Positions 1 through 64,000 of a stretch of 64,000 nt of DNA are shown here, in pieces. The stretch lies in NCBI GenBank assembly GCA_963771465.1, contig CAVYTU010000002.1, positions 1-64,000 on the forward strand. The letters run 5' to 3'. Position 1 is the stretch's first letter; every line of letters starts with the position of its first letter. The notes below the pieces were generated by a model. The model was not told the DNA's origin. It ran no database searches and worked only from the letters and a program-made list of their open reading frames with translations. The translations under genes and the position numbers were made by a program. The stretch comes from an uncultured delta proteobacterium (GTDB taxonomy: Bacteria > Desulfobacterota > Binatia > UBA9968).

Positions 1-238
1 GCACTCCAGAATCACTAAATTCGCTCCCAACAATAGTTTGCGAAATCGGTTCAGCTACCTTCGTCAACAAATTGCTCTTGACTGCGTAATATCCACGACG
101 TTCGTTTTGTATCTTGAAAATCGTAATCCCGGCGGTCTCAAGCATCTGACCAATCACCCTCAACGACTTAGCATGAGTTATGCGACTGGGTTTTCGCCTG
201 ACAGAAAATTTGCTTTTCATAGGAACAATCCGAATCGC

Positions 239-271
239 GACACCCCCGGTGTTGGAAACCGAGGGGGTGTC
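239..271 (-). terminator. GC-rich hairpin downstream of the PepSY-like gene
   Basis: gacacccccggt...accgagggggtgtc inverted repeat; no strong U-tract. Confidence 0.4.
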
Positions 272-345
272 AGCACACACCGATTACTTTTCAGCATAAA
301 GACCTGGGTCAGCCCACGATTTCATCCTGTAAATGTCACCCCAAG

Positions 346-1107
346 CTATCGCAGTGCCTGCCTGTCGGTCCCTTTCAGCGCTTGTTTGGTGGCATTGGTT
401 TTCCACACATTCGTAGCCACGTCGATCTTAGTGGCCTTGTGACTATTCTTATCGACGTCAATTTGGACCTCATAGGACTGATCCCCTTTGACGATCTCAT
501 ACTCGACATAATCCGTCTTATCGTAGTTTACCGACGTTATTTTCCAACCCATTTTTTCTAGTTCGCGACGATAAAAATCCTTCGTATCACCGTATTGAGC
601 GCTTGTTCCAATTTATCTTCGGAATCTTTTGCCACTTTCATCCGATCGCGATCACTGTACCTTTCTGGATTGGGCGTCGTGCTTTTAGGATAAGCTACTT
701 TCTTTTTGTCTTTCAACGCTCGGTCGGTCGCGTCGGTTTGCCAGGCATTCGTAGTGACGTCAACTTTAGTCGCTTTATTGCTGTTTTTATCGAAGTCGAT
801 CTGAACTTCATACGAGTCGTCCCCTTTGACGATTTCGTATTCGACGTAGTCCGGCTTGTCGTAGTTCACCGAAGTGATTTGCCAGCCCAGCTTACCCAGC
901 TCCTTACGATAAAAGTCCTTGGTCTCGCCGGTCTTGAGCGCTTGTTCCAATTTATCTTCGGAATCTTTCCCAGTTCTCATTCGATCCCTGTCGCTATAAC
1001 GATTGGGCGAACCCACGTTGAGCCAGTCCGCGGCGATTGTCGCCGTGACCGGTATTGTCATTGTCATTCCAGATAATCAGACTCAAAAAGACTGTGCGGT
1101 TTTTCAT
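346..1107 (-). CDS. Secreted protein with tandem PepSY-like repeats (frameshifted)
   Basis: ATG at 1107 with AGAGGAG RBS; ORFs 558-1067 and 346-552 both carry GWxITSVNYDKxDYVEYEIVKGDxSYEVQID. Confidence 0.7.
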
Positions 1108-1225
1108 ATTAAACTCCTCTCAGTTCATTTTACCGTTCTGCTTCCTCAATAATGTTCTCAGGCCCGAACGCAAGTTCTTACATGGTATTACTGCTATCGC
1201 TTGAAGTGGCCACGTTTACGTCAAA

Positions 1226-1241
1226 AGCAATAGATATGCCA
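1226..1241 (-). promoter_or_regulatory. sigma54 (-24/-12) promoter
   Basis: TGGCATATCTATTGCT on minus strand, GG-N10-GC spacing, upstream of the PepSY-like gene. Confidence 0.65.
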
Positions 1242-1735
1242 TATCTTGCCAAGCTGATTTATCGACAGAATTTAGCGTTCGGCGGTTCCGATTTTGCTCC
1301 GCCGTCCCGGAGTTGGGATAGGGGATAACTCCAGGGCGCGGTGGACGTACAGCTACCTACAGTTTCATCCTCGAAACGGCGTTCATGAAAACGATCATTG
1401 GAAAAAGCTGTCGGACTATTGTGTGAGTCCCGGCGAGCGGTCAATTCCCTTGCTGTTAAGTCGCGGGCACAGGCTCAATAAATTTGATCTCCAACTCAGC
1501 AAAGGGAGTTACCCAGAAGCGAAAACTAGTGAGCGTTGGCATCTTTCTCTCCTCCTACTCCGGCTGCCGCGTTGATTCCCCCAAGTTTTACGAAGCGGGC
1601 ACTGGCCGCGGGAGCGATCAGCAGCCAATGCGCGGATACAAGTGCATGACATGGGACTGAGAAAATCGACGTGGAGCGGCGGTTCGACGGTGTCGTGGCT
1701 AAAGCATAAACCGATGGTGCCGCCAAGACCTGATT

Positions 1736-2179
1736 CTATGCTTTCACTGCCTGATCGGCATTTTGTGGACTCGAACCGACATCCTCAAAGTCACCCCGGA
1801 GCGCTTTCAATGCGTATTTTTCCCGGTCTATTTCTTCGCGAGTACGAACTCCCAAGCGACGAAATATCGGGACCGGGGGGCACCAGCCTTGTACCGCATG
1901 TTGGAACAGAAACGGTAAGACGATAGATGGCAGCAGAAGCCAATTTTTATTTTTCGTAGCACCCAGAAGAAGACCAACGAACGCTAGCGCTGAAGCGTTA
2001 GTTTCAAGCAGGCGTTCCATATCCCATTCGCGTTCTAGTTCGTGGATACGGTGGCCTATTTCAACTTTGCTCTTTCCGCTGTAATACGCGATGCGGTCCG
2101 AGATGCCGTGATCAATTAGCCGGTTTATCCCATCCGATGTGTTAGCCCTAACTCGATCTGGTTCGTTTAGATTTTCCAT
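1736..2179 (-). CDS. DUF2892/YgaP-like membrane protein
   Basis: ELEREWDMERLLETNAS...FLFQHAVQGWCPP...RRLGVRTREEIDREKYALKALRGDF. Confidence 0.75.
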   Translation of the reverse strand: MENLNEPDRVRANTSDGINRLIDHGISDRIAYYSGKSKVEIGHRIHELEREWDMERLLETNASALAFVGLLLGATKNKNWLLLPSIVLPFLFQHAVQGWCPPVPIFRRLGVRTREEIDREKYALKALRGDFEDVGSSPQNADQAVKA

Positions 2180-2320
2180 TGTCTTTACCTCTTTGGTCGG
2201 ACTTGCATTTTTTCAAAAAGACCCGGAATCCGCTTTAGCGGACGATCACTCGGCGAATCTCATTCGTAATCTGCTCGCAAAAAATATCGCGAGGTCCATA
2301 GCGGCGACAAACCAGAATGA

Positions 2321-2683
2321 TCATGCCGCCCATTTACTCCCTTCCCCCTGAACTCCCTTTTCTTGCTCTGCCTTACCTTTCCTTATACGTAATCCGCGTC
2401 GAACATAATCCGGGTCGAGGCCAAGGAAGTGGCATACGTTATCGAAGGAAAAGATCCAGCCGTCACCATCGTGCATAAGCCATTCCTCGGCTTCACGGAA
2501 CCGCTTTTTGCCATTTCGATCTTGTGCCCCACTGTATTTGCGATATTCCTGAATCGCATCATTGAGGATCGCAGCGACGAGCGCTTTCTCCGGGTCAAGA
2601 TGCTCGCTGCGACGAAATGTATCCGCGTACTGCTGCGTCATCAAACTGTCATCACCTATCATCGTGAAAGTGTCTTCCGCCAT
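2321..2683 (-). CDS. Conserved hypothetical protein
   Basis: RBS GGAG; PEKALxxAILxDAI...EAEEW...FSFxNVCxxLGLDPxYVRRGL pattern. Confidence 0.7.
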   Translation of the reverse strand: MAEDTFTMIGDDSLMTQQYADTFRRSEHLDPEKALVAAILNDAIQEYRKYSGAQDRNGKKRFREAEEWLMHDGDGWIFSFDNVCHFLGLDPDYVRRGLRIRKGKAEQEKGVQGEGSKWAA

Positions 2684-2847
2684 ATGTTTACTCCCTTCGC
2701 GCTGACTGTTCTCGATCGTTTCCTAGCAGAAAGAGCGTTTACAAGCGTCTTCTCATTTTGTATCGAGGCCATACAATCGCGCAACAGTAAATATAAGTCG
2801 CGTTGTTTATCTGGCAAGGGGGGCGGTTTGCACAAGTCCACGAGTTG

Positions 2848-2882
2848 AAAAAAGAAAGGGGTCCTGCGTGAGAGGACCCCTT
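2848..2882 (-). terminator. Intrinsic terminator after hsp20
   Basis: aaggggtcct...aggacccctt stem with a T-rich run on the minus strand; second hairpin at 2889-2911. Confidence 0.65.
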
Positions 2883-2929
2883 CGATTAAACCGCCCGCAG
2901 ATGGGGCGGTTGAAATAAGCCGGCGTAAG

Positions 2930-3396
2930 TTACGCGGCTTTCGATTCCAGCTTTTTGGTTTTGTCCTTTTGCTCGATCTCAATCGGAATTTTCGTCCAGC
3001 AAGCTGCGCCGGCAGCGGCAGTCGAATTTCTAGGACCCCGTGTTCATAGCGTGCTGCAATTTTGTCAGCCTCTACACCTTGGGGTAAGGCGATCTGCCGT
3101 TCAAACTTGCCATAGAAGGTTTCCCGATATTCCGGCCCCTTCTCCTCGCTCTTTCGTTCTCCCGTAATCGTGAGGAGATTGCCATCCGCCTGGACATGAA
3201 CATTCTTGGGATCGACGCCAGGAAGATCGACCCGGACGACATAGTCATTGTCTTTACGGTATGTCTCCATCCGAGGTACCCAGTTGTTTACAGAATTTTC
3301 ATGACCCTGGAAAAACCGGCCGAACAGATCATCGATATCACGATGCCAATTCGACAATTCTTCCCGGGGATTCCATCTCGCCAATTCACCAAACAT
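2930..3396 (-). CDS. Hsp20/alpha-crystallin small heat-shock protein (C-terminal frameshift)
   Basis: VDLPGVDP, LTITGER, YGKFERQIALP, ARYEHGVLEI; alternative frame gives KIPIEIEQ...KAA* ending 2930. Confidence 0.9.
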
Positions 3397-3538
3397 TGTC
3401 AGCTCCTCCTTTCATGTATGTGTGAATCTTTATTCGAAATTTAATTCCACATGAACCGATGTCAAGCCCCCTTTGCTGGCTTTTTAATTCGAGAAAGATT
3501 TAGTTGGTAATGCCCTTGGCGCGCCGAGAACGATTTGC

Positions 3539-3650
3539 ATGACCTGGAATGAAGACGATCTCGTGCAATTCGCGTGCAGTGCTATTGTTGCCGCAGCGCG
3601 AGAATTCGATGTGGAAATGCGAGATGCGGCACTAAAACCAATGCGACGTA
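3539..3650 (+). pseudogene. Truncated 5' copy of the gene at 8542
   Basis: MTWNEDDLVQFACSAIVAAAREFD vs MIWNEDSLVESACSALVNLAGELD; similar upstream DNA. Confidence 0.6.
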
Positions 3651-3765
3651 TTTTGGAACCGCTAAGCCGCTTGGCTCGATGCAGCGGTTCGAATCCGCTC
3701 GCGCCGCCAATCAACCATCCCGCGAGCAGATCAAACGCCTCGTTTGCTATAAATCTTTGCACTCC

Positions 3766-4029
3766 TCATCGATCGCTGGCTCCGAGCAACGGATCGAGTT
3801 GTCCATTGCTCTCTAATTCGCGCATGTCGTCGTACCCGCCGATCGGCTGACCGTCAATAAAAATCTGCGGCACCGTCCAGCGTTGCGACATCCGCTCCAT
3901 TTCGGCTCGCTTGGGTGCATCGTCGGTCACGTCAATCTCTTCGAACTGCACATTCTTCCCGCGCAAAAAAGCTTTTGCGCGGCTACAATAGGGACAATAA
4001 CGGGTCGTATAGATTATCAGCTGGGCCAT
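3766..4029 (-). CDS. grxC: Glutaredoxin 3
   Basis: CPYC active site, TVPQIFI, IGGYDD. Confidence 0.9.
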   Translation of the reverse strand: MAQLIIYTTRYCPYCSRAKAFLRGKNVQFEEIDVTDDAPKRAEMERMSQRWTVPQIFIDGQPIGGYDDMRELESNGQLDPLLGASDR

Positions 4030-4164
4030 GTTGGGTTCTTCCGTTTAAATCGGTCCGCTTTCATTCTAGCTGTTGACAGTGGCTGCCTGTTTTGTCGAAG
4101 CCGCCAACGCAAATAAGATAGTGGCAATCGCTAACAACACTAGCCTTAAAATCAATTAATCACT

Positions 4165-4568
4165 TCACGAACCAGAACTACCACCGTCACTAGAACTGGA
4201 ACTTCTATCGCTGCTGGAACTTGAGTTCCTAGATTCACTTGAACTCTCGGACCACGAGTATGACGCACCTGCACCGCCGAACGAACTACCTTGCCCGGTA
4301 AACGGCTCAGGAGTCGGAACAGACGGGGTATTTAAAACACTGGCAAGCGCCAGGCTATCATCCTCTGAATGGCTTGTTGCTTTTACCTCTTCGACTGTTG
4401 TCGTCTTGGCATTGGGCCCGGCATTGGTCTGTATCTCTTGATATCATAGTCCACCCTCCGGTAACCGATGCCAAAACACAGTGCGCAAATCTTTTTAAAG
4501 AAAATCCATTTTCGACCGTACCCCGTGCCGTCACACGTCCGACACTTTACATAACTATTAGTTGCCAT
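4165..4568 (-). CDS. Small protein with DnaJ-type CxxCxGxG zinc finger and Gly/Ser-rich tail (one frameshift)
   Basis: CRTCDGTG and CALCFGIG; shifted frame continues ...FTGQGSSFGGAGASYSWSESSS...GGSSGS*. Confidence 0.5.
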
Positions 4569-4706
4569 GATTTATTTCTCCTCGGCGCATTACAGCCTGC
4601 GTGATTCGTAGTCGCAAAGGCGACTTGCCAAGCCTTAGCATGAAGATCGAGCGAATCGACTAACGTACCGTCGACGTCGAAAGATCACCGCTTCAATCAT
4701 CATTAC

Positions 4707-4868
4707 TCATGCGCAGTCTACATGGCCGCATTTGCATTCGTCCGTGCTACCCTCAGGTCCGATATTGGCGCAAAATCTGCTGCAGAACGTCTCCCCATCT
4801 TTGTCAATGCCTTTCCCGTCTTGCACAACGCAATCACAATCATCGTGAGCGCAATTCAGTTCCGCCAT
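4707..4868 (-). CDS. Bacterial metallothionein (SmtA/BmtA-like), 53 aa
   Basis: Manual translation MAELNCAHDDCDCVVQDGKGIDKDGETFCSRFCANIGPEGSTDECKCGHVDCA; AAGGAG RBS; below ORF-track cutoff. Confidence 0.8.
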   Translation of the reverse strand: MAELNCAHDDCDCVVQDGKGIDKDGETFCSRFCANIGPEGSTDECKCGHVDCA

Positions 4869-4906
4869 TGGAGGCATCTCCTTTCACTTAGATCACATAG
4901 AACGGT

Positions 4907-4922
4907 AGCAACCCAGATGCCA
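4907..4922 (-). promoter_or_regulatory. sigma54 promoter of the metallothionein gene
   Basis: TGGCATCTGGGTTGCT, GG-N10-GC. Confidence 0.65.
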
Positions 4923-5136
4923 TTGCGCGAGAAAAAAAAATCTAATGACTGGTTGCTCGGTTACACAGTTGGAGTTGTAACTATGACAGAGTTTAAAAGC
5001 CTTATTCTGACCACTGGACGAATTTGATGCGAGATCGCGTCTCTTTCTCGGGACGCCACAATAGATGTTTGCGCTTGATTTTGGGACACAACTTCGGATG
5101 GCGGGTTTAATGGCGATTGTTTCTGACAGTTATTAC

Positions 5137-5152
5137 TGGCGGTAGTTTTGCT
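5137..5152 (+). promoter_or_regulatory. sigma54-like promoter of the csbD-like gene
   Basis: TGGCGGTAGTTTTGCT, GG-N10-GC. Confidence 0.45.
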
Positions 5153-5213
5153 TTTAGCATTGTTGTTAAAAATCGCAGCCAAAACGGTCGACGAAATAAA
5201 TGAGGACAAACCT

Positions 5214-5366
5214 ATGAACAATAATATTTCTGCTGGGCAGTGAAAGCAGATGCGCGGCGACCTGAAATCGTGGTGGGGCAGACTCACCGATGATGAGCTG
5301 GACTTAATCGGCGGTCATAAAGACAAGCTGATCGGTTAGTGCAGGAGCGATACGGGTATGCTCGCG
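5214..5366 (+). pseudogene. CsbD/YjbJ family stress protein, disrupted
   Basis: MNNNISAGQ*KQMRGDLKSWWGRLTDDELDLIGGHKDKLIG//VQERYGYAR; TGA at the conserved Trp plus a frameshift. Confidence 0.75.
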
Positions 5367-5483
5367 GTGTTGGCCTCGGCTACTTGCTCGCCCGGCGCAC
5401 GAGGTAAAGCATGCACAACGGATCGCCACCGGCCAAAGAACCAGGCTTCATATCATAAGAGGGAGAGCCAAACATTGCACAAA

Positions 5484-5979
5484 ATGGAAAAGCGCGACGA
5501 GGCCCGACGTCTATTTGTAGACGAGGGCCTGACTTACCCTGAGATTGCGCGCGCAATACGGATACCGATAGGCACTCTTAAAAGCTGGGGGATTAAGGGT
5601 AAATGGAAGCAGGCCCGTCAAGCGTATCAAGGCTCCGGTGAAACTCTCGATGCATCGATTGATAAGGTAAAGCTGTTGATCATCGATAAACTCGTGAATG
5701 TCTTCAATGGTTCGGCGCCGTTCGAAAGCGAGGTGGTTTACGCTACCGTTAAAGCAGGCGTGTTTCTTTTGTTGTTACAGGCCGACTGCGGCAGGGGAAA
5801 TTCGCAGGCGGTGTTGGATCTGCTCGAAGCGCTCAACAAGACCGACGACCGTATCGGGCGCGTACCGAAAAGCACGCATCTGTCTAGGGGCGGAGATGGA
5901 CACCGTGGCGGAAATCGCACACGTCCTTGATGCCACGGCGTTTGAAAACCGTGATCCGTTACTCATCTTCAACGCCTGA
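5484..5979 (+). CDS. Phage-type HTH protein (DUF1804/terminase small subunit-like), frameshifted
   Basis: KRDEARRLFVDEGLTYPEIARAIRIPIGTLKSWGIKGKWKQAR. Confidence 0.55.
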
Positions 5980-5999
5980 TTTTAGGTGTGGCGAAATTG

Positions 6000-6197
6000 A
6001 TGGCGAGTTATCTTAAGCCGCTAGTCTGTCCCCGCTGTGGATGGCACCAGCGTGAGGCCATCTCTTCGCTTTCCGGTGATTAGAGTGCGCTTTTGAACTT
6101 TGTGTATATTCGGTCCTTCCGTTGTAAGGAATGCAGATATCTATTCTGGAGGATAAAAAGACCGCCAGAAAATCCCTCCGCGCCGATTAACTTATAG
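6000..6197 (+). pseudogene. Small zinc-ribbon protein with internal stop
   Basis: CPRCG...*...RSFRCKECRYLF; in-frame TAG at 6081. Confidence 0.4.
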
Positions 6198-6813
6198 ATA
6201 TCGTCGATATGGATTATGGGGAGATTTTGCTATTGATTGCGGTTATTGCGGCGATATTCGTTTACTTCCCGGTAACGAGAGGATGATCCGCATCTGTCGA
6301 GACGGGTGTTGATCGGCGTTTTTAGCTTCACACGGAACTGGCATCACATGGTTTATGAGGAAGCCGGCTATGCTGTTTGTACCCGATGCGCGAAAATGCC
6401 GATGGCGAGAAAGTCCGCGCCTATTTCAATCTACTGGTATGCTTTCCTGTAGATAAGGTCATGAACAAACTTTTCGCCGAGCCGTGGTTCAGGTGGAAGG
6501 AAGCAAAAACCAAACGCCAAATGTGCTAATCTTGGTTTGCTACGATGGTTGGAGGGCGAAACACGAAACGACCATCGCGATTGCGGATTTAAGTAAGCTA
6601 CCAATCCTGTCATGACCCCAACCAACATCGGTCCGCGACGACTCTTCGACGAGATGGCATGAGGGGAGCGATACAATGAGGAACTTTTCAGAATTACAAA
6701 GGTTCACAATCCACCGCTTGAATGGGCAACACCCGAGCAGCGGTATCGAGCGGCACTCCGAGCGTTACGAAAATGGTCAGCCGCGAGCTCTGCGCCGTCA
6801 ACACTAAGGTGAC

Positions 6814-7133
6814 TTAGCTCTTGCTTGCCTGCATAGCTATAATCCGGTCCTTGACCTTATCGTAGGTGGCTTGCGGAACGATTTTCCTTGAAACGAGTTG
6901 GTCTTTTTTCTGGTAGGGACGACTGTCTCGATTTTTTGCGCATAAGCATCGCCGATTCCCGGAAGCGCTTTTAGGTCGTCAATCGACGCGGTGTTAATAT
7001 CTAGTAGTTTGGTTTTGGAAGGTGCTTTTTGGGTCTCAGCTTTTGTGATCTCCGCTGCCGGACTCCAGTCTGGGGAGTTACCGACAAGAGCACAAACAAA
7101 CACTGCTGCCAGTAAAGATTTGACTAGCCTCAT
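6814..7133 (-). CDS. ComEA-like helix-hairpin-helix protein (frameshifted)
   Basis: Signal peptide; LLDINTASIDDLKALPGIGDAYAQKI; shifted frame ends DKVKDRIIAMQASKS*. Confidence 0.8.
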
Positions 7134-7241
7134 TCTTCGCCTCCTATTGTTCTGAGAGAGAACCAGAGTATCGATTTGACCGGGCTGACCCATTATTAGT
7201 TAGGCCGCGAAGGGACCGCCATGTTTGACGGCCCTTCGCGG

Positions 7242-7424
7242 CTATCGGGCCTGGCCAGGCTCCGACTGTGGATCCTTTTGTCGAGTCGCGGTCACGCCGT
7301 GAACGATCGCTATGCCGATCAAACAGAGAATGGATACGCCGATCCATTGCATCGGGACGTTGAGCATGCTCCGATCGCCAGGCCGGTGATCAGTATGTGT
7401 ATCCGACGAGATCCCAAATGACAT
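7242..7424 (-). CDS. Small membrane protein (probably frameshifted)
   Basis: AAGGAGG RBS; VPMQWIGVSILCLIGIAIVHGVTATRQKDP. Confidence 0.5.
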   Translation of the reverse strand: MSFGISSDTHTDHRPGDRSMLNVPMQWIGVSILCLIGIAIVHGVTATRQKDPQSEPGQAR

Positions 7425-7467
7425 TGCGATCCTCCTTACGGCTACCTAGCGATATTCAGCATCCACG

Positions 7468-7614
7468 CTACATTTTCTTCTTCACCGAATCTGCCGCGTC
7501 TTGAGTCTTTTCTCCGGCCCGCTCAACGTCTTCTCCAATACCATGAACTGTGTTGCAAGCCACGTTCGTGCCTAACAGAACCAACATAAGCGTTCCCAAA
7601 ATTATCGTGCGCAT
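7468..7614 (-). CDS. Entericidin A/B family lipoprotein, 48 aa
   Basis: Manual translation MRTIILGTLMLVLLGTNVACNTVHGIGEDVERAGEKTQDAADSVKKKM; lipobox and CNTxxGxGxD motif; AAGGAG RBS. Confidence 0.85.
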   Translation of the reverse strand: MRTIILGTLMLVLLGTNVACNTVHGIGEDVERAGEKTQDAADSVKKKM

Positions 7615-7658
7615 ATCGATCTCCTTCTCTGTTCAAATTTCTAACAAGAACGACCTTG

Positions 7659-7674
7659 TGCACTATCTGTGCCA
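7659..7674 (-). promoter_or_regulatory. sigma54 promoter of the entericidin gene cluster
   Basis: TGGCACAGATAGTGCA, GG-N10-GC. Confidence 0.55.
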
Positions 7675-7971
7675 GATGATCACATATTGAAAAAGATTCA
7701 GGTTTATATGAACTCTCGAAAAGTTTCAGAAGAAAAAACCGGACAAATCCTTAAAAGCGTCGAGACTCTCGACAAGACACGGTTCGGTCGAACGCGATCA
7801 GTATAAAAGTCGCGCATGATCCAGTTTTATTTCTCTGCCTCATCCGCACCGATTTCGTACCTCTGAGATCGACATAAACGTTTTCCCCCACGACCCTAAA
7901 GGTGCCGACAGCGTTCGTCGAAACGCGATTGGGTTGACGCCGGGCGCCGATAGGAATATAGGCCCACTTAG

Positions 7972-8205
7972 ATGCAGACTGCTAAAAACAAATTATCTGG
8001 CATTCCATTCACCGGCCAGGATGCTCGCGTGTTCCAAGACCTTTTCGATGCACTGGAAGATGTTTACGGTAACGAGGCTCAAAGCTATATGCGCCAATAT
8101 CTCAAACTCTGGCCGGAGTATCTCAAACTCCAAGAAAGCGGAGTGAAGGTAAGAATTTCACCGCCTCACTTTGGTCGGCGACCGCTACTCATCATTGATA
8201 GGTGA
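7972..8205 (+). CDS. Hypothetical protein
   Basis: 77 aa ORF with ATG, co-directional with downstream ORFs. Confidence 0.5.
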   Translation: MQTAKNKLSGIPFTGQDARVFQDLFDALEDVYGNEAQSYMRQYLKLWPEYLKLQESGVKVRISPPHFGRRPLLIIDR

Positions 8206-8209
8206 ACGT

Positions 8210-8446
8210 ATGCTCGACCCGGAACAAACCAACGACCGGCGATTATTCATTCAACAGCTGAGCGAACTCAATGCAGAGCGAATAGAGAACGAGATGGCAG
8301 ATCAACACCGAGCTTGGAAACTGCTACTCGAAGAGAAAAACCGAGCGACCATCGAAAGAATCATGACGTGTAAGATCCGTGGAGTTTTTGAGACGGAATT
8401 GAATTCTAACGCGCCGCAGGCCTTGCAACGCCATCGTACCAATTGA
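8210..8446 (+). CDS. Hypothetical helical protein
   Basis: ATG at 8210 just after the previous stop. Confidence 0.4.
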   Translation: MLDPEQTNDRRLFIQQLSELNAERIENEMADQHRAWKLLLEEKNRATIERIMTCKIRGVFETELNSNAPQALQRHRTN

Positions 8447-8541
8447 ACTAGATTCTCCGTCAGTTAAGTTTCGTTACTATCGAACCCGACGATTCAATTC
8501 CCTGTGCTCGCTCCGTACTAGCCTATCCCAAGAATGATTGC

Positions 8542-9156
8542 ATGATCTGGAATGAAGACAGTCTCGTGGAATCTGCGTGCAGTGCTCTCGTTAACCTAGC
8601 GGGGGAGTTGGATTTCGAGAATGCGACACGCGGCATCGACTGTCTAAATGAACTGGACCTCCAGCACCGTATCTCTGAAACTCTAAATTTGCACAACGTT
8701 GTGGCGGTGAAGGAAGCGCGCTATCCAGCAGCGCATATTATAGAACGCCTCAATCACGGCAAGCGTTGCGACCTCCTGTTGTTCCACGATTCGAAAGATT
8801 TAGAGTTAGTCTCCCAATTTGACGCCAACAAGATTGGCTACTGGCTAGAGATCAAACGAGTTGCGCAGTTTCTTGAGTCCGGACCGAATTGGCATTACGA
8901 ACGCACGTTGTTAGAGACGTTACCCCAGGATGTTTTCAAGCTCGCCAATGACCCTGAGATTTTCTATGCAGGCCTGCTAGTAATTCTTTTCACTAGTAAT
9001 CCGTCCATGGGAAAGCGCGATCTTCAGACCTGGAAGTGTCACGCGATGAGTCGTGGATGTCCCGTTGGAATTCCTCGAATCTGCGATTTCAGCATCAGCA
9101 ATCGAATCGGCAATGAACACGTGTTTGTTGCCCTTTTTCCGGTTCGTCGACTCTAG
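8542..9156 (+). CDS. Hypothetical protein, PD-(D/E)XK nuclease-like
   Basis: NELDLQ...EARYP...KRCDLLL...WLEIK. Confidence 0.6.
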   Translation: MIWNEDSLVESACSALVNLAGELDFENATRGIDCLNELDLQHRISETLNLHNVVAVKEARYPAAHIIERLNHGKRCDLLLFHDSKDLELVSQFDANKIGYWLEIKRVAQFLESGPNWHYERTLLETLPQDVFKLANDPEIFYAGLLVILFTSNPSMGKRDLQTWKCHAMSRGCPVGIPRICDFSISNRIGNEHVFVALFPVRRL

Positions 9157-9210
9157 CTCGGTGATGAACGGGGCCAGATCGCTGACCAGTGTGGTACGGT
9201 CCCTGGAATT

Positions 9211-10170
9211 GTGGCGAGACAAAAGAAATTGAAACCGCGTCAACGAGGGTTGAGCGGGATTGACGGAGTGGATTTCGTCCGCTGCCGGATATGTGGCGAC
9301 CACCATCGCGTCATCAGCGGACGGCATCTTTCCAAGCATGGTATCGACCGACTGGCATACATGGAAGATTACCATCTCAGCCCCGACCAACTCATCGCCA
9401 AGGATTTTCGGACGCTACGAAGCTCACGCCCCGGATTTCAGCCATACGGTAAGAGCGACTGGATTACGGCGATCCGAGCAATCTATAGAAAGGACGGCAA
9501 CGTCTCACCCAAATATCTCCAAGCGAAACACCGGCACATTTACAATCAAGCCCGCTGGATTTTTGGTGATTTCGACAAAGCGCTGCAAGCTGCGGGATTG
9601 GACCCATCAAAGATGCGGGTACGAGTTTCTTGGGACAAGGATAAAATCATCGCGGCCATTCGCCGCCTGCGCCAGCAAAAGCTGCCGCTCTACGCTCATT
9701 ATGCAAATACGAATCACACAAAACTCTTCGCAAGTGCCTTGCACCATTACGGGTCATGGCCAAAGGCGCTGGCGGCAGCTTTACCCAAGTCACAGGTTCC
9801 AGCCAAGCTCCTAACTCCAATTCAGATATTGAGGGCGTTGCGGGATGCAAGCGGTGACGTTCCGCATTCCCTGCGTTTGCAAGCCGAGTATTACTTCGGA
9901 AGTTTGTCGAAGGCGCGAGCAGCGGTGAGGAAAGACCCACGAATGCGGAGCGGTTGGAGCAGCGAGAAAATATTAACCGTACTACGCCGAATGCATAGGG
10001 ATCGCAAAGGTCTTGGTTACGGCGATGCACGGCGACAGGCTACGAGGCTAGTAACGGCCGCGGAGGCATATTTCGGAAGTTGGGGTAGGGCACTAGATGC
10101 CGCAGGCATTGATCCCAATTTGTATTTTGTTCATCACAAGTGGCGCAAGTCGAGAGTTAATCACGCTTGA
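9211..10170 (+). CDS. Basic protein with N-terminal C2H2 (MucR-like) zinc finger and repeated FGSWxxALxAAG units
   Basis: CRICG...HLSKH; IFGDFDKALQAAG, HYGSWPKALAAA, YFGSLSKARAA, YFGSWGRALDAAG (homing-endonuclease-associated repeat-like). Confidence 0.7.
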   Translation: MARQKKLKPRQRGLSGIDGVDFVRCRICGDHHRVISGRHLSKHGIDRLAYMEDYHLSPDQLIAKDFRTLRSSRPGFQPYGKSDWITAIRAIYRKDGNVSPKYLQAKHRHIYNQARWIFGDFDKALQAAGLDPSKMRVRVSWDKDKIIAAIRRLRQQKLPLYAHYANTNHTKLFASALHHYGSWPKALAAALPKSQVPAKLLTPIQILRALRDASGDVPHSLRLQAEYYFGSLSKARAAVRKDPRMRSGWSSEKILTVLRRMHRDRKGLGYGDARRQATRLVTAAEAYFGSWGRALDAAGIDPNLYFVHHKWRKSRVNHA

Positions 10171-10173
10171 CAT

Positions 10174-10479
10174 ATGTTTGACTGGCTCTTTAATAAGAAT
10201 TCTAAAAAGACGATAGTTAAAAAGGCAATTCATCAGGCAAAAAAACTTCTCCGTTCGCGGCAGGCCCCAGGGTTGGACGTGAAAGTAGATTATCTGTTTT
10301 GGTATGGCGCTGTCGAAATTGATCCTAAGCATTGTGTTGTGTGGATAATGCTACGCGGGAAAGTGGGAGAACTCGCTGATGGCGAGGTTCGCGGTTGTGG
10401 GTGGGAATGGGAAACTCCGAAGATCGGTGTTGAATCAACCGAACGCGTGAAGCGTGGCGGATTTAATTATTTCCGGTGA
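10174..10479 (+). CDS. Hypothetical protein
   Basis: 101 aa ORF starting 3 bp after the previous stop. Confidence 0.45.
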   Translation: MFDWLFNKNSKKTIVKKAIHQAKKLLRSRQAPGLDVKVDYLFWYGAVEIDPKHCVVWIMLRGKVGELADGEVRGCGWEWETPKIGVESTERVKRGGFNYFR

Positions 10480-10775
10480 CCGATGCAACGAATGTTAAAG
10501 CCGACGCCTCACTGATTATGCTTCAAACGCGATTCATTCACCGTTGCATGCCTTATTGCAGGCCGGACAACGGAGAGCACACGCAACTCGTCTACACCGA
10601 CGACACCGAAACAAGTGAAACGATTCAGCGAACAATCGCCATTCGTTTTGGCCTCAATGTTTTCCGAGCCGCCGAAGAGCCTGACGCACCGCCTGAAGTT
10701 GATGGCAGCGGCCGGAAACCATACCCCAAAGCGTGGCTTGTAACCTGGCAATCCAATCGCACAGTTCTCCCTTGA
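10476..10775 (+). CDS. Hypothetical protein
   Basis: GTGA overlap with the previous ORF. Confidence 0.3.
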   Translation: MTDATNVKADASLIMLQTRFIHRCMPYCRPDNGEHTQLVYTDDTETSETIQRTIAIRFGLNVFRAAEEPDAPPEVDGSGRKPYPKAWLVTWQSNRTVLP

Positions 10776-11100
10776 AAACGCTAAGAATTCCGCGAATCAA
10801 ATGCTGATTGAGCTCGACGGAATTCCGTGATCCTGTCGCCCAATAGGGGCGAATGAAATTCCCAAGAGTCTGCAAGATTTTCTCTTTCATAATTCAGTTT
10901 TTGCAGATGCGAATGTTAGAAATATCTAGCATTTACATTTTGGTACGGCGATTGCTTTTTTTCCCGCGTAGAAACGGGACCAGGTCCGACGCCCGTCGGC
11001 GCAGGCTCTTGCTCATGGCAGTGCAAAACCTGCTCATAGGCCTAGTCTTGCTGGGTTGGACGGTGGGTTTCATCAGGGGGTATTCGCTGAAGAACGAACA

Positions 11101-12249
11101 AGTCGAAATAACTGGAGCAATCAATTGCTTTTGCGACATTACCGAGCGCAAGGCGGCGGAGGAAACACGCGCCACACTGGCCGCCATTGTTGACTCCTCA
11201 GGCGATGCCATCATTAGCAAAAACCTCAATGGCGTCATCATTAGTTGGAACAATGCGCCGAAAGGCTGTTCGGCTATACAGCCGAGGAAACGATCGGGCG
11301 ATCGATCACCATGCTTATTCCTCCTGATCTACTCGACGAGGAACGGAGGATTTTTGAACAAGTTAAACGCGGCGAGCAAGTAGATCACATCGAAACCATC
11401 CGGGTGCGAAAAGACGGCTCACTGGTGAACATCTCGCTCACCATTTCGCCTGTAAAAGACAGCGATGGACGCATTGTCGGCGCCTCGAGAATCGCACGCG
11501 ACATTTCCAGGCGCAAGACGAACGAAAAAGCGCTGCACGCTTACGCCCAGCAATTGAGAGAAGCCGACCGGCGCAAGGACGAGTTTCTGGCGATCTTGGC
11601 GCACGAGCTGAGAAATCCCTTGACGCCTATTCGCTTCGCTGTGGAAGTTCTGAAGCACCCCAGTTTGTCGGCCAAGAATTTCCAGTTGGCGCGCCAGGTC
11701 ACCGAAAATCAGCTTAACCACATGGTACGCCTGGTCGATGATCTTTTACATCTCAGCCGCATCACCCAAGGCAAGGTCGAACTAAAAAAGGAACGAGTGA
11801 CGCTGAATTCGATCGTCGATCAAGCGCTGGAAACTTCGCGGCCGCATGTGGAAGCGGCGGGACATAAACTTTCGGTATCGTTGCCGTCACGCAATGTGGA
11901 TCTCTATGCCGATCCGGTGCGGCTCGCGCAGGTTCTGTCAAACCTGATCAACAACGCATGCAAGTACAGCGCGAACAATAGCAGCATTGCAATTAAGGCG
12001 ACCGTGGAAACAGGGGAAGTGGTCCTCTCCGTCAAAGACACTGGCATCGGCATCGCACCCGAGCATCTAGAGCGGATCTTCGAGCTGTTCTCACAGATCG
12101 GCTCGGCGTTAGAGCGCTCACAGGGCGGCCTAGGCATCGGCCTCTTTCTGGTGCGGCGCCTGGTTGAACAGCATGGAGGCCGCGTTGAAGCTCGCAGTGA
12201 AGGACTTGCCAAAGGCAGCGAGTTCATCGTGCGCTTGCCGCTTTCCTGA
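11101..12249 (+). pseudogene. PAS-domain sensor histidine kinase, 5'-truncated and frameshifted
   Basis: PAC remnant, PAS (AAIVDSSGDAII), H-box LAHELRNPL, N-box NLINNACKY, DTGIGI, GGLGIGL; no convincing start. Confidence 0.75.
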
Positions 12250-12732
12250 CAACTTGAAGCCATGATGCGTGAGTTTGGCGTTGATCGCGAACGACAACAA
12301 CAACAAGTCTTACGGCGTATTTATGACAGTGCACGGAAACTGCTTTCGGCTCAAATCGGAACGCTGAATTACCGCCACAGAAGTTTTGGTTCGGGTCATC
12401 AAGAAATTTATCCGGGACAAAGCGAACCAAGATTCCGGAATAGCTAATGTGCAACCGTGTGCGAGCCTCCTTCGAGTTCCGCGTTAAGCTCCGCTGGGAT
12501 CTCACAACGACCTGCGCAGTTTAAGCCGATTTATAACGTCTCGCCCGGGCGCAAAGACGCCGATATTTTAGCGAGATGTTACTGCGTGTTCGCCGAACTC
12601 TTTGAGCCGACGTTGGCAACGTCGCTCCGCGCAGTCATCGATGAACTTACAGCCCGTCGTCGATTGTGGAGAACGCGCTTTAATTACAAACGAGCCCTAG
12701 TGATGCCCGGTTTGAAGTAATTAGGTTCAACT

Positions 12733-13269
12733 ATGAGTGAAAAATTTTCCTTGGCGGAGGTTATCATAGTGTTGGAGGATCGAGCTGGCGTGATTGACCC
12801 GGCTGGAATGCATGCGATTCTCGAACGGCTGATCGTTTCGCCCGAAGAGCTTACGCTCCACGCGCTTTTTTCCGAGAGAAGATATGCTCGTAACTTGGTC
12901 CACAAAACGGACTGCTTCGAGATCATGATCATGGGCTGGAACTCGGGCCAGCGCTCGTCCATTCATGACCACGCCGGGGCGTTGGGCGGACTAAAAGTTC
13001 TTCACGGTGAGCTCACCGAATCGCTCTTCGAAAAAGCGCCCAATGGCATGATCAAATCGCTGAGCTCGGTGGATTATTCAATCGGTGCAATGCGGGTCGA
13101 AGAGACCCACTTGATACACCAAATCTCAAACCTGCAGCGAGAAAATCGGCAATCCATTTCCGTACATATTTACGTGCCGCCGTTGGTGCGCATGAATGTT
13201 TACTCGCTCGAAGATCCATCCGTACGGAACGTGTTGCCGCAATATTTCAGTTTTGGAGCGGGGATATAA
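12733..13269 (+). CDS. Cysteine dioxygenase family (cupin) protein
   Basis: YARNLV, WNSGQRSSIHDH, IHQISN, SVHIYVPP. Confidence 0.8.
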   Translation: MSEKFSLAEVIIVLEDRAGVIDPAGMHAILERLIVSPEELTLHALFSERRYARNLVHKTDCFEIMIMGWNSGQRSSIHDHAGALGGLKVLHGELTESLFEKAPNGMIKSLSSVDYSIGAMRVEETHLIHQISNLQRENRQSISVHIYVPPLVRMNVYSLEDPSVRNVLPQYFSFGAGI

Positions 13270-13711
13270 CTCACAGCCGAGCTTGAAAAGCTACCGGAGC
13301 GCTGGGAATTCCGCGGATATAACACTGAGTTTCTACTATTGCCGCGTCAATTTCGTCAGTACAAACCAAGGAGCTTGAGAACGGAAATCACCAAATCTCG
13401 CGCGGTAAGTTTGACCCAGTCCAGTATTGCGCCTATTTCGGCGAGCGGAAGTATTTTGAGAGCACCCAACGGCAACCCTACGATAAGAGCTATTGCGATG
13501 CCAAGCTTCCAAGTCATCGGAAGATTTCCTCAAAGACAAATCTCATCGCATTTTCATGTTACAACCACGTAACAACGGCAGGCACCTTTATAGCACTTTC
13601 TGAACTTTCCGACCAGTTAGATACCACAGGCTATCACACAGGGGGTTTGATGAAAGCGATCCGCCTCAGCGCCGAAGTGGTTTTACGCATATTTAAAGGA
13701 GTAAATGCATT

Positions 13712-14044
13712 TTGAAACCTGATGAAATTTCCTTAGCTACCGAGGATAAGGAGTTATATAAAGAATTGTGCTCCCTGAAACTTAACGGCGTAAAAGTATA
13801 CCCGGAGGTAAAAAAGTCTCCAGACCTTAAAACCGTAAGGAATGTGATTATTGCTATCTCAAATAACGCGGCTATCATCGTCCTTGCCGGGTGGCTTGTT
13901 GAAAATTTCCGCCAACGTAAAACCAAGAAAGGCACCATAAATGGTCATCGAATACCGGAAGAGAAGGGTGAAATAATCATTCTGATCAAAAACCAATTGA
14001 AGGCAAACACACCCGCACCCAAAGAAAAAAAGAAGAATCCATAG
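13712..14044 (+). CDS. Hypothetical protein
   Basis: AT-rich 110 aa ORF, AAGGAG upstream, start uncertain. Confidence 0.5.
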   Translation: MKPDEISLATEDKELYKELCSLKLNGVKVYPEVKKSPDLKTVRNVIIAISNNAAIIVLAGWLVENFRQRKTKKGTINGHRIPEEKGEIIILIKNQLKANTPAPKEKKKNP

Positions 14045-14352
14045 TTCTATATTTTCAGAAATGTTATTCATCCATGGCTGGTTAAACGATATCGGCGTGA
14101 ACCTATCATGGGACCGGCGCAACGAACGTGAAAGGATCAACTTCGTGAATCGCTGCAGTCGCGACGCGCGGAATTCAACAAGCGTGCATTCCTCTGCTGG
14201 TGGATAAGATGAACGATCTCGCCGTAAACTTCCGTGAGAACAAGGCCGAGATCGGTCACTTGCGGTGGCAAGTAGATGTAGTGCGGCGACCGATTCGGCT
14301 GTAATGCAAGATTATGGCGCGGAGCGCGCCTGTGCAGCCAAGCCAGTTAGAG

Positions 14353-15431
14353 TCATACGAGTTCGGTGATTAAAAAGCAGGGCTTGGATCTCTCTAAACC
14401 TACATACTTTTCACCTTCTCCCCGCACCAGCCTGTGCGAAAAACACAGACTGGTAGTAAGGTCATCGAGGGTTTGGTTGCAAACGATGTCGGCCAGGATG
14501 TATTTGGGATTCCCGGTCTTATCAATAAATTTAGGTCTGATTTTGGCGAAATCTGAGATTCCCGTCGGATTAGTCGGATCACAATTGCCACCACCACCGA
14601 TCACCGGAACGATCCACCAGGTGTTAGGCCATCCATTCGCTGAAAAAAAGTCCTCAGCTTTCTGCATAACTGTGTTCACTTGCCCTTTATTTTGGCAAAT
14701 TTGAGACCCTAGTGCGAGCGTCCCATTTATTGTATTGCCCGAGCAGGTTCCGGCGGTCTCGAAACCTGCCTTGATATCGGGTGCTCCCGATGAACAATCG
14801 AAAAAGGTCGTCCAGCAAGCATTCTCGCCAGCTGGGTTCTCGCCATCATTAGTCGGGTGTTGCATCTGTATCTTTACGTTGTCCACCTGAGTGCCGGGAA
14901 CAACTGGGCAAATCCCTGACCATAACGCAATCGGGATCGCCGGTTTCGCTTGTATTGTTGCAACCGCACTAACGTTAACATCCTTAGTCCCCGCAGTAAT
15001 GATGCCCAGTAAATTCAGCAGCGGTGTTAAAAACATGGGGGTGGTTATTGCACTGTTATTGGTGGCTGTCTCCAGCGCTACTCGCACGCCGTTGGCCGTG
15101 TTGATGTTTGCGGCATAATTAGTGATCGTATTAGTGGCATAATCGTATTGAACATAGCTGACATTAGCGGCTGTAATCGGATTGGTTTGAATTTCGACGT
15201 AGTTATTTGTCGAATTGAAACCCATTGCTCGGTTTTCAACCTGCGCAGCGACGCGAGAAGGCAACCCCGACACTGCGGCTAGCGCAGCAGCATCCACCGC
15301 GGCTTGACCTTGGTTTCGGACATACGTCAGCTGACCCGTGTCCAAACCGAGTCCGACCATTATCAAGAGAACGACAATCATTAGTGTCGCGAATACTAGA
15401 ACTGACCCCCGTCGGAATTTATCGTTCGCAT
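14353..15431 (-). CDS. TadE/TadG-like Flp pilus assembly protein (frameshifts near the ends)
   Basis: RGSVLVFATLMIVVLLIMVGLGLDTG...QAAVDAAALAA; Cys-rich C-terminal part; ATG 15431 with GGAG. Confidence 0.75.
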
Positions 15432-16018
15432 ATAGTCTCCTTTGTCCCTACCAATGCGTGCCGGTGGCCCTGTGAGTTTATGGCCGTGCTTTAGTAAAAA
15501 GGCGATTGAGTGTCAAGAGGCGGTATTTCGTGGTGTAAATTGACGCATTATTTCACTCAACGAGCCTACGGAGAACGTCAGATAGGCGCCACCAACCGAA
15601 CGCGAGACTTACGAAACCCCAACGGCGTGACCCCATCAGGATCACATTCCGGTCACCCGGGTTCAGAATAGTTGGCTGATCGAAATTCGCTCAGTCAAAG
15701 CACATCAAACGATAACTGAACGTGAGCGAGATTTTGAGAATGGAATTTTTACGACAAGTGTCGGGAGAATAGGCTTGCCTCTAGGTCACGGGCATTTGTT
15801 TAAAGCCGCATACGTGATCGGTATGGTCACATGGATAGTTGTTTTTGCAAACCACGTTGGATGGCTACGTATTAGCATATTTCCGTAGTGAAACCTTATC
15901 CTTAATCCGATAAGGTCCGGCGCCAGGGCGGGCCCTTCAACGCGAAGATTGCCAGCGTATCTGAATAGTCGGTGTAGTGGTCAGCGATCTCGTTCTAATC
16001 AGGCGCTAATCTAAATGC

Positions 16019-16531
16019 TTAATATGATTTGTCGCCGCGGCTATCGTCCCTTTTTGTGATTGTAACGGCGCGAAGCCCTTGATCTCCGCTTTCCTCCGCA
16101 TTCACAATCAACGCAGTGAGCGTCGCGATATTCGCCGTGCTCTGACCCTCTAGCAATCTCCGCTGCTGAAAGACTCGATCGACCAACGCGATTGTCGGGA
16201 TCATTTGGCTATCCCCCTTGTCTATTAGCTCGTGCAGCCGATGCCGGCCTTTGGCGCCGAGTAAATAGAGATCGCTTAGCTCTTTCTCTTTGATCTTTTC
16301 GACCATCTCACTGAGTGCCGGGTCGTTGTAAACGTCGCTCTTCAGATACTTGGCCACAGTGTTATGGCTCCGGTCCATCCGAGCGGCGATAGACGTTGGA
16401 CTCTCGCCGAGTTCGTTCATGGCCTTCATTCGCGCCAATTCTTTTTTGCTAGGTTTTTTGCCGGGCACAGGTGATTCGTCCTTTTTGCTTGAAATGGGAA
16501 TCGGAAGGGGGCTGCGCCCCTCATCGCTCAT
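16019..16531 (-). CDS. Phage-like HTH protein, possible terminase small subunit
   Basis: GESPTSIAARMDRSHNTVAKYL HTH; C-terminal DRVFQQRRLLEGQSTANI; next to the att site. Confidence 0.55.
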   Translation of the reverse strand: MSDEGRSPLPIPISSKKDESPVPGKKPSKKELARMKAMNELGESPTSIAARMDRSHNTVAKYLKSDVYNDPALSEMVEKIKEKELSDLYLLGAKGRHRLHELIDKGDSQMIPTIALVDRVFQQRRLLEGQSTANIATLTALIVNAEESGDQGLRAVTITKRDDSRGDKSY

Positions 16532-16710
16532 CGGTTTCCCCCCGCCCGCCTCGATTTTACTGAACCGAAACCGTTCCGGTTTTTGCGGGAATTGATGGGT
16601 CTTAAGTGGGACGTTCCGGGATACGACCGTTCACCCTTGCGCCTTCTTTAGTTTTGAAATATCAATCACTTCAAACTCTTCGGCGTCATCGGGATTTTTA
16701 GTTGATTCAA

Positions 16711-16734
16711 GTTCGATTCCCGTTGGGACCACCA
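16711..16734 (+). mobile_element. att site: 3' fragment of a tRNA (probably tRNA-Glu)
   Basis: GTTCGATTCCCGTTGGGACCACCA = T-loop, acceptor strand and CCA with no 5' half; composition changes here. Confidence 0.75.
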
Positions 16735-16789
16735 CTTCGATCTCCGCACGCTCACGCATCGGTGATCGCGATCACAAGTTAAGTTCCGC

Positions 16790-18019
16790 ATGCTCTTCGC
16801 GAACACCTTCCGCGCTTTTCGCCACCGCGATTATTTCATCTACTGGCTCGGCCTCATGCTCGGCCACACCGGCACGCTGATTCAGACCACCGCGCAAAGC
16901 TGGTTGATCTTTCAGCTCACCGACTCGCCCTTCTATCTGGGACTGGAAGGCTTGTGTCTCGGTTTGCCGCGGGTGCTGTTTTCCGCATTCGGCGGCGCCG
17001 TGGTTGACCGCAGCGATCGCAAAACGATTTTCGTCATCACCCAGAGCGCGTTTTTTCTAATGGCGCTCTTTCTCGGTGTCATGCAGCACTTGGAGTTGAT
17101 TCGCGTCTGGCATTTGTTGCTGGTTTCTGCGCTTACCGGCTTATTGGTTTCCTTCGAGCAACCGGTGCGCCAGTCGATACTGCATCACTTGGTGCCGCGC
17201 GAGGATTTGCCCAACGCCGTTACCCTTTATCAAATGGTTTTCAATGGCTCGATGCTGTTCGGCCCGTCGATCGGCGGATTGCTGATACCCTGGATCGATA
17301 CCAAAGGCTGCTTCTTTGTCGCGACCATCGGCAACCTGCTTGTGCTGGCGACGATTTTTGTAATTCACATCGCGCGCACCGAACGGTCGCCGAGCCAAAC
17401 ATCGCTCACCCGAGATATGCTCGAAGGCTTCATCCTCGCCTGGCGCACGCCGATCTTTCTCGCGCTGTTGACCGCGCTAGCGATCGTCAGCTTTTGCACC
17501 AAGCCTTACACTCAGTTCATGCCGGTATTCGCCCGCGATATTCTCCACGTCGGCGCGCCCGGCCTCGGCGTTTTGCTCATGGCACCGGGCGCGGGAGCCA
17601 TCCTCGGCGGACTCACTCTCGCGTCAGTCCGCCGCTTTCCTAAACCGCACCACTTGCTGTTTTCACTCGCCGCCGGCTTCGGCACGGCGATTTTTCTTTT
17701 TGCCAATTCAAAAAATTTCGTGCTCTCATTAGCTTTTCTCTTTATCGCCGGCGCCTTTCAGACCACGTTTCTTTCCTCCGTCGCCATGCTCCTGCAAACA
17801 CACACGACGGAATCCAACCGCGGCCGGATCATGTCAATGTTCGGTTTGATCAATCGCGGTTTGGGCCCGATGGGAAGTTTTCCGTTCGGTCTGGTCGCCA
17901 CCTGGTTCGGCGCGCCGTGGGCAGTGGCGATCTGCGGCATGTTAACCGTCAGCTTGGTCCCCTCAGTCGTGCTTGGTAAAGCCCAACTGCGTCAAGCCAA
18001 ACCGGTTGGCGAGGCGTGA
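16790..18019 (+). CDS. MFS transporter (MFS_3-like)
   Basis: TFRAFRHRDY, GGAVVDRSDRK, RGRIMSMF; many TM segments. Confidence 0.9.
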   Translation: MLFANTFRAFRHRDYFIYWLGLMLGHTGTLIQTTAQSWLIFQLTDSPFYLGLEGLCLGLPRVLFSAFGGAVVDRSDRKTIFVITQSAFFLMALFLGVMQHLELIRVWHLLLVSALTGLLVSFEQPVRQSILHHLVPREDLPNAVTLYQMVFNGSMLFGPSIGGLLIPWIDTKGCFFVATIGNLLVLATIFVIHIARTERSPSQTSLTRDMLEGFILAWRTPIFLALLTALAIVSFCTKPYTQFMPVFARDILHVGAPGLGVLLMAPGAGAILGGLTLASVRRFPKPHHLLFSLAAGFGTAIFLFANSKNFVLSLAFLFIAGAFQTTFLSSVAMLLQTHTTESNRGRIMSMFGLINRGLGPMGSFPFGLVATWFGAPWAVAICGMLTVSLVPSVVLGKAQLRQAKPVGEA

Positions 18020-18305
18020 TATTGAAATGCGACAATCGCAAATCCAAGATCGAAAGTCTCGAATTGTCTTCCGCAAAGACGCAAATGCGCAAAGATTAGA
18101 AATGAATGATTTCGAACTTGGCGTCTTGGCGCGAGTAATTCCGGCAGCACGTTGTAATCAGCATCGAACTTGCACCGAATCCATACCTCTCCGAGGAGGC
18201 GTGTTTCGTGCTTGACGCTCTCCACCACCTGGCTTAGAAGTCAGCTCAACCGCAGGACGGTCCATCGACTACAATTCGAATCGATCGCTCACGTCTTTAA
18301 ATCAT

Positions 18306-18662
18306 CCCGCGACGGACATCGCCATTTAGGTTTATTAACTTTGCGCCATGGACAGGGCATTCACGGGCGAGTGGCCAAGACCGGTGCGCGCTTGCCGATG
18401 CCGCATCGCCTGCTATTTTGTCATGCCGCGGGTTTTGGATTGTCCATCGCTCCTTTCGCCGGATCACGCCATTAGTTTCCGTCGCTATTGTGTTTGTTTA
18501 TCGCCGGCGGATTCCAGACCAGTTTCCTTTCCGTAATTGTAACCCTGCTGCAAATTCACTGCGATGAAACCAATCGAGGCCGCATCATGTCGCGCTTCCG
18601 GCTTGATCAATCGCGGGCTCGGGCCGATGGGTAGTTTTCCCTTCGCCCTGATCGCTACGGGC
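18306..18662 (+). pseudogene. Degenerate copy of the 3' part of an MFS gene
   Basis: Aligns to about 17530-17900 (NRGRIMS...LINRGLGPMGSFPF) with stops and indels. Confidence 0.75.
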
Positions 18663-18733
18663 ATGACCCCATTTACGACTCCATTTATGACCCCATTTAT
18701 GACCCCATTTATAACCCATTGATAACCCTATGA
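18663..18733. repeat. Tandem 12-bp repeat ATGACCCCATTT, about 6 decaying copies
   Basis: atgaccccattt acgactccattt atgaccccattt atgaccccattt ataacccatt gataacccta. Confidence 0.85.
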
Positions 18734-18879
18734 ATGACACTTAGTAAAATGACTCCGCAAGCAATGCGGTCTCCGAAGTCCCCGAGGGATACGTGATGTT
18801 GTCGTCGGAACCTGCATGGAGACGATCGCCTTTCCGTCCGCGTCAAGGACAGAGAGCTTTTCCGCATCCGCTCAGGGCC

Positions 18880-19176
18880 TCAGATTTTACCCGTAGATTT
18901 AAAGTGGTCTATGCGGCTCTTGATGATCTCATGCAAATCTTGTGTACGTAACTCTTCAGCGACGGCCAGAGGTTCGGCACCCAGCCGGGAAAGCTGGTTG
19001 TTGATCAGGCGAAGAGTGGAGTGTAGACGCTTATACTCTTTTAACGACTTGTGACAATCCATCAACCTGAGATCGATTCCTTCCATGCATTGACTGATTT
19101 TCCGAGCTTCGCCTTCTTGAAGGGCGCGCACAAGGTGCTCGAATGGCTGCTCTGGCTTCTTGACCTCCTGCGACAT
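18880..19176 (-). CDS. Coiled-coil hypothetical protein, paralog of 23822-24379
   Basis: Shared C..ID..L..C...L.EY.R....L...N..L..LGAE...DL......RI......GKI. Confidence 0.75.
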   Translation of the reverse strand: MSQEVKKPEQPFEHLVRALQEGEARKISQCMEGIDLRLMDCHKSLKEYKRLHSTLRLINNQLSRLGAEPLAVAEELRTQDLHEIIKSRIDHFKSTGKI

Positions 19177-19298
19177 TTCAATCCTTCCTTTCTGTGTCTT
19201 TTGACCCGGTTTGATTTTAATTCGTCATGATGCACGTGCTGTCAATTAACCTTTCCAAAATCGGCGTAGTAGCTTCTAAAAGAAATAACCTCCTTTCA

Positions 19299-20636
19299 TT
19301 AAGTCGGAAGAATGATCTTCTGTCCGACGTATATATAATCGGGGTGTTTCATTGTCGACTTATTCGCTTGATAAATCTTTTCCCATTTGAGCAAGGTTCC
19401 ATAGTATTTACGCGCGATGAAGCTTAACGTATCGCCGGCCTCCACCGTGTATTCGCGCGTTCCATCGACAAAACTGAGGGTGGCAACTGATTTTACCGTT
19501 CCTGTGATCGGTTTGGTTTTTTCAGTCGCGGGCGCAGAATTATCTCTAATATTAGCCGGCGCGGGCGTGGAGCGTGGCTCTTCACGGCGCGCCACGGCTA
19601 CCGTGGTTTTATAGAGACGGTCAATAAATCCAGAGCCATCCAACTCTTTGATAAAGGTCAGGTCCACGAACTCCTCAGGCCGGACGGCCGTGATCTTGGG
19701 ATTGGTTGCGGTCAGCTCCCGGAGCATGATTCCGATTCCGCGCAAAGTGGGATACGGTTTCTCGGCTGTCAGCCTAAGCCCGACATCCTCGTAAACTTCC
19801 GACAACACGTCAGTGTCGGACGTTCTCAGATACTTCGTCAGAATGGCCAAGGACTCGGCACGATGGGTTTTGTAATAATGAATACCTTCTACATAAGCTT
19901 TCATCACACTGCGTACCAAGTCAGGCCGGGACCTGATGAATGCCTGAGTGGTCGCCAAACCCGTGTGCTGATACTCGAGTCCGAGCATTTGAAGATCGGC
20001 CATTAGCGGGAGACCCATGTTTTTTGCTGTCAGCGTAAACGGCGGCGACAACATCGCCCCTTGGATCTTTCCGGTTTCGAGCGAGGCGAGGATCGCAGGC
20101 ATGTTGCCGGCCTGCAGGATCGCGACGTCTTTCTCGGGCGCAAGACCATATCTCTCAAGGGCATAACGCAAGGCGAAGTCGGTGGAGGAACCAAAACGGG
20201 TAACGGCTACGGTTTTTCCTTTTAGCTGGTCTGGTTGTTTGATGTTTTTATCGACGTACAATTTAAAGTTCAGGGTATTGATCACTCCCGCGATCATGAC
20301 GACGTCCGTCCCCCGAAGACGACTTTGAATCACCGCCGCGCCTGCCATCTGAGCGAAGTAGACGTCTTTAGAAATCAGGCTTTGCACAGTTGTGGTTCCA
20401 CTCTCTATAAAAACAAGCTGCACATCGAGGCCGTTTTTACGGAAGAACCCGCGCTCATGGGTGATCCACAAGGGCGCCATATTCCCTGAAAGGGAGCTAT
20501 ACGCGATGGTGACTTTTTCCAACGCACGCTCTGGCGCGCTCTCTGCCGCGATAACACCAGCGGGCAAGAGGGATGTCAAAATGAGAACTAGAATCGGCAA
20601 CAATCCACTGTTGCTCGGTTTGGATAGGTTGTACAT
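19299..20636 (-). CDS. NMT1/SsuA-type substrate-binding protein fused to C-terminal LysM
   Basis: PLWITHERGFFRKNGLDV, LKGKTVAVTRFGSSTD; Pro/Thr linker; YTVEAGDTLSFIARKYYG...IYQAN...IYVGQKIILP. Confidence 0.9.
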   Translation of the reverse strand: MYNLSKPSNSGLLPILVLILTSLLPAGVIAAESAPERALEKVTIAYSSLSGNMAPLWITHERGFFRKNGLDVQLVFIESGTTTVQSLISKDVYFAQMAGAAVIQSRLRGTDVVMIAGVINTLNFKLYVDKNIKQPDQLKGKTVAVTRFGSSTDFALRYALERYGLAPEKDVAILQAGNMPAILASLETGKIQGAMLSPPFTLTAKNMGLPLMADLQMLGLEYQHTGLATTQAFIRSRPDLVRSVMKAYVEGIHYYKTHRAESLAILTKYLRTSDTDVLSEVYEDVGLRLTAEKPYPTLRGIGIMLRELTATNPKITAVRPEEFVDLTFIKELDGSGFIDRLYKTTVAVARREEPRSTPAPANIRDNSAPATEKTKPITGTVKSVATLSFVDGTREYTVEAGDTLSFIARKYYGTLLKWEKIYQANKSTMKHPDYIYVGQKIILPT

Positions 20637-20663
20637 TTCCTTTCTCCTTCGTAAATCAATGAC

Positions 20664-21416
20664 TCACGCTATTTCCCGACCTAAGCGCAACATGGCCGCC
20701 TTAAGGCTCGAACGCATGCGCTCCAGGGAACGGGCCAAGTCTCCAATCTCGTCGCGCGAGGCTACACACTCTCTGCCGACCGAGGTTTCGAGATCACCCA
20801 TAGTGACCTTGTCGGCGATTTGTGTTAGGCCAACGATGGGGCGAACAATCCAGTGAGCTAACAGAAACGACAGAAGTGCGCCGACGAAGGGAACGAGAGC
20901 AACTATTCCAACAATCGGAACGAGTGCGTGTCGGATCTCTTTTTGCATCGCATCCGCCCAAAAACCCACATGGACGCTGCCCAGCTGTCCCTCTAGAACC
21001 GGCACGGCGGTTTCGTAGACGGTTGCGTCTGCCAGCAATAATTCTCGCCGGTGGATTTGGCGCTTTGCCCCGACAGAAACTTCTTGGCGAAGTTCTTGGG
21101 GAAAAGTTCCAAAGGTCTGAGCGACGATTTCTCCTTGCCTATCTTCGACAAAAGCGTAAGCCACGCCATCGAGAAGGGTATATTTTCTGGCGAGAGCGTG
21201 AAGCGCGAGAAGATTTTTGCCGGCGATATGTCCCGCGGCGGCATCACTGAAGTTGGTGGCTATCGCAAGCGCCCGCCTGTCGAATTGATCTCGCAGCGTG
21301 CCTTGGGTGAGTTGATACACTGCGGCAATCACGAAAACACCCAAGACTAGCATCACGCCTGTATAGATTCCGCCGATCTTCCATTTGAGGCCGACACGTC
21401 GCGATTCCTGATCCAT
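20664..21416 (-). CDS. Membrane sensor: TM, periplasmic domain, TM, HAMP, no output domain
   Basis: IVRPIVGLTQIADKVTMGDL...RDEIGDLARSLERMRSSL then stop. Confidence 0.85.
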   Translation of the reverse strand: MDQESRRVGLKWKIGGIYTGVMLVLGVFVIAAVYQLTQGTLRDQFDRRALAIATNFSDAAAGHIAGKNLLALHALARKYTLLDGVAYAFVEDRQGEIVAQTFGTFPQELRQEVSVGAKRQIHRRELLLADATVYETAVPVLEGQLGSVHVGFWADAMQKEIRHALVPIVGIVALVPFVGALLSFLLAHWIVRPIVGLTQIADKVTMGDLETSVGRECVASRDEIGDLARSLERMRSSLKAAMLRLGREIA

Positions 21417-21473
21417 ATTTCACTCCTATGATAAAGGTGCTCACATCGTTTTGAGAGTGGCAATTTCGTGTCA

Positions 21474-22688
21474 TCATTTTTTTTTGAAACGGGCTCTCAT
21501 GGTCTCATTCAAGATTTCTCCGCTGACCCGCACGATCAGCTCCGCGAGCTTTCCCTGCGGGAATGCATGGCGGGATTCGCCGAGGGCAGAAATTTGATCG
21601 CCCAGAATTCGATTGGCCATCGGCCCCATTGCTTCGGTGGCTGCATGGGTCATACGATCAAAAAATTGCAGAGAGACGGCGGGTCCTTTCGTGGCAATCC
21701 GGGACAGCGATACGCGCTCGGACTCGCGAAGAGGAATGGCGGGTGTTTCAGGCCGACCGTTCGTGTTCGCCTCGGTACCGTTAGTTTCAGAGCGCTTTGG
21801 GTTGATTCTTGAAATTGGAGCAGTTTTCATCCTGAGCAATCCAGCCTCCGAGGCTCCCATCTTTGCAGTTTCGTTACCTTGCTCCAACAATAGACCCCCG
21901 GCTGCCTTCATGAGCATATAGGGGGAGACCTTCTTTCTGCCTGTCACGCCGGCCATGGCCAGTGAGGCATCACAGAGGATATTAATCAGTCGCGGCGTTC
22001 CTCCCGAATAATGCAAGACCGCCTCGACCGCTTCTTTAGTAAAAATCTCTGGACCGTCATAACCTACGATCTGGAGACGGTGACGAATATAGTGGTCTAC
22101 CTCACTGGTCGTCTGCAAAGAGCACAGACGATGATGAATCGCGATTCTTTGCTTGATGCGGCGCAGAGAGGGTTTGCTCAATTTAGTCAGCAATTCCGGT
22201 TGCCCCACGAGCACGATCTGGAGCAGTTTATCCTCATCGGTCTCCAAGTTTGACAGATCGCATAGACCTTCCAACGCTTCATCGCTAAGCTTTTGGGCTT
22301 CATCGATAAGCAGGGCCACGGTGCGACCTATCCTTAACTGCTGAATAAGATAGTTATTCAAATCCTGAATCATCTCTAATCGGTTTTTTTCTTTGTTGCT
22401 TAGTCCCACATTCTGGACCATCAACTCCGTTAGTCCATAGGAAGTGAGATGACTATTTGAAACAAAAACAAAGTGAACGCGCGCCTCGATATGACGCATG
22501 AGCTTACGTAAAAGGATCGTTTTACCCGTTCCCACTTCTCCCGTGACAAGCATAAAACCCTTTTTGCTTTCAATTCCGTGAACAAGCGCCGCCAAACCCT
22601 CAAGGTACAGAGGGTGGCCATAAAAAAACCTCGGGTCCGGCGTTGCCCCGAAGGGCGTTTCTCGAAACCCAAATTGACTTTCAAACAT
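21474..22688 (-). CDS. ExeA/GspA-family AAA+ ATPase with extra C-terminal helical domain
   Basis: FGFRETPFGATPDPRFFY, GEVGTGKT, LLIDEAQ, LVGQPEL, SGGTPRLINILCD; start could be upstream (22724 or 22772). Confidence 0.9.
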   Translation of the reverse strand: MFESQFGFRETPFGATPDPRFFYGHPLYLEGLAALVHGIESKKGFMLVTGEVGTGKTILLRKLMRHIEARVHFVFVSNSHLTSYGLTELMVQNVGLSNKEKNRLEMIQDLNNYLIQQLRIGRTVALLIDEAQKLSDEALEGLCDLSNLETDEDKLLQIVLVGQPELLTKLSKPSLRRIKQRIAIHHRLCSLQTTSEVDHYIRHRLQIVGYDGPEIFTKEAVEAVLHYSGGTPRLINILCDASLAMAGVTGRKKVSPYMLMKAAGGLLLEQGNETAKMGASEAGLLRMKTAPISRINPKRSETNGTEANTNGRPETPAIPLRESERVSLSRIATKGPAVSLQFFDRMTHAATEAMGPMANRILGDQISALGESRHAFPQGKLAELIVRVSGEILNETMRARFKKK

Positions 22689-23000
22689 GGCTTTGCGTTC
22701 TTGAGAGCTGGGAAACTCCATCATTTGCTTACCCTCCGCTTGAAAGTGGCCCTCGCCATCCGATTTTGACAAATTTCACCCTTGCCGTGTCCAACCTATT
22801 GGGACACGCCGGAAGTTCCTGCGCAATAAAATGATTGTCGTGACGAAGATGGTGCGAACAGGAGCAAGTTGTAATTTTTCAATTTAGTTTTGTCAAGACA
22901 AAAACTCGTCACAACAATAAAAAAAATTGCGATAAGCACTGCGCATCTGTTTATAGTGCTGTGGATGATGTCGATAAGAACGCGTGTTGTCTGCACAACT

Positions 23001-23028
23001 AAACTTATCCACAGATGTGGATAAGTTT
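23001..23028. promoter_or_regulatory. Two inverted consensus DnaA boxes forming a palindrome
   Basis: aaacTTATCCACAgaTGTGGATAAgttt. Confidence 0.6.
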
Positions 23029-23307
23029 TGCCCGCCGCAGAGTTTTTTTTCTTCTAAAAATTTCTCAAGCCATTACGTTGGCTGAACACCGCCAATTTTC
23101 GTCTTGCTGTAAACGGCAAGGTATTCACTGATTGGTGGATTGCCGTGCATTTTTCACAACGCTCTGTTTTCAAAAATGCTTTGGTGTTTCGCTGATGTTT
23201 CGTGAGCCACCGGCCCGTATGATGTGATGAAATCTCGAAGGGAGGCAAACCTCGAGTTCAGTAATTTTAGAGTGATTCGCCTTCTGAAGGTTAGATCCTC
23301 GTGGAGG

Positions 23308-23490
23308 TCACTCTTGAGTCTGGACTTTTGAACCGCTTTCACATGAGCAGGGTGGGTTACGTCCAAGTTTCTGTTCGACTCTCCGTGGAGTCAATAAACG
23401 TTCCATATCGATGATAGCCTTCGGCTTATCCGGTTCCAGTTTGAACTTGAAACTCCAACCCTTTTCTTTAAACAGAGCAGTACGCTGACG
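23308..23490 (-). pseudogene. Remnant of a SWIM/SEC-C (PBPRA1643-like) protein
   Basis: KGWSFKFKLEPDKPKAIIDMERLL...KLGRNPPCSCESG degenerate SEC-C motif. Confidence 0.55.
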
Positions 23491-23497
23491 ACTCGCG

Positions 23498-23590
23498 GTG
23501 GAGTCCACGATGCTAACCTGTGTGCTGGTGCGCCGGCGAGGATACAGCGTGAAGGAAGTGGCGGAGTATTTTGGGCGGGACGCTGCCTAT
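23498..23590 (+). mobile_element. Fragment resembling the C-terminal HTH of REP-associated tyrosine transposases
   Basis: MLTCVLVRRRGYSVKEVAEYFGRDAA; no catalytic part present. Confidence 0.4.
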
Positions 23591-23821
23591 AATTCGGAAA
23601 CGTTTAGCGCGCAACAGCTGCACGCTTTCGCAATTGCAAAAACTAAAATATCAGCGGCAACAACTAAACAAACTGAGCCAGCAGGTCGACGCCTTTGCTG
23701 AGCTTTGGCTGGTTTTGCTTCTTCTCGTAGCGGTTGGCCAAGGAACTGACCGTCGTGGCGGCCGCGAGAGCAACTCGGTGAATTTTCTTTTGGCGCTCGG
23801 GCGGGGTCGACTCTCGATCGA

Positions 23822-24379
23822 CTAAATCTTCCCTTGCAAGCGAAGATCTTCGATCCTTTGCCGAACAGTTTCGCCCAAATCGGTGGTTGGTAATCCATCT
23901 GGGAGCTGAACGGACTCGGCGCCGAGCTGGGTCAATTTCTGATTGAGCGCGTGCAGGCTCGAGCGAATCCGCTCGTGTTCCTGCAAGTATTGGCGGCAGG
24001 CGAGGATATTGTCGTCGATCTCTTCGAGGCACTTGCTCAACCGGCGGCTTTCTTGACTGAAAGTCTGGCGCAGGTGTTCGACGTTGGCTTGCACGATTTG
24101 CTCTTCGACCGGCCGTATCTGTTTGGCGATCTCATTTTTCATGTCCTGCAACGCTTGTAATAGGCGCTCGTAAGATTGTTCTTCCCTCATAAGATCCTCC
24201 GGTAGTTGAATTCGTGGTTCGCTGGTTGCAACGTAGTGCCGCGCCAAGGCCTCCGACACGCGCTTTTTGACCAACGTCAGAGCCGCTTGCGTGCTGCGGA
24301 TGCGCTCGTCGACCCGCCGGTCGTCGTCGAGAAGCTTGACTAGTTGTTCGACAGGTTCGGTTGCACTTGTCATCGTCAC
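23822..24379 (-). CDS. Coiled-coil hypothetical protein
   Basis: 185 aa heptad-rich ORF with host-like codon usage. Confidence 0.8.
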   Translation of the reverse strand: MTMTSATEPVEQLVKLLDDDRRVDERIRSTQAALTLVKKRVSEALARHYVATSEPRIQLPEDLMREEQSYERLLQALQDMKNEIAKQIRPVEEQIVQANVEHLRQTFSQESRRLSKCLEEIDDNILACRQYLQEHERIRSSLHALNQKLTQLGAESVQLPDGLPTTDLGETVRQRIEDLRLQGKI

Positions 24380-24582
24380 TTACCTAGACGCTTCAGCCAA
24401 CAACATCCACGCTGCGGCGCGAGCACGCATCAACTATTATCCAGTCCAAAGCTAAACTTCAAGCATTCGAGTAAGCGCTTAGCCCGACGAAGTCGCGGTA
24501 GCGACGCGGTGCAATCGAGACAAATTAGGAAGAAAAATGGATGCTGTCGACGACCTTTGGCGTGTGAGCCCACGCCTAATCG

Positions 24583-24930
24583 TCAACTCTTGGTGGGAGT
24601 CTTGGGCTCGCTCAGTTGGCGCTTCCAGCCCAGGGTGCGCGCCTTGGCGGCGATCTCCTCAGCTTCGGCGATCAAGCCCTTTTGCTGGTAAAAGATCGAT
24701 AGGCTCGTGTAGGCGAGTTCATCTTCCGGTGCCGCTTCGATGAGACGTTTGCCAATCTCGATTGCCTGGTCGACCTTTTCCTGGTGCGCGTAGGTCATCG
24801 CCAAAGCGTGCAACGCGTCAGCATAGTTCGGGTCGTCATCGAGGGCGCGAAGATAGGCCGCAACCGCATCGTCCAGTCGGTCTTGAGCGAAGTGCTCCAT
24901 GCCTTGATTGTAGAAATCTTCTTTGCTCAC
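24583..24930 (-). CDS. Tetratricopeptide repeat protein
   Basis: YNQGMEHF...AVAAYLRAL..DPNYADALHALAMTY. Confidence 0.8.
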   Translation of the reverse strand: MSKEDFYNQGMEHFAQDRLDDAVAAYLRALDDDPNYADALHALAMTYAHQEKVDQAIEIGKRLIEAAPEDELAYTSLSIFYQQKGLIAEAEEIAAKARTLGWKRQLSEPKTPTKS

Positions 24931-24943
24931 AATATTTGCCGGT

Positions 24944-26062
24944 TCACTTGGGCGGCGGCGAGCCATCAACGACGGTTTGATCCCGGCGGCACTGTTGCAA
25001 GACAACTTTCTTGAGCATCACCGGATTGACCGGTTTCTTAAAGATCACGCCTTGGAGACCGTCCAAGCAGCTGCGTTTGATGATGTGATCCTTATCGTAG
25101 TTGAACGCGGTCATCAGGACGACGGGGAGGTCCGGCGTACCTTTCTTGACGGTTTGATAAAGTTCATAGCCGTCCATGTCCGGCATGACCACGTCGCTTA
25201 ACACCAAGTCAAAACGCTCGCGCTCGAGCCACTCCATCGCATACACACCCGAAGCGGCGGTTTCAATGCAACAGCGTTCCGCTTCCAGGAGATCTTTGAG
25301 CGACTGGCAGATATTGGCGTCGTCGTCGACGACCAAAACTTTCAAACCACTCAGCGGAAAGCGTTCGTCGGGATTGGCGCGTTCGCATGGCTTGGCGTCA
25401 TCGTCAACCCGCAAGTCGGTCATCATCTTGCCGTTGAAATATTCTTTGGTGCCGTACTCGCCTTCCTCGGCCATCTCACTGATACGGCCGGTGATGTCTT
25501 GAATTTTATTCACTTGCGAGGCGACCGAATCGAGCCGGTCCGACTCGACGATGAAATCCTCGTCGCTCGCCGTGCGGGTGACGAACTTTCGCAACATCTC
25601 GGTCTGGTTGACCAAAACTTCGAGGGCATTATTGATTTCATGCGACAAGCCGATGGCGATTTCGGCCAGCGTGACCAGCTGGTCGCGCCGCCGGATGACG
25701 CGCAAGTCCTTAGCGAATCCGATGGAGCCGATCTCGTTGCCCAACTCGTCGTAGGTGATCGACGCCGATATGGCGACGGGGATTTTTTCACCTTTTTTAG
25801 TTTTGAAGACGGTCTCGAAATTTCGCACCCGTCCCTTGCCCTCGCCGGCATCGGCGCGCATCGCGGTCATCACCCGCCGCGCTTCTTCCAGGCTCGGATA
25901 AATTTCCAAGACGTTCTTGCCTAGCACTTCTTCGTATGAGAAACCGAGATTTTGCCGTGCGCCGTCGTTGTAGAACGTGATTGTCCCTTGCTTATCGACC
26001 GAAATGATTATATCAGGACAACTCTCGACGAGCTTCTGAAAGTATTGCGCGGGTAAAGCCAT
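24944..26062 (-). CDS. PAS-HisKA-REC signalling protein lacking an HATPase domain
   Basis: PAS (LVESCPDIIISVD), H-box LSHEINNAL, no N/G boxes, receiver (VLVVDDD, DLVLSDVVMPDMDG, KP). Confidence 0.8.
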   Translation of the reverse strand: MALPAQYFQKLVESCPDIIISVDKQGTITFYNDGARQNLGFSYEEVLGKNVLEIYPSLEEARRVMTAMRADAGEGKGRVRNFETVFKTKKGEKIPVAISASITYDELGNEIGSIGFAKDLRVIRRRDQLVTLAEIAIGLSHEINNALEVLVNQTEMLRKFVTRTASDEDFIVESDRLDSVASQVNKIQDITGRISEMAEEGEYGTKEYFNGKMMTDLRVDDDAKPCERANPDERFPLSGLKVLVVDDDANICQSLKDLLEAERCCIETAASGVYAMEWLERERFDLVLSDVVMPDMDGYELYQTVKKGTPDLPVVLMTAFNYDKDHIIKRSCLDGLQGVIFKKPVNPVMLKKVVLQQCRRDQTVVDGSPPPK

Positions 26063-26098
26063 ATGAGGGCTGGTTATTGACGCGTATGATAAGTCGAA

Positions 26099-26114
26099 TG
26101 GCGCTGCTATTGCA
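26099..26114 (+). promoter_or_regulatory. sigma54 promoter upstream of the APC-USP transporter
   Basis: TGGCGCTGCTATTGCA, GG-N10-GC. Confidence 0.55.
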
Positions 26115-26177
26115 AGAGCCCCGCTAAACATCAGCTGCAAGTTTCTCGCACCGATTTAATTTCCTCCCGATCGCCTG

Positions 26178-28017
26178 ATGGAGCCGACGCGCGATACTCG
26201 TCAGTTATCTTGGTTTTTGGCATGGGCGGTGGTGTTCTGTGACATTGGCACCTCGGTTTACTACGTGCCGGGTATCCTCTACGGCAACGTTGGCAACAAC
26301 ACGCCGTTCTTCGTCCTGCTCACGACCCTCGGCTTCATACCGCTCGCTTTAAAATACATCGAGATCAGCTGGCGCAACCCCGAAGGCGGCGGCGTCGTCA
26401 CCATCACCACCAAAGCCTTCGGTCCCATGTGGGGTTGCCTTGGCGGCATGCTGATTATCACCAGCTACTTTTTGACCGCTGCGATTTCTGCCGTCTCCGG
26501 CTTACATTATATCGCCAGCTTGCTCCACTTTATCGATGACCATATCGTCGGGTTGGCCTGCGTGGGCCTATTAGCGTTAGCGGCGTTAAACATCATCGGC
26601 ATTCGCGAGAGCGCTACGGTCGCGCTGCTCATGGCACTGGTGGCCTTTTCAGTCGATATCGTCGTCGTCGTGATCGCGCTTGGACAACTCTCGCCGGCGC
26701 AATGGTGGCAAGTCCTCGGCACCTTCGCTCCGGATCGTTCGATGTCGTTTCACGCTCTCGCCGTCGGTTTCGCCGCCGCTTGGCTGGCGTTCTCTGGGCT
26801 GGAAAGCATCAGCCAGTTGAGTCCGGCAATGAGGCTCCCCTTGCGCCGCACGACGCGCAAGGCGATGTGGTGCGTGATTGTAACAACGCTTTTGACCTCG
26901 CCGTTACTAACTCTGTTTTCGATTCACCTGCTGCCGGCGCAGTTCAAGGAAACCCAGAGCGAGCGATTCATCTCCGAAGTTGCCATGCTCTCCGGCGGAT
27001 TCGGCCTAAAACTTGCCGTGGTCATGAGCGCTTCGATGTTGTTGCTCTTCGCCGCCAATACCGCAATCATCGGCTGCTATCATATCTTCTTGGCGCTGAC
27101 CAAGTTGGAATTTCTGCCGCGGGTTATCGCTTTGCGCAGCGCTCGCTTCAATAGTCCGCATGTCGCCATCGCTATCGCCACCGGGGTTCCGATTGCGGTT
27201 ATCTTAGCCACCCAAGGCCATCTGGCCCTGCTCGGGGAAATGTACGCTTTCGGCCTGCTCGGCGCCTTCGTCTTCTCGTCGCTAAGCCTGGATGTCATTC
27301 GTTGGCGTCTCGGGCGACGCGACTTTGCCTTTTGGATCGGCGTGCTCACCACAGTCATGATCTTGGTCGCCTGGTGTATCAATTTAGTCGAAAAAGAATT
27401 GGCAACGGTGTTCGGCGGCGCGCTGACCGTGTTCGGCATGATCGTCGCCGTCGGTGTGCGCCGCTCCTGGTTTCTCGATCTACTGCACAAAATTCCTTGG
27501 GTTGAACGCCTGCAAGCGCGCGCCTATCGAAGCTTCGGAAGCCTTGGTCGATGATGAGCTCAAGGGCCTCGTCACTCTTGCCGATGCGGTCGAGATTAAA
27601 GTTCTCTACTCTTCCTCCACGCTGATGGCGCTGCGCGGCGAAAATCCCCGCCTACTGCAAGAAGGCATTCGCCGCTCCAAAGGCGCTGGCGAACCCGCGC
27701 TTTATTGCGTGTATGTCGAGGAATGGCCCGGACTATTTCACGGCCACACGCCCCATCGGCCCAACGAAGAAGGGGTGCGAACCTTGCGCGCCGCAATACA
27801 GGAAGTGCGCGGAAAAAATATCGAAGCAATCCCGATCTGGATGGTATCGCACAACGCCGCCGAGGCGATTGCCAACGCTGCCAAGGCCCTCGACGTCGAT
27901 ACCGTTATGATCGGTGCCAGCCGGCGCTCGGCGTTTTACCACATGCTTCGCGGCCACGTGATCAAAGGGTTGATTAAGACATTGCCCCGCGATTGTCACT
28001 TGATGATTTTCAACTAG
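26178..28017 (+). CDS. APC-family permease with C-terminal universal stress domain (one frameshift near 27530)
   Basis: DIGTSVYYVPG, PEGGGVV, AFSGLESISQL; AAEAIANAAKALDVDTVMIG...LRGHVI. Confidence 0.85.
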
Positions 28018-28095
28018 AATTTTCGCGCCGTTTGAATTCTAAGCCACCGTGCTTGATATTGTCATAGCGGCGCATCTATTCATAATTACCACTGC

Positions 28096-29938
28096 ATGCA
28101 ACCGACAAAAGATACTCGACAACTCAACTGGTTTTTGGCGTGGGCCGTAGTTTTTTGTGATATCGGCACTTCGGTTTACTACGTCCCGGGTATTCTCTAC
28201 GGCCATGTTAAAGACGCCACGCCGTTCTTCGTCCTGCTCACCACGGGCGGTTTTATTCTCCTATCGCTGAAATACATCGAAATTTCCTGGCGCAATCCTG
28301 AAGGCGGCGGCGTGGTGACGATTACGACCAAGGCTTTCGGCCCCATGTGGGGCTGTCTTGGCGGCATGCTGATCACCGTCGATTATTTTCTTACCACAGC
28401 GATCTCGGCGGTTGCGGGTTTTCAATACATCGGCAGCGTTGTTTCCGGCATCGATGCCCACATTGTTTTGTTCTCCTGTGTCGGTGTCGGGGTATTCGCC
28501 GCGCTCAACGTCATCGGCATTCGCGAAAGCGCCGCGCGTCGCGTTAGTCATGGCCTGCGCGTCGTTTCTGGTCAATATGTTGGTCATCGTGATCGCCTTG
28601 ATTCACAATGGACGGATGCCAATGGAGCACCGTGATCAGCGGTCTCGGCACCGGCAAAGGCATCTCTAAGTACGAACTGCTGGTTGGATTCTCCTCCGCG
28701 TGGCTGGCGTTTTCCGGCTTGGAAAGCATCAGCCAATTGAGTCCGACGATGAGCTGCCGCTGCGGCGCACCACGCGCTGGGCGATGGCCGCCGTGATGGT
28801 CACCATGGTGATTACATCGCCCGTGCTAACCGCGCTTTCCATCGGACTCTTACCTGAGCATTTCAAAGCGGCGGAAAGCGAACGTTTATTTCCGAGCTTG
28901 GCCGCATCGTCGGCGGTCTCGGCGTCAAGTTCGCCGTGGTGCTAACGGCTTCGAGCTTACTATTGTTTGCCAGCAACACCGCCATCATCGGCTCCTACCA
29001 TGTATTTCTCGCTCTAGTTAAGCGGCGGATTCTTACCCCGGGATCATCGCCATGCGCAACCCCGCGTTCAACACGCCGCACATCGCCGTCGTATGGCAAC
29101 GATCGTACCGATGTTCGTCATCCTGCTCAGCCGCGGACAAATGAAAATACTCGGGCGACATGTACGCCTTCGGCCTCCTCGGCGCATTTGTGTTTTCTTC
29201 CTTGAGTCTCGATTCCATCCGCTGGCGTCTTGGCCGGCGCGATATCGGTTTTTGGATCGGCGTGTTCACAACTTGATGGTCATGGTCGCTTGGGCGATCA
29301 ATATCGTCGAAAAGCAGCTGGCGACTTATTTCGGTGGCGCCGTTACGTTCATTGGCATGCTTACGGCGGTCGGAGTGCGCCGCGCATGGTTTGTCGATAT
29401 CCTCGTGCGTATTCCCTACATCCAGCGGCTCCAAGCGCGCGCCTATCGCGCCTCGGAAGATTTGGTCGAAGACGAGCTGAAAGGGTTGATGACCCTGGCC
29501 GAAGCGGTGGAAGTCAAACCGTTCTACTCGTCGTCGACCCTGCTCGCCTTGCGCGATCGAAAGCCCGCGCCTGATACAAGAAGGCGGTCACCCGTGTCAA
29601 AGGCAAAGGAGAAACGGCGCTGTACTGTATCTACGTCGAAGAATGGCCGGGGCTGTTCGCCGGCGACAACACCGCACGCGCCCAATGAACAAGGAGTCAA
29701 ACTCTCAAGGCGGTACTCCAGGCGGTACGCGAAAAAGGCTTCGAAATTATTCCGATCTGGACGGTATCGCACAATGCCGCGGAAGCGATCGCCAACGCCG
29801 CAAAAGCGCTAGATGTCGACTCGGTGATCATCGGCGCAGTCGCGCCGCTCGGCTTTCTATCACATGCTGCGTGGCCACGTGATCAAAGGCCTGATGAAAA
29901 AGCTGCCGCGCGACTGCCACTTGATGATTTGTAATTGA
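28096..29938 (+). CDS. Second APC permease-USP paralog (multiple frameshifts)
   Basis: Same motifs across shifting frames, ends LPRDCHLMICN*. Confidence 0.8.
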
Positions 29939-30048
29939 ATTCACCTCTGCAAGAGTTGAGGTGAATTCATCCTGAGCGTCCAGCGAAGGATCTTGGCAGG
30001 GCAAGTATATACGCGAATCCTGGTAGGCGAATACGTCACGCTTCCGTA

Positions 30049-31239
30049 TCAAGATTTATATTCGATGACGTCGAGGCCGCGCTCCTTGTCGGTCACCCAC
30101 AAAAGTCCGCGGTCGTCCTTGAAAACGTCGTTGGTCAGCGGCGCCGCAACGCCATCCCCGGGTTTGGGAATGAAGTAGCCACGCTCCTTGGGGTTCGCCG
30201 GATCGTTGATGTCGATGATGCGCAGCCCGCCGGCGAACCAGGTGACGTAAAGCAGATTGTCCTCGTCCACGTGCTCGCGCAGCTGATGCGTGCCGAATCG
30301 CACCTTGCCTGCGGGATAAGGCGTCGCGGCCTCCGCCAGATAGTACGAGTGGAGCAACTTCGGTTGGGTCGGATCGCTCACATCCCAGGTGCGCAGCGGC
30401 GCGTGCGGCTGGCCGGCATCGGCGCCCCGGTGCGAGCGTTCTTCCTCCGTCGAAACGGCGATATGCTTGCCGCCGATCGGATGCGGCACCTTGAGGAAAG
30501 TATGAGTCGGTTCGGGGCAGGCCGGGTCATACTCGTAACGGGAAAGCGTGCGCGGCGAGTTGATGTCGCTCACGTCGATGATCGAGATGCCCGACATCCA
30601 GCAACCGGCATACATCTCGGTGCCGCAGCGCAGCGCATGGTGCAGGCGGTGCTGGGCCCGCTTCGGGTGCGGCTCGTCGCCGCCCGCAACGTTCTGTCGC
30701 TCCATCGACCAGCGCGAGACCTCCACCGGCTTGGACGGATTGCGGATATCGTAGATGACGAGAATATTACCGACGAAGCCCTCCATCTCGGTCGAGATAT
30801 AGGCGTAGTTCTCGTCGACAGCGAAACGATGCACACCCTTGCCGTGGGTTTTCACGAAGGTCACGAGCTTGGGATCGGTCCTGTCCTTGACGTCATAGAT
30901 ACGAAAGCCGCCGTCAGGGTATTCCTCACGGCGGGCACCGGGGCCGTGCTCGAACTCGGAATTAACGATCATCAGATCGCCAATGACCCGCGCCTTGTGC
31001 GAGTGCGACCATGGGTGGCTCGGCGTCAGTGTGCTAAGAATTTTCGGTTTGCGCGGGTCGGAAATGTCGAGGATCGTCGTTCCCTGCGGCCGGTGCTGAT
31101 GACCCACATAGGCGTAATTCCCGTCGATGACGATCTGTCCTCCACCCGCGAGCTCCATCCGGCAGAGATGGCGAATGTTCGACGATGCGCGCGGCGCCGT
31201 GCCGCTATCGCTTTCAGCGTTGGGCAAAACTTCGGTCAT
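30049..31239 (-). CDS. LVIVD repeat protein
   Basis: Repeated ILDISDPRKP, IYDIRNPSKP, IIDINDPANP units; His-rich. Confidence 0.85.
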   Translation of the reverse strand: MTEVLPNAESDSGTAPRASSNIRHLCRMELAGGGQIVIDGNYAYVGHQHRPQGTTILDISDPRKPKILSTLTPSHPWSHSHKARVIGDLMIVNSEFEHGPGARREEYPDGGFRIYDVKDRTDPKLVTFVKTHGKGVHRFAVDENYAYISTEMEGFVGNILVIYDIRNPSKPVEVSRWSMERQNVAGGDEPHPKRAQHRLHHALRCGTEMYAGCWMSGISIIDVSDINSPRTLSRYEYDPACPEPTHTFLKVPHPIGGKHIAVSTEEERSHRGADAGQPHAPLRTWDVSDPTQPKLLHSYYLAEAATPYPAGKVRFGTHQLREHVDEDNLLYVTWFAGGLRIIDINDPANPKERGYFIPKPGDGVAAPLTNDVFKDDRGLLWVTDKERGLDVIEYKS

Positions 31240-31375
31240 GTTGCACCTCCCATTAATCCTGCCGGCAAGTTTGACCGGCGACGATTCATTGCCGCAACAT
31301 AGTCGGAATTTCGCTTTTTAGCTATCGCCGTTGACAGCGCGGATTGGAATCCGATAGTTTGGACTTCCCCGCTAA

Positions 31376-32287
31376 ATGAAAATTTATCTCTGCTTTGCAT
31401 TCATCGTGCTGAGTTTTTTTCTGGCGCGAATTTCTTATGGCGACTTTACCGGCAAAGGACATGTGCACACGCTCTCAAGGACCACACAGGTCTTTGCGAA
31501 TCTCGACTGCCGTTCGACCGATACCTGCGATCTCAAGAGATTCACGCTGACGAAGCTGGTCAACGAAATTTGGTTCAGCGACAACCCCGATCATCCCACC
31601 CACGCCAACGGCGTGATCATGGAATACGAGACCGATTCAGTAGCTGCGCTCGAGAAATACGCCATCGTTCAATTCAAAAAAGGCTGCGTTTTTGAATTTT
31701 CAACAAATCGCCAAGGCAAGATCCAAAGGAACGTAAGCGATACCGTCGCGAGCTTCGGGGAAAATATTACTTTTTGCTTTCCGCGCTGGGTGATCGATTC
31801 GCAAGACAGCGATCCCGCCTACAACAGCGATCCTTTGTACGGCCGATTTTATTTACTGAGATGGAATAAACCCGGCTCCTACGATAACCGTACGCAGAAA
31901 TACTACGGCGCCGAAAAACCGAAAAAGCCGGTTGTTTACATGGCCGATTATCCCGCCGGCGCTTTCGTTACCGAAACCGGAGTAAGAAATGTCGCTCTGG
32001 AATTCAACACCTGCATCTATAAGGCGAGCGACGTACCCGCCAAGACGCGACGAGACAATCTGGATTTTGCAAAACCCATCAGCTGCTTTGAGTGGCAAAA
32101 TATTTATGTCTACGATTTTGCAACGGCAAGTTTCCGGACGACTCTGGCCGATGTTCCCACATGGGAAGAACCAGCCACGCCTGTAAATCTGTACTCACTC
32201 GTAATCATCGTCATGTGTTCAGCGGCACTCGGGCTGATCATCTTTTTGCTCTCAGGCAAGTTTCGCCGCCAAAAACTTCACTGCTAA
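31376..32287 (+). CDS. Hypothetical exported protein with C-terminal TM anchor
   Basis: Signal peptide, several Cys, TM followed by a basic tail. Confidence 0.7.
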   Translation: MKIYLCFAFIVLSFFLARISYGDFTGKGHVHTLSRTTQVFANLDCRSTDTCDLKRFTLTKLVNEIWFSDNPDHPTHANGVIMEYETDSVAALEKYAIVQFKKGCVFEFSTNRQGKIQRNVSDTVASFGENITFCFPRWVIDSQDSDPAYNSDPLYGRFYLLRWNKPGSYDNRTQKYYGAEKPKKPVVYMADYPAGAFVTETGVRNVALEFNTCIYKASDVPAKTRRDNLDFAKPISCFEWQNIYVYDFATASFRTTLADVPTWEEPATPVNLYSLVIIVMCSAALGLIIFLLSGKFRRQKLHC

Positions 32288-32410
32288 TCTGCAAAACATC
32301 GGTGCGTTGTCGTTTTATTCCCGAGTCCACCGTGAGTCCGCTCTACGGCAAATGAACCCACCACCACATTATCGCACTGCAAGACTTGCCGCCTAATTTC
32401 AATCGGTAGT

Positions 32411-33113
32411 TCATATATCCAGCCCCGCGCCATGCTTCCTCAGCCACTCTTTGCGCTCTTCGTAATCCGGCATCATTTTGTCCACTTCGTTCCAGAAAGC
32501 ATCGGTATGGTCGAGCTGATGCAAATGGCAAAGCTCATGGACAACGATGTAGTCGATAATCGTCGGTGGGGCCATCATGCATTTCCAGTGGAACGCCAAC
32601 TTTCCACTTGGAGAACAAGACGCCCATCGATAGCCGAGTTCCCGGACGTCCATCCCGCGTCAGTTTAACGCCGACTTTCGGAGCGTAATATTTCACTCGC
32701 TCTCGTGATCCGATCTTGTCCGCGTACAACGTAATAGTCGCGAAATGCCGCCTGGGCCGCCGCAACGTCGCCGCGGTCAACGAAATCACGTCGCAAGCAA
32801 AAGCGACCATCTTTCAACTGCACCGGCGCTTCTTGGTCCGCGACCAGTAGAAGGCGATAGGAGCGACCAAGGTACAAAAATCCTTCACCGTTCCGGTATT
32901 CTCGTAGAACGCGAGTCGCGTTGAGATCGCGCCACTCAGCCAGATTCTTGTAGATCCAATAGCGCTTCGCTTCGACAATGTCTTCGATGCGCTCGTCGGG
33001 GAATGTGGCCGGCGCGCGGACAACGATTTTGCCATTCCGCTCGACGACGATATCCGCCGTGGAGCGGCGGCTGCGCACGACTTCGTAGGAGATGTCTTTA
33101 TCGCGTGAGGCTT

Positions 33114-33117
<4 letters not shown>
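32411..33117 (-). CDS. M48/YgjP-like metallopeptidase of type I R-M loci (frameshifted)
   Basis: RWASCS, IDYIVVHELCH HExxH; start overlaps the hsdR stop. Confidence 0.9.
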
Positions 33118-36377
<3,260 letters not shown>

Positions 36378-36401
36378 GGGTCTGGCAGTGCAAGATTCGG
36401 A

Positions 36402-37669
36402 TTATTTTCGTTTTCCTGTTTTGCCTTTTGGTTTCTTGGAACTCTGCTTCCAGGGTGTCTTCGTCACCTCATCCAAATCCAAAGTCAGAGCAGTATCACC
36501 TCCATCGCCGATGGCGGCCACGGTGAAGAGTTCGTCAGGGTAAAACTCTTGCTCTGCGTACCAACTTAGCCCACTTTTGCGCTTCTTAACTTCCGCGAAA
36601 AGTTCATACGCGTCTTCCCCTTCATTTTCAAAGTCGGGGTAAGTTATGAAGGTAACAAATCGGCCACGCGGCGGCGGGCTCCCTTGGGTGCACTCATAAA
36701 ACACGTTGACGGTATAGTAATCCTCGTGCTCCCTGACCGTCGCCGTAAGGCGTCGATGACCGTTATCATCTAATATGCCAAAAAGTTCCTTGTTCGGATC
36801 GTCAAGCTCGTAGTCGTGAATCACCGGGCGATCGCCCGGCGGAATTCGAAACCGCACGGGAAACTCGGGATAAAATTCGCAGAGTCGTCGGCTCGGAATG
36901 CACCACGAAATATGATCTTTCGACAATTCTAGAACCACCAACCCGATAAACGCATTCAAGTCCGATGACCACACCGGCGCTCCACTAAACCCTCCCATCA
37001 CGGACAGCGCGCCGCCGCGATCCATCTGCACTAAGCCCTTGGCATTTGCGGCGTGGAGAAGTCCAGCAGCATTGCGTCCTTGCTGATCGCTTCCCGGAAA
37101 GCCCATTACGGAATAAGCCTTGCCGCCATGCCTCAAAGGACTGGCGAACGACACCGGTTGAATGCTAACGAAAGACAAAGGGTTTAGAATCTCCAGCAAC
37201 GCCAAATCATTTTCCGAGCCATCACGATCTTCGACTTTCATCACCTTGGTTCTTATCTTTGGCTGGCCAACGACACCAATAAGTGTTACGTCCAGCTCTT
37301 TGCCAAGAGGCGTTACTTCCTCGTCGGGATTTTCCTTTTCCAACGCATTGGCAACGACGTGACGACAAGTCAGGATGTGTCGGTGATTGAGCAAACAGGC
37401 TGCTCCAAGAATTTGGCCGTCGAACCGATGCACGGCCACAACGCGAGCCGTCTCTGATCCGTTACGCGCAGGCTTAGCGGCGGTACTTGGTTTGCTTCGA
37501 ATGATTTTGTGGGATCGTATTTGAACGATCCCGGCACATAGACTGTTTCAGGGTAGACAACGCGCGAAGTTGAAGAGGTGTCAGCCGCCTCAAGCATTTT
37601 AGTCGGGTCAGGACGGTTCTCCGGCTCCAGTGCCGGCTTTGGCTTCTTAGTATGAGTCGGTTCTTTCAT
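36402..37669 (-). CDS. Trypsin-like serine protease with C-terminal pYEATS-like domain (probable frameshift near 37450)
   Basis: Triad LTCRHVV, DLALLE, GFSGAPVW; DDPNK..FG...NG.RRLTATV...FTVAAIGDGGDTALTLDL; ATG 37669 overlaps the upstream TAA. Confidence 0.75.
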
Positions 37670-37998
37670 TACTTCGTCTTTTTGTCGTTAGCCCATTTGA
37701 GAGTGATCTTGAAGTTGGCCTTTGCCGAGCCTTCCATGATCATGGGGATACCTCCCTCACCACCCAACTCGAGCCCGAATTCCACTTCTATTTCTGAAGG
37801 ATTGTTGGCAGCAATCAAGGCGTTGCGAATCGTGTCGGCCACGGCGGACAGCGGCTCGAGCTGTTCTCCGAGTTCTTTAGCAACCTTGCGAACAATGTCC
37901 CTCGACGCGTTGCGCGGTATACCTTGATCGTCAGAAGACTCGACTAGAATGAAGTGTTCCTTTTTCTCGGACTTTACCTTGTATGCGACTGTAGCCAT
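37669..37998 (-). CDS. Trypsin-co-occurring domain 1 (Trypco1/CU044_2847 family) protein
   Basis: PSEIEVEFGLELGGEGGIPMIMEGSAKANFKITLKW; GGAG RBS. Confidence 0.85.
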   Translation of the reverse strand: MATVAYKVKSEKKEHFILVESSDDQGIPRNASRDIVRKVAKELGEQLEPLSAVADTIRNALIAANNPSEIEVEFGLELGGEGGIPMIMEGSAKANFKITLKWANDKKTK

Positions 37999-38033
37999 AA
38001 AGCTCCTTTTGTTAATGGGTGTTTGTTTATAGA

Positions 38034-38197
38034 CTTCCGCTGCGCGCCGCCTGCACCATCTGGTCATGCGTCCGCTACCGCTTGTCCAGGAACCGATCGC
38101 AGAATACGTCAGTGCCGTCGTAGATTATCTCCGTCACCTGATACGACTGCAGCCGATAACCGCCGTGCAGCCGCGACGTGGCGTTGTCGCCGCTCAT
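38034..38197 (-). pseudogene. 5' remnant of a four-helix-bundle (IVS-type) protein gene
   Basis: Across frames: HGGYR.LQSYQVTEIIYDGT..FCDRFLDKR..THDQMVQAARSG, then stops abruptly. Confidence 0.7.
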
Positions 38198-39501
38198 CAC
38201 CCGTCCACCTTCACTCGCCCGGTCAGGAGGTCGTGCATGAGGCCGTGTTTTTGTTGGCGGAGTTTAGCGACTTGACGGTTCAGTGAATCAGAATATTTGT
38301 TGAGCACACCGATTCGAGCCTCAATTTCTTGCTGCTCCTCGTGGTTGGGCAGCGCTAATGGAAACCCTTTTAGCTGAGTGGAGTTAATTGAGGCGAGGTT
38401 GGTGGACTGCTTCGAACTCATCACAAAGTATTTTTTTCCGAATTCCGACTGAGACCAATACGCCAAGTAGTTCGATTGGAGCCGACTTGAGTGAGAACGA
38501 ACTCGGAAGACGTGGTTTTGATGGATGCATGGAGTATATCTCTTCGTTCCAAACCGTTCCACGTCCAAGTTTGTCGTAATCGCCCCCTTCGTTCATTAGA
38601 ACATCTCCACGTTTCAGACACAGTTTTTCGAGTTGGTCAAAAGACACTCGAATTGTCTTGATCTCATGCAGGTCAAGATAACCATCTTGCACGTTAGCGA
38701 CTCGAAGATATGGAATTTCTATGCCGAATTTTATCTCGGCTTCTGAACCGAGGGTTACCCCAGAAACAATCTCCGCGAGTGTACCCAACTGCTGTATCTG
38801 CCACTCCTTCGGAATCCAGCCGAGGGGGGATTCTTTGTAGAGTTGCGGCGCTTCGGCGCGGGTGGGGCGGAGTTTGCCGTCAGGCGTGACGCCGCGGGTA
38901 AACAGGTCGTGCATCAGCCCCGCCTTGATCTGCTGATACTTCGCAATCAGCGCCTCCGTCTGCTCAATCGAGCGTCTAGTATCAAGGATATCGGCGATAC
39001 CTTGTTGAACTTCGAGTTTGGAGTGGAAACCTGAGAACGCTCGAAAACGTTCTGATAAAGATGCATCCATTGTTGAGCCCGCCAAATTCAGATTCAGAAA
39101 TTCATCGAACACACTCGACCGAAGTAAGAAGATACAGAAACCGGTGAGTTACACCTTCCGTCCGCGCAGCGAAGTAAGAACACGCCACTAATAAGAACCA
39201 GCGTTCTCAGGGCAATCTGTACACAAAGGCACTTTGCCGATTAGTTCCGTCCACGGAGTGAACAGAGATCGCCGTTGCGGACATGAATGTATGCGCCTGT
39301 CTTGAAATCTTGCTTCGGTGACGTGGTAAAGGAATCCCAGTCAATGCTTCCATTCCGAAAGTCTTGCCAGTGATAAGATGGGGACCGTCGATCGAGAAAT
39401 CGTCGGCGTGCAACTGTGCCAAGGCCAGTTCTGCAATTAACCGCCACTGACGAACTTTGATGGGCGTCTGAGGCCATTACTCTTGGTGACTTGACACAAA
39501 C

Positions 39502-39509
<8 letters not shown>
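38197..39509 (-). CDS. hsdS: Type I R-M specificity subunit S (heavily frameshifted)
   Basis: QQIKAGLMHDLFTRG...LGWIPKEW; YLRVANVQDG; KHGLMHDLLTGRV. Confidence 0.9.
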
Positions 39510-41977
<2,468 letters not shown>

Positions 41978-42164
41978 CAAGAAAACCGAATCGAATTTCT
42001 AATAGTAAATTGTTGCAGATTCTACGCGAAACCGTGCGCGCATGCCAAGTGTTCAACAGTTCAATATTCCATCGTTCCAAACGTTCAGCCACTTCCAAAA
42101 ACAAACAACGCCGCTAACAGTTTCCCGCTAGCGGCGTTCTCAACAATTTTATTACAATTGAAAA

Positions 42165-42868
42165 TCATACCACCGCCTCCTCGCTCGCCTTGGCCGATTG
42201 CTCGATTAGCTGATGCGCCTCTTCCGTGCCGAGGAATCGGTCGATCGCCGCGTGGCCGGCGTAGAGCAGCGGTGTGATACCGACGGCGACAATGAGTTTG
42301 AATGAATAGTTGGACGCCGCCACGGCCAAAAACTCGGCAGTCTTCACCTTGCCCGGCAGCCAGAAAGCAATCCCGATGATGACGATGCTGTCGATCAGTT
42401 GCGAGACCACGGTGGAACCGGTGGCGCGCATCCAGAGATATCGCCCGCCAGTCTTGTGGCGCACTAACCAAAAGATAAAAACATCGATCATCTGACTTAA
42501 AGCAAAGGCGATGACGCTGCCGACGATAATCCACATTGACTGGCCGAACACGGCTTGGAATTGACGTCGCTCACCGGCGAAAACGACACCGCGGGAACCT
42601 GCATCGCCAGGAAGAGCACGATGAACGCATAGACGATCAGACCGATGGTCATGAACGTCAGCCGGCGCACTCCTTCTCGGCCGAAATACTCGTTGATCAA
42701 ATCGGTGGCGATAAAAACCACCGGCCAGGGAATCACGCCGATGCTCAAGGTGAATGGCCCGAAGGTAAATAATTTGCCGCCGGTGAGCTCGCCCAAAATC
42801 GCGTTGGTCACGAAGAAACCGGCCAACGCCATGTAGACGATATCCCTGCGGCTTTGTAGTCCAATCAT
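42165..42868 (-). CDS. yhhQ: Queuosine precursor transporter (YhhQ/VUT family), one frameshift
   Basis: GVIPWPVVFIATDLINEYFG; SQMIDVFIF; RATGSTVVSQLIDS. Confidence 0.85.
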
Positions 42869-42912
42869 AGATGCCTCAATCCGCGCGCAATGAAACGTTA
42901 GGCGCCAACCGC

Positions 42913-43939
42913 TCACTTCATGCCGAGATTCTTAAGAAACCCAGACTTGGTCAGGGCATCGACGAAACTATTGTCGTAGAAATCTTTTGGGTCGGCGTTT
43001 TTGACCTTGGGGAATTCTTTTTCGTCGATGTATTCGAATTGCCCTCTGATCGCCTCGGGACGCACGGCTAGACTCATCGCCCAATAGGGCGCGAAAGCTT
43101 CGTAAGTGCCGTCGATCGTCGGCCCGTCATCGAGCTTCGCGTACTTGGCGATCGCTTTTTTCGCCGCGGCGGGATCTTGTTTCGCCAGCGCGACGCCTTC
43201 AGCGATCGCTTTTAGGAACGCGTAAACGGTATTGGGATTATTTTTGAGATACTTTTCCGTCGCGCCGTAGGCGACTTGGAGGGCCGGGATGTTAAGCTTG
43301 CCGACATCCACCAACAAATTTAATCCAGCATCTTTGGCCTTGATCGTATTCGGTGCCGACAGCGTCCCGGCCGCGGTTTTGCCGCCGAGTATCGAGCTTA
43401 GAATCGCCGGCACCGATTGCACGTAAAGAATTTGCACATCTTTATCCGGCATCAGGCCGTTTTTCTTGAGCGCCTCGCGGGTCGCGGTGTCCAGCGCCGC
43501 GCGCGGCGTGCTGGCAGCAACCGCCTTGCCTTTCAAGTCCCGAATCGTTTTGATCTCCTTGGCCGCCCAAATCTGAAACACCAGCTGCTGGATCGTGCCG
43601 CCAAAATATTTCACCTGCCCGCCGTGCAAGCGCGCATTGATCAAATCGGGTCCATCGGTGTAGAAGTCCGCCTCTTCTGAGATCACCGCCTGGGCCGAAA
43701 CCTGCGGCGTGAGAAGCTGCAAAGTCGCATTCAATCCGTATTTTTTGAACAACCCCGCTTCATGCGCCAGCCAGATCGGCGTAAACGCGCCGCTCGGTTG
43801 CGCATAGGTCACGACCACGTCGGATTTTTCGGGCTTGCCGCCAGCGTCCGCCGCAAAAGAAGAGTGAATCAGCACACACAACCGAGATCAGCAGCAGCGC
43901 AAGAGCCGCTACAAGCCAATTTGATTTACCATGCTGCAT
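42913..43939 (-). CDS. NMT1/SsuA-type ABC substrate-binding protein (frameshift in the signal region)
   Basis: PIWLAHEAGLFKKYGL, DLKGKAVA, FYDNSFV. Confidence 0.85.
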
Positions 43940-43976
43940 CGAACTCACCTCTTACAAACTTTTCTCGGAGACAAAG

Positions 43977-45722
43977 TTAAATCGAAACCATCGATGACCG
44001 CCGCACATCGGCGATCTTCAATTCGACGCTGGTTGCGCCGTTCCACTCGTTCTCGGTCAAGCGATAGACAACGTCCATCTGCTCTCCCGGCATGCCAGGA
44101 TAATCATCGCCGACGCCGAAGATAACGCCGCTGATCACCCGGCCGGCTTGGCGCAAACGGTAGCGCACGCCGGCGGAGAAGACCTTGCGTTCGCAAATCT
44201 CTGCGCCGCTAGTGGTAAACACCGGTTCCGGATTGCCGACGCCGAACGGTTGCAAGATATCCAGCTCGCGCATGAGCGGCATGCCGATGGCGGAAAAATC
44301 CAACTCGGCATCGATCTCAAGCCGCGGCGACAACTGCTCGGGCGAAAGCGTTTGCCGCGCGGCATCTTCAAAAGCTTCAGTAAATCCATCCAACTGCTCC
44401 GGCTTCATCGATAATCCACCGGCGTATTCATGGCCGCCGAATTTTTCCAAACTAACGGCGCAGCGGCGCAGCCCGTCGACCATATGAAAGCCGCGGATGC
44501 TGCGCGCTGAACCCTTGCCGGCGCCGTCATTGAAACCGATGACGACGGTGGGCCGGTAAAACTTTTCGACGATGCGTGACGCGACGATGCCGAGCACACC
44601 GGGATGCCAGCCTTCTCCGGCCAACACCAGCGAATGGCGCTGGCCGCCAGTCATCGCCACGCTCGCCTGCGCCAGCGCTTGCTCTAATACCCGGGCTTCG
44701 ATGGCGCGCCGCTCTAAATTATGCTCTTCCAACTCCTGCGCGATGCGCTCGGCTATCTCCCTCGACTCGGTGGTCAACAACTCGACGACTTTGATGCCGT
44801 AATCCACTCGTCCCGCCGCGTTGATGCGCGGCCCCAAACGAAACCCCACTTGGCCGGCGCTGACTGCGCCCGCCGTGATGCCTGAAACTTGCTTGAGCGC
44901 GACTACGCCGGGGCGCGTTGAGGTAGCCAATTCCTCAAGACCGCGCTTGATCAAAGTACGATTGACGCCTTTGAGCGGCACCATGTCGGCGATGGTGCCG
45001 AGCGTGACGATATCGAGATAGTGGCGAATATCCGGGTCGGCGCCATTCTTGAACCAACCGACATCGCGCAACTTGGCGCGCAGGCCGATGACTAAATAAA
45101 ATGCCAACCCAGCGGCGCACATCCCTTTGTCAGGAAACGTGCAGTCTTTGCGGTGCGGATTGATCACCGCCACCGCCAGCGGAAACTCGTCCGGCGGCTG
45201 ATGATGATCGACAACGACGATGTCGAGACCGAAGGTGCGCGCCGCCGCTACCTCTTTGGCATTAGAAATACCGCAGTCCACGGTGACGACCAGATCGACG
45301 CCGCGCTCTTTGAGCCGCCTTAATCCTTCAGTATTGAGGCCGTAGCCTTCTTCGATGCGATGCGGCACGTGGTAAATCGGTGCCGCGCCGATCTCACGCA
45401 AGAATGAGACGAGCACCGAAGCGCCGGTGGTGCCATCGACGTCGTAGTCGCCCCAGATGCCGATCTGTTCGCTGTTTGTGATCGCGCCGACAATGCGCCG
45501 AACCGCCGGCTCCATGTCAGCCATGATGAATGGCGAAGGCAGGTCTGCGCGCAGGCTGGACGAAAGATAAGTTTTGGCCGCAGCACAATCGGCAAAACCG
45601 CGCAGCGCGAGCATGTGGCCGAGCAGTGGCGAAACACTTAACTGCTGGCAATAATTGGCGACAAGCTGTGGATCGACGTCCTTAAGCACCCAACGTTTGG
45701 CAAGATCATTTGGCATTTCCAA
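43977..45722 (-). CDS. recJ: ssDNA exonuclease RecJ
   Basis: GDYDVDG, TVDCG, DHH, PRINAAGR, GSARS, FGGH. Confidence 0.97.
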   Translation of the reverse strand: MEMPNDLAKRWVLKDVDPQLVANYCQQLSVSPLLGHMLALRGFADCAAAKTYLSSSLRADLPSPFIMADMEPAVRRIVGAITNSEQIGIWGDYDVDGTTGASVLVSFLREIGAAPIYHVPHRIEEGYGLNTEGLRRLKERGVDLVVTVDCGISNAKEVAAARTFGLDIVVVDHHQPPDEFPLAVAVINPHRKDCTFPDKGMCAAGLAFYLVIGLRAKLRDVGWFKNGADPDIRHYLDIVTLGTIADMVPLKGVNRTLIKRGLEELATSTRPGVVALKQVSGITAGAVSAGQVGFRLGPRINAAGRVDYGIKVVELLTTESREIAERIAQELEEHNLERRAIEARVLEQALAQASVAMTGGQRHSLVLAGEGWHPGVLGIVASRIVEKFYRPTVVIGFNDGAGKGSARSIRGFHMVDGLRRCAVSLEKFGGHEYAGGLSMKPEQLDGFTEAFEDAARQTLSPEQLSPRLEIDAELDFSAIGMPLMRELDILQPFGVGNPEPVFTTSGAEICERKVFSAGVRYRLRQAGRVISGVIFGVGDDYPGMPGEQMDVVYRLTENEWNGATSVELKIADVRRSSMVSI

Positions 45723-45741
45723 GTTTTCGCTGGTGCGCTCA

Positions 45742-45831
45742 CGCGCGCTACGATGCTAACCTGCATCCCACGGGTCATGTCTGAGTCGTGGGGTCGCCCA
45801 GCACACCTGTCGCTGAATGTGCTAGCGCGCG
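45742..45831. other. Multi-branched structured element between secF and recJ
   Basis: Closing stem cgcgcgcta/tagcgcgcg enclosing three hairpins. Confidence 0.45.
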
Positions 45832-45859
45832 GTAATTACAACATTGACTTGGGGAAAAG

Positions 45860-46783
45860 CTAACGCCGCAATCTGTCGCCCCACATCAGGATCACCGGAC
45901 TGGCGATAAAGATCGTCGAGTAGACGCCGGAAATAAACCCCACCAGCAAGGCAAAGGCGAACGGCCGGATCACCGCGCCGCCGAGAACATAAAGCGCCGT
46001 CAGCACCAACAAAGCCGTGCCCGTGGTAAGAATCGTCCGGCTCAACGTCTCGTTAATGCTGGTGTTGATAATATTTTCTAGGGTCTCACGTTTGATCTTG
46101 CGCAGGTTCTCGCGAATACGGTCGCAAATCACCACCGTGTCGTTGACCGAAAAGCCGACGATCGTCAGCAGCGCGGCGACGACCGTGAGATCGAATTCGT
46201 AGTTGGCCAGCATCAATGCGCCGACGGTAATTAAAACATCGTGCACGAGGGCGATCACGGCGCCGAGTCCAAAGTTCAAACCAAACCGAGCGCCGAACGC
46301 CGAGGCGAAACGAATCCAGATATACACGCCCATCATGATCGTCGAGGCGATGACCGAAATCGTCGCGCGCCAGCGCAATTCCTCACCGATCTTCGGACCG
46401 ACGAACTCGATCCGGCGAATCTCGAATTTATCGGCGCCAAACTTTTGCGTGAGTGCCTGCTTGATTTGTTCCCCAATGGCGCCGACTTCCAAGCCTACTT
46501 TTTCCACGCGTATCAGGTATTCGTTCAAGTCCTCTTGGCCGAAGTCCTGAATCACGCTGCCGCCGAGTTGGACGCTCTCGAGGGCCTGGCGAATATCTGC
46601 AATCGTCATCTTCTGGTTAAATTTCAACTGCACCATGGTGCCGCCGGCAAAATCCACGCCCAGACTCGGGCCCTTAAAAAACAGAAACGCGAGAACGATG
46701 ACATTGACCACGGTGGATAGGATTACCGCCAGCTTGCGATATTTTGTAAACGGTATCTTGGTTCCGGGCTTGATCAGTTCCAT
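45860..46783 (-). CDS. secF: Protein translocase subunit SecF
   Basis: GVDFAGG, VGPKIG, HDV, SVNDTVVICDRIRE. Confidence 0.97.
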   Translation of the reverse strand: MELIKPGTKIPFTKYRKLAVILSTVVNVIVLAFLFFKGPSLGVDFAGGTMVQLKFNQKMTIADIRQALESVQLGGSVIQDFGQEDLNEYLIRVEKVGLEVGAIGEQIKQALTQKFGADKFEIRRIEFVGPKIGEELRWRATISVIASTIMMGVYIWIRFASAFGARFGLNFGLGAVIALVHDVLITVGALMLANYEFDLTVVAALLTIVGFSVNDTVVICDRIRENLRKIKRETLENIINTSINETLSRTILTTGTALLVLTALYVLGGAVIRPFAFALLVGFISGVYSTIFIASPVILMWGDRLRR

Positions 46784-46792
46784 TGGATTTTC

Positions 46793-48418
46793 CTAGATGC
46801 TGATGCGCTCGAGCTTACGCGCACTGATACGATAGTCATAATAGATTCTGGTGAGATAAACCGCCGTGACCACGGTGGTGATGATACCGATGCACAGCGT
46901 CACGGCGAAACCTTTGATCGGCCCGGTGCCGAACTGAAACAGGATGACGCCGGAAAGGAAGGTCGTGACATTGGAATCCAAGATCGCCGGCAGCGCATTC
47001 TGATAGCCCGCCTCGATGGCCGAACGCACCGCTCGGCCCGCTCTAAGCTCTTCCCGAATGCGTTCGTTGATCAAAACGTTGGCGTCAACCGCCATACCGA
47101 CGGTGAGCACGATGCCGGCGATACCCGGCAACGTGAGAACAGCCTGAAAACCGGCCAGCAAGGCGATCATGAAAAAAACATTGAACACGAGCGCGACCAC
47201 GGCGACTAAACCCGCGCCTTTATAATAAGAGATCATGAACAGCACGACGAAGGCGGCGCCGACGATAAACGAAGTGATGCCTTGATTGATCGAGTCTTGG
47301 CCGAGGGACGGACCGACGGTGCGCTCTTCGGCGATCTCCACCGGCGCCGGCAGCGCGCCAGCGCGCAGGACGATCGAGAGATCGCGCGCTTCTTTGATAT
47401 CGAAGTTGCCGGTGATCGATGCCCTGCCGCCGCCGATCCGTTCTTGAATCACCGGGGCGGAATAAACCCGGTTATCGAGCACGATGGCGAGGCGGCGTTT
47501 CACGTTGGCGGCGGTGATCTGTTCGAAGAGCCGGCCGCCGGCGTTGTTCAGAATCAACTCAACCGACGCCCCTGACAATTGCTCCGCCGGTCGCACCCGC
47601 GCGTCTTGAATATATTCGCCCGTCATCAACGCGCGCGCTTCCAGGACATAGGGCTGCTTCTCCGTGCCCGCGCCCTCGCCCCTGCCGGCGTGGCCGTAGA
47701 GCACCTCGCGTCCCGGTGGCGGACCGGTCTTGGCCGCCTCTTCCGCATTCCCCGTGTCGTCGACGAGTTTGAATTCGAGCAGCGCCGTCTTGCCGATAAT
47801 ATCTTTGGCCCGCGCGGGATCTTGGATACCGGGAAGTTGGATCAAGATGTTTGTCAGTCCCTGACGCTGAATGATGGGCTCGCTGACGCCGAACTGGTCG
47901 ATGCGATTGCGGATCGTTTCCAGCGACTGGTCGATGGCATAGTCACGCACCGAACGGAGCTCTTCTTTGCTCAAAGTCAGAAAGAAGTCGGTGCCGGCCG
48001 CGGAAGTTTGCGGCGTCTTCGCTTCCACCAAGTTACCGAAGTCGCCTTTGAGAATGCCGCGTACGCGCTCGGCGTTGGCGCTGGTCGCTTTGACTCGAAT
48101 CAGGGTACCCTCGACGCGTTCCACTGACACATCGGGGACACCCTTTTCCTTGAGGGCGTTAGCCAGGTTAGCCCGTTCCCGCTCAACGTGATTCTCCACC
48201 GCTTTGTCGACTTTTACTTCGAGCACAAGGTGGCTGCCGCCTTGGAGATCGAGTCCCAGGTGGATCTTTTCCCCCGGCAGCCAACTGGGCCACCAATCCG
48301 GCATCGCGTCCTTTGCGTCAGGGCCTTTCGCAGTGAGAAACGTCGGGGTCAAATATAAAAGCGAAAACAGGATCGCAATCAAAAACATCGCCGCCCTTAC
48401 CGAAACCCCTCGTCGCAT
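46793..48418 (-). CDS. secD: Protein translocase subunit SecD
   Basis: LGLDLQGG, RNRIDQFGVSEP, GMAVDANVLINERIREE. Confidence 0.97.
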   Translation of the reverse strand: MRRGVSVRAAMFLIAILFSLLYLTPTFLTAKGPDAKDAMPDWWPSWLPGEKIHLGLDLQGGSHLVLEVKVDKAVENHVERERANLANALKEKGVPDVSVERVEGTLIRVKATSANAERVRGILKGDFGNLVEAKTPQTSAAGTDFFLTLSKEELRSVRDYAIDQSLETIRNRIDQFGVSEPIIQRQGLTNILIQLPGIQDPARAKDIIGKTALLEFKLVDDTGNAEEAAKTGPPPGREVLYGHAGRGEGAGTEKQPYVLEARALMTGEYIQDARVRPAEQLSGASVELILNNAGGRLFEQITAANVKRRLAIVLDNRVYSAPVIQERIGGGRASITGNFDIKEARDLSIVLRAGALPAPVEIAEERTVGPSLGQDSINQGITSFIVGAAFVVLFMISYYKGAGLVAVVALVFNVFFMIALLAGFQAVLTLPGIAGIVLTVGMAVDANVLINERIREELRAGRAVRSAIEAGYQNALPAILDSNVTTFLSGVILFQFGTGPIKGFAVTLCIGIITTVVTAVYLTRIYYDYRISARKLERISI

Positions 48419-48421
48419 GCC

Positions 48422-48757
48422 CTATTCCTTCCCTTCCTTCGCCGGCGTTTTCTCGGCGTTCAATACAATCGCGATCTGCGGCCGGTGTACGCGGATGCGC
48501 ACGTTCGGCGCCACTTCTAAAGTCACCACGGTTTCCTTTAAGTCGACCACCTTACCGTAAATTCCGCCGGAGGTCATCACTTCGTCGTTCTTTTTGAGCT
48601 TGTTGAGCAGTGCTTGGTGATCCTTGGCCTTTTTCTGCTGCGGCCGGATCACCATGAAATACATGATCGCGAAAATTAGAATGAACGGGAATATCGTCAA
48701 CATCGGGCCCGGTCCGCCGACTCCCGGCGCGCTTTGGGCGTAGGCTATGTCGAACAT
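48422..48757 (-). CDS. yajC: Preprotein translocase subunit YajC
   Basis: MYFMVIRPQQKK, VMTSGGIYG; synteny. Confidence 0.95.
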   Translation of the reverse strand: MFDIAYAQSAPGVGGPGPMLTIFPFILIFAIMYFMVIRPQQKKAKDHQALLNKLKKNDEVMTSGGIYGKVVDLKETVVTLEVAPNVRIRVHRPQIAIVLNAEKTPAKEGKE

Positions 48758-48780
48758 GAAACCTCCTGAGAGTTTTTGGC

Positions 48781-49890
48781 TTAAGGATTCGCGTCGGCTT
48801 CGAGCCACTGAGGCCAAAGCTCGGAGCGCCCGGCGCGAATCGCTTCCCGACACTTATCCATGAGCCGATGATAAAAGTAAAGATTGTGCAGGCTATTTAG
48901 TTGCGAAGAAAGAATTTCGCCGGCCAGGTACAGGTGGCGCAGATAGGCGCGGGAAAAATTCTGACAGCAGTAACAGCCGCAGGATGGGTCCAACGGGCGC
49001 GCGTCGTTAGCGAACTCGGCGCGTTTGATATTGATCTTGCCCTGCCAGGTGAACAAGGTGCCGTTGCGCGCGTTGCGCGTCGGAATCACGCAGTCAAACA
49101 TGTCGAAACCGGCGCCCACGGCATTGACAATGTCCTGCGGCCGCCCGACACCCATCAGATAGCGCGGCTTATCTTCGGGTAGCAATTGCGCCGTGAAGCT
49201 GCCGACCGCATTGAGTTGCTCCTCGCCCTCACCCACACCTAAACCGCCGACGGCGAAGCCGTCGAAAGCCATCGGCGCCATCTCGTCAACGCACCAGCGG
49301 CGCAAATCGTCGAACAAACCGCCTTGAATAATGCCGAACATCAGCTGATCGGCTTGGCTGCGCGCATCGAGGCAGCGCTTGGCCCAGCGAATCGTTCGTG
49401 CTGTGGAACTTTGAACATAATCGCGTGCCGCGTCGTGCGCAATGCACTCGTCCAAGATCATCGCGATGTCACTGCCGAGAGCTTCTTGAATCTCCACCGC
49501 CTTTTCCGGCGTCAGCAAATGCGCCGAACCATCGAGATGGGATTGGAAGCGCGCGCCGTCTTCGGTAATTTTGCGCATCGCACCCAGGCTAAACACCTGA
49601 TAGCCACCGCTATCGGTCAGGATCGGCCCGTCCCACGACATGAAGCGATGCAGTCCGCCCAACTGGCGAATCAGTTCATGTCCCGGGCGAAGATAGAGAT
49701 GATAGGTGTTGCCGAGGAGAATCTGACAGCCGAGCTCGCGCAAATCGCGCGGCAACATCGCCTTCACCGTCCCTTGCGTCCCCACCGGCATGAAGCACGG
49801 CGTTTCCACTACCCCATGCGACGTGACCAGGCGGCCGAGGCGCCCTTTCGTTGATGAATCGCGCTTGATAACAGAGAAATGTTTAACCAT
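48781..49890 (-). CDS. tgt: tRNA-guanine transglycosylase
   Basis: FMPVGTQG, LTDSGGYQVFSL, DCVIPTRNAR, CxCxxC. Confidence 0.97.
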   Translation of the reverse strand: MVKHFSVIKRDSSTKGRLGRLVTSHGVVETPCFMPVGTQGTVKAMLPRDLRELGCQILLGNTYHLYLRPGHELIRQLGGLHRFMSWDGPILTDSGGYQVFSLGAMRKITEDGARFQSHLDGSAHLLTPEKAVEIQEALGSDIAMILDECIAHDAARDYVQSSTARTIRWAKRCLDARSQADQLMFGIIQGGLFDDLRRWCVDEMAPMAFDGFAVGGLGVGEGEEQLNAVGSFTAQLLPEDKPRYLMGVGRPQDIVNAVGAGFDMFDCVIPTRNARNGTLFTWQGKINIKRAEFANDARPLDPSCGCYCCQNFSRAYLRHLYLAGEILSSQLNSLHNLYFYHRLMDKCREAIRAGRSELWPQWLEADANP

Positions 49891-49895
49891 GGACC

Positions 49896-50029
49896 AATTT
49901 TGGATTTTGGATTAAAGATTTTGGATTAGGGAACAACCGATTCGCGAACGTACTATAACCTGCGGCATCGACTCCGAATCCGACAATCCAAAATCCAAAA
50001 GCGGCCCCGCAGACGCGAATCCAAAATTT
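49896..50029. repeat. Inverted arrays of AATCCAA heptamer repeats
   Basis: ttttggattttggatt... facing ...aatccaaaatccaaaa. Confidence 0.7.
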
Positions 50030-51069
50030 CATAGAATTAGCATCGCATCGCCGTAACTGTAAAACCGATAGCGCCGCTCGATCGCTTCTTGGTATGCCCG
50101 CCGGACAAGATCGAGTCCGGCGAACGCGGCGAGCAAAATCAGCGGCGTCGAACCGGGTAGATGAAAGTTCGTAATCAACGCGTCGAGGACACGAAATGAA
50201 TCGCCGGGCCGAAGGTAAAGCCGCGCGATGCCCTCGTCGGCAACGACCTTTCCCTTTTGCCGCGCGATCCATTCCAGCGTGCGCGTGCTCGTCGATCCGA
50301 CGGCGACGACGCGCCGGCCCGCCGCTTTTGTCGCATTGATCTTTGCCGCGGTCGCCGCGTTAAGGCTATATCGTTCGCCTTCCATGCGATGATTTTCAAT
50401 TTCATTGTGACGCACAGGCTGGAAAGTACCCGCGCCGACGTGCAGCGTCAACATTGCGCGCTCGATTCCCTTGGCGGATAATTTTGCGAACAATTCCGGG
50501 GTAAAATGAAAACCCGCGGTGGGTGCCGCGATGGCGCCTGGATGAGCCGCGTAGACGGTCTGATAACGCTCACGGTCGAGCGCCTCGGTTTCCCGCTGGC
50601 GCCGCACGTAGGGCGGCAACGGCGGTTGGCCGAGCATGTCCAATTGCGCGTTGAACTCGCCGTCGTGATGAAACTCAAGACCAAAGCGGCCGTGGCCGAT
50701 ATCGCCGATCACTTCGGCGCTCATGTTGCTGGCAAAATAAAGCAGGCTGCCGACCCGCGGTTTCTTCGCGCCATCGACTAACGCCAGCCAGAGGCTTCGG
50801 CCTTCATCGGCAAAGCGTTCGAGCAACAGCACCTCAACTTTGCCGCCGCTGTCTTTGCTGCCGATGAGCCGAGCCGGAAAAACTTTGGTATCGTTCAGCA
50901 CCAACAAATCGCCGGCGTCGAGAAAGTTGCCCAAGTCCGAAAACACGCTGTGAATGATCTCTTCCGTGCCGCGCCGGATCACTAATAAGCGCGAGCCTTC
51001 CCGCTCCCGGCTCGGAAACGCCGCGATCAAAGAGTCAGGCAGTTCGTAATTGAATTCCGTGAGGTTCAT
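50029..51069 (-). CDS. queA: S-adenosylmethionine:tRNA ribosyltransferase-isomerase
   Basis: LVLNDTKV, PLPPY, AAPTAG, TNFHLP, YRFYSYGDAM. Confidence 0.97.
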   Translation of the reverse strand: MNLTEFNYELPDSLIAAFPSREREGSRLLVIRRGTEEIIHSVFSDLGNFLDAGDLLVLNDTKVFPARLIGSKDSGGKVEVLLLERFADEGRSLWLALVDGAKKPRVGSLLYFASNMSAEVIGDIGHGRFGLEFHHDGEFNAQLDMLGQPPLPPYVRRQRETEALDRERYQTVYAAHPGAIAAPTAGFHFTPELFAKLSAKGIERAMLTLHVGAGTFQPVRHNEIENHRMEGERYSLNAATAAKINATKAAGRRVVAVGSTSTRTLEWIARQKGKVVADEGIARLYLRPGDSFRVLDALITNFHLPGSTPLILLAAFAGLDLVRRAYQEAIERRYRFYSYGDAMLIL

Positions 51070-51081
51070 GGCTGACAAAAA

Positions 51082-51109
51082 GTAGGGGCGCAGCCTGCTG
51101 CGCCCCTAC
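51082..51109. repeat. REP-like GTAG...CTAC palindrome
   Basis: GTAGGGGCGCAGC-CT-GCTGCGCCCCTAC. Confidence 0.7.
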
Positions 51110-51164
51110 CCGTTGCAATTTTTTGCGAATGCGAATTGCGGCTTGGCTGCGGGCTAATCGATGA

Positions 51165-51917
51165 CTAAGTGTCCTTTTTTAAGAACGGCGTCAAATAATC
51201 GATCGGCACCGGAAAGATCGTCGTTGAGTTTTTCTCCGAAGCTATTTCGACCAAACTCTGAAGGTAACGGAGCTGCAAAGCCATCGGTTGTGAAGCCATC
51301 ACTCCGGCGGCATCCGCGAGCCTCTGCGAAGCTTGGAATTCACCCTCGGCATGGATGACTTTGGCGCGCCTTTCGCGCTCCGCCTCAGCCTGTTTGGCCA
51401 TGGCGCGCTGCATCTCCTGGGGCAAATCGATGTGCTTTAACTCTACCAGCACAACCTTGATTCCCCACGGGTCGGTCTGCTTATCCAAGATATCCTGAAT
51501 GCGGGTGTTGATCTTTTCCCGCTCGGCTAGTAGCTCATCTAATTCGCCCTGACCGCACACGCTACGCAAGGTCACTTGAGCGAGTTGGGAAGTCGCGAAA
51601 AGATAATTCTCCACTTCCCTGACCGCCAGATTGGGATCGAGCACCCTGAAATAGAGCACGGCGTTGACCTTCACCGAAACGTTATCACGGGTGATCACAT
51701 CCTGCGGCGGGATGTCCATCGTCACCGTGCGCAAATCCATCTTCACCATCTTTTCGATGCCCGGAATGACGTAAACCATGCCCGGTCCGCGCGCCCCGAC
51801 CATGCGCCCAAGGCGAAAGACGACGCCCCGCTCATACTCTTTGATAATCTTGATGCCGCTGACGATCGCGGCTACCGCAATTATCAGAAATGTAAACGGC
51901 ACCCCAAGTCCAAACAT
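51165..51917 (-). CDS. SPFH/slipin (stomatin-like) protein
   Basis: [38 protein letters not shown]. Confidence 0.95.
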
Positions 51918-51943
51918 TGCTGCCTCCTAATGATCGAGAGAGA

Positions 51944-53245
51944 TCAACTTTTGGAAGAACGTCTCACTTTAAGCCGCATCCCTTGGTAGCCGATGACCTC
52001 GACGTTCTCACCCACGTCAATCTCAGAATCGGCTTCCGCGTTCCAATATTCTCCGTGGACAAAAATCTTGCCCGCCGGTTCAAGTTTTCCGCGGACTTCG
52101 CCAATCTCTCCGACCAGTCCGTCCATGCCCATCGTCGGCGTCAATTTTTGCGATTTAAAAACTAGATAGCTGAGCGTCAGCATAATCGCTCCCACCGTGG
52201 CCACCGCGGTGAAAATAATCGAGCGGTCCACCGCCAGATCGGAGCTTTCCGTGTCGAACAGAAAGAGCGAGCCCAAAGCTAAGGAAATAATTCCGCCGAC
52301 ACCCAATACCCCGAAACTCGGCAGAAACGCCTCGGCGACGATCAACGCGATACCCAACGCGATCAGGGCCAACCCAGCGTAGTTGAGCGGCAACAACTGA
52401 AACGACGCTAACGCCAGCAGCAGGCAAATCGCGCCAGCGACGCCGGGAAAAACCACGCCGGGATGAGAGAACTCCATGTAGAGACCGAGCAGCCCCGCCA
52501 TCATCAGCAGATAGGCGATGTTGGGGTCGGCCAGGGTGTTGAGAATCTTTTGTTTTAGACTCATCTCATGACGGTCGATCTTCACGTCTTTGAGCGCCAG
52601 CACATGCGGTTTGCCGTCAAGATCGACCTTGCGGCCGTCGGCCTGCCTGAGCAAATCGTCAATATCTTTGGCGACGATATCGATGACGTTTTTCTTGAGC
52701 GCTTCGCTCTCGGTGATCGCCACGCTTTTGCGCACCGCTTCGATCGCCCACTCGGCGTTGCGGCCGCGTTTTTGCGCGATGCTTTCGCTAAACGACGCGG
52801 TGAAGTTTTCGATCTTCTCGCCCATCACGCCTTTGACTTCCTGGCCGCCGCCGGCAACGGGATGGGCCGCGCCGATGTTGGTGCCCGGCGCCATCGACGC
52901 CACGTGCGCCGCCATCGTGATAAACACTCCCGCCGAGCCCGCACCGGCGCCGCTTGGTCCGACCCAAATCATCACGGGAACTTGCGCGCCGAGCATTTCT
53001 TTAACGATGGTGCGCGTGGAACTGAGCAATCCGCCCGGCGTATCCATCTGAATGACCAGCGCGCGTGCACCGTTCGACTTGGCGCGGGCGATTCCCTCGC
53101 GAATGTAGTCATCGACGGCGGGGTTGATGCTGCCGTCGATGGCGATCATGTCGACATGCGGCGCAGCCGCGTCCTTTGCCTGAGCCCAAGCAGCCGAGGC
53201 GGCGGCGCAGAGAGAAATCAGCAATAGCAGTTTAAGTATTTTCAC
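51944..53245 (-). CDS. nfeD: NfeD membrane serine protease
   Basis: MDTPGG, SAG, PGTNIGAAHPV, C-terminal GEYWNA; paired with slipin. Confidence 0.93.
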   Translation of the reverse strand: MKILKLLLLISLCAAASAAWAQAKDAAAPHVDMIAIDGSINPAVDDYIREGIARAKSNGARALVIQMDTPGGLLSSTRTIVKEMLGAQVPVMIWVGPSGAGAGSAGVFITMAAHVASMAPGTNIGAAHPVAGGGQEVKGVMGEKIENFTASFSESIAQKRGRNAEWAIEAVRKSVAITESEALKKNVIDIVAKDIDDLLRQADGRKVDLDGKPHVLALKDVKIDRHEMSLKQKILNTLADPNIAYLLMMAGLLGLYMEFSHPGVVFPGVAGAICLLLALASFQLLPLNYAGLALIALGIALIVAEAFLPSFGVLGVGGIISLALGSLFLFDTESSDLAVDRSIIFTAVATVGAIMLTLSYLVFKSQKLTPTMGMDGLVGEIGEVRGKLEPAGKIFVHGEYWNAEADSEIDVGENVEVIGYQGMRLKVRRSSKS

Positions 53246-53993
53246 CGCTGAGCTCTTTGATCACTTGCTTGATATCTTCCCAAACCAATTTCTTGTCCGC
53301 CGGATTACGCAGCAAATAAGCCGGATGAAAGGTCGGCATAAGTTTAATGCCGTGATAGCTATGCCAGTTGCCGCGCAGCTTGGAGATCGGCACATTGCTC
53401 TTAAGCAATGTCTGCACGGCGAATTTGCCCAAGCCAACGATGATCTCCGGCCGCACTAACTCGATCTGTTTCTTGAGGAATGGCTCGCAGGCTGCAACTT
53501 CGTCCGGCTCCGGATTGCGATTTTCCGGCGGCCGGCATTTCACCACGTTGCAAATATAAACGTCTTCCCGTTTGATGCCGATTCCCTTGGTAATAATATC
53601 GGTCAAGAGCTGCCCGGCCCGGCCGACAAACGGCTCGCCTTGCAGATCTTCGTCGCGTCCCGGCCCTTCACCGACAAACATTAGCTTGGCGCGCGGATTA
53701 CCAACACCGAATACGATATGGGTTCTTGCCGAACAAAGTTTACAGCGCTGGCAGTCGCCGATGGCGGCGCGTAGTTCTTCGAGAGAATTGGTTTGCGTGC
53801 CCGCTGGAGTGCCGGCAAACAAATCGGCCGCCGCGCTAGCGAACAAGCTGTCATTTTTGATGTTCACGGCTTTCGCTTGTGGCGGATCAGCTTTAGGCGA
53901 AAAACGAATGCCGGCGCGCCGGCGCCGTTCGAGATGGCGCTTGAGCGTTGTCGCGAGCGCCGCCAACTCGTCCGCATCACTGACTTCCGACAT
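53232..53993 (-). CDS. Uracil-DNA glycosylase family 4
   Basis: CQRC, VGEGPG, PFVGRAG, KCRPP, HPAYLLR. Confidence 0.93.
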   Translation of the reverse strand: MSEVSDADELAALATTLKRHLERRRRAGIRFSPKADPPQAKAVNIKNDSLFASAAADLFAGTPAGTQTNSLEELRAAIGDCQRCKLCSARTHIVFGVGNPRAKLMFVGEGPGRDEDLQGEPFVGRAGQLLTDIITKGIGIKREDVYICNVVKCRPPENRNPEPDEVAACEPFLKKQIELVRPEIIVGLGKFAVQTLLKSNVPISKLRGNWHSYHGIKLMPTFHPAYLLRNPADKKLVWEDIKQVIKELSGENT

Positions 53994-54276
53994 TAGCCCA
54001 ACCTTTCATGGGCGGATCGTACCACCCGACCGCGAGAGGAAGCAATAACGTTCTGCCAAGAAAAGTGACCCTTGATCCCGGATTCGGCAGTTGAAGTAAT
54101 TGCCTGCGCAGAGCGACGCGCGAGCCTGGAGTAGTGAAGACACCCGATGCTGCAGTTGCAAAGTCATTTTGCCTGTTGGCAAGCCGTTCCAATGGCTACC
54201 GGGGATTGCTCGCTCGGGAACGATGTCGGTTGCCTGCTCAAAGGCACAGGCCCATTGTCTTCAGGTTGATATGCGG

Positions 54277-54813
54277 TCAGCCGATTTTGCGCAGTGCTTC
54301 GATATAGGCGGCGCGCAAACGCTGCAAAAACTCCAACGTCTCAGGCCAGAGATAATCGGCATAAGTGTAGGGCAAGCCATGAAAGCCGCCGTCGTGATAC
54401 ATCAGTGTCGCTTCGCCGTAGATGCCGCCGTTGAGATAGATCCGTTGACTGGCATTTTTCGTCGAAGCGAGCACGACTTTGAAGGCGTCTACATACCCCG
54501 GGTCAAGATTCACCCGCCGCCCCTTGAAAGTCACAGCGCGGTAGCGCTGTTCAATTTGTTGGGTTCGCAGTTTTATTGCGGCAAGCTCAGCCGGCGCGCG
54601 TAAACTTGCGAAAGACAGGAATCCGCGCCACAAACTCGGTCCCATTTCCTGCTCATAAAACTTCGAAGCCGTCCAAGGGAGCAATTCACCGCGGTCATCG
54701 ACGGCGCCCAAGAGTTCGGTCAAATCGTTTTCAACGGCAGTGAGAAGCTCGGCATCCGACAAAAGCAGCGCGACGAAATATTTCGCCGGCTTGGGCTCCT
54801 GAGGCGTGCCCAT
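54277..54813 (-). CDS. DUF4416 family protein
   Basis: YEQEMG, RRVNLDPGY, VLASTK, RIYL..GIY.E, YADY. Confidence 0.8.
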   Translation of the reverse strand: MGTPQEPKPAKYFVALLLSDAELLTAVENDLTELLGAVDDRGELLPWTASKFYEQEMGPSLWRGFLSFASLRAPAELAAIKLRTQQIEQRYRAVTFKGRRVNLDPGYVDAFKVVLASTKNASQRIYLNGGIYGEATLMYHDGGFHGLPYTYADYLWPETLEFLQRLRAAYIEALRKIG

Positions 54814-54814
54814 G

Positions 54815-56020
54815 TCAGCGCGGTTTTTTCAATTCGAGGAAGTGATCGAAAATGCGATCGGCGAGCTCGTCTTTACTCATCAGCGGCAGCGCGCGGGACG
54901 CGCCGGTGCGATCGAGAATCGTCGCGATGTTGGTGTCGCCGTCAAAGCCGCTGCCTTCTTGAGCGATATCGTTAGCGACAATCATATCGAGATTTTTCTC
55001 GCTCAGTTTTTTGGCCGCGTTGGCGCTCAACTCTTCGGTTTCCGCGGCGAAACCGATTAACCACTTGCCGTCCTTAGCGGCGCCGAGGTCTTTTAGGATA
55101 TCGGGATTGGGTTCGAGCCTGATATCGATGGGAACTTTGCCGCGTTTGATCTTTTTCTTCGCGCTCGAAACCGGACGGTAGTCAGAAACCGCCGCAGCCA
55201 TGATGACCGCCGTCGAAGCGGGAAATTCTCTCAACACTGCGGCGCGCATTTCTGCCGCGGTAGTCACCTGAATCGTGCGCGCACCTGCCGGGGTTTCGAG
55301 CGCCGTCGGGCCGCTAACCAATGCGACTTCGGCGCCACGGCGCAGCGCCGCCCGGGTCAAGGCATAGCCCATTTTTCCCGACGAACGATTGGAAATATAA
55401 CGCACCGGATCGAGCGGCTCGCGATTAGGCCCGGCCGTGATCAAAAACCGTTCGCCAGCCAAATCCTTGGGCTTAAGTAATCGATGGATTTCTTCAGCGA
55501 TCGTCTCTGGATCGGGCAAACGACCTTTGCCTTCGTAGCCGCAAGCGAGAAAACCCTCCGCCGGCTCCAGCAGGTGATAACCGACTCGGCGCAGTTTACG
55601 GAGATTTTCCTGCAAGATCGGATTTTCATACATGTGAATATTCATCGCCGGCGCGAACAGCACCGGCGCTTGGGTGGCCATGAGCACGGTAGTCAATAAA
55701 TCGTCGGCGATGCCATTGGCGACTTTGCCGATGATGTTGGCCGTCGCCGGCGCGATCACAAACAAATCCGCCGAATCAGCCAAGTTGATATGGCCGATCT
55801 CCGACTCTTGCGTCAGGCTGAAAGTCTCCGTGGCCACCGGATGACCGGATAGCGTTTGAAACGTCAGCGGCGTGACAAACTCCATGGCGCTCCGAGTCAT
55901 GATCACTTGCACGGAGTAGTTCGCTTTGACTAAGAGGCGCACTAATTCCACCGCTTTATAACAGGCGATGCCGCCGCTAACCCCGAGCATGATTTTCGAC
56001 TGCGTGCGATCAGTAGGCAT
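54815..56020 (-). CDS. coaBC: Phosphopantothenoylcysteine decarboxylase/ligase
   Basis: GGIACYK, APATAN, PAMN, DPVRYISNRSSGKMG, GFAAET. Confidence 0.97.
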   Translation of the reverse strand: MPTDRTQSKIMLGVSGGIACYKAVELVRLLVKANYSVQVIMTRSAMEFVTPLTFQTLSGHPVATETFSLTQESEIGHINLADSADLFVIAPATANIIGKVANGIADDLLTTVLMATQAPVLFAPAMNIHMYENPILQENLRKLRRVGYHLLEPAEGFLACGYEGKGRLPDPETIAEEIHRLLKPKDLAGERFLITAGPNREPLDPVRYISNRSSGKMGYALTRAALRRGAEVALVSGPTALETPAGARTIQVTTAAEMRAAVLREFPASTAVIMAAAVSDYRPVSSAKKKIKRGKVPIDIRLEPNPDILKDLGAAKDGKWLIGFAAETEELSANAAKKLSEKNLDMIVANDIAQEGSGFDGDTNIATILDRTGASRALPLMSKDELADRIFDHFLELKKPR

Positions 56021-56230
56021 GCTGCAAAAATACCCGATCCCAGATGGGGGTGCAAACTTTTGTTGGGACGCGGCGTTTCGGGCCGGCGAATGCCACATTG
56101 CTACGAAGTTGACACGGGAGTAACTTTTTGTCACCCCTAATCATCCAACGGTTCTATCTTCGCTTGTGACTTAACGACAGAAATCGCCACTTTTGGCCGC
56201 CATTCCGTCAAAACTTCGATTCAACGCGGC

Positions 56231-56246
56231 TGGCACAGATTTCGCT
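56231..56246 (+). promoter_or_regulatory. sigma54-like promoter upstream of mlaA
   Basis: TGGCACAGATTTCGCT, GG-N10-GC. Confidence 0.5.
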
Positions 56247-56339
56247 CCTCAGGCGACTTAGCCGTTCGATTCAGCACAAATTATCGCTGCGGCGTGACCT
56301 GAGACTTGACCGCTATTCGGACTTCGTATAACAACCAAG

Positions 56340-57194
56340 ATGAAAAGGGAGACAGTGATGAAAAGAAACTTTGGGTATCGCAAGTGTTTTTGCGCCATGG
56401 CAAGCATGTTGGCCATTGGCCTAGTCGCCATCCTCGCCAGCAGCCCTGCTTTCGCTGAGGAAACTTCAATGGACAACCAAACAGTCACGGCGGCTGTCGA
56501 GTCGCTTACCGACAACGTCGAAATGCCATCGCCTGGTTACACCGAGCCAACGGAACTCGCAACCGCGGCCACAGCTCCGGGCGAAGACTTCGAGGACGAT
56601 CCCTGGGAAGGCTTCAACGAGAAGATGTTTAGTTTCAACCGCGAAGTGCTTGATCGGTTTTTGCTAAAGCCCATCGCCACAGGGTGGGATTTTATTTTTC
56701 CCGATATGATGCAACGTGGCTTCCGCAATATGTTCGACAACATCGATGTCGTCCGCCGCGTGGTTAACAACGGCTTACAATTGAAGCTAACCGGCGCGGC
56801 TACCGAATTGGCTCGATTCACGATCAACAGCACCATCGGCGTGGTAGGCTTTTTCGACGTTGCCAAAGACGCTTTCGGCATCGAACAGCGAGACGAAGAC
56901 ACCGGACAGACCTTCGGCGTCTGGGGCGCGGGGCCGGGTCCCTATTTGATCTTGCCCTTCCTGCCGCCGGCGACCGTACGTGACGGTATTGGGTATTTGT
57001 TCGACGGGGCAATGTTTCCGCCCTCTTATTTCATTCCTTGGTGGGGCACCATCGCCGCAACATTTACTGAGACCGTCAACGAGCGGTCGTTAAACCTCGA
57101 CCGCTTCGAAAGGGTGGCCGAGTCGACAGTTGACCTTTACGGGGCCGTGCGTAACGCCTACCTGCAACGGCGCGCAGCGGCGATCAAGCAGTAG
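56340..57194 (+). CDS. mlaA: VacJ/MlaA family protein
   Basis: DPWEGFNEKMFSFN, RFTINSTIG, EDTGQTFGVWG.GPGPYL. Confidence 0.9.
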   Translation: MKRETVMKRNFGYRKCFCAMASMLAIGLVAILASSPAFAEETSMDNQTVTAAVESLTDNVEMPSPGYTEPTELATAATAPGEDFEDDPWEGFNEKMFSFNREVLDRFLLKPIATGWDFIFPDMMQRGFRNMFDNIDVVRRVVNNGLQLKLTGAATELARFTINSTIGVVGFFDVAKDAFGIEQRDEDTGQTFGVWGAGPGPYLILPFLPPATVRDGIGYLFDGAMFPPSYFIPWWGTIAATFTETVNERSLNLDRFERVAESTVDLYGAVRNAYLQRRAAAIKQ

Positions 57195-57224
57195 AACCCG
57201 AGAGCCGAAACTTTTCACCTCAAC

Positions 57225-57258
57225 AACGCGGAAGGTTGGCAACGACCTTCCGCGTTTT
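57225..57258 (+). terminator. Intrinsic terminator after mlaA
   Basis: aacgcggaaggt...accttccgcgtttt. Confidence 0.7.
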
Positions 57259-57318
57259 CATTTGCGGCTTCGAACCCGCGGTCATTCATTCGTTTCAGCC
57301 TTCCGTCTGACGCATGAA

Positions 57319-58823
57319 TCAGAACTTCGCCCACCAAGGAATCGCTTCCTTGGTCACACCTTCGATCCTAACGTTGTAGGTCTGCAACAGCGTGCCCTCG
57401 GCCAGTTTCAATTTGGCCATGGAGTTATTGTAGTCAGTCAACGACCGTAGTTCCGCGCCCTCGGCGTCGATTAATCTCGATTGGAAGTCGATCACGTCTT
57501 TTTGCGTGATCAGGCCCACCTGGAAGCGCTTTTCTTGCATGCGCAAGTTTTCTTCGGCGAGGGTTTTTGCCTGCTGGCTGGTTTGAATGCGCTTGTAGCC
57601 GCTGTCGACATCGCCCAGGGATTTCTCAACTTCCAAGATCACCTGATTGACCAGCTCACGCTGACGCGCTTTTTCTTGCTCCAACTCGATGCGGGCCTGG
57701 GAGTGTTTACTATGGGCTTGGCCGTTACCCAACGGCACCTGCAGCACCACGCCGACGCTGTAATTGTAAAAGTCGCCACCCAACCGTTCGAGGGATGTAC
57801 CGTAGCCGCCGGGAAATGGATTCATCGTGCCGGGTTTCAACTCGCCGGCGATGCCGGTCAAACCCGCGCCAACGCGGAAATCCATGCGCGGCAGGAAATT
57901 GTGATCAGGATTGACATTGATAGTTAAGCGCAGCTTCGCACTGGCGAAGTCGAGATTGTTGCGGGCGACGATCAATTGCTCGTCGCGGCGCGCTTTCTCC
58001 GCCCGCGCTTCGATCACCGCGACCGCGGCGAACTGACCGGCATTGAATTCGCCTCGGCGTTTTTCTGCAACGCTTCGGCCAACTCGACACCTTTTTCTTG
58101 AACTCGCACGTTATCGGCGGCGAACACGACCGCGCAGTAGCGCTTCGACGATGCGTTGAATCAGTTCGGCCAATTTCGCGCGATAGCCGAGCACACTGAC
58201 TTCTTCGCGGTTTTGATGCGGACAAAAATCGTCGTCAGGCCCCAGCCAAAGTCGCGCAGCAACGGTTGGCTCAGGTAAATCCCAATCGCGGACGATACTG
58301 CGGCTTTAATACTTGGTTGGGCAAGCTGCCGACGAAGCGATTATTAAGAAAAGACAAATTAAGCTGGGTGCCGGTGGCAAAAAGCTTTTTCAGCGTCAAA
58401 TCCCAATCGCGGTTCTGACTGCTCTGCACCAGTTGGAAAAATGGGCTCGCTTCGGTACGGATCGATCGAGTAGCTTTTACGCAGGTATAAATTGACCGTC
58501 GGATCGAAGATCGAGCGTTCCGCGAGCGTCTGCTCGGCGGCGCGCAGCGGTTCGAGCCGTTCCACTTCGATGCCGGGATTGTTTTTGAGCCCAAGCAGCA
58601 CCGCGTCATTCAGGCTAAGCTGGGCCGACTCCGGCGCCGCCTTGCGGAGAAATTCCAGCGTGTAGCCGCTCGGCGTCGGCACAATCGTCGTCCACTGATT
58701 TTCTAACAGCTTGAGCGCCGGCGGCGTGGCGCGAAAATCTGCTTGCGGCGGAATCTCCTGTGCCGATGCCGGCGCTTGCGAAAGAAACAGGGCGAACCCG
58801 GTGATCGCGGCCAATCGCTTCAT
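57319..58823 (-). CDS. TolC-family outer membrane protein (multiple frameshifts)
   Basis: LSLNDAVLLGLKNNP; VLQVPLGN; LAEENLRMQEKRFQVG. Confidence 0.8.
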
Positions 58824-59049
58824 AAATGCTCCTTGTGCTGATTTCAGAGAACTGCGTCAACATTCTGCCGGTTGCTGCTATAATTTTGGCTACAGAGATC
58901 GATCGCCGAAGTCAATGTGACAGTTACGCGCGCCAATTCGTGCTTGACTATTGACAAGCCGGGAGGCGTTCAATATGAATTTAGGCCAGCTTACCAACGC
59001 CGCGCGAGGTGTTGGCGCGAACGAGAACAGGGAGCATTAGACGGGAAAG

Positions 59050-59409
59050 ATGCCAAGGACAAAAAAGAAAAGCGCGGGACGGCCAGCCAAAGATCGCACT
59101 TCCGACTATATCGACGACGGCAGCCATGACGAGTCGGACGACGAAGATCTTCCAAGTGACGAAGCGGGCCGGCGCAAAATCAAAAAAAATTACGAAGATC
59201 TCCTCGGTATCCGCATCGATAAGCTCAGAGGGCGGGTGCTCAACCGAGAGAAAATCAACAAGAGCATCGACGGCCTCTATTTCATTTGCTTCGAGTGCAA
59301 AAAAATCTGCCACAACCTTGATGATGGCTGGATGGAAGAAGCGGCGACGCTAAATAATTTTTGCGGCCCCTGCGCCAAGGCGAAAGGTGTCCGCAGCAGC
59401 GCCGCCTAG
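59050..59409 (+). CDS. Hypothetical protein with C4 zinc finger
   Basis: Acidic N-terminal region; GLYFICFEC...FCGPC. Confidence 0.7.
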   Translation: MPRTKKKSAGRPAKDRTSDYIDDGSHDESDDEDLPSDEAGRRKIKKNYEDLLGIRIDKLRGRVLNREKINKSIDGLYFICFECKKICHNLDDGWMEEAATLNNFCGPCAKAKGVRSSAA

Positions 59410-60374
59410 AACTTTATTCCCAGTCGCTCTAAAACTTTTGTCAAATCAGCAGGGATCTCGCTGTCCAACTGCACCATCCGTTGAGTATCGGGGTGATGAA
59501 ATTCGAGCCGTTTGGCGTGCAAGAAGTGTCTTTCTAGGCCGAAGTTTTCTTTTCTTTCAGGTCCATATAAGCCATCACCAACAATCGGCCAACCGCTTGC
59601 CGCTAGATGAACACGAATTTGATGGGTGACGCCGGTGGCCATGATGACTTCCAACAAACTCATTCCTGGCGCCGCGCCGATTCTTCGATATTGCGTGAGC
59701 GCGGGCCAACTGCGCGTCGGCTTGCCGCTTGCGTCTGGATCAAACACGCGCATCTTCCGCTTATCCGAACGGTCATGCGCCAGTGGCGAGTGGATTTCCC
59801 CGCCATCGAGCGAATCGCCCCAGACCAGCGCCCAATAAGTCTTATTCACATCCCGGCGGCGAAATTGTTTGCGCAGGCTAGCGAATGCCGTTTGAGTTTT
59901 CGCGACGAGAAGCAAACCCGAAGTCTCGACATCGAGACGATGCACCAACCCAGGCTCCCAGCGGCTCTTGCCGACCGTCAGCAATTCCGGCCAGCGAGCC
60001 AAAACAAAATTTGCCAAGGTGTCATCGTCACGGGCGGAAAAGCCGTGGGTTGCCATACCCGCCGGTTTGTCGAGCGCAAGAATCGCTTCGTCTTCGTAAA
60101 CGATCGGCACGTCGGAGGGCAACGCCGGCGGCGGCTGCTCGGCCAACCATTCGACAGGGCCGGAAAACACGACGCGATCTCCTGTTGCGAGCCGGTCGCC
60201 TTTTTTTCCGACTCGACCATTGATGAGAAATAATTTTTCGCCGAGCGCCTGGTCAAGCGCGCGGCGCGAAAGATGCGGCAGCGCCCGACGCACAAACACA
60301 TCGAGTCGAAGCGACGCCGATTCCACCGGCACCAGCCATAGGCGAGTTCTCGCGCCCGCGGCTTGATCCACCAT
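59406..60374 (-). CDS. RluA/RluD family pseudouridine synthase
   Basis: S4-like N-terminus, DKPAG, VHRLDVETSG, TGVTHQIRVHL. Confidence 0.93.
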   Translation of the reverse strand: MVDQAAGARTRLWLVPVESASLRLDVFVRRALPHLSRRALDQALGEKLFLINGRVGKKGDRLATGDRVVFSGPVEWLAEQPPPALPSDVPIVYEDEAILALDKPAGMATHGFSARDDDTLANFVLARWPELLTVGKSRWEPGLVHRLDVETSGLLLVAKTQTAFASLRKQFRRRDVNKTYWALVWGDSLDGGEIHSPLAHDRSDKRKMRVFDPDASGKPTRSWPALTQYRRIGAAPGMSLLEVIMATGVTHQIRVHLAASGWPIVGDGLYGPERKENFGLERHFLHAKRLEFHHPDTQRMVQLDSEIPADLTKVLERLGIKF

Positions 60375-60422
60375 GGGAGCTACCGTACTATAATTTTCAT
60401 TCTCATCAACTGGGACGACACA

Positions 60423-61535
60423 ATGATAAATCACTGTTACAGCGTCATCATCGCCGGCGGCAAAGGCACACGCTTCTGGCCGCTCAGCCGCGCCGAGCGG
60501 CCCAAGCAGTTGCTCAAAATCTTGAGCGATCGCAGCCTGATCGACGAAACTGCGGAACGCGTCCAAGCTGTGACGCCATCATCGCGCACACTCGTCGTCA
60601 CCGTCGCCGAGCAACTTGGCGCCATGCGTAAAGAGCTGCGCGCGTTACCGCGGCAGAATTTCATTGCGGAACCCCAAGGCAAAAATACTGCACCGTGCAT
60701 CGGCCTCGCCGCACTGGAAGTCCTCCGGCGCGATCCCGACGGCGTAATGATCGTGCTCCCTGCCGATCATTGGGTCGCCGATGTGAAAGGCTTCCAGCGA
60801 ACTCTCAAAGCGGCGGTCGAATTGGCCGTACAGCAAGATCGCTTGATCACCATCGGCATTCGCCCGGACTATCCGGAAACCGGCTATGGCTACATCATGA
60901 AAGGAAAGCTGACGGGCGGCGCGAAGCCAGCCTCATTCCAAGTCAAACGCTTTACCGAGAAGCCCGCCGTCGCGCTCGCCAAGAAACTTGTGCGCCAAGG
61001 CTCGCTGTGGAACAGCGGCATTTTCGTGTGGAAGGCCGCGACGCTCATTGAATTGCTCAATCGCTATCAGCCTGACATTGGCGCCAAGCTCGGCGCAATC
61101 GACAAAGCTTCCCACGGGAAATCGCTGGGCAACCCGAACCCAAAGCTCCGCGCCGTCATCGCGCGCGAGTATAAGAAAATGCCGAGCATCTCGATCGACT
61201 ACGCCGTCCTGGAAAAAGCCGGCGCCGAGGGCAGAGTCTTAACCGTCGAAGCCGATTTCGGCTGGAGCGACGTCGGCAGTTGGGCCGCCGTCCATCGCAT
61301 GATGCATAAAGACGCCCAGGGTAACGCCGGCAACGGCCGCTGGCTCCAGCTCGGCGCCAAGAACTGTCTGATTCACTCGCCGGACCGTTTGATCGTCTTA
61401 CTTGGTATCGAGAATGCGGTCGTCGTCGACACCGCCGACGCCTTGTTGGTCGGCGATCTCAGCCGTTCTCAAGAAGTGCGCGAACTGGTCGGCGAACTTC
61501 AGCGCCGAGGCCTTGGCCATTTGACGGTAAAATAA
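60423..61535 (+). CDS. manC: Mannose-1-phosphate guanylyltransferase
   Basis: AGGKGTRFWPLSR, EPQGKNTAP, PETGYGYI, WNSG, WSDVGSW. Confidence 0.93.
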   Translation: MINHCYSVIIAGGKGTRFWPLSRAERPKQLLKILSDRSLIDETAERVQAVTPSSRTLVVTVAEQLGAMRKELRALPRQNFIAEPQGKNTAPCIGLAALEVLRRDPDGVMIVLPADHWVADVKGFQRTLKAAVELAVQQDRLITIGIRPDYPETGYGYIMKGKLTGGAKPASFQVKRFTEKPAVALAKKLVRQGSLWNSGIFVWKAATLIELLNRYQPDIGAKLGAIDKASHGKSLGNPNPKLRAVIAREYKKMPSISIDYAVLEKAGAEGRVLTVEADFGWSDVGSWAAVHRMMHKDAQGNAGNGRWLQLGAKNCLIHSPDRLIVLLGIENAVVVDTADALLVGDLSRSQEVRELVGELQRRGLGHLTVK

Positions 61536-61557
61536 CCACGCTTCTCCGCGCCGCACA

Positions 61558-62379
61558 ATGAACTCACGCTATCGCAAAGGCCCGTTTCAAGCCGACGAGC
61601 CGGTGATTTTGCTCGACCGCAAGGATCGCGAATACTTGTCTCGCCTCGATCAGCGCCGGCCCATCGCGATTCGCGGCGGTAAAGTCTCCGTCGACGATAT
61701 CATCGGCCGTGACGAAGGCAGCGTCGTCAAGTCGTCTTACAACGAGCCTTTCTTGGTTTTCCGGCCGAGTTTGGCGCAGTTAATTCCCAACTTGCCGCGC
61801 ACTGCCCAGGTAATTTATCCCAAGGATCTGGGACCGATTTTGATCTGGGCCGATCTGTTCCCCGGCGCGCGCGTTGTCGAAGCCGGCGTCGGCGCCGGCG
61901 CCCTCAGCATGGCGCTGCTGCGCGCCATCGGCGACGAGGGACAGCTTTTCTCCTATGAGCTTCGCGAGGATTTCGCTGCACTGGCGCAGAAAAACATCGC
62001 CCGCTATTTCGGCCCGTCGCCCAATTGGCAGGTCACACTGGGCGATGTCGGCGCCACGCTCGACGAAAGTGAAATTGATCGGGTGATTTTAGATTTGCCC
62101 GAGCCGTGGCATGTCATCGACCCGGCGTGGAAAGCATTGCGCCCGGGCGGCATTCTGCTTTGCTATCTGCCGACGGTCATTCAGGTAAAGAGTTTGGTCG
62201 ACGCGCTGCGCGACGACAAGCGCTTCGCCTGCATCGAGACTTCGGAAACGTTAATGCGTTTCTGGCATATCAAAGGCATGAGCATCCGTCCGCAGCACCG
62301 CATGGTCGCCCACACCGGCTTTCTCATCTCAGCGCGCCGATTGGCGGATGGCCAAAAAGACATTCCCCGAGCGCCGTGA
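61558..62379 (+). CDS. trmI: tRNA (adenine-58-N1)-methyltransferase
   Basis: PRTAQVIYPKD, EAGVGAG, LDLPEPW, HTGFL. Confidence 0.9.
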   Translation: MNSRYRKGPFQADEPVILLDRKDREYLSRLDQRRPIAIRGGKVSVDDIIGRDEGSVVKSSYNEPFLVFRPSLAQLIPNLPRTAQVIYPKDLGPILIWADLFPGARVVEAGVGAGALSMALLRAIGDEGQLFSYELREDFAALAQKNIARYFGPSPNWQVTLGDVGATLDESEIDRVILDLPEPWHVIDPAWKALRPGGILLCYLPTVIQVKSLVDALRDDKRFACIETSETLMRFWHIKGMSIRPQHRMVAHTGFLISARRLADGQKDIPRAP

Positions 62380-62408
62380 AGGGGCGACCAGCAGGTCGCC
62401 CCTTCACG
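62375..62408. repeat. REP-like perfect palindrome or bidirectional terminator
   Basis: cgtgaaggggcgacc-agca-ggtcgccccttcacg between convergent genes. Confidence 0.7.
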
Positions 62409-62418
62409 AAACCGTTTT

Positions 62419-63285
62419 TCACGCATAGCCTTTTTCGAGCCACCACTCAGCGATTTCGATGCGCCGAGCAAACCACACTTTGGGAAATCCTTTGGCGTAT
62501 TGAATAAACTCGTCGATGATCTTGGTGCGGAACGGAACCCCGGAGACGAAGGGGTGAAGATTAAAGGCAAAGTATTTCGGCGCCCCTTGTTCGCCTTCCC
62601 AGTAAAGATAGTCGAACTGGTCCTTCATGATCTGCAACAGATCTCTCGGCGTTCGCCCAGTCCCGTAGGTGGAGTAGTCGTTGCATCCCGGCACGTTGTA
62701 GGGAACGACGACGACTTTTTTTCCCCGCGCCTCGACGATGTAAGGATTGTCACTGTTGAGCGGATCTGCCCACCACACGAAACCGGCCTCGGCAACCAGC
62801 TCCAGCGTGTTCGGCGTCGAAGCGTGTCCCGGCGACAGATAACCCGTCGGTTTTTGTCCCAACACTTTTTCAAAGGCCGCCACCGTTTTCTGGATCGATT
62901 CGCGCTCCTGCTCTTTGGTGTACATGAAGGAATACTCATGTTCGTAGCTCTCGGACGAAAACTCATGGCCCTTGGCCTTAAATTCTTTGCATTCAGCCGC
63001 GAACTGTTCGACCTTCAAGCCGTTCATTAAAAAGGTCACCTTGAGATTATGTCGATCAAAAAGATCGGAAATTCGCCAGATCCCGGCCCGGTCGCCGTAT
63101 TCTCGCTCCGTGATGAGTGCCATGTTCTGTTTAAACACCGCTTTCGGCGGTGGAATCGTCGCGCCGCCTTGACGCTGCAGCGACTCGTGGCTGGCAAAAT
63201 TCTCCGGCCAAACTTCCCACGGCACAATGAACGTCACACAGATTTTGGCTTTATCCGGCCATTCAATTGTTGTTGGTCTGCCCAT
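62419..63285 (-). CDS. Polysaccharide deacetylase (PuuE-like) family protein
   Basis: EYGDRAGIWRI, GHEF, LHPFVSGVPFR, VWFARRIEIAEWW. Confidence 0.85.
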   Translation of the reverse strand: MGRPTTIEWPDKAKICVTFIVPWEVWPENFASHESLQRQGGATIPPPKAVFKQNMALITEREYGDRAGIWRISDLFDRHNLKVTFLMNGLKVEQFAAECKEFKAKGHEFSSESYEHEYSFMYTKEQERESIQKTVAAFEKVLGQKPTGYLSPGHASTPNTLELVAEAGFVWWADPLNSDNPYIVEARGKKVVVVPYNVPGCNDYSTYGTGRTPRDLLQIMKDQFDYLYWEGEQGAPKYFAFNLHPFVSGVPFRTKIIDEFIQYAKGFPKVWFARRIEIAEWWLEKGYA

Positions 63286-63469
63286 GTTTGCTCCTTTACT
63301 CTATAGATCTTTGACCGCATTAAATTCATAAAATGTGGTGCAAGCCAGAGGTATATGGCACGAAAAGTAGATCGTCAAGTGGGTTAACGCAACAACAAGT
63401 ACTGTTGGCGCGTAGCTCAACTTGACATCCTCGGTGCGCGCATCTAAACATTGATCGCTGCAGGTCCAA

Positions 63470-64000
63470 ATGAAAACGGGTGCGCCGCTATTTGCTCTTT
63501 TGCTGTTGGTTATTCTCACTTCCCACGCGCGCGGGCAATCGGCGCCGGAAAAAATCGTCATCACCTACCCGAGCCGTAGCATCGCTTCGGTTGATTTATA
63601 TATCGCCCAAGAACGCGGCTTTTTCCGCCAAGAAGGGCTGATCGCGGATGTGGTGCAAGTACGCGGCAACATCGGCGTCACGGCACTGCTCAGCGGCGAT
63701 GCGCACGCGATCAACAACGTCGGCACGCTGGTTCGCGCCATGGAGCGCAGCGATCTCCCCGCCAAAGTCGTTTCCCAAAGCCTTAGAAAAAATTTGTTCT
63801 GGTTGGTCACCAAACCGGACATCAAAAGCATCATGGAACTCAAGGGAAAAACTTTCGGCACCACGACTTTGGGTGGCTCGCAACACATGGCGGCAGTGCG
63901 CTTTTTACAGAAAGCCGGTCTCGACCCGGACAAGGACATCACGGTTCTAATCGGCGGCGATGTTCCAGCGCAGCTCCAGAGCCTGGTAAGCGGCGTGATC
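63470..64000 (+). CDS. NMT1/SsuA-type ABC substrate-binding protein (runs off the window)
   Basis: Manual translation MKTGAPLFALLLL...EKIVITYPSRS...YIAQERGFFRQEGL...ELKGK. Confidence 0.85.
   Translation, partial: MKTGAPLFALLLLVILTSHARGQSAPEKIVITYPSRSIASVDLYIAQERGFFRQEGLIADVVQVRGNIGVTALLSGDAHAINNVGTLVRAMERSDLPAKVVSQSLRKNLFWLVTKPDIKSIMELKGKTFGTTTLGGSQHMAAVRFLQKAGLDPDKDITVLIGGDVPAQLQSLVSGVI

Follow-up and report, generated by a model that had tools for sequence, protein, structure and literature searches.

A Trypco1-protease cassette with a predicted pYEATS-type sensor between hsdS and hsdR is a candidate two-gene abortive-infection module

A cassette of two genes, encoding Trypco1 and a trypsin-like protease with a C-terminal domain of the pYEATS type, lies on the minus strand between hsdS and hsdR of a type I restriction-modification (R-M) operon in the 64,000-nucleotide stretch of DNA that was analysed (the window). 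This cassette is probably a protease-effector module that consists of two genes and acts by abortive infection. The original prediction had placed the pair at this position and had described it as more AT-rich than the hsd genes, and both statements were borne out. Matches to type I R-M domains (HsdM_N, N6_Mtase, Methylase_S, HSDR_N, SWI2_SNF2 and T1R_D3-like) are clustered here, with hsdS and hsdM upstream of the cassette and hsdR and a ygjP-like gene downstream, and the G+C content is 0.518 in the cassette versus 0.599 in hsdR and 0.606 in hsdM. The features are the following.

32414-33117, minus strand: ygjP-like metallopeptidase gene (YgjP-like match; two frame changes)
33117-36377, minus strand: hsdR, split, with the HSDR_N, SWI2_SNF2 and T1R_D3-like matches on separate ORFs
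36402-36872, minus strand: divergent pYEATS-type beta-sandwich domain and Lys-rich tail (stop TAA 36404-36402)
36885-37439, minus strand: protease core, S1/Trypsin_2 (PF13365), in the frame of GTG 37439
37370-37669, minus strand: 5' portion of the deposited protease gene, a 99-aa ORF with the N-terminal extension to ...LRVTDQ, then out of frame (stop 37372-37370)
37453-37455 (about 37454), minus strand: frameshift site, one base (a G of cag-gag) missing relative to every homologue (three-frame translation, P0002-P0017, alignment)
37669-37998, minus strand: Trypco1 gene of 109 codons (Pfam PF19493, NCBIfam NF041216), coding 37998-37672 and stop TAA 37671-37669
38028-38197, minus strand: remnant of a four-helix-bundle gene (23S rRNA IVP family), its ATG overlapping the hsdS stop (TGATG)
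38197-39512 (start coordinate approximate), minus strand: hsdS, broken up into two or more frames, with a Methylase_S match; tblastn with the HsdS of locus L002 matches in two frames
39505-41980, minus strand: hsdM, split, with the HsdM_N and N6_Mtase matches on separate ORFs

The operon ends with the ygjP-like gene, as it does in the related loci L002 and L005. Compared with the L002 proteins, the best segments of HsdM and HsdR have amino acid identities of 88% and 86%, respectively. The protease stop is separated from the ATG of hsdR by 24 nt, a scan found no terminator-like site between the cassette genes and hsdR, and the cassette and hsdMSR probably share one transcript. In the surroundings of the cassette, scans for promoters, terminators and repeats gave nothing above chance, and flanking direct repeats were not found. 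Immediately ahead of the cassette the four-helix-bundle gene ends after ...AARSG. By tblastn this remnant matched residues 62-107 of a protein from locus L050 (67% identity, E 1e-14), and it carries a TAG at 38077-38075 where the homologue has Ser. Because the truncated gene abuts the cassette, and because it has a higher G+C content in the hsd genes than in its own two genes to contrast with, the cassette appears to have been inserted in the hsdS-hsdR slot and to have replaced the 3' part of the four-helix-bundle gene.

The assignment of the first gene to Trypco1 was confirmed by matches to Pfam PF19493 (E 6.1e-20, 72.1 bits versus a cut-off of 24.6, profile positions 9-97 of 98) and NCBIfam NF041216 (E 1.7e-19). 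A ribosome-binding site, AAGGAG, is located 7 nt 5' of its ATG. Near the C-terminus of the protein Ile98 (codon 37707-37705) is part of the motif NFK[I/V]TLKW, which reads NFKITLKW in the window. In 11 aligned partner proteins the equivalent position is occupied by Ile (5) or Val (6) and is followed by 5-17 residues that consist of TLxW and then a variable, mostly charged end. The AF2 model of the Trypco1 monomer was poor (pLDDT 56), and PDB sequence searches with Trypco1 and protease profiles gave no meaningful match.

The two genes had been predicted to be translationally coupled. This is the case at TAATG (37671-37667), where the TAA of Trypco1 overlaps the ATG of the protease gene, but the latter is not one intact ORF as deposited. 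The span from 37669 to 36402 counts 1268 nt, which is no multiple of 3, and the 345-aa ORF of the protease core, which runs from GTG 37439 to 36402, is in another frame than ATG 37669. The 99-aa ORF that starts at this ATG had no match in Pfam, NCBIfam or PADLOC; it matches residues 1-72 of P0002, the nearest homologue (422 aa, 86% identical), which is continuous and reads through the frameshift point uninterrupted. The missing base falls between the codons for Q and E where LRVTDQ meets ETARVV, a place within the motif LRxTDQETARVV that is conserved in the family, and a coding-phase HMM placed a switch at 37443. Programmed frameshifting was rejected for this site, which has no slippery heptamer and at which 52 of 52 aligned homologues are continuous. 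The frameshift is probably an assembly error. As the deposited gene is frameshifted within a conserved motif, the cassette may nevertheless be dead in this genome.

The protease itself was recognized as had been anticipated, with an intact catalytic triad. It matched Trypsin_2 PF13365 with E 3.9e-11 and 44.3 bits (cut-off 27.6), and the triad is encoded by the codons for His (37361-37359), Asp (37208-37206) and Ser (36986-36984), corresponding residues H27, D78 and S152 being invariant across 53 aligned family sequences. The predicted absence of an NTPase also held: no NTPase domain was found in the protease by Pfam or PADLOC, and the protein ends after the pYEATS-type domain. In PADLOC-DB 2.0.0 the protease gave weak matches, all in the protease domain (LmuA 4e-6, RT-protease 3e-5, PDC-M35A 7e-3 and Avs1b 9e-4).

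The prediction of a pYEATS domain at the C-terminus was upheld by profile comparisons but not by Pfam's own model. The domain proper comprises residues 190-335 of the 345-aa ORF (36872-36435). Pfam model PF20305 (cut-off 26.9 bits) gave no match even at E<=10, neither with the domain alone nor in a six-frame search of the genome, and all of Pfam searched with the domain alone at E<=10 returned a single chance DCC1-like row. A profile of the domain retrieved 272 matches at E<=1e-3 from 1.84 billion representatives. When 45 proteins drawn from the 117 remote matches listed (E 2e-11 to 5e-5) were scanned, pYEATS was present at the matching position in every one, in 44 of the proteins above the Pfam cut-off. 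The fusion partners of pYEATS in these proteins were TIR_2, SIR2_2, CHAT, caspase, SLOG and YLATT effectors. Comparison by hhalign with the TIR-pYEATS protein P0180 gave a probability of 98.1% (E 6.8e-14, 108 columns); an earlier hhalign comparison with just 8 pYEATS domains had been weak (P 0.012, probability 3.5%) and is superseded by the larger profile comparisons. Judged from these profiles, the C-terminal domain is homologous to pYEATS. Its AF2 model has a pLDDT of 90, and the top ranks in VIA-align were YEATS2 (Z 7.0), ENL (6.9) and GAS41 (6.7), with many other Ig-like folds within 1 Z unit. Foldseek against the PDB gave no match below E 1e-3 for the domain and the ESM Atlas no usable match. 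The motif LHP[ST]F, which is found in the central strand of 8 reference pYEATS domains, is replaced by TYPDF both in the window and in the consensus of the family. This implies that the ligand may differ or that the pocket may be lost. The same domain is also present between the trypsin and KAP-NTPase parts of proteins of 1100-1300 aa, and it could therefore be a structural adaptor instead of a sensor. The literature searched yielded a single text mention of pYEATS.

A mechanism for the cassette can be proposed from work on Pepco, which, according to the accessible part of the text of Evans et al. (2025, bioRxiv 10.1101/2025.11.14.688446), comprises Trypco1 and Trypco2 under other names and forms barrels of 9-10 subunits. 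Pepco is described there as a pre-assembled pore that is cut by a serine protease partner after the conserved Ile97 and is toxic only if it ends exactly at that residue. By analogy with SsPepco, Trypco1 would be a latent effector, which pre-assembles as a beta-barrel and is harmless as long as its short charged C-terminal tail is attached. The protease would be a cytoplasmic trypsin-like serine protease with the pYEATS-type beta-sandwich as its sensor. A phage-derived or infection-induced ligand, either a protein or a small molecule, would bind the pYEATS domain, and the ligand-bound domain would activate the protease. Cleavage of Trypco1 would take place after Ile98, which was equated with SsPepco I97 by position alone, and would release T99-K109. 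The trimmed barrel would then permeabilize the membrane, and the infected cell would die ahead of phage release. An NTPase would not be involved at any step. Cleavage of Trypco1 by the protease had been put forward in the original prediction; it has a direct precedent in the activation of Pepco by its protease, as reported in the same part of that preprint (10.1101/2025.11.14.688446), and would by analogy apply to the pair in the window.

To place the cassette in its family, 33 related loci were compared. Trypco1 is encoded directly upstream of the protease on the same strand in 16 of them, and in 5 more the upstream DNA is too short for a decision; among the 28 loci that could be judged, 12 (9 distinct) encode the protease but no Trypco1. 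Loci that lack Trypco1 bear other candidate effectors, either a DUF900 alpha/beta-hydrolase, behind which the protease is placed in L008 and L069, or a downstream S8 subtilase. By record title, the related loci come from Acidobacteriota, Burkholderiales, Myxococcota, Verrucomicrobiota and Dongia, and the source names of homologous proteins add Rhodocyclaceae, Planctomycetes and Gemmatimonadales. Other members have strong PADLOC matches at distances of up to 5 kb (LmuB E 7e-166, BrxA 1e-68, DpdE 1.5e-180 and PDC-S14 3e-96); of the 19 loci on which PADLOC was run, 11 had, as a raw count, no known defence gene within 5 kb at E<=1e-8. Full-length members were absent from 72,556 plasmids, which gave matches to the protease domain only and no record with at least 80% coverage, and the 50,697 phage records contained neither a member nor a match. 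With its occurrence in unrelated phyla and contexts, the cassette appears to be autonomous and mobile.

A wider reading, which we put forward tentatively, is that the trypsin-pYEATS unit is a self-sufficient immune sensor free of NTPase. The pYEATS pocket, with TYPDF for LHP[ST]F, would directly read an infection-specific ligand (a phage protein, or a modified lysine or peptide) and in this way license the protease, which would be combined with interchangeable latent killers (the Pepco pore, the DUF900 hydrolase and possibly the S8 subtilase), with or without a KAP NTPase. If this is true, the unit would be the smallest protease-licensed death switch to date and would offer the first experimental handle on the binding partners of prokaryotic YEATS domains.

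The state of the surrounding operon raises the question whether the entire type I R-M operon, cassette included, consists of genuine, decaying pseudogenes that have no function in this genome, which we consider rather improbable. Next to the frameshifted protease gene, there are about 7 shifts in hsdM, 9 in hsdR and 2 in ygjP, and hsdS is split as well. The 9.6-kb hsd stretch contains 15 coding-phase switches, the maximum of 5,616 sliding windows in the 6.9-Mb genome (mean 6.0, sd 1.9), although the HMM that counts these switches is misled by series of short genes in other parts of the genome. Decay would also agree with the 53 ORFs of at least 1000 aa in the genome overall, with full-length Pfam matches across the adjacent 12 kb from recJ to coaBC, and with the real nonsense codon and truncation in the four-helix-bundle remnant; ORF-coverage and long-ORF statistics gave no local discrimination. 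Bacterial pseudogenes are, however, biased toward deletions, and the shifts in the operon do not follow this pattern. Relative to L002, hsdM has 6 clean single-base insertions and one complex event of net +1, and relative to both L002 and L005, hsdR has 9 single-base insertions. Taken together, hsdM, hsdR and ygjP have about 18 frame-shifting events, every one of which is net +1, and no deletions. No in-frame nonsense codon was found in about 1,900 aligned codons, and the lineage-specific ratio of nonsynonymous to synonymous changes, 99:198 in the window, gives no sign of relaxed selection when compared with 134:249 in L002 and 202:268 in L005, which are both intact. This pattern of +1 insertions without nonsense codons and without relaxed selection suggests that the indels of hsdM, hsdR and ygjP are probably assembly errors. 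Short-read contigs from other samples match parts of the protease gene over 151 nt with 0 differences and over 231 nt with 1 difference, which also argues against decay. No sequencing run contained more than 8% of the sequence words in the 9-kb stretch. Contigs from four runs are mostly relatives of 88-96% identity that do not have the extra bases of the window at about 34090, 35051, 35635 and 40385, among others; since their strain differs from that of the window, they cannot separate error from mutation. The clustering of about 19 single-base indels in this assembly calls for a check before the genes are annotated as pseudogenes.

We think it unlikely that Trypco1 serves the protease as an adaptor, inhibitor or chaperone and that the lethal or protective step is the cleavage of a host or phage protein. 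Such a role would fit the accessible text of Kaur et al. (2020, PMC7159879), where Trypco1 and Trypco2 are defined solely by their co-occurrence with trypsin domains, and that of the DGR paper (10.1101/2023.09.22.558884), where Trypco1 is named an adapter domain. Against it, the part of Evans et al. (10.1101/2025.11.14.688446) cited above reports that Pepco is required for toxicity, that it forms barrels, and that Pepco ending at the Ile of the cleavage site kills cells alone. The loci in which the protease occurs without Trypco1 can be brought forward for this role too, but their DUF900 hydrolase or downstream S8 subtilase would be a substitute effector.

The slot between hsdS and hsdR is that of prrC, and the short distance to hsdR without an intervening terminator-like site could likewise be taken to mean that the cassette guards the restriction enzyme in the manner of PrrC, being inhibited by HsdMSR and fired by a phage anti-restriction protein of the Ocr, ArdA or Stp type. 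The gene order of the window is repeated in L002 and, with extra genes, in L005, both of which are intact hsd operons, and the near-identical L004 and L057 have retained an hsdR stub of 29 codons directly after the protease. As only L002 and L005 of the 33 loci are embedded in hsd operons, and L004 and L057 have just the remnant, a guard role is not supported and its probability is very low; the nearest relatives of the window, L001 and L048, are located among unrelated genes outside hsd loci, pYEATS accompanies many effectors that are unconnected to R-M, and PrrC, unlike the trypsin-pYEATS family, occurs almost exclusively in type I R-M systems according to the accessible text of Payne et al. 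(10.1101/2024.01.29.577857). The suggestion in the original prediction that inhibition of R-M is sensed is thus not supported. How many times the family moved into hsd loci cannot be counted on a tree that is for the most part poorly resolved, with 10 of its 21 inner forks open.

The licensing of effectors by a protease is turning out to be a widespread principle of bacterial immunity, and the cases studied so far rely on large STAND/Avs sensors. The compactness of the present cassette, with 345-422 residues for sensor plus protease and 109 for the effector, makes simple trigger screens and structural work feasible. For pYEATS, which is fused to TIR, SIR2, CHAT and caspase effectors, no ligand is known, and a predicted lethal read-out that needs two genes would be a practical route to one. 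The locus also documents the apparent insertion of a candidate defence cassette between hsdS and hsdR, where the displaced gene has left a scar that can still be seen.

The combination of a pYEATS-type protease with Trypco1 was not found in the paper texts that could be searched, and neither Trypco1 nor the pYEATS part is matched by any model of PADLOC-DB 2.0.0. The original prediction had not recognized the arrangement as a described system; the supplementary tables of Payne et al. and Evans et al. may list it. PrrC, which is embedded in hsdMSR and released by Stp in the accessible account of Payne et al. (2024, bioRxiv 10.1101/2024.01.29.577857), resembles RloC, other genes embedded in type I R-M operons and the cassette in lying as an additional element of defence type between hsdS and hsdR, but the cassette has neither an ABC ATPase nor an anticodon nuclease and its family occurs mostly outside hsd loci. 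Avs/STAND protease systems differ in having a STAND NTPase and a repeat sensor, both of which the protease of the window lacks; its weak Avs1b match is confined to the protease domain. With the fusions of pYEATS to effectors (PF20305; TIR-, SIR2-, CHAT- and YLATT-pYEATS) it has in common a C-terminal pYEATS-type beta-sandwich after an effector or enzymatic domain. In contrast to these fusions, the effector domain is a trypsin-like protease, which would depend on a second gene, Trypco1, and the beta-sandwich is beyond the reach of the Pfam model and has TYPDF for LHP[ST]F. The trypsin plus pYEATS-type unit corresponds to the N-terminal 330 residues of the trypsin-pYEATS-KAP NTPase proteins (P0130, P0131, P0136, P0138 and a neighbour in L005), which, unlike the protease of the window, continue for about 800 residues more with a KAP P-loop NTPase. 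In L005 such a protein is encoded directly upstream of the Trypco1-protease cassette within the hsd operon. There is a close resemblance in gene arrangement to the Pepco-protease modules (SsPepco with SsAvs4) as they appear in the accessible part of Evans et al. (10.1101/2025.11.14.688446), in which a DUF900 alpha/beta-hydrolase is a further class of protease-licensed effector. Both encode a small Trypco-family protein just upstream of a trypsin-like serine protease, and both would follow the logic of a sensor that acts through a protease on a latent effector. By position, the conserved Ile (or Val) near the C-terminus of the small protein (I98 here) may be equivalent to I97 of SsPepco; the short tail after it has a predicted length of 11 aa in the window versus 20 in SsPepco. 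The sensor-protease of the window family differs from these modules in that it counts 345-422 aa in all and has a pYEATS-type domain and no NTPase. By this analogy, the cassette is likely a compact variant of the protease-activated Pepco-type module, with a pYEATS sensor and no NTPase.

The cassette between hsdS and hsdR is a real feature and its domain calls are correct; as deposited, its protease gene is interrupted by a frameshift. It occurs once in the genome, and all genes of the locus lie on the minus strand:

between the hsdS stop and Trypco1, minus strand: remnant of a four-helix-bundle (4HB) gene, its ATG overlapping the hsdS stop (TGATG)
37998 (ATG) to 37671-37669 (TAA), minus strand: Trypco1 gene, 109 codons, with AAGGAG 7 nt upstream of the ATG
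37669-37370, minus strand: ORF of 99 codons opened by ATG 37669, without a family match
37439 (GTG) to 36404-36402 (TAA), minus strand: trypsin-domain ORF, 345 codons, in a frame different from that of the ATG 37669 ORF

The Trypco1 gene named in the original prediction was recovered, its product matching Pfam PF19493 (E 6.1e-20, 72.1 bits, cut-off 24.6) as well as NCBIfam NF041216. The TAATG overlap is also as described, the Trypco1 stop and ATG 37669 having one A in common. The protease had been taken for one intact gene coupled through this overlap. However, the coupled ATG opens the 99-codon ORF, while the trypsin core (Pfam Trypsin_2, E 3.9e-11, 44.3 bits, cut-off 27.6) is in the other frame. 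The nearest homologue, P0002 (422 amino acids, 86% identical), is a single continuous protein reading ...LRVTDQETARVVAVHR..., whereas three-frame translations of the window gave ...LRVTDQ in frame 1 and ETARVVAVHR... in frame 2. This indicates that one G of cag-gag is missing at about 37454.

When 5.8 billion proteins were searched through a word index, 156 relatives of the protease came up at E<=1e-3, nearly all of which span the 345 residues in full; precomputed Pfam domains besides trypsin were absent from all 156. In an alignment of 53 family members H27 (LTCRHVV), D78 (NDLALL) and S152 (GFSGAPVW) are invariant, which bears out the His/Asp/Ser triad originally reported as intact. Almost all 53 have an LRxTDQETARVV motif N-terminal of the core, and it is within this motif that the frameshift is located. 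An N-terminal extension of 60-75 residues is limited to the closest subgroup. A PDB sequence search found no sequence-related solved structure for the protease.

Frame changes were counted against the intact genes of L002 (a Burkholderiales MAG) and L005 (Verrucomicrobiaceae), two related loci:

hsdM: six clean single-base insertions and one complex net +1
hsdR: nine single-base insertions
ygjP: one single-base insertion and one complex net +1
hsdS: at least one frame change
protease: one single-base deletion

These frameshifts probably stem from assembly error, and real decay of the locus is an unlikely cause. Several points favour a real effect confined to this locus: a three-state coding-phase HMM counted 15 coding-phase switches in the 9.6-kb stretch C2:32,400-42,000, the maximum for the 6.9-Mb genome (5,616 sliding windows; mean 6.0, sd 1.9), in which other windows rich in switches are runs of short genes. 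Moreover, the genome is otherwise sound (53 ORFs of >=1000 amino acids), the adjoining 12 kb from recJ to coaBC have full-length Pfam matches, and a second amino-acid permease and a Vut_1 transporter are likewise shifted. Evidence against decay comes from the uniformity of the events in hsdM, hsdR and ygjP, about 18 of 18 being insertions (net +1), from the comparison of about 1,900 codons, none of which is an in-frame nonsense codon, and from a window-specific nonsynonymous:synonymous count (99:198) no higher than that of intact L002 (134:249) or L005 (202:268). Contigs from four public runs were mostly 88-96% relatives without the extra bases, and two short contigs agreed with the protease gene in 151 of 151 and 230 of 231 positions.

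The +1 events of hsdM, hsdR and ygjP (window 32414-41980) occur in non-homopolymer contexts. The coding sequence of the second permease (28096-29464, plus strand) is distributed among the three forward frames; this gene is paralogous (50% identical) to the intact permease at 26178-27551. The Vut_1 gene (vitamin/queuosine-precursor uptake; 42168-42931, minus strand) adjoins hsdM and consists of two ORFs matching profile positions 2-55 and 55-151, its frame change being -1, the same direction as that of the protease. An OEP/TolC-like outer-membrane efflux gene (57322-58856, minus strand) is apparently split into two or three ORFs, with one OEP repeat matched. Long-ORF coverage is low in the window's first third; there, ORFs in 5340-10167 and 21477-22775 gave weak DUF1804 and HNH_repeat matches and an AAA_22/AAA_16 ATPase, and are possible mobile-element remains. 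In another long-read MAG (L007:9398-10991) Trypco1 and protease are each split over two frames.

A pYEATS domain had been placed at the C-terminus of the protease, and an HMM search had been proposed as a check. Trypco1 and Trypsin_2 were matched in this way; the Pfam pYEATS model (PF20305, 73 positions) was silent whether run on the whole protein, on the isolated C-terminal domain (E<=10) or on the six-frame translated genome. An AlphaFold2 model of residues 190-345 (52-row alignment; pLDDT 90, pTM 0.82) is an all-beta sandwich, with which Foldseek found no PDB match below E 1e-3. VIA-align against 48,161 chains placed YEATS chains at the top (YEATS2 Z 7.0, ENL 6.9, GAS41 6.7 and 6.6; Yaf9 and Sas5 lower), but the fold alone is not decisive because the Z values of numerous Ig-like folds come within one unit of theirs. 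What decided the matter was a profile (A4) built from 28 C-terminal domains; searched with HMMER over 1.84 billion representatives, it gave 272 matches at E<=1e-3. Pfam was run on 45 of the 117 remote matches listed (E 2.0e-11 to 5.4e-5), taken down the list and therefore non-random; pYEATS stood at the A4-matched place in 45/45, above the Pfam cut-off in 44, and was fused to TIR_2, SIR2_2, CHAT, caspase, SLOG or YLATT domains. Aligned by hhalign with one TIR-pYEATS protein, A4 reached a probability of 98.1% (E 6.8e-14, 108 columns), the common region running from a DDPNxxLFG element to FTVAAIGDGGDTALTLDL. The cassette domain has TYPDF where eight reference pYEATS domains have LHP[ST]F. Judged from these profiles, the domain is a divergent pYEATS: the assignment stands at superfamily level, outside Pfam's model and with a different signature.

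The 4HB remnant matches a four-helix-bundle protein of the 23S rRNA IVP family at locus L050 (residues 62-107, 67% identity, E 1e-14), carries a TAG at the homologue's Ser position and stops after ...AARSG, about 150 residues short and immediately before the cassette. The cassette is indeed more AT-rich than the hsd genes, as first noticed (G+C 0.518 versus 0.599-0.606 for hsdR/hsdM). Because of the truncated remnant and the low G+C, the cassette appears to have been inserted into an earlier hsdS-4HB-hsdR gene order. Scans around it found no flanking repeats, and candidate promoters and terminators did not exceed chance; it is probably read together with the hsd operon.

One-genome-per-species contigs yielded 37 related loci, 9 with the pYEATS-type domain, and JGI metagenomes 328 relatives, of which 80 were kept, 24 of these 80 with the domain. 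Among the resulting 33 loci the Trypco1 HMM placed a same-strand Trypco1 gene immediately upstream in 16; upstream DNA was shorter than 300 nt in 5, and Trypco1 was absent in 12, or 9 distinct ones since L053/L060, L065/L068 and L070/L071 are duplicates. A DUF900 alpha/beta-hydrolase, a class that is protease-licensed according to Evans et al. 2025 (10.1101/2025.11.14.688446), lies upstream of the Trypco1-less protease in L008 (Granulicella; 5706-7310) and L069 (19-507). In L008 the hydrolase comes with a TCAD7 domain, and LmuB, a Lamassu gene, follows 3 kb downstream. At L003:10438-12414 and L053:2474-3946 an S8 subtilase gene immediately follows or overlaps the Trypco1-less protease gene; L053/L060 have an upstream 150-aa ORF of no known family.

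The gene order in L002, hsdM-hsdS-Trypco1-protease-hsdR-ygjP, is that of the window, and every one of its genes is intact. In L005, hsdM-hsdS are followed by a 1136-aa trypsin-pYEATS-KAP NTPase, Trypco1-protease, DUF4357/PDC-S14, an AbiEii-like gene and hsdR-ygjP. This P-loop NTPase (L005:5969-9376) is directly upstream of Trypco1-protease in an intact hsd operon. L004/L057, otherwise without R-M genes, have 29 hsdR N-terminal codons right after the protease (L004:3202-3288), which suggests descent from an hsd-embedded copy. Strong PADLOC matches within 5 kb of other members were LmuB (7e-166), BrxA (1e-68) and DpdE (1.5e-180), and 11 of 19 loci scanned had PADLOC-free flanks at E<=1e-8 as a raw count. 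L051 has a patatin and a serine recombinase as neighbours, L007 an IS110 transposase. In a poorly resolved family tree L001 and L048 cluster with the window (support 91/87), and both lie outside hsd loci. No full-length family member was found on the plasmids or phages searched.

Trypco1 and Trypco2 were named solely from co-occurrence with trypsin domains by Kaur et al. 2020 (PMC7159879), and renamed Pepco by Evans et al. 2025 (10.1101/2025.11.14.688446). According to the latter, who studied SsPepco-SsAvs4 of Streptomyces subrutilus, SsPepco assembles into 9-10-mer beta-barrels that withstand heat and detergent, the protease cuts off a 2-kDa C-terminal tail after Ile97, a residue conserved among serine-protease-paired Pepco proteins, and E. 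coli is killed by a Pepco whose last residue is exactly Ile97. Eleven Trypco1 partners end in EAKANFK[I/V]TLKW followed by 0-12 mostly charged residues; in the window I98 (codon 37707-37705) is followed by an 11-residue remainder, T99-K109. In the distant locus L021 a Streptomyces Trypco1 (...FEITLTW..., Ile about 98 of 115) adjoins a 1432-aa trypsin-domain protein. By its position I98 would be the equivalent of SsPepco Ile97. The AlphaFold2 monomer of the window Trypco1 was poor (pLDDT 56) and was left out of the argument.

The best reading is that of a Pepco-protease abortive-infection cassette: a ligand would engage the pYEATS-type domain, the protease would then become active, and its cut after I98 would open the Trypco1 pore. 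The pYEATS-type domain may instead be an adaptor, as the same trypsin-pYEATS unit precedes a KAP NTPase in P0130, P0131, P0136 and P0138. The idea that the cassette senses R-M inhibition, as a guard like PrrC (Payne et al. 2024, 10.1101/2024.01.29.577857), is unlikely because most relatives are outside hsd operons; the main text of that preprint, so far as accessible, does not mention trypsin or Trypco. PADLOC-DB 2.0.0 has no model matching the arrangement and no description of it was found in searchable literature text, although preprint supplements may hold one. If the abortive-infection reading is right, the cassette differs from the Pepco-protease systems studied so far in its sensor: those have large STAND/Avs sensors, whereas here a pYEATS-type domain takes their place.
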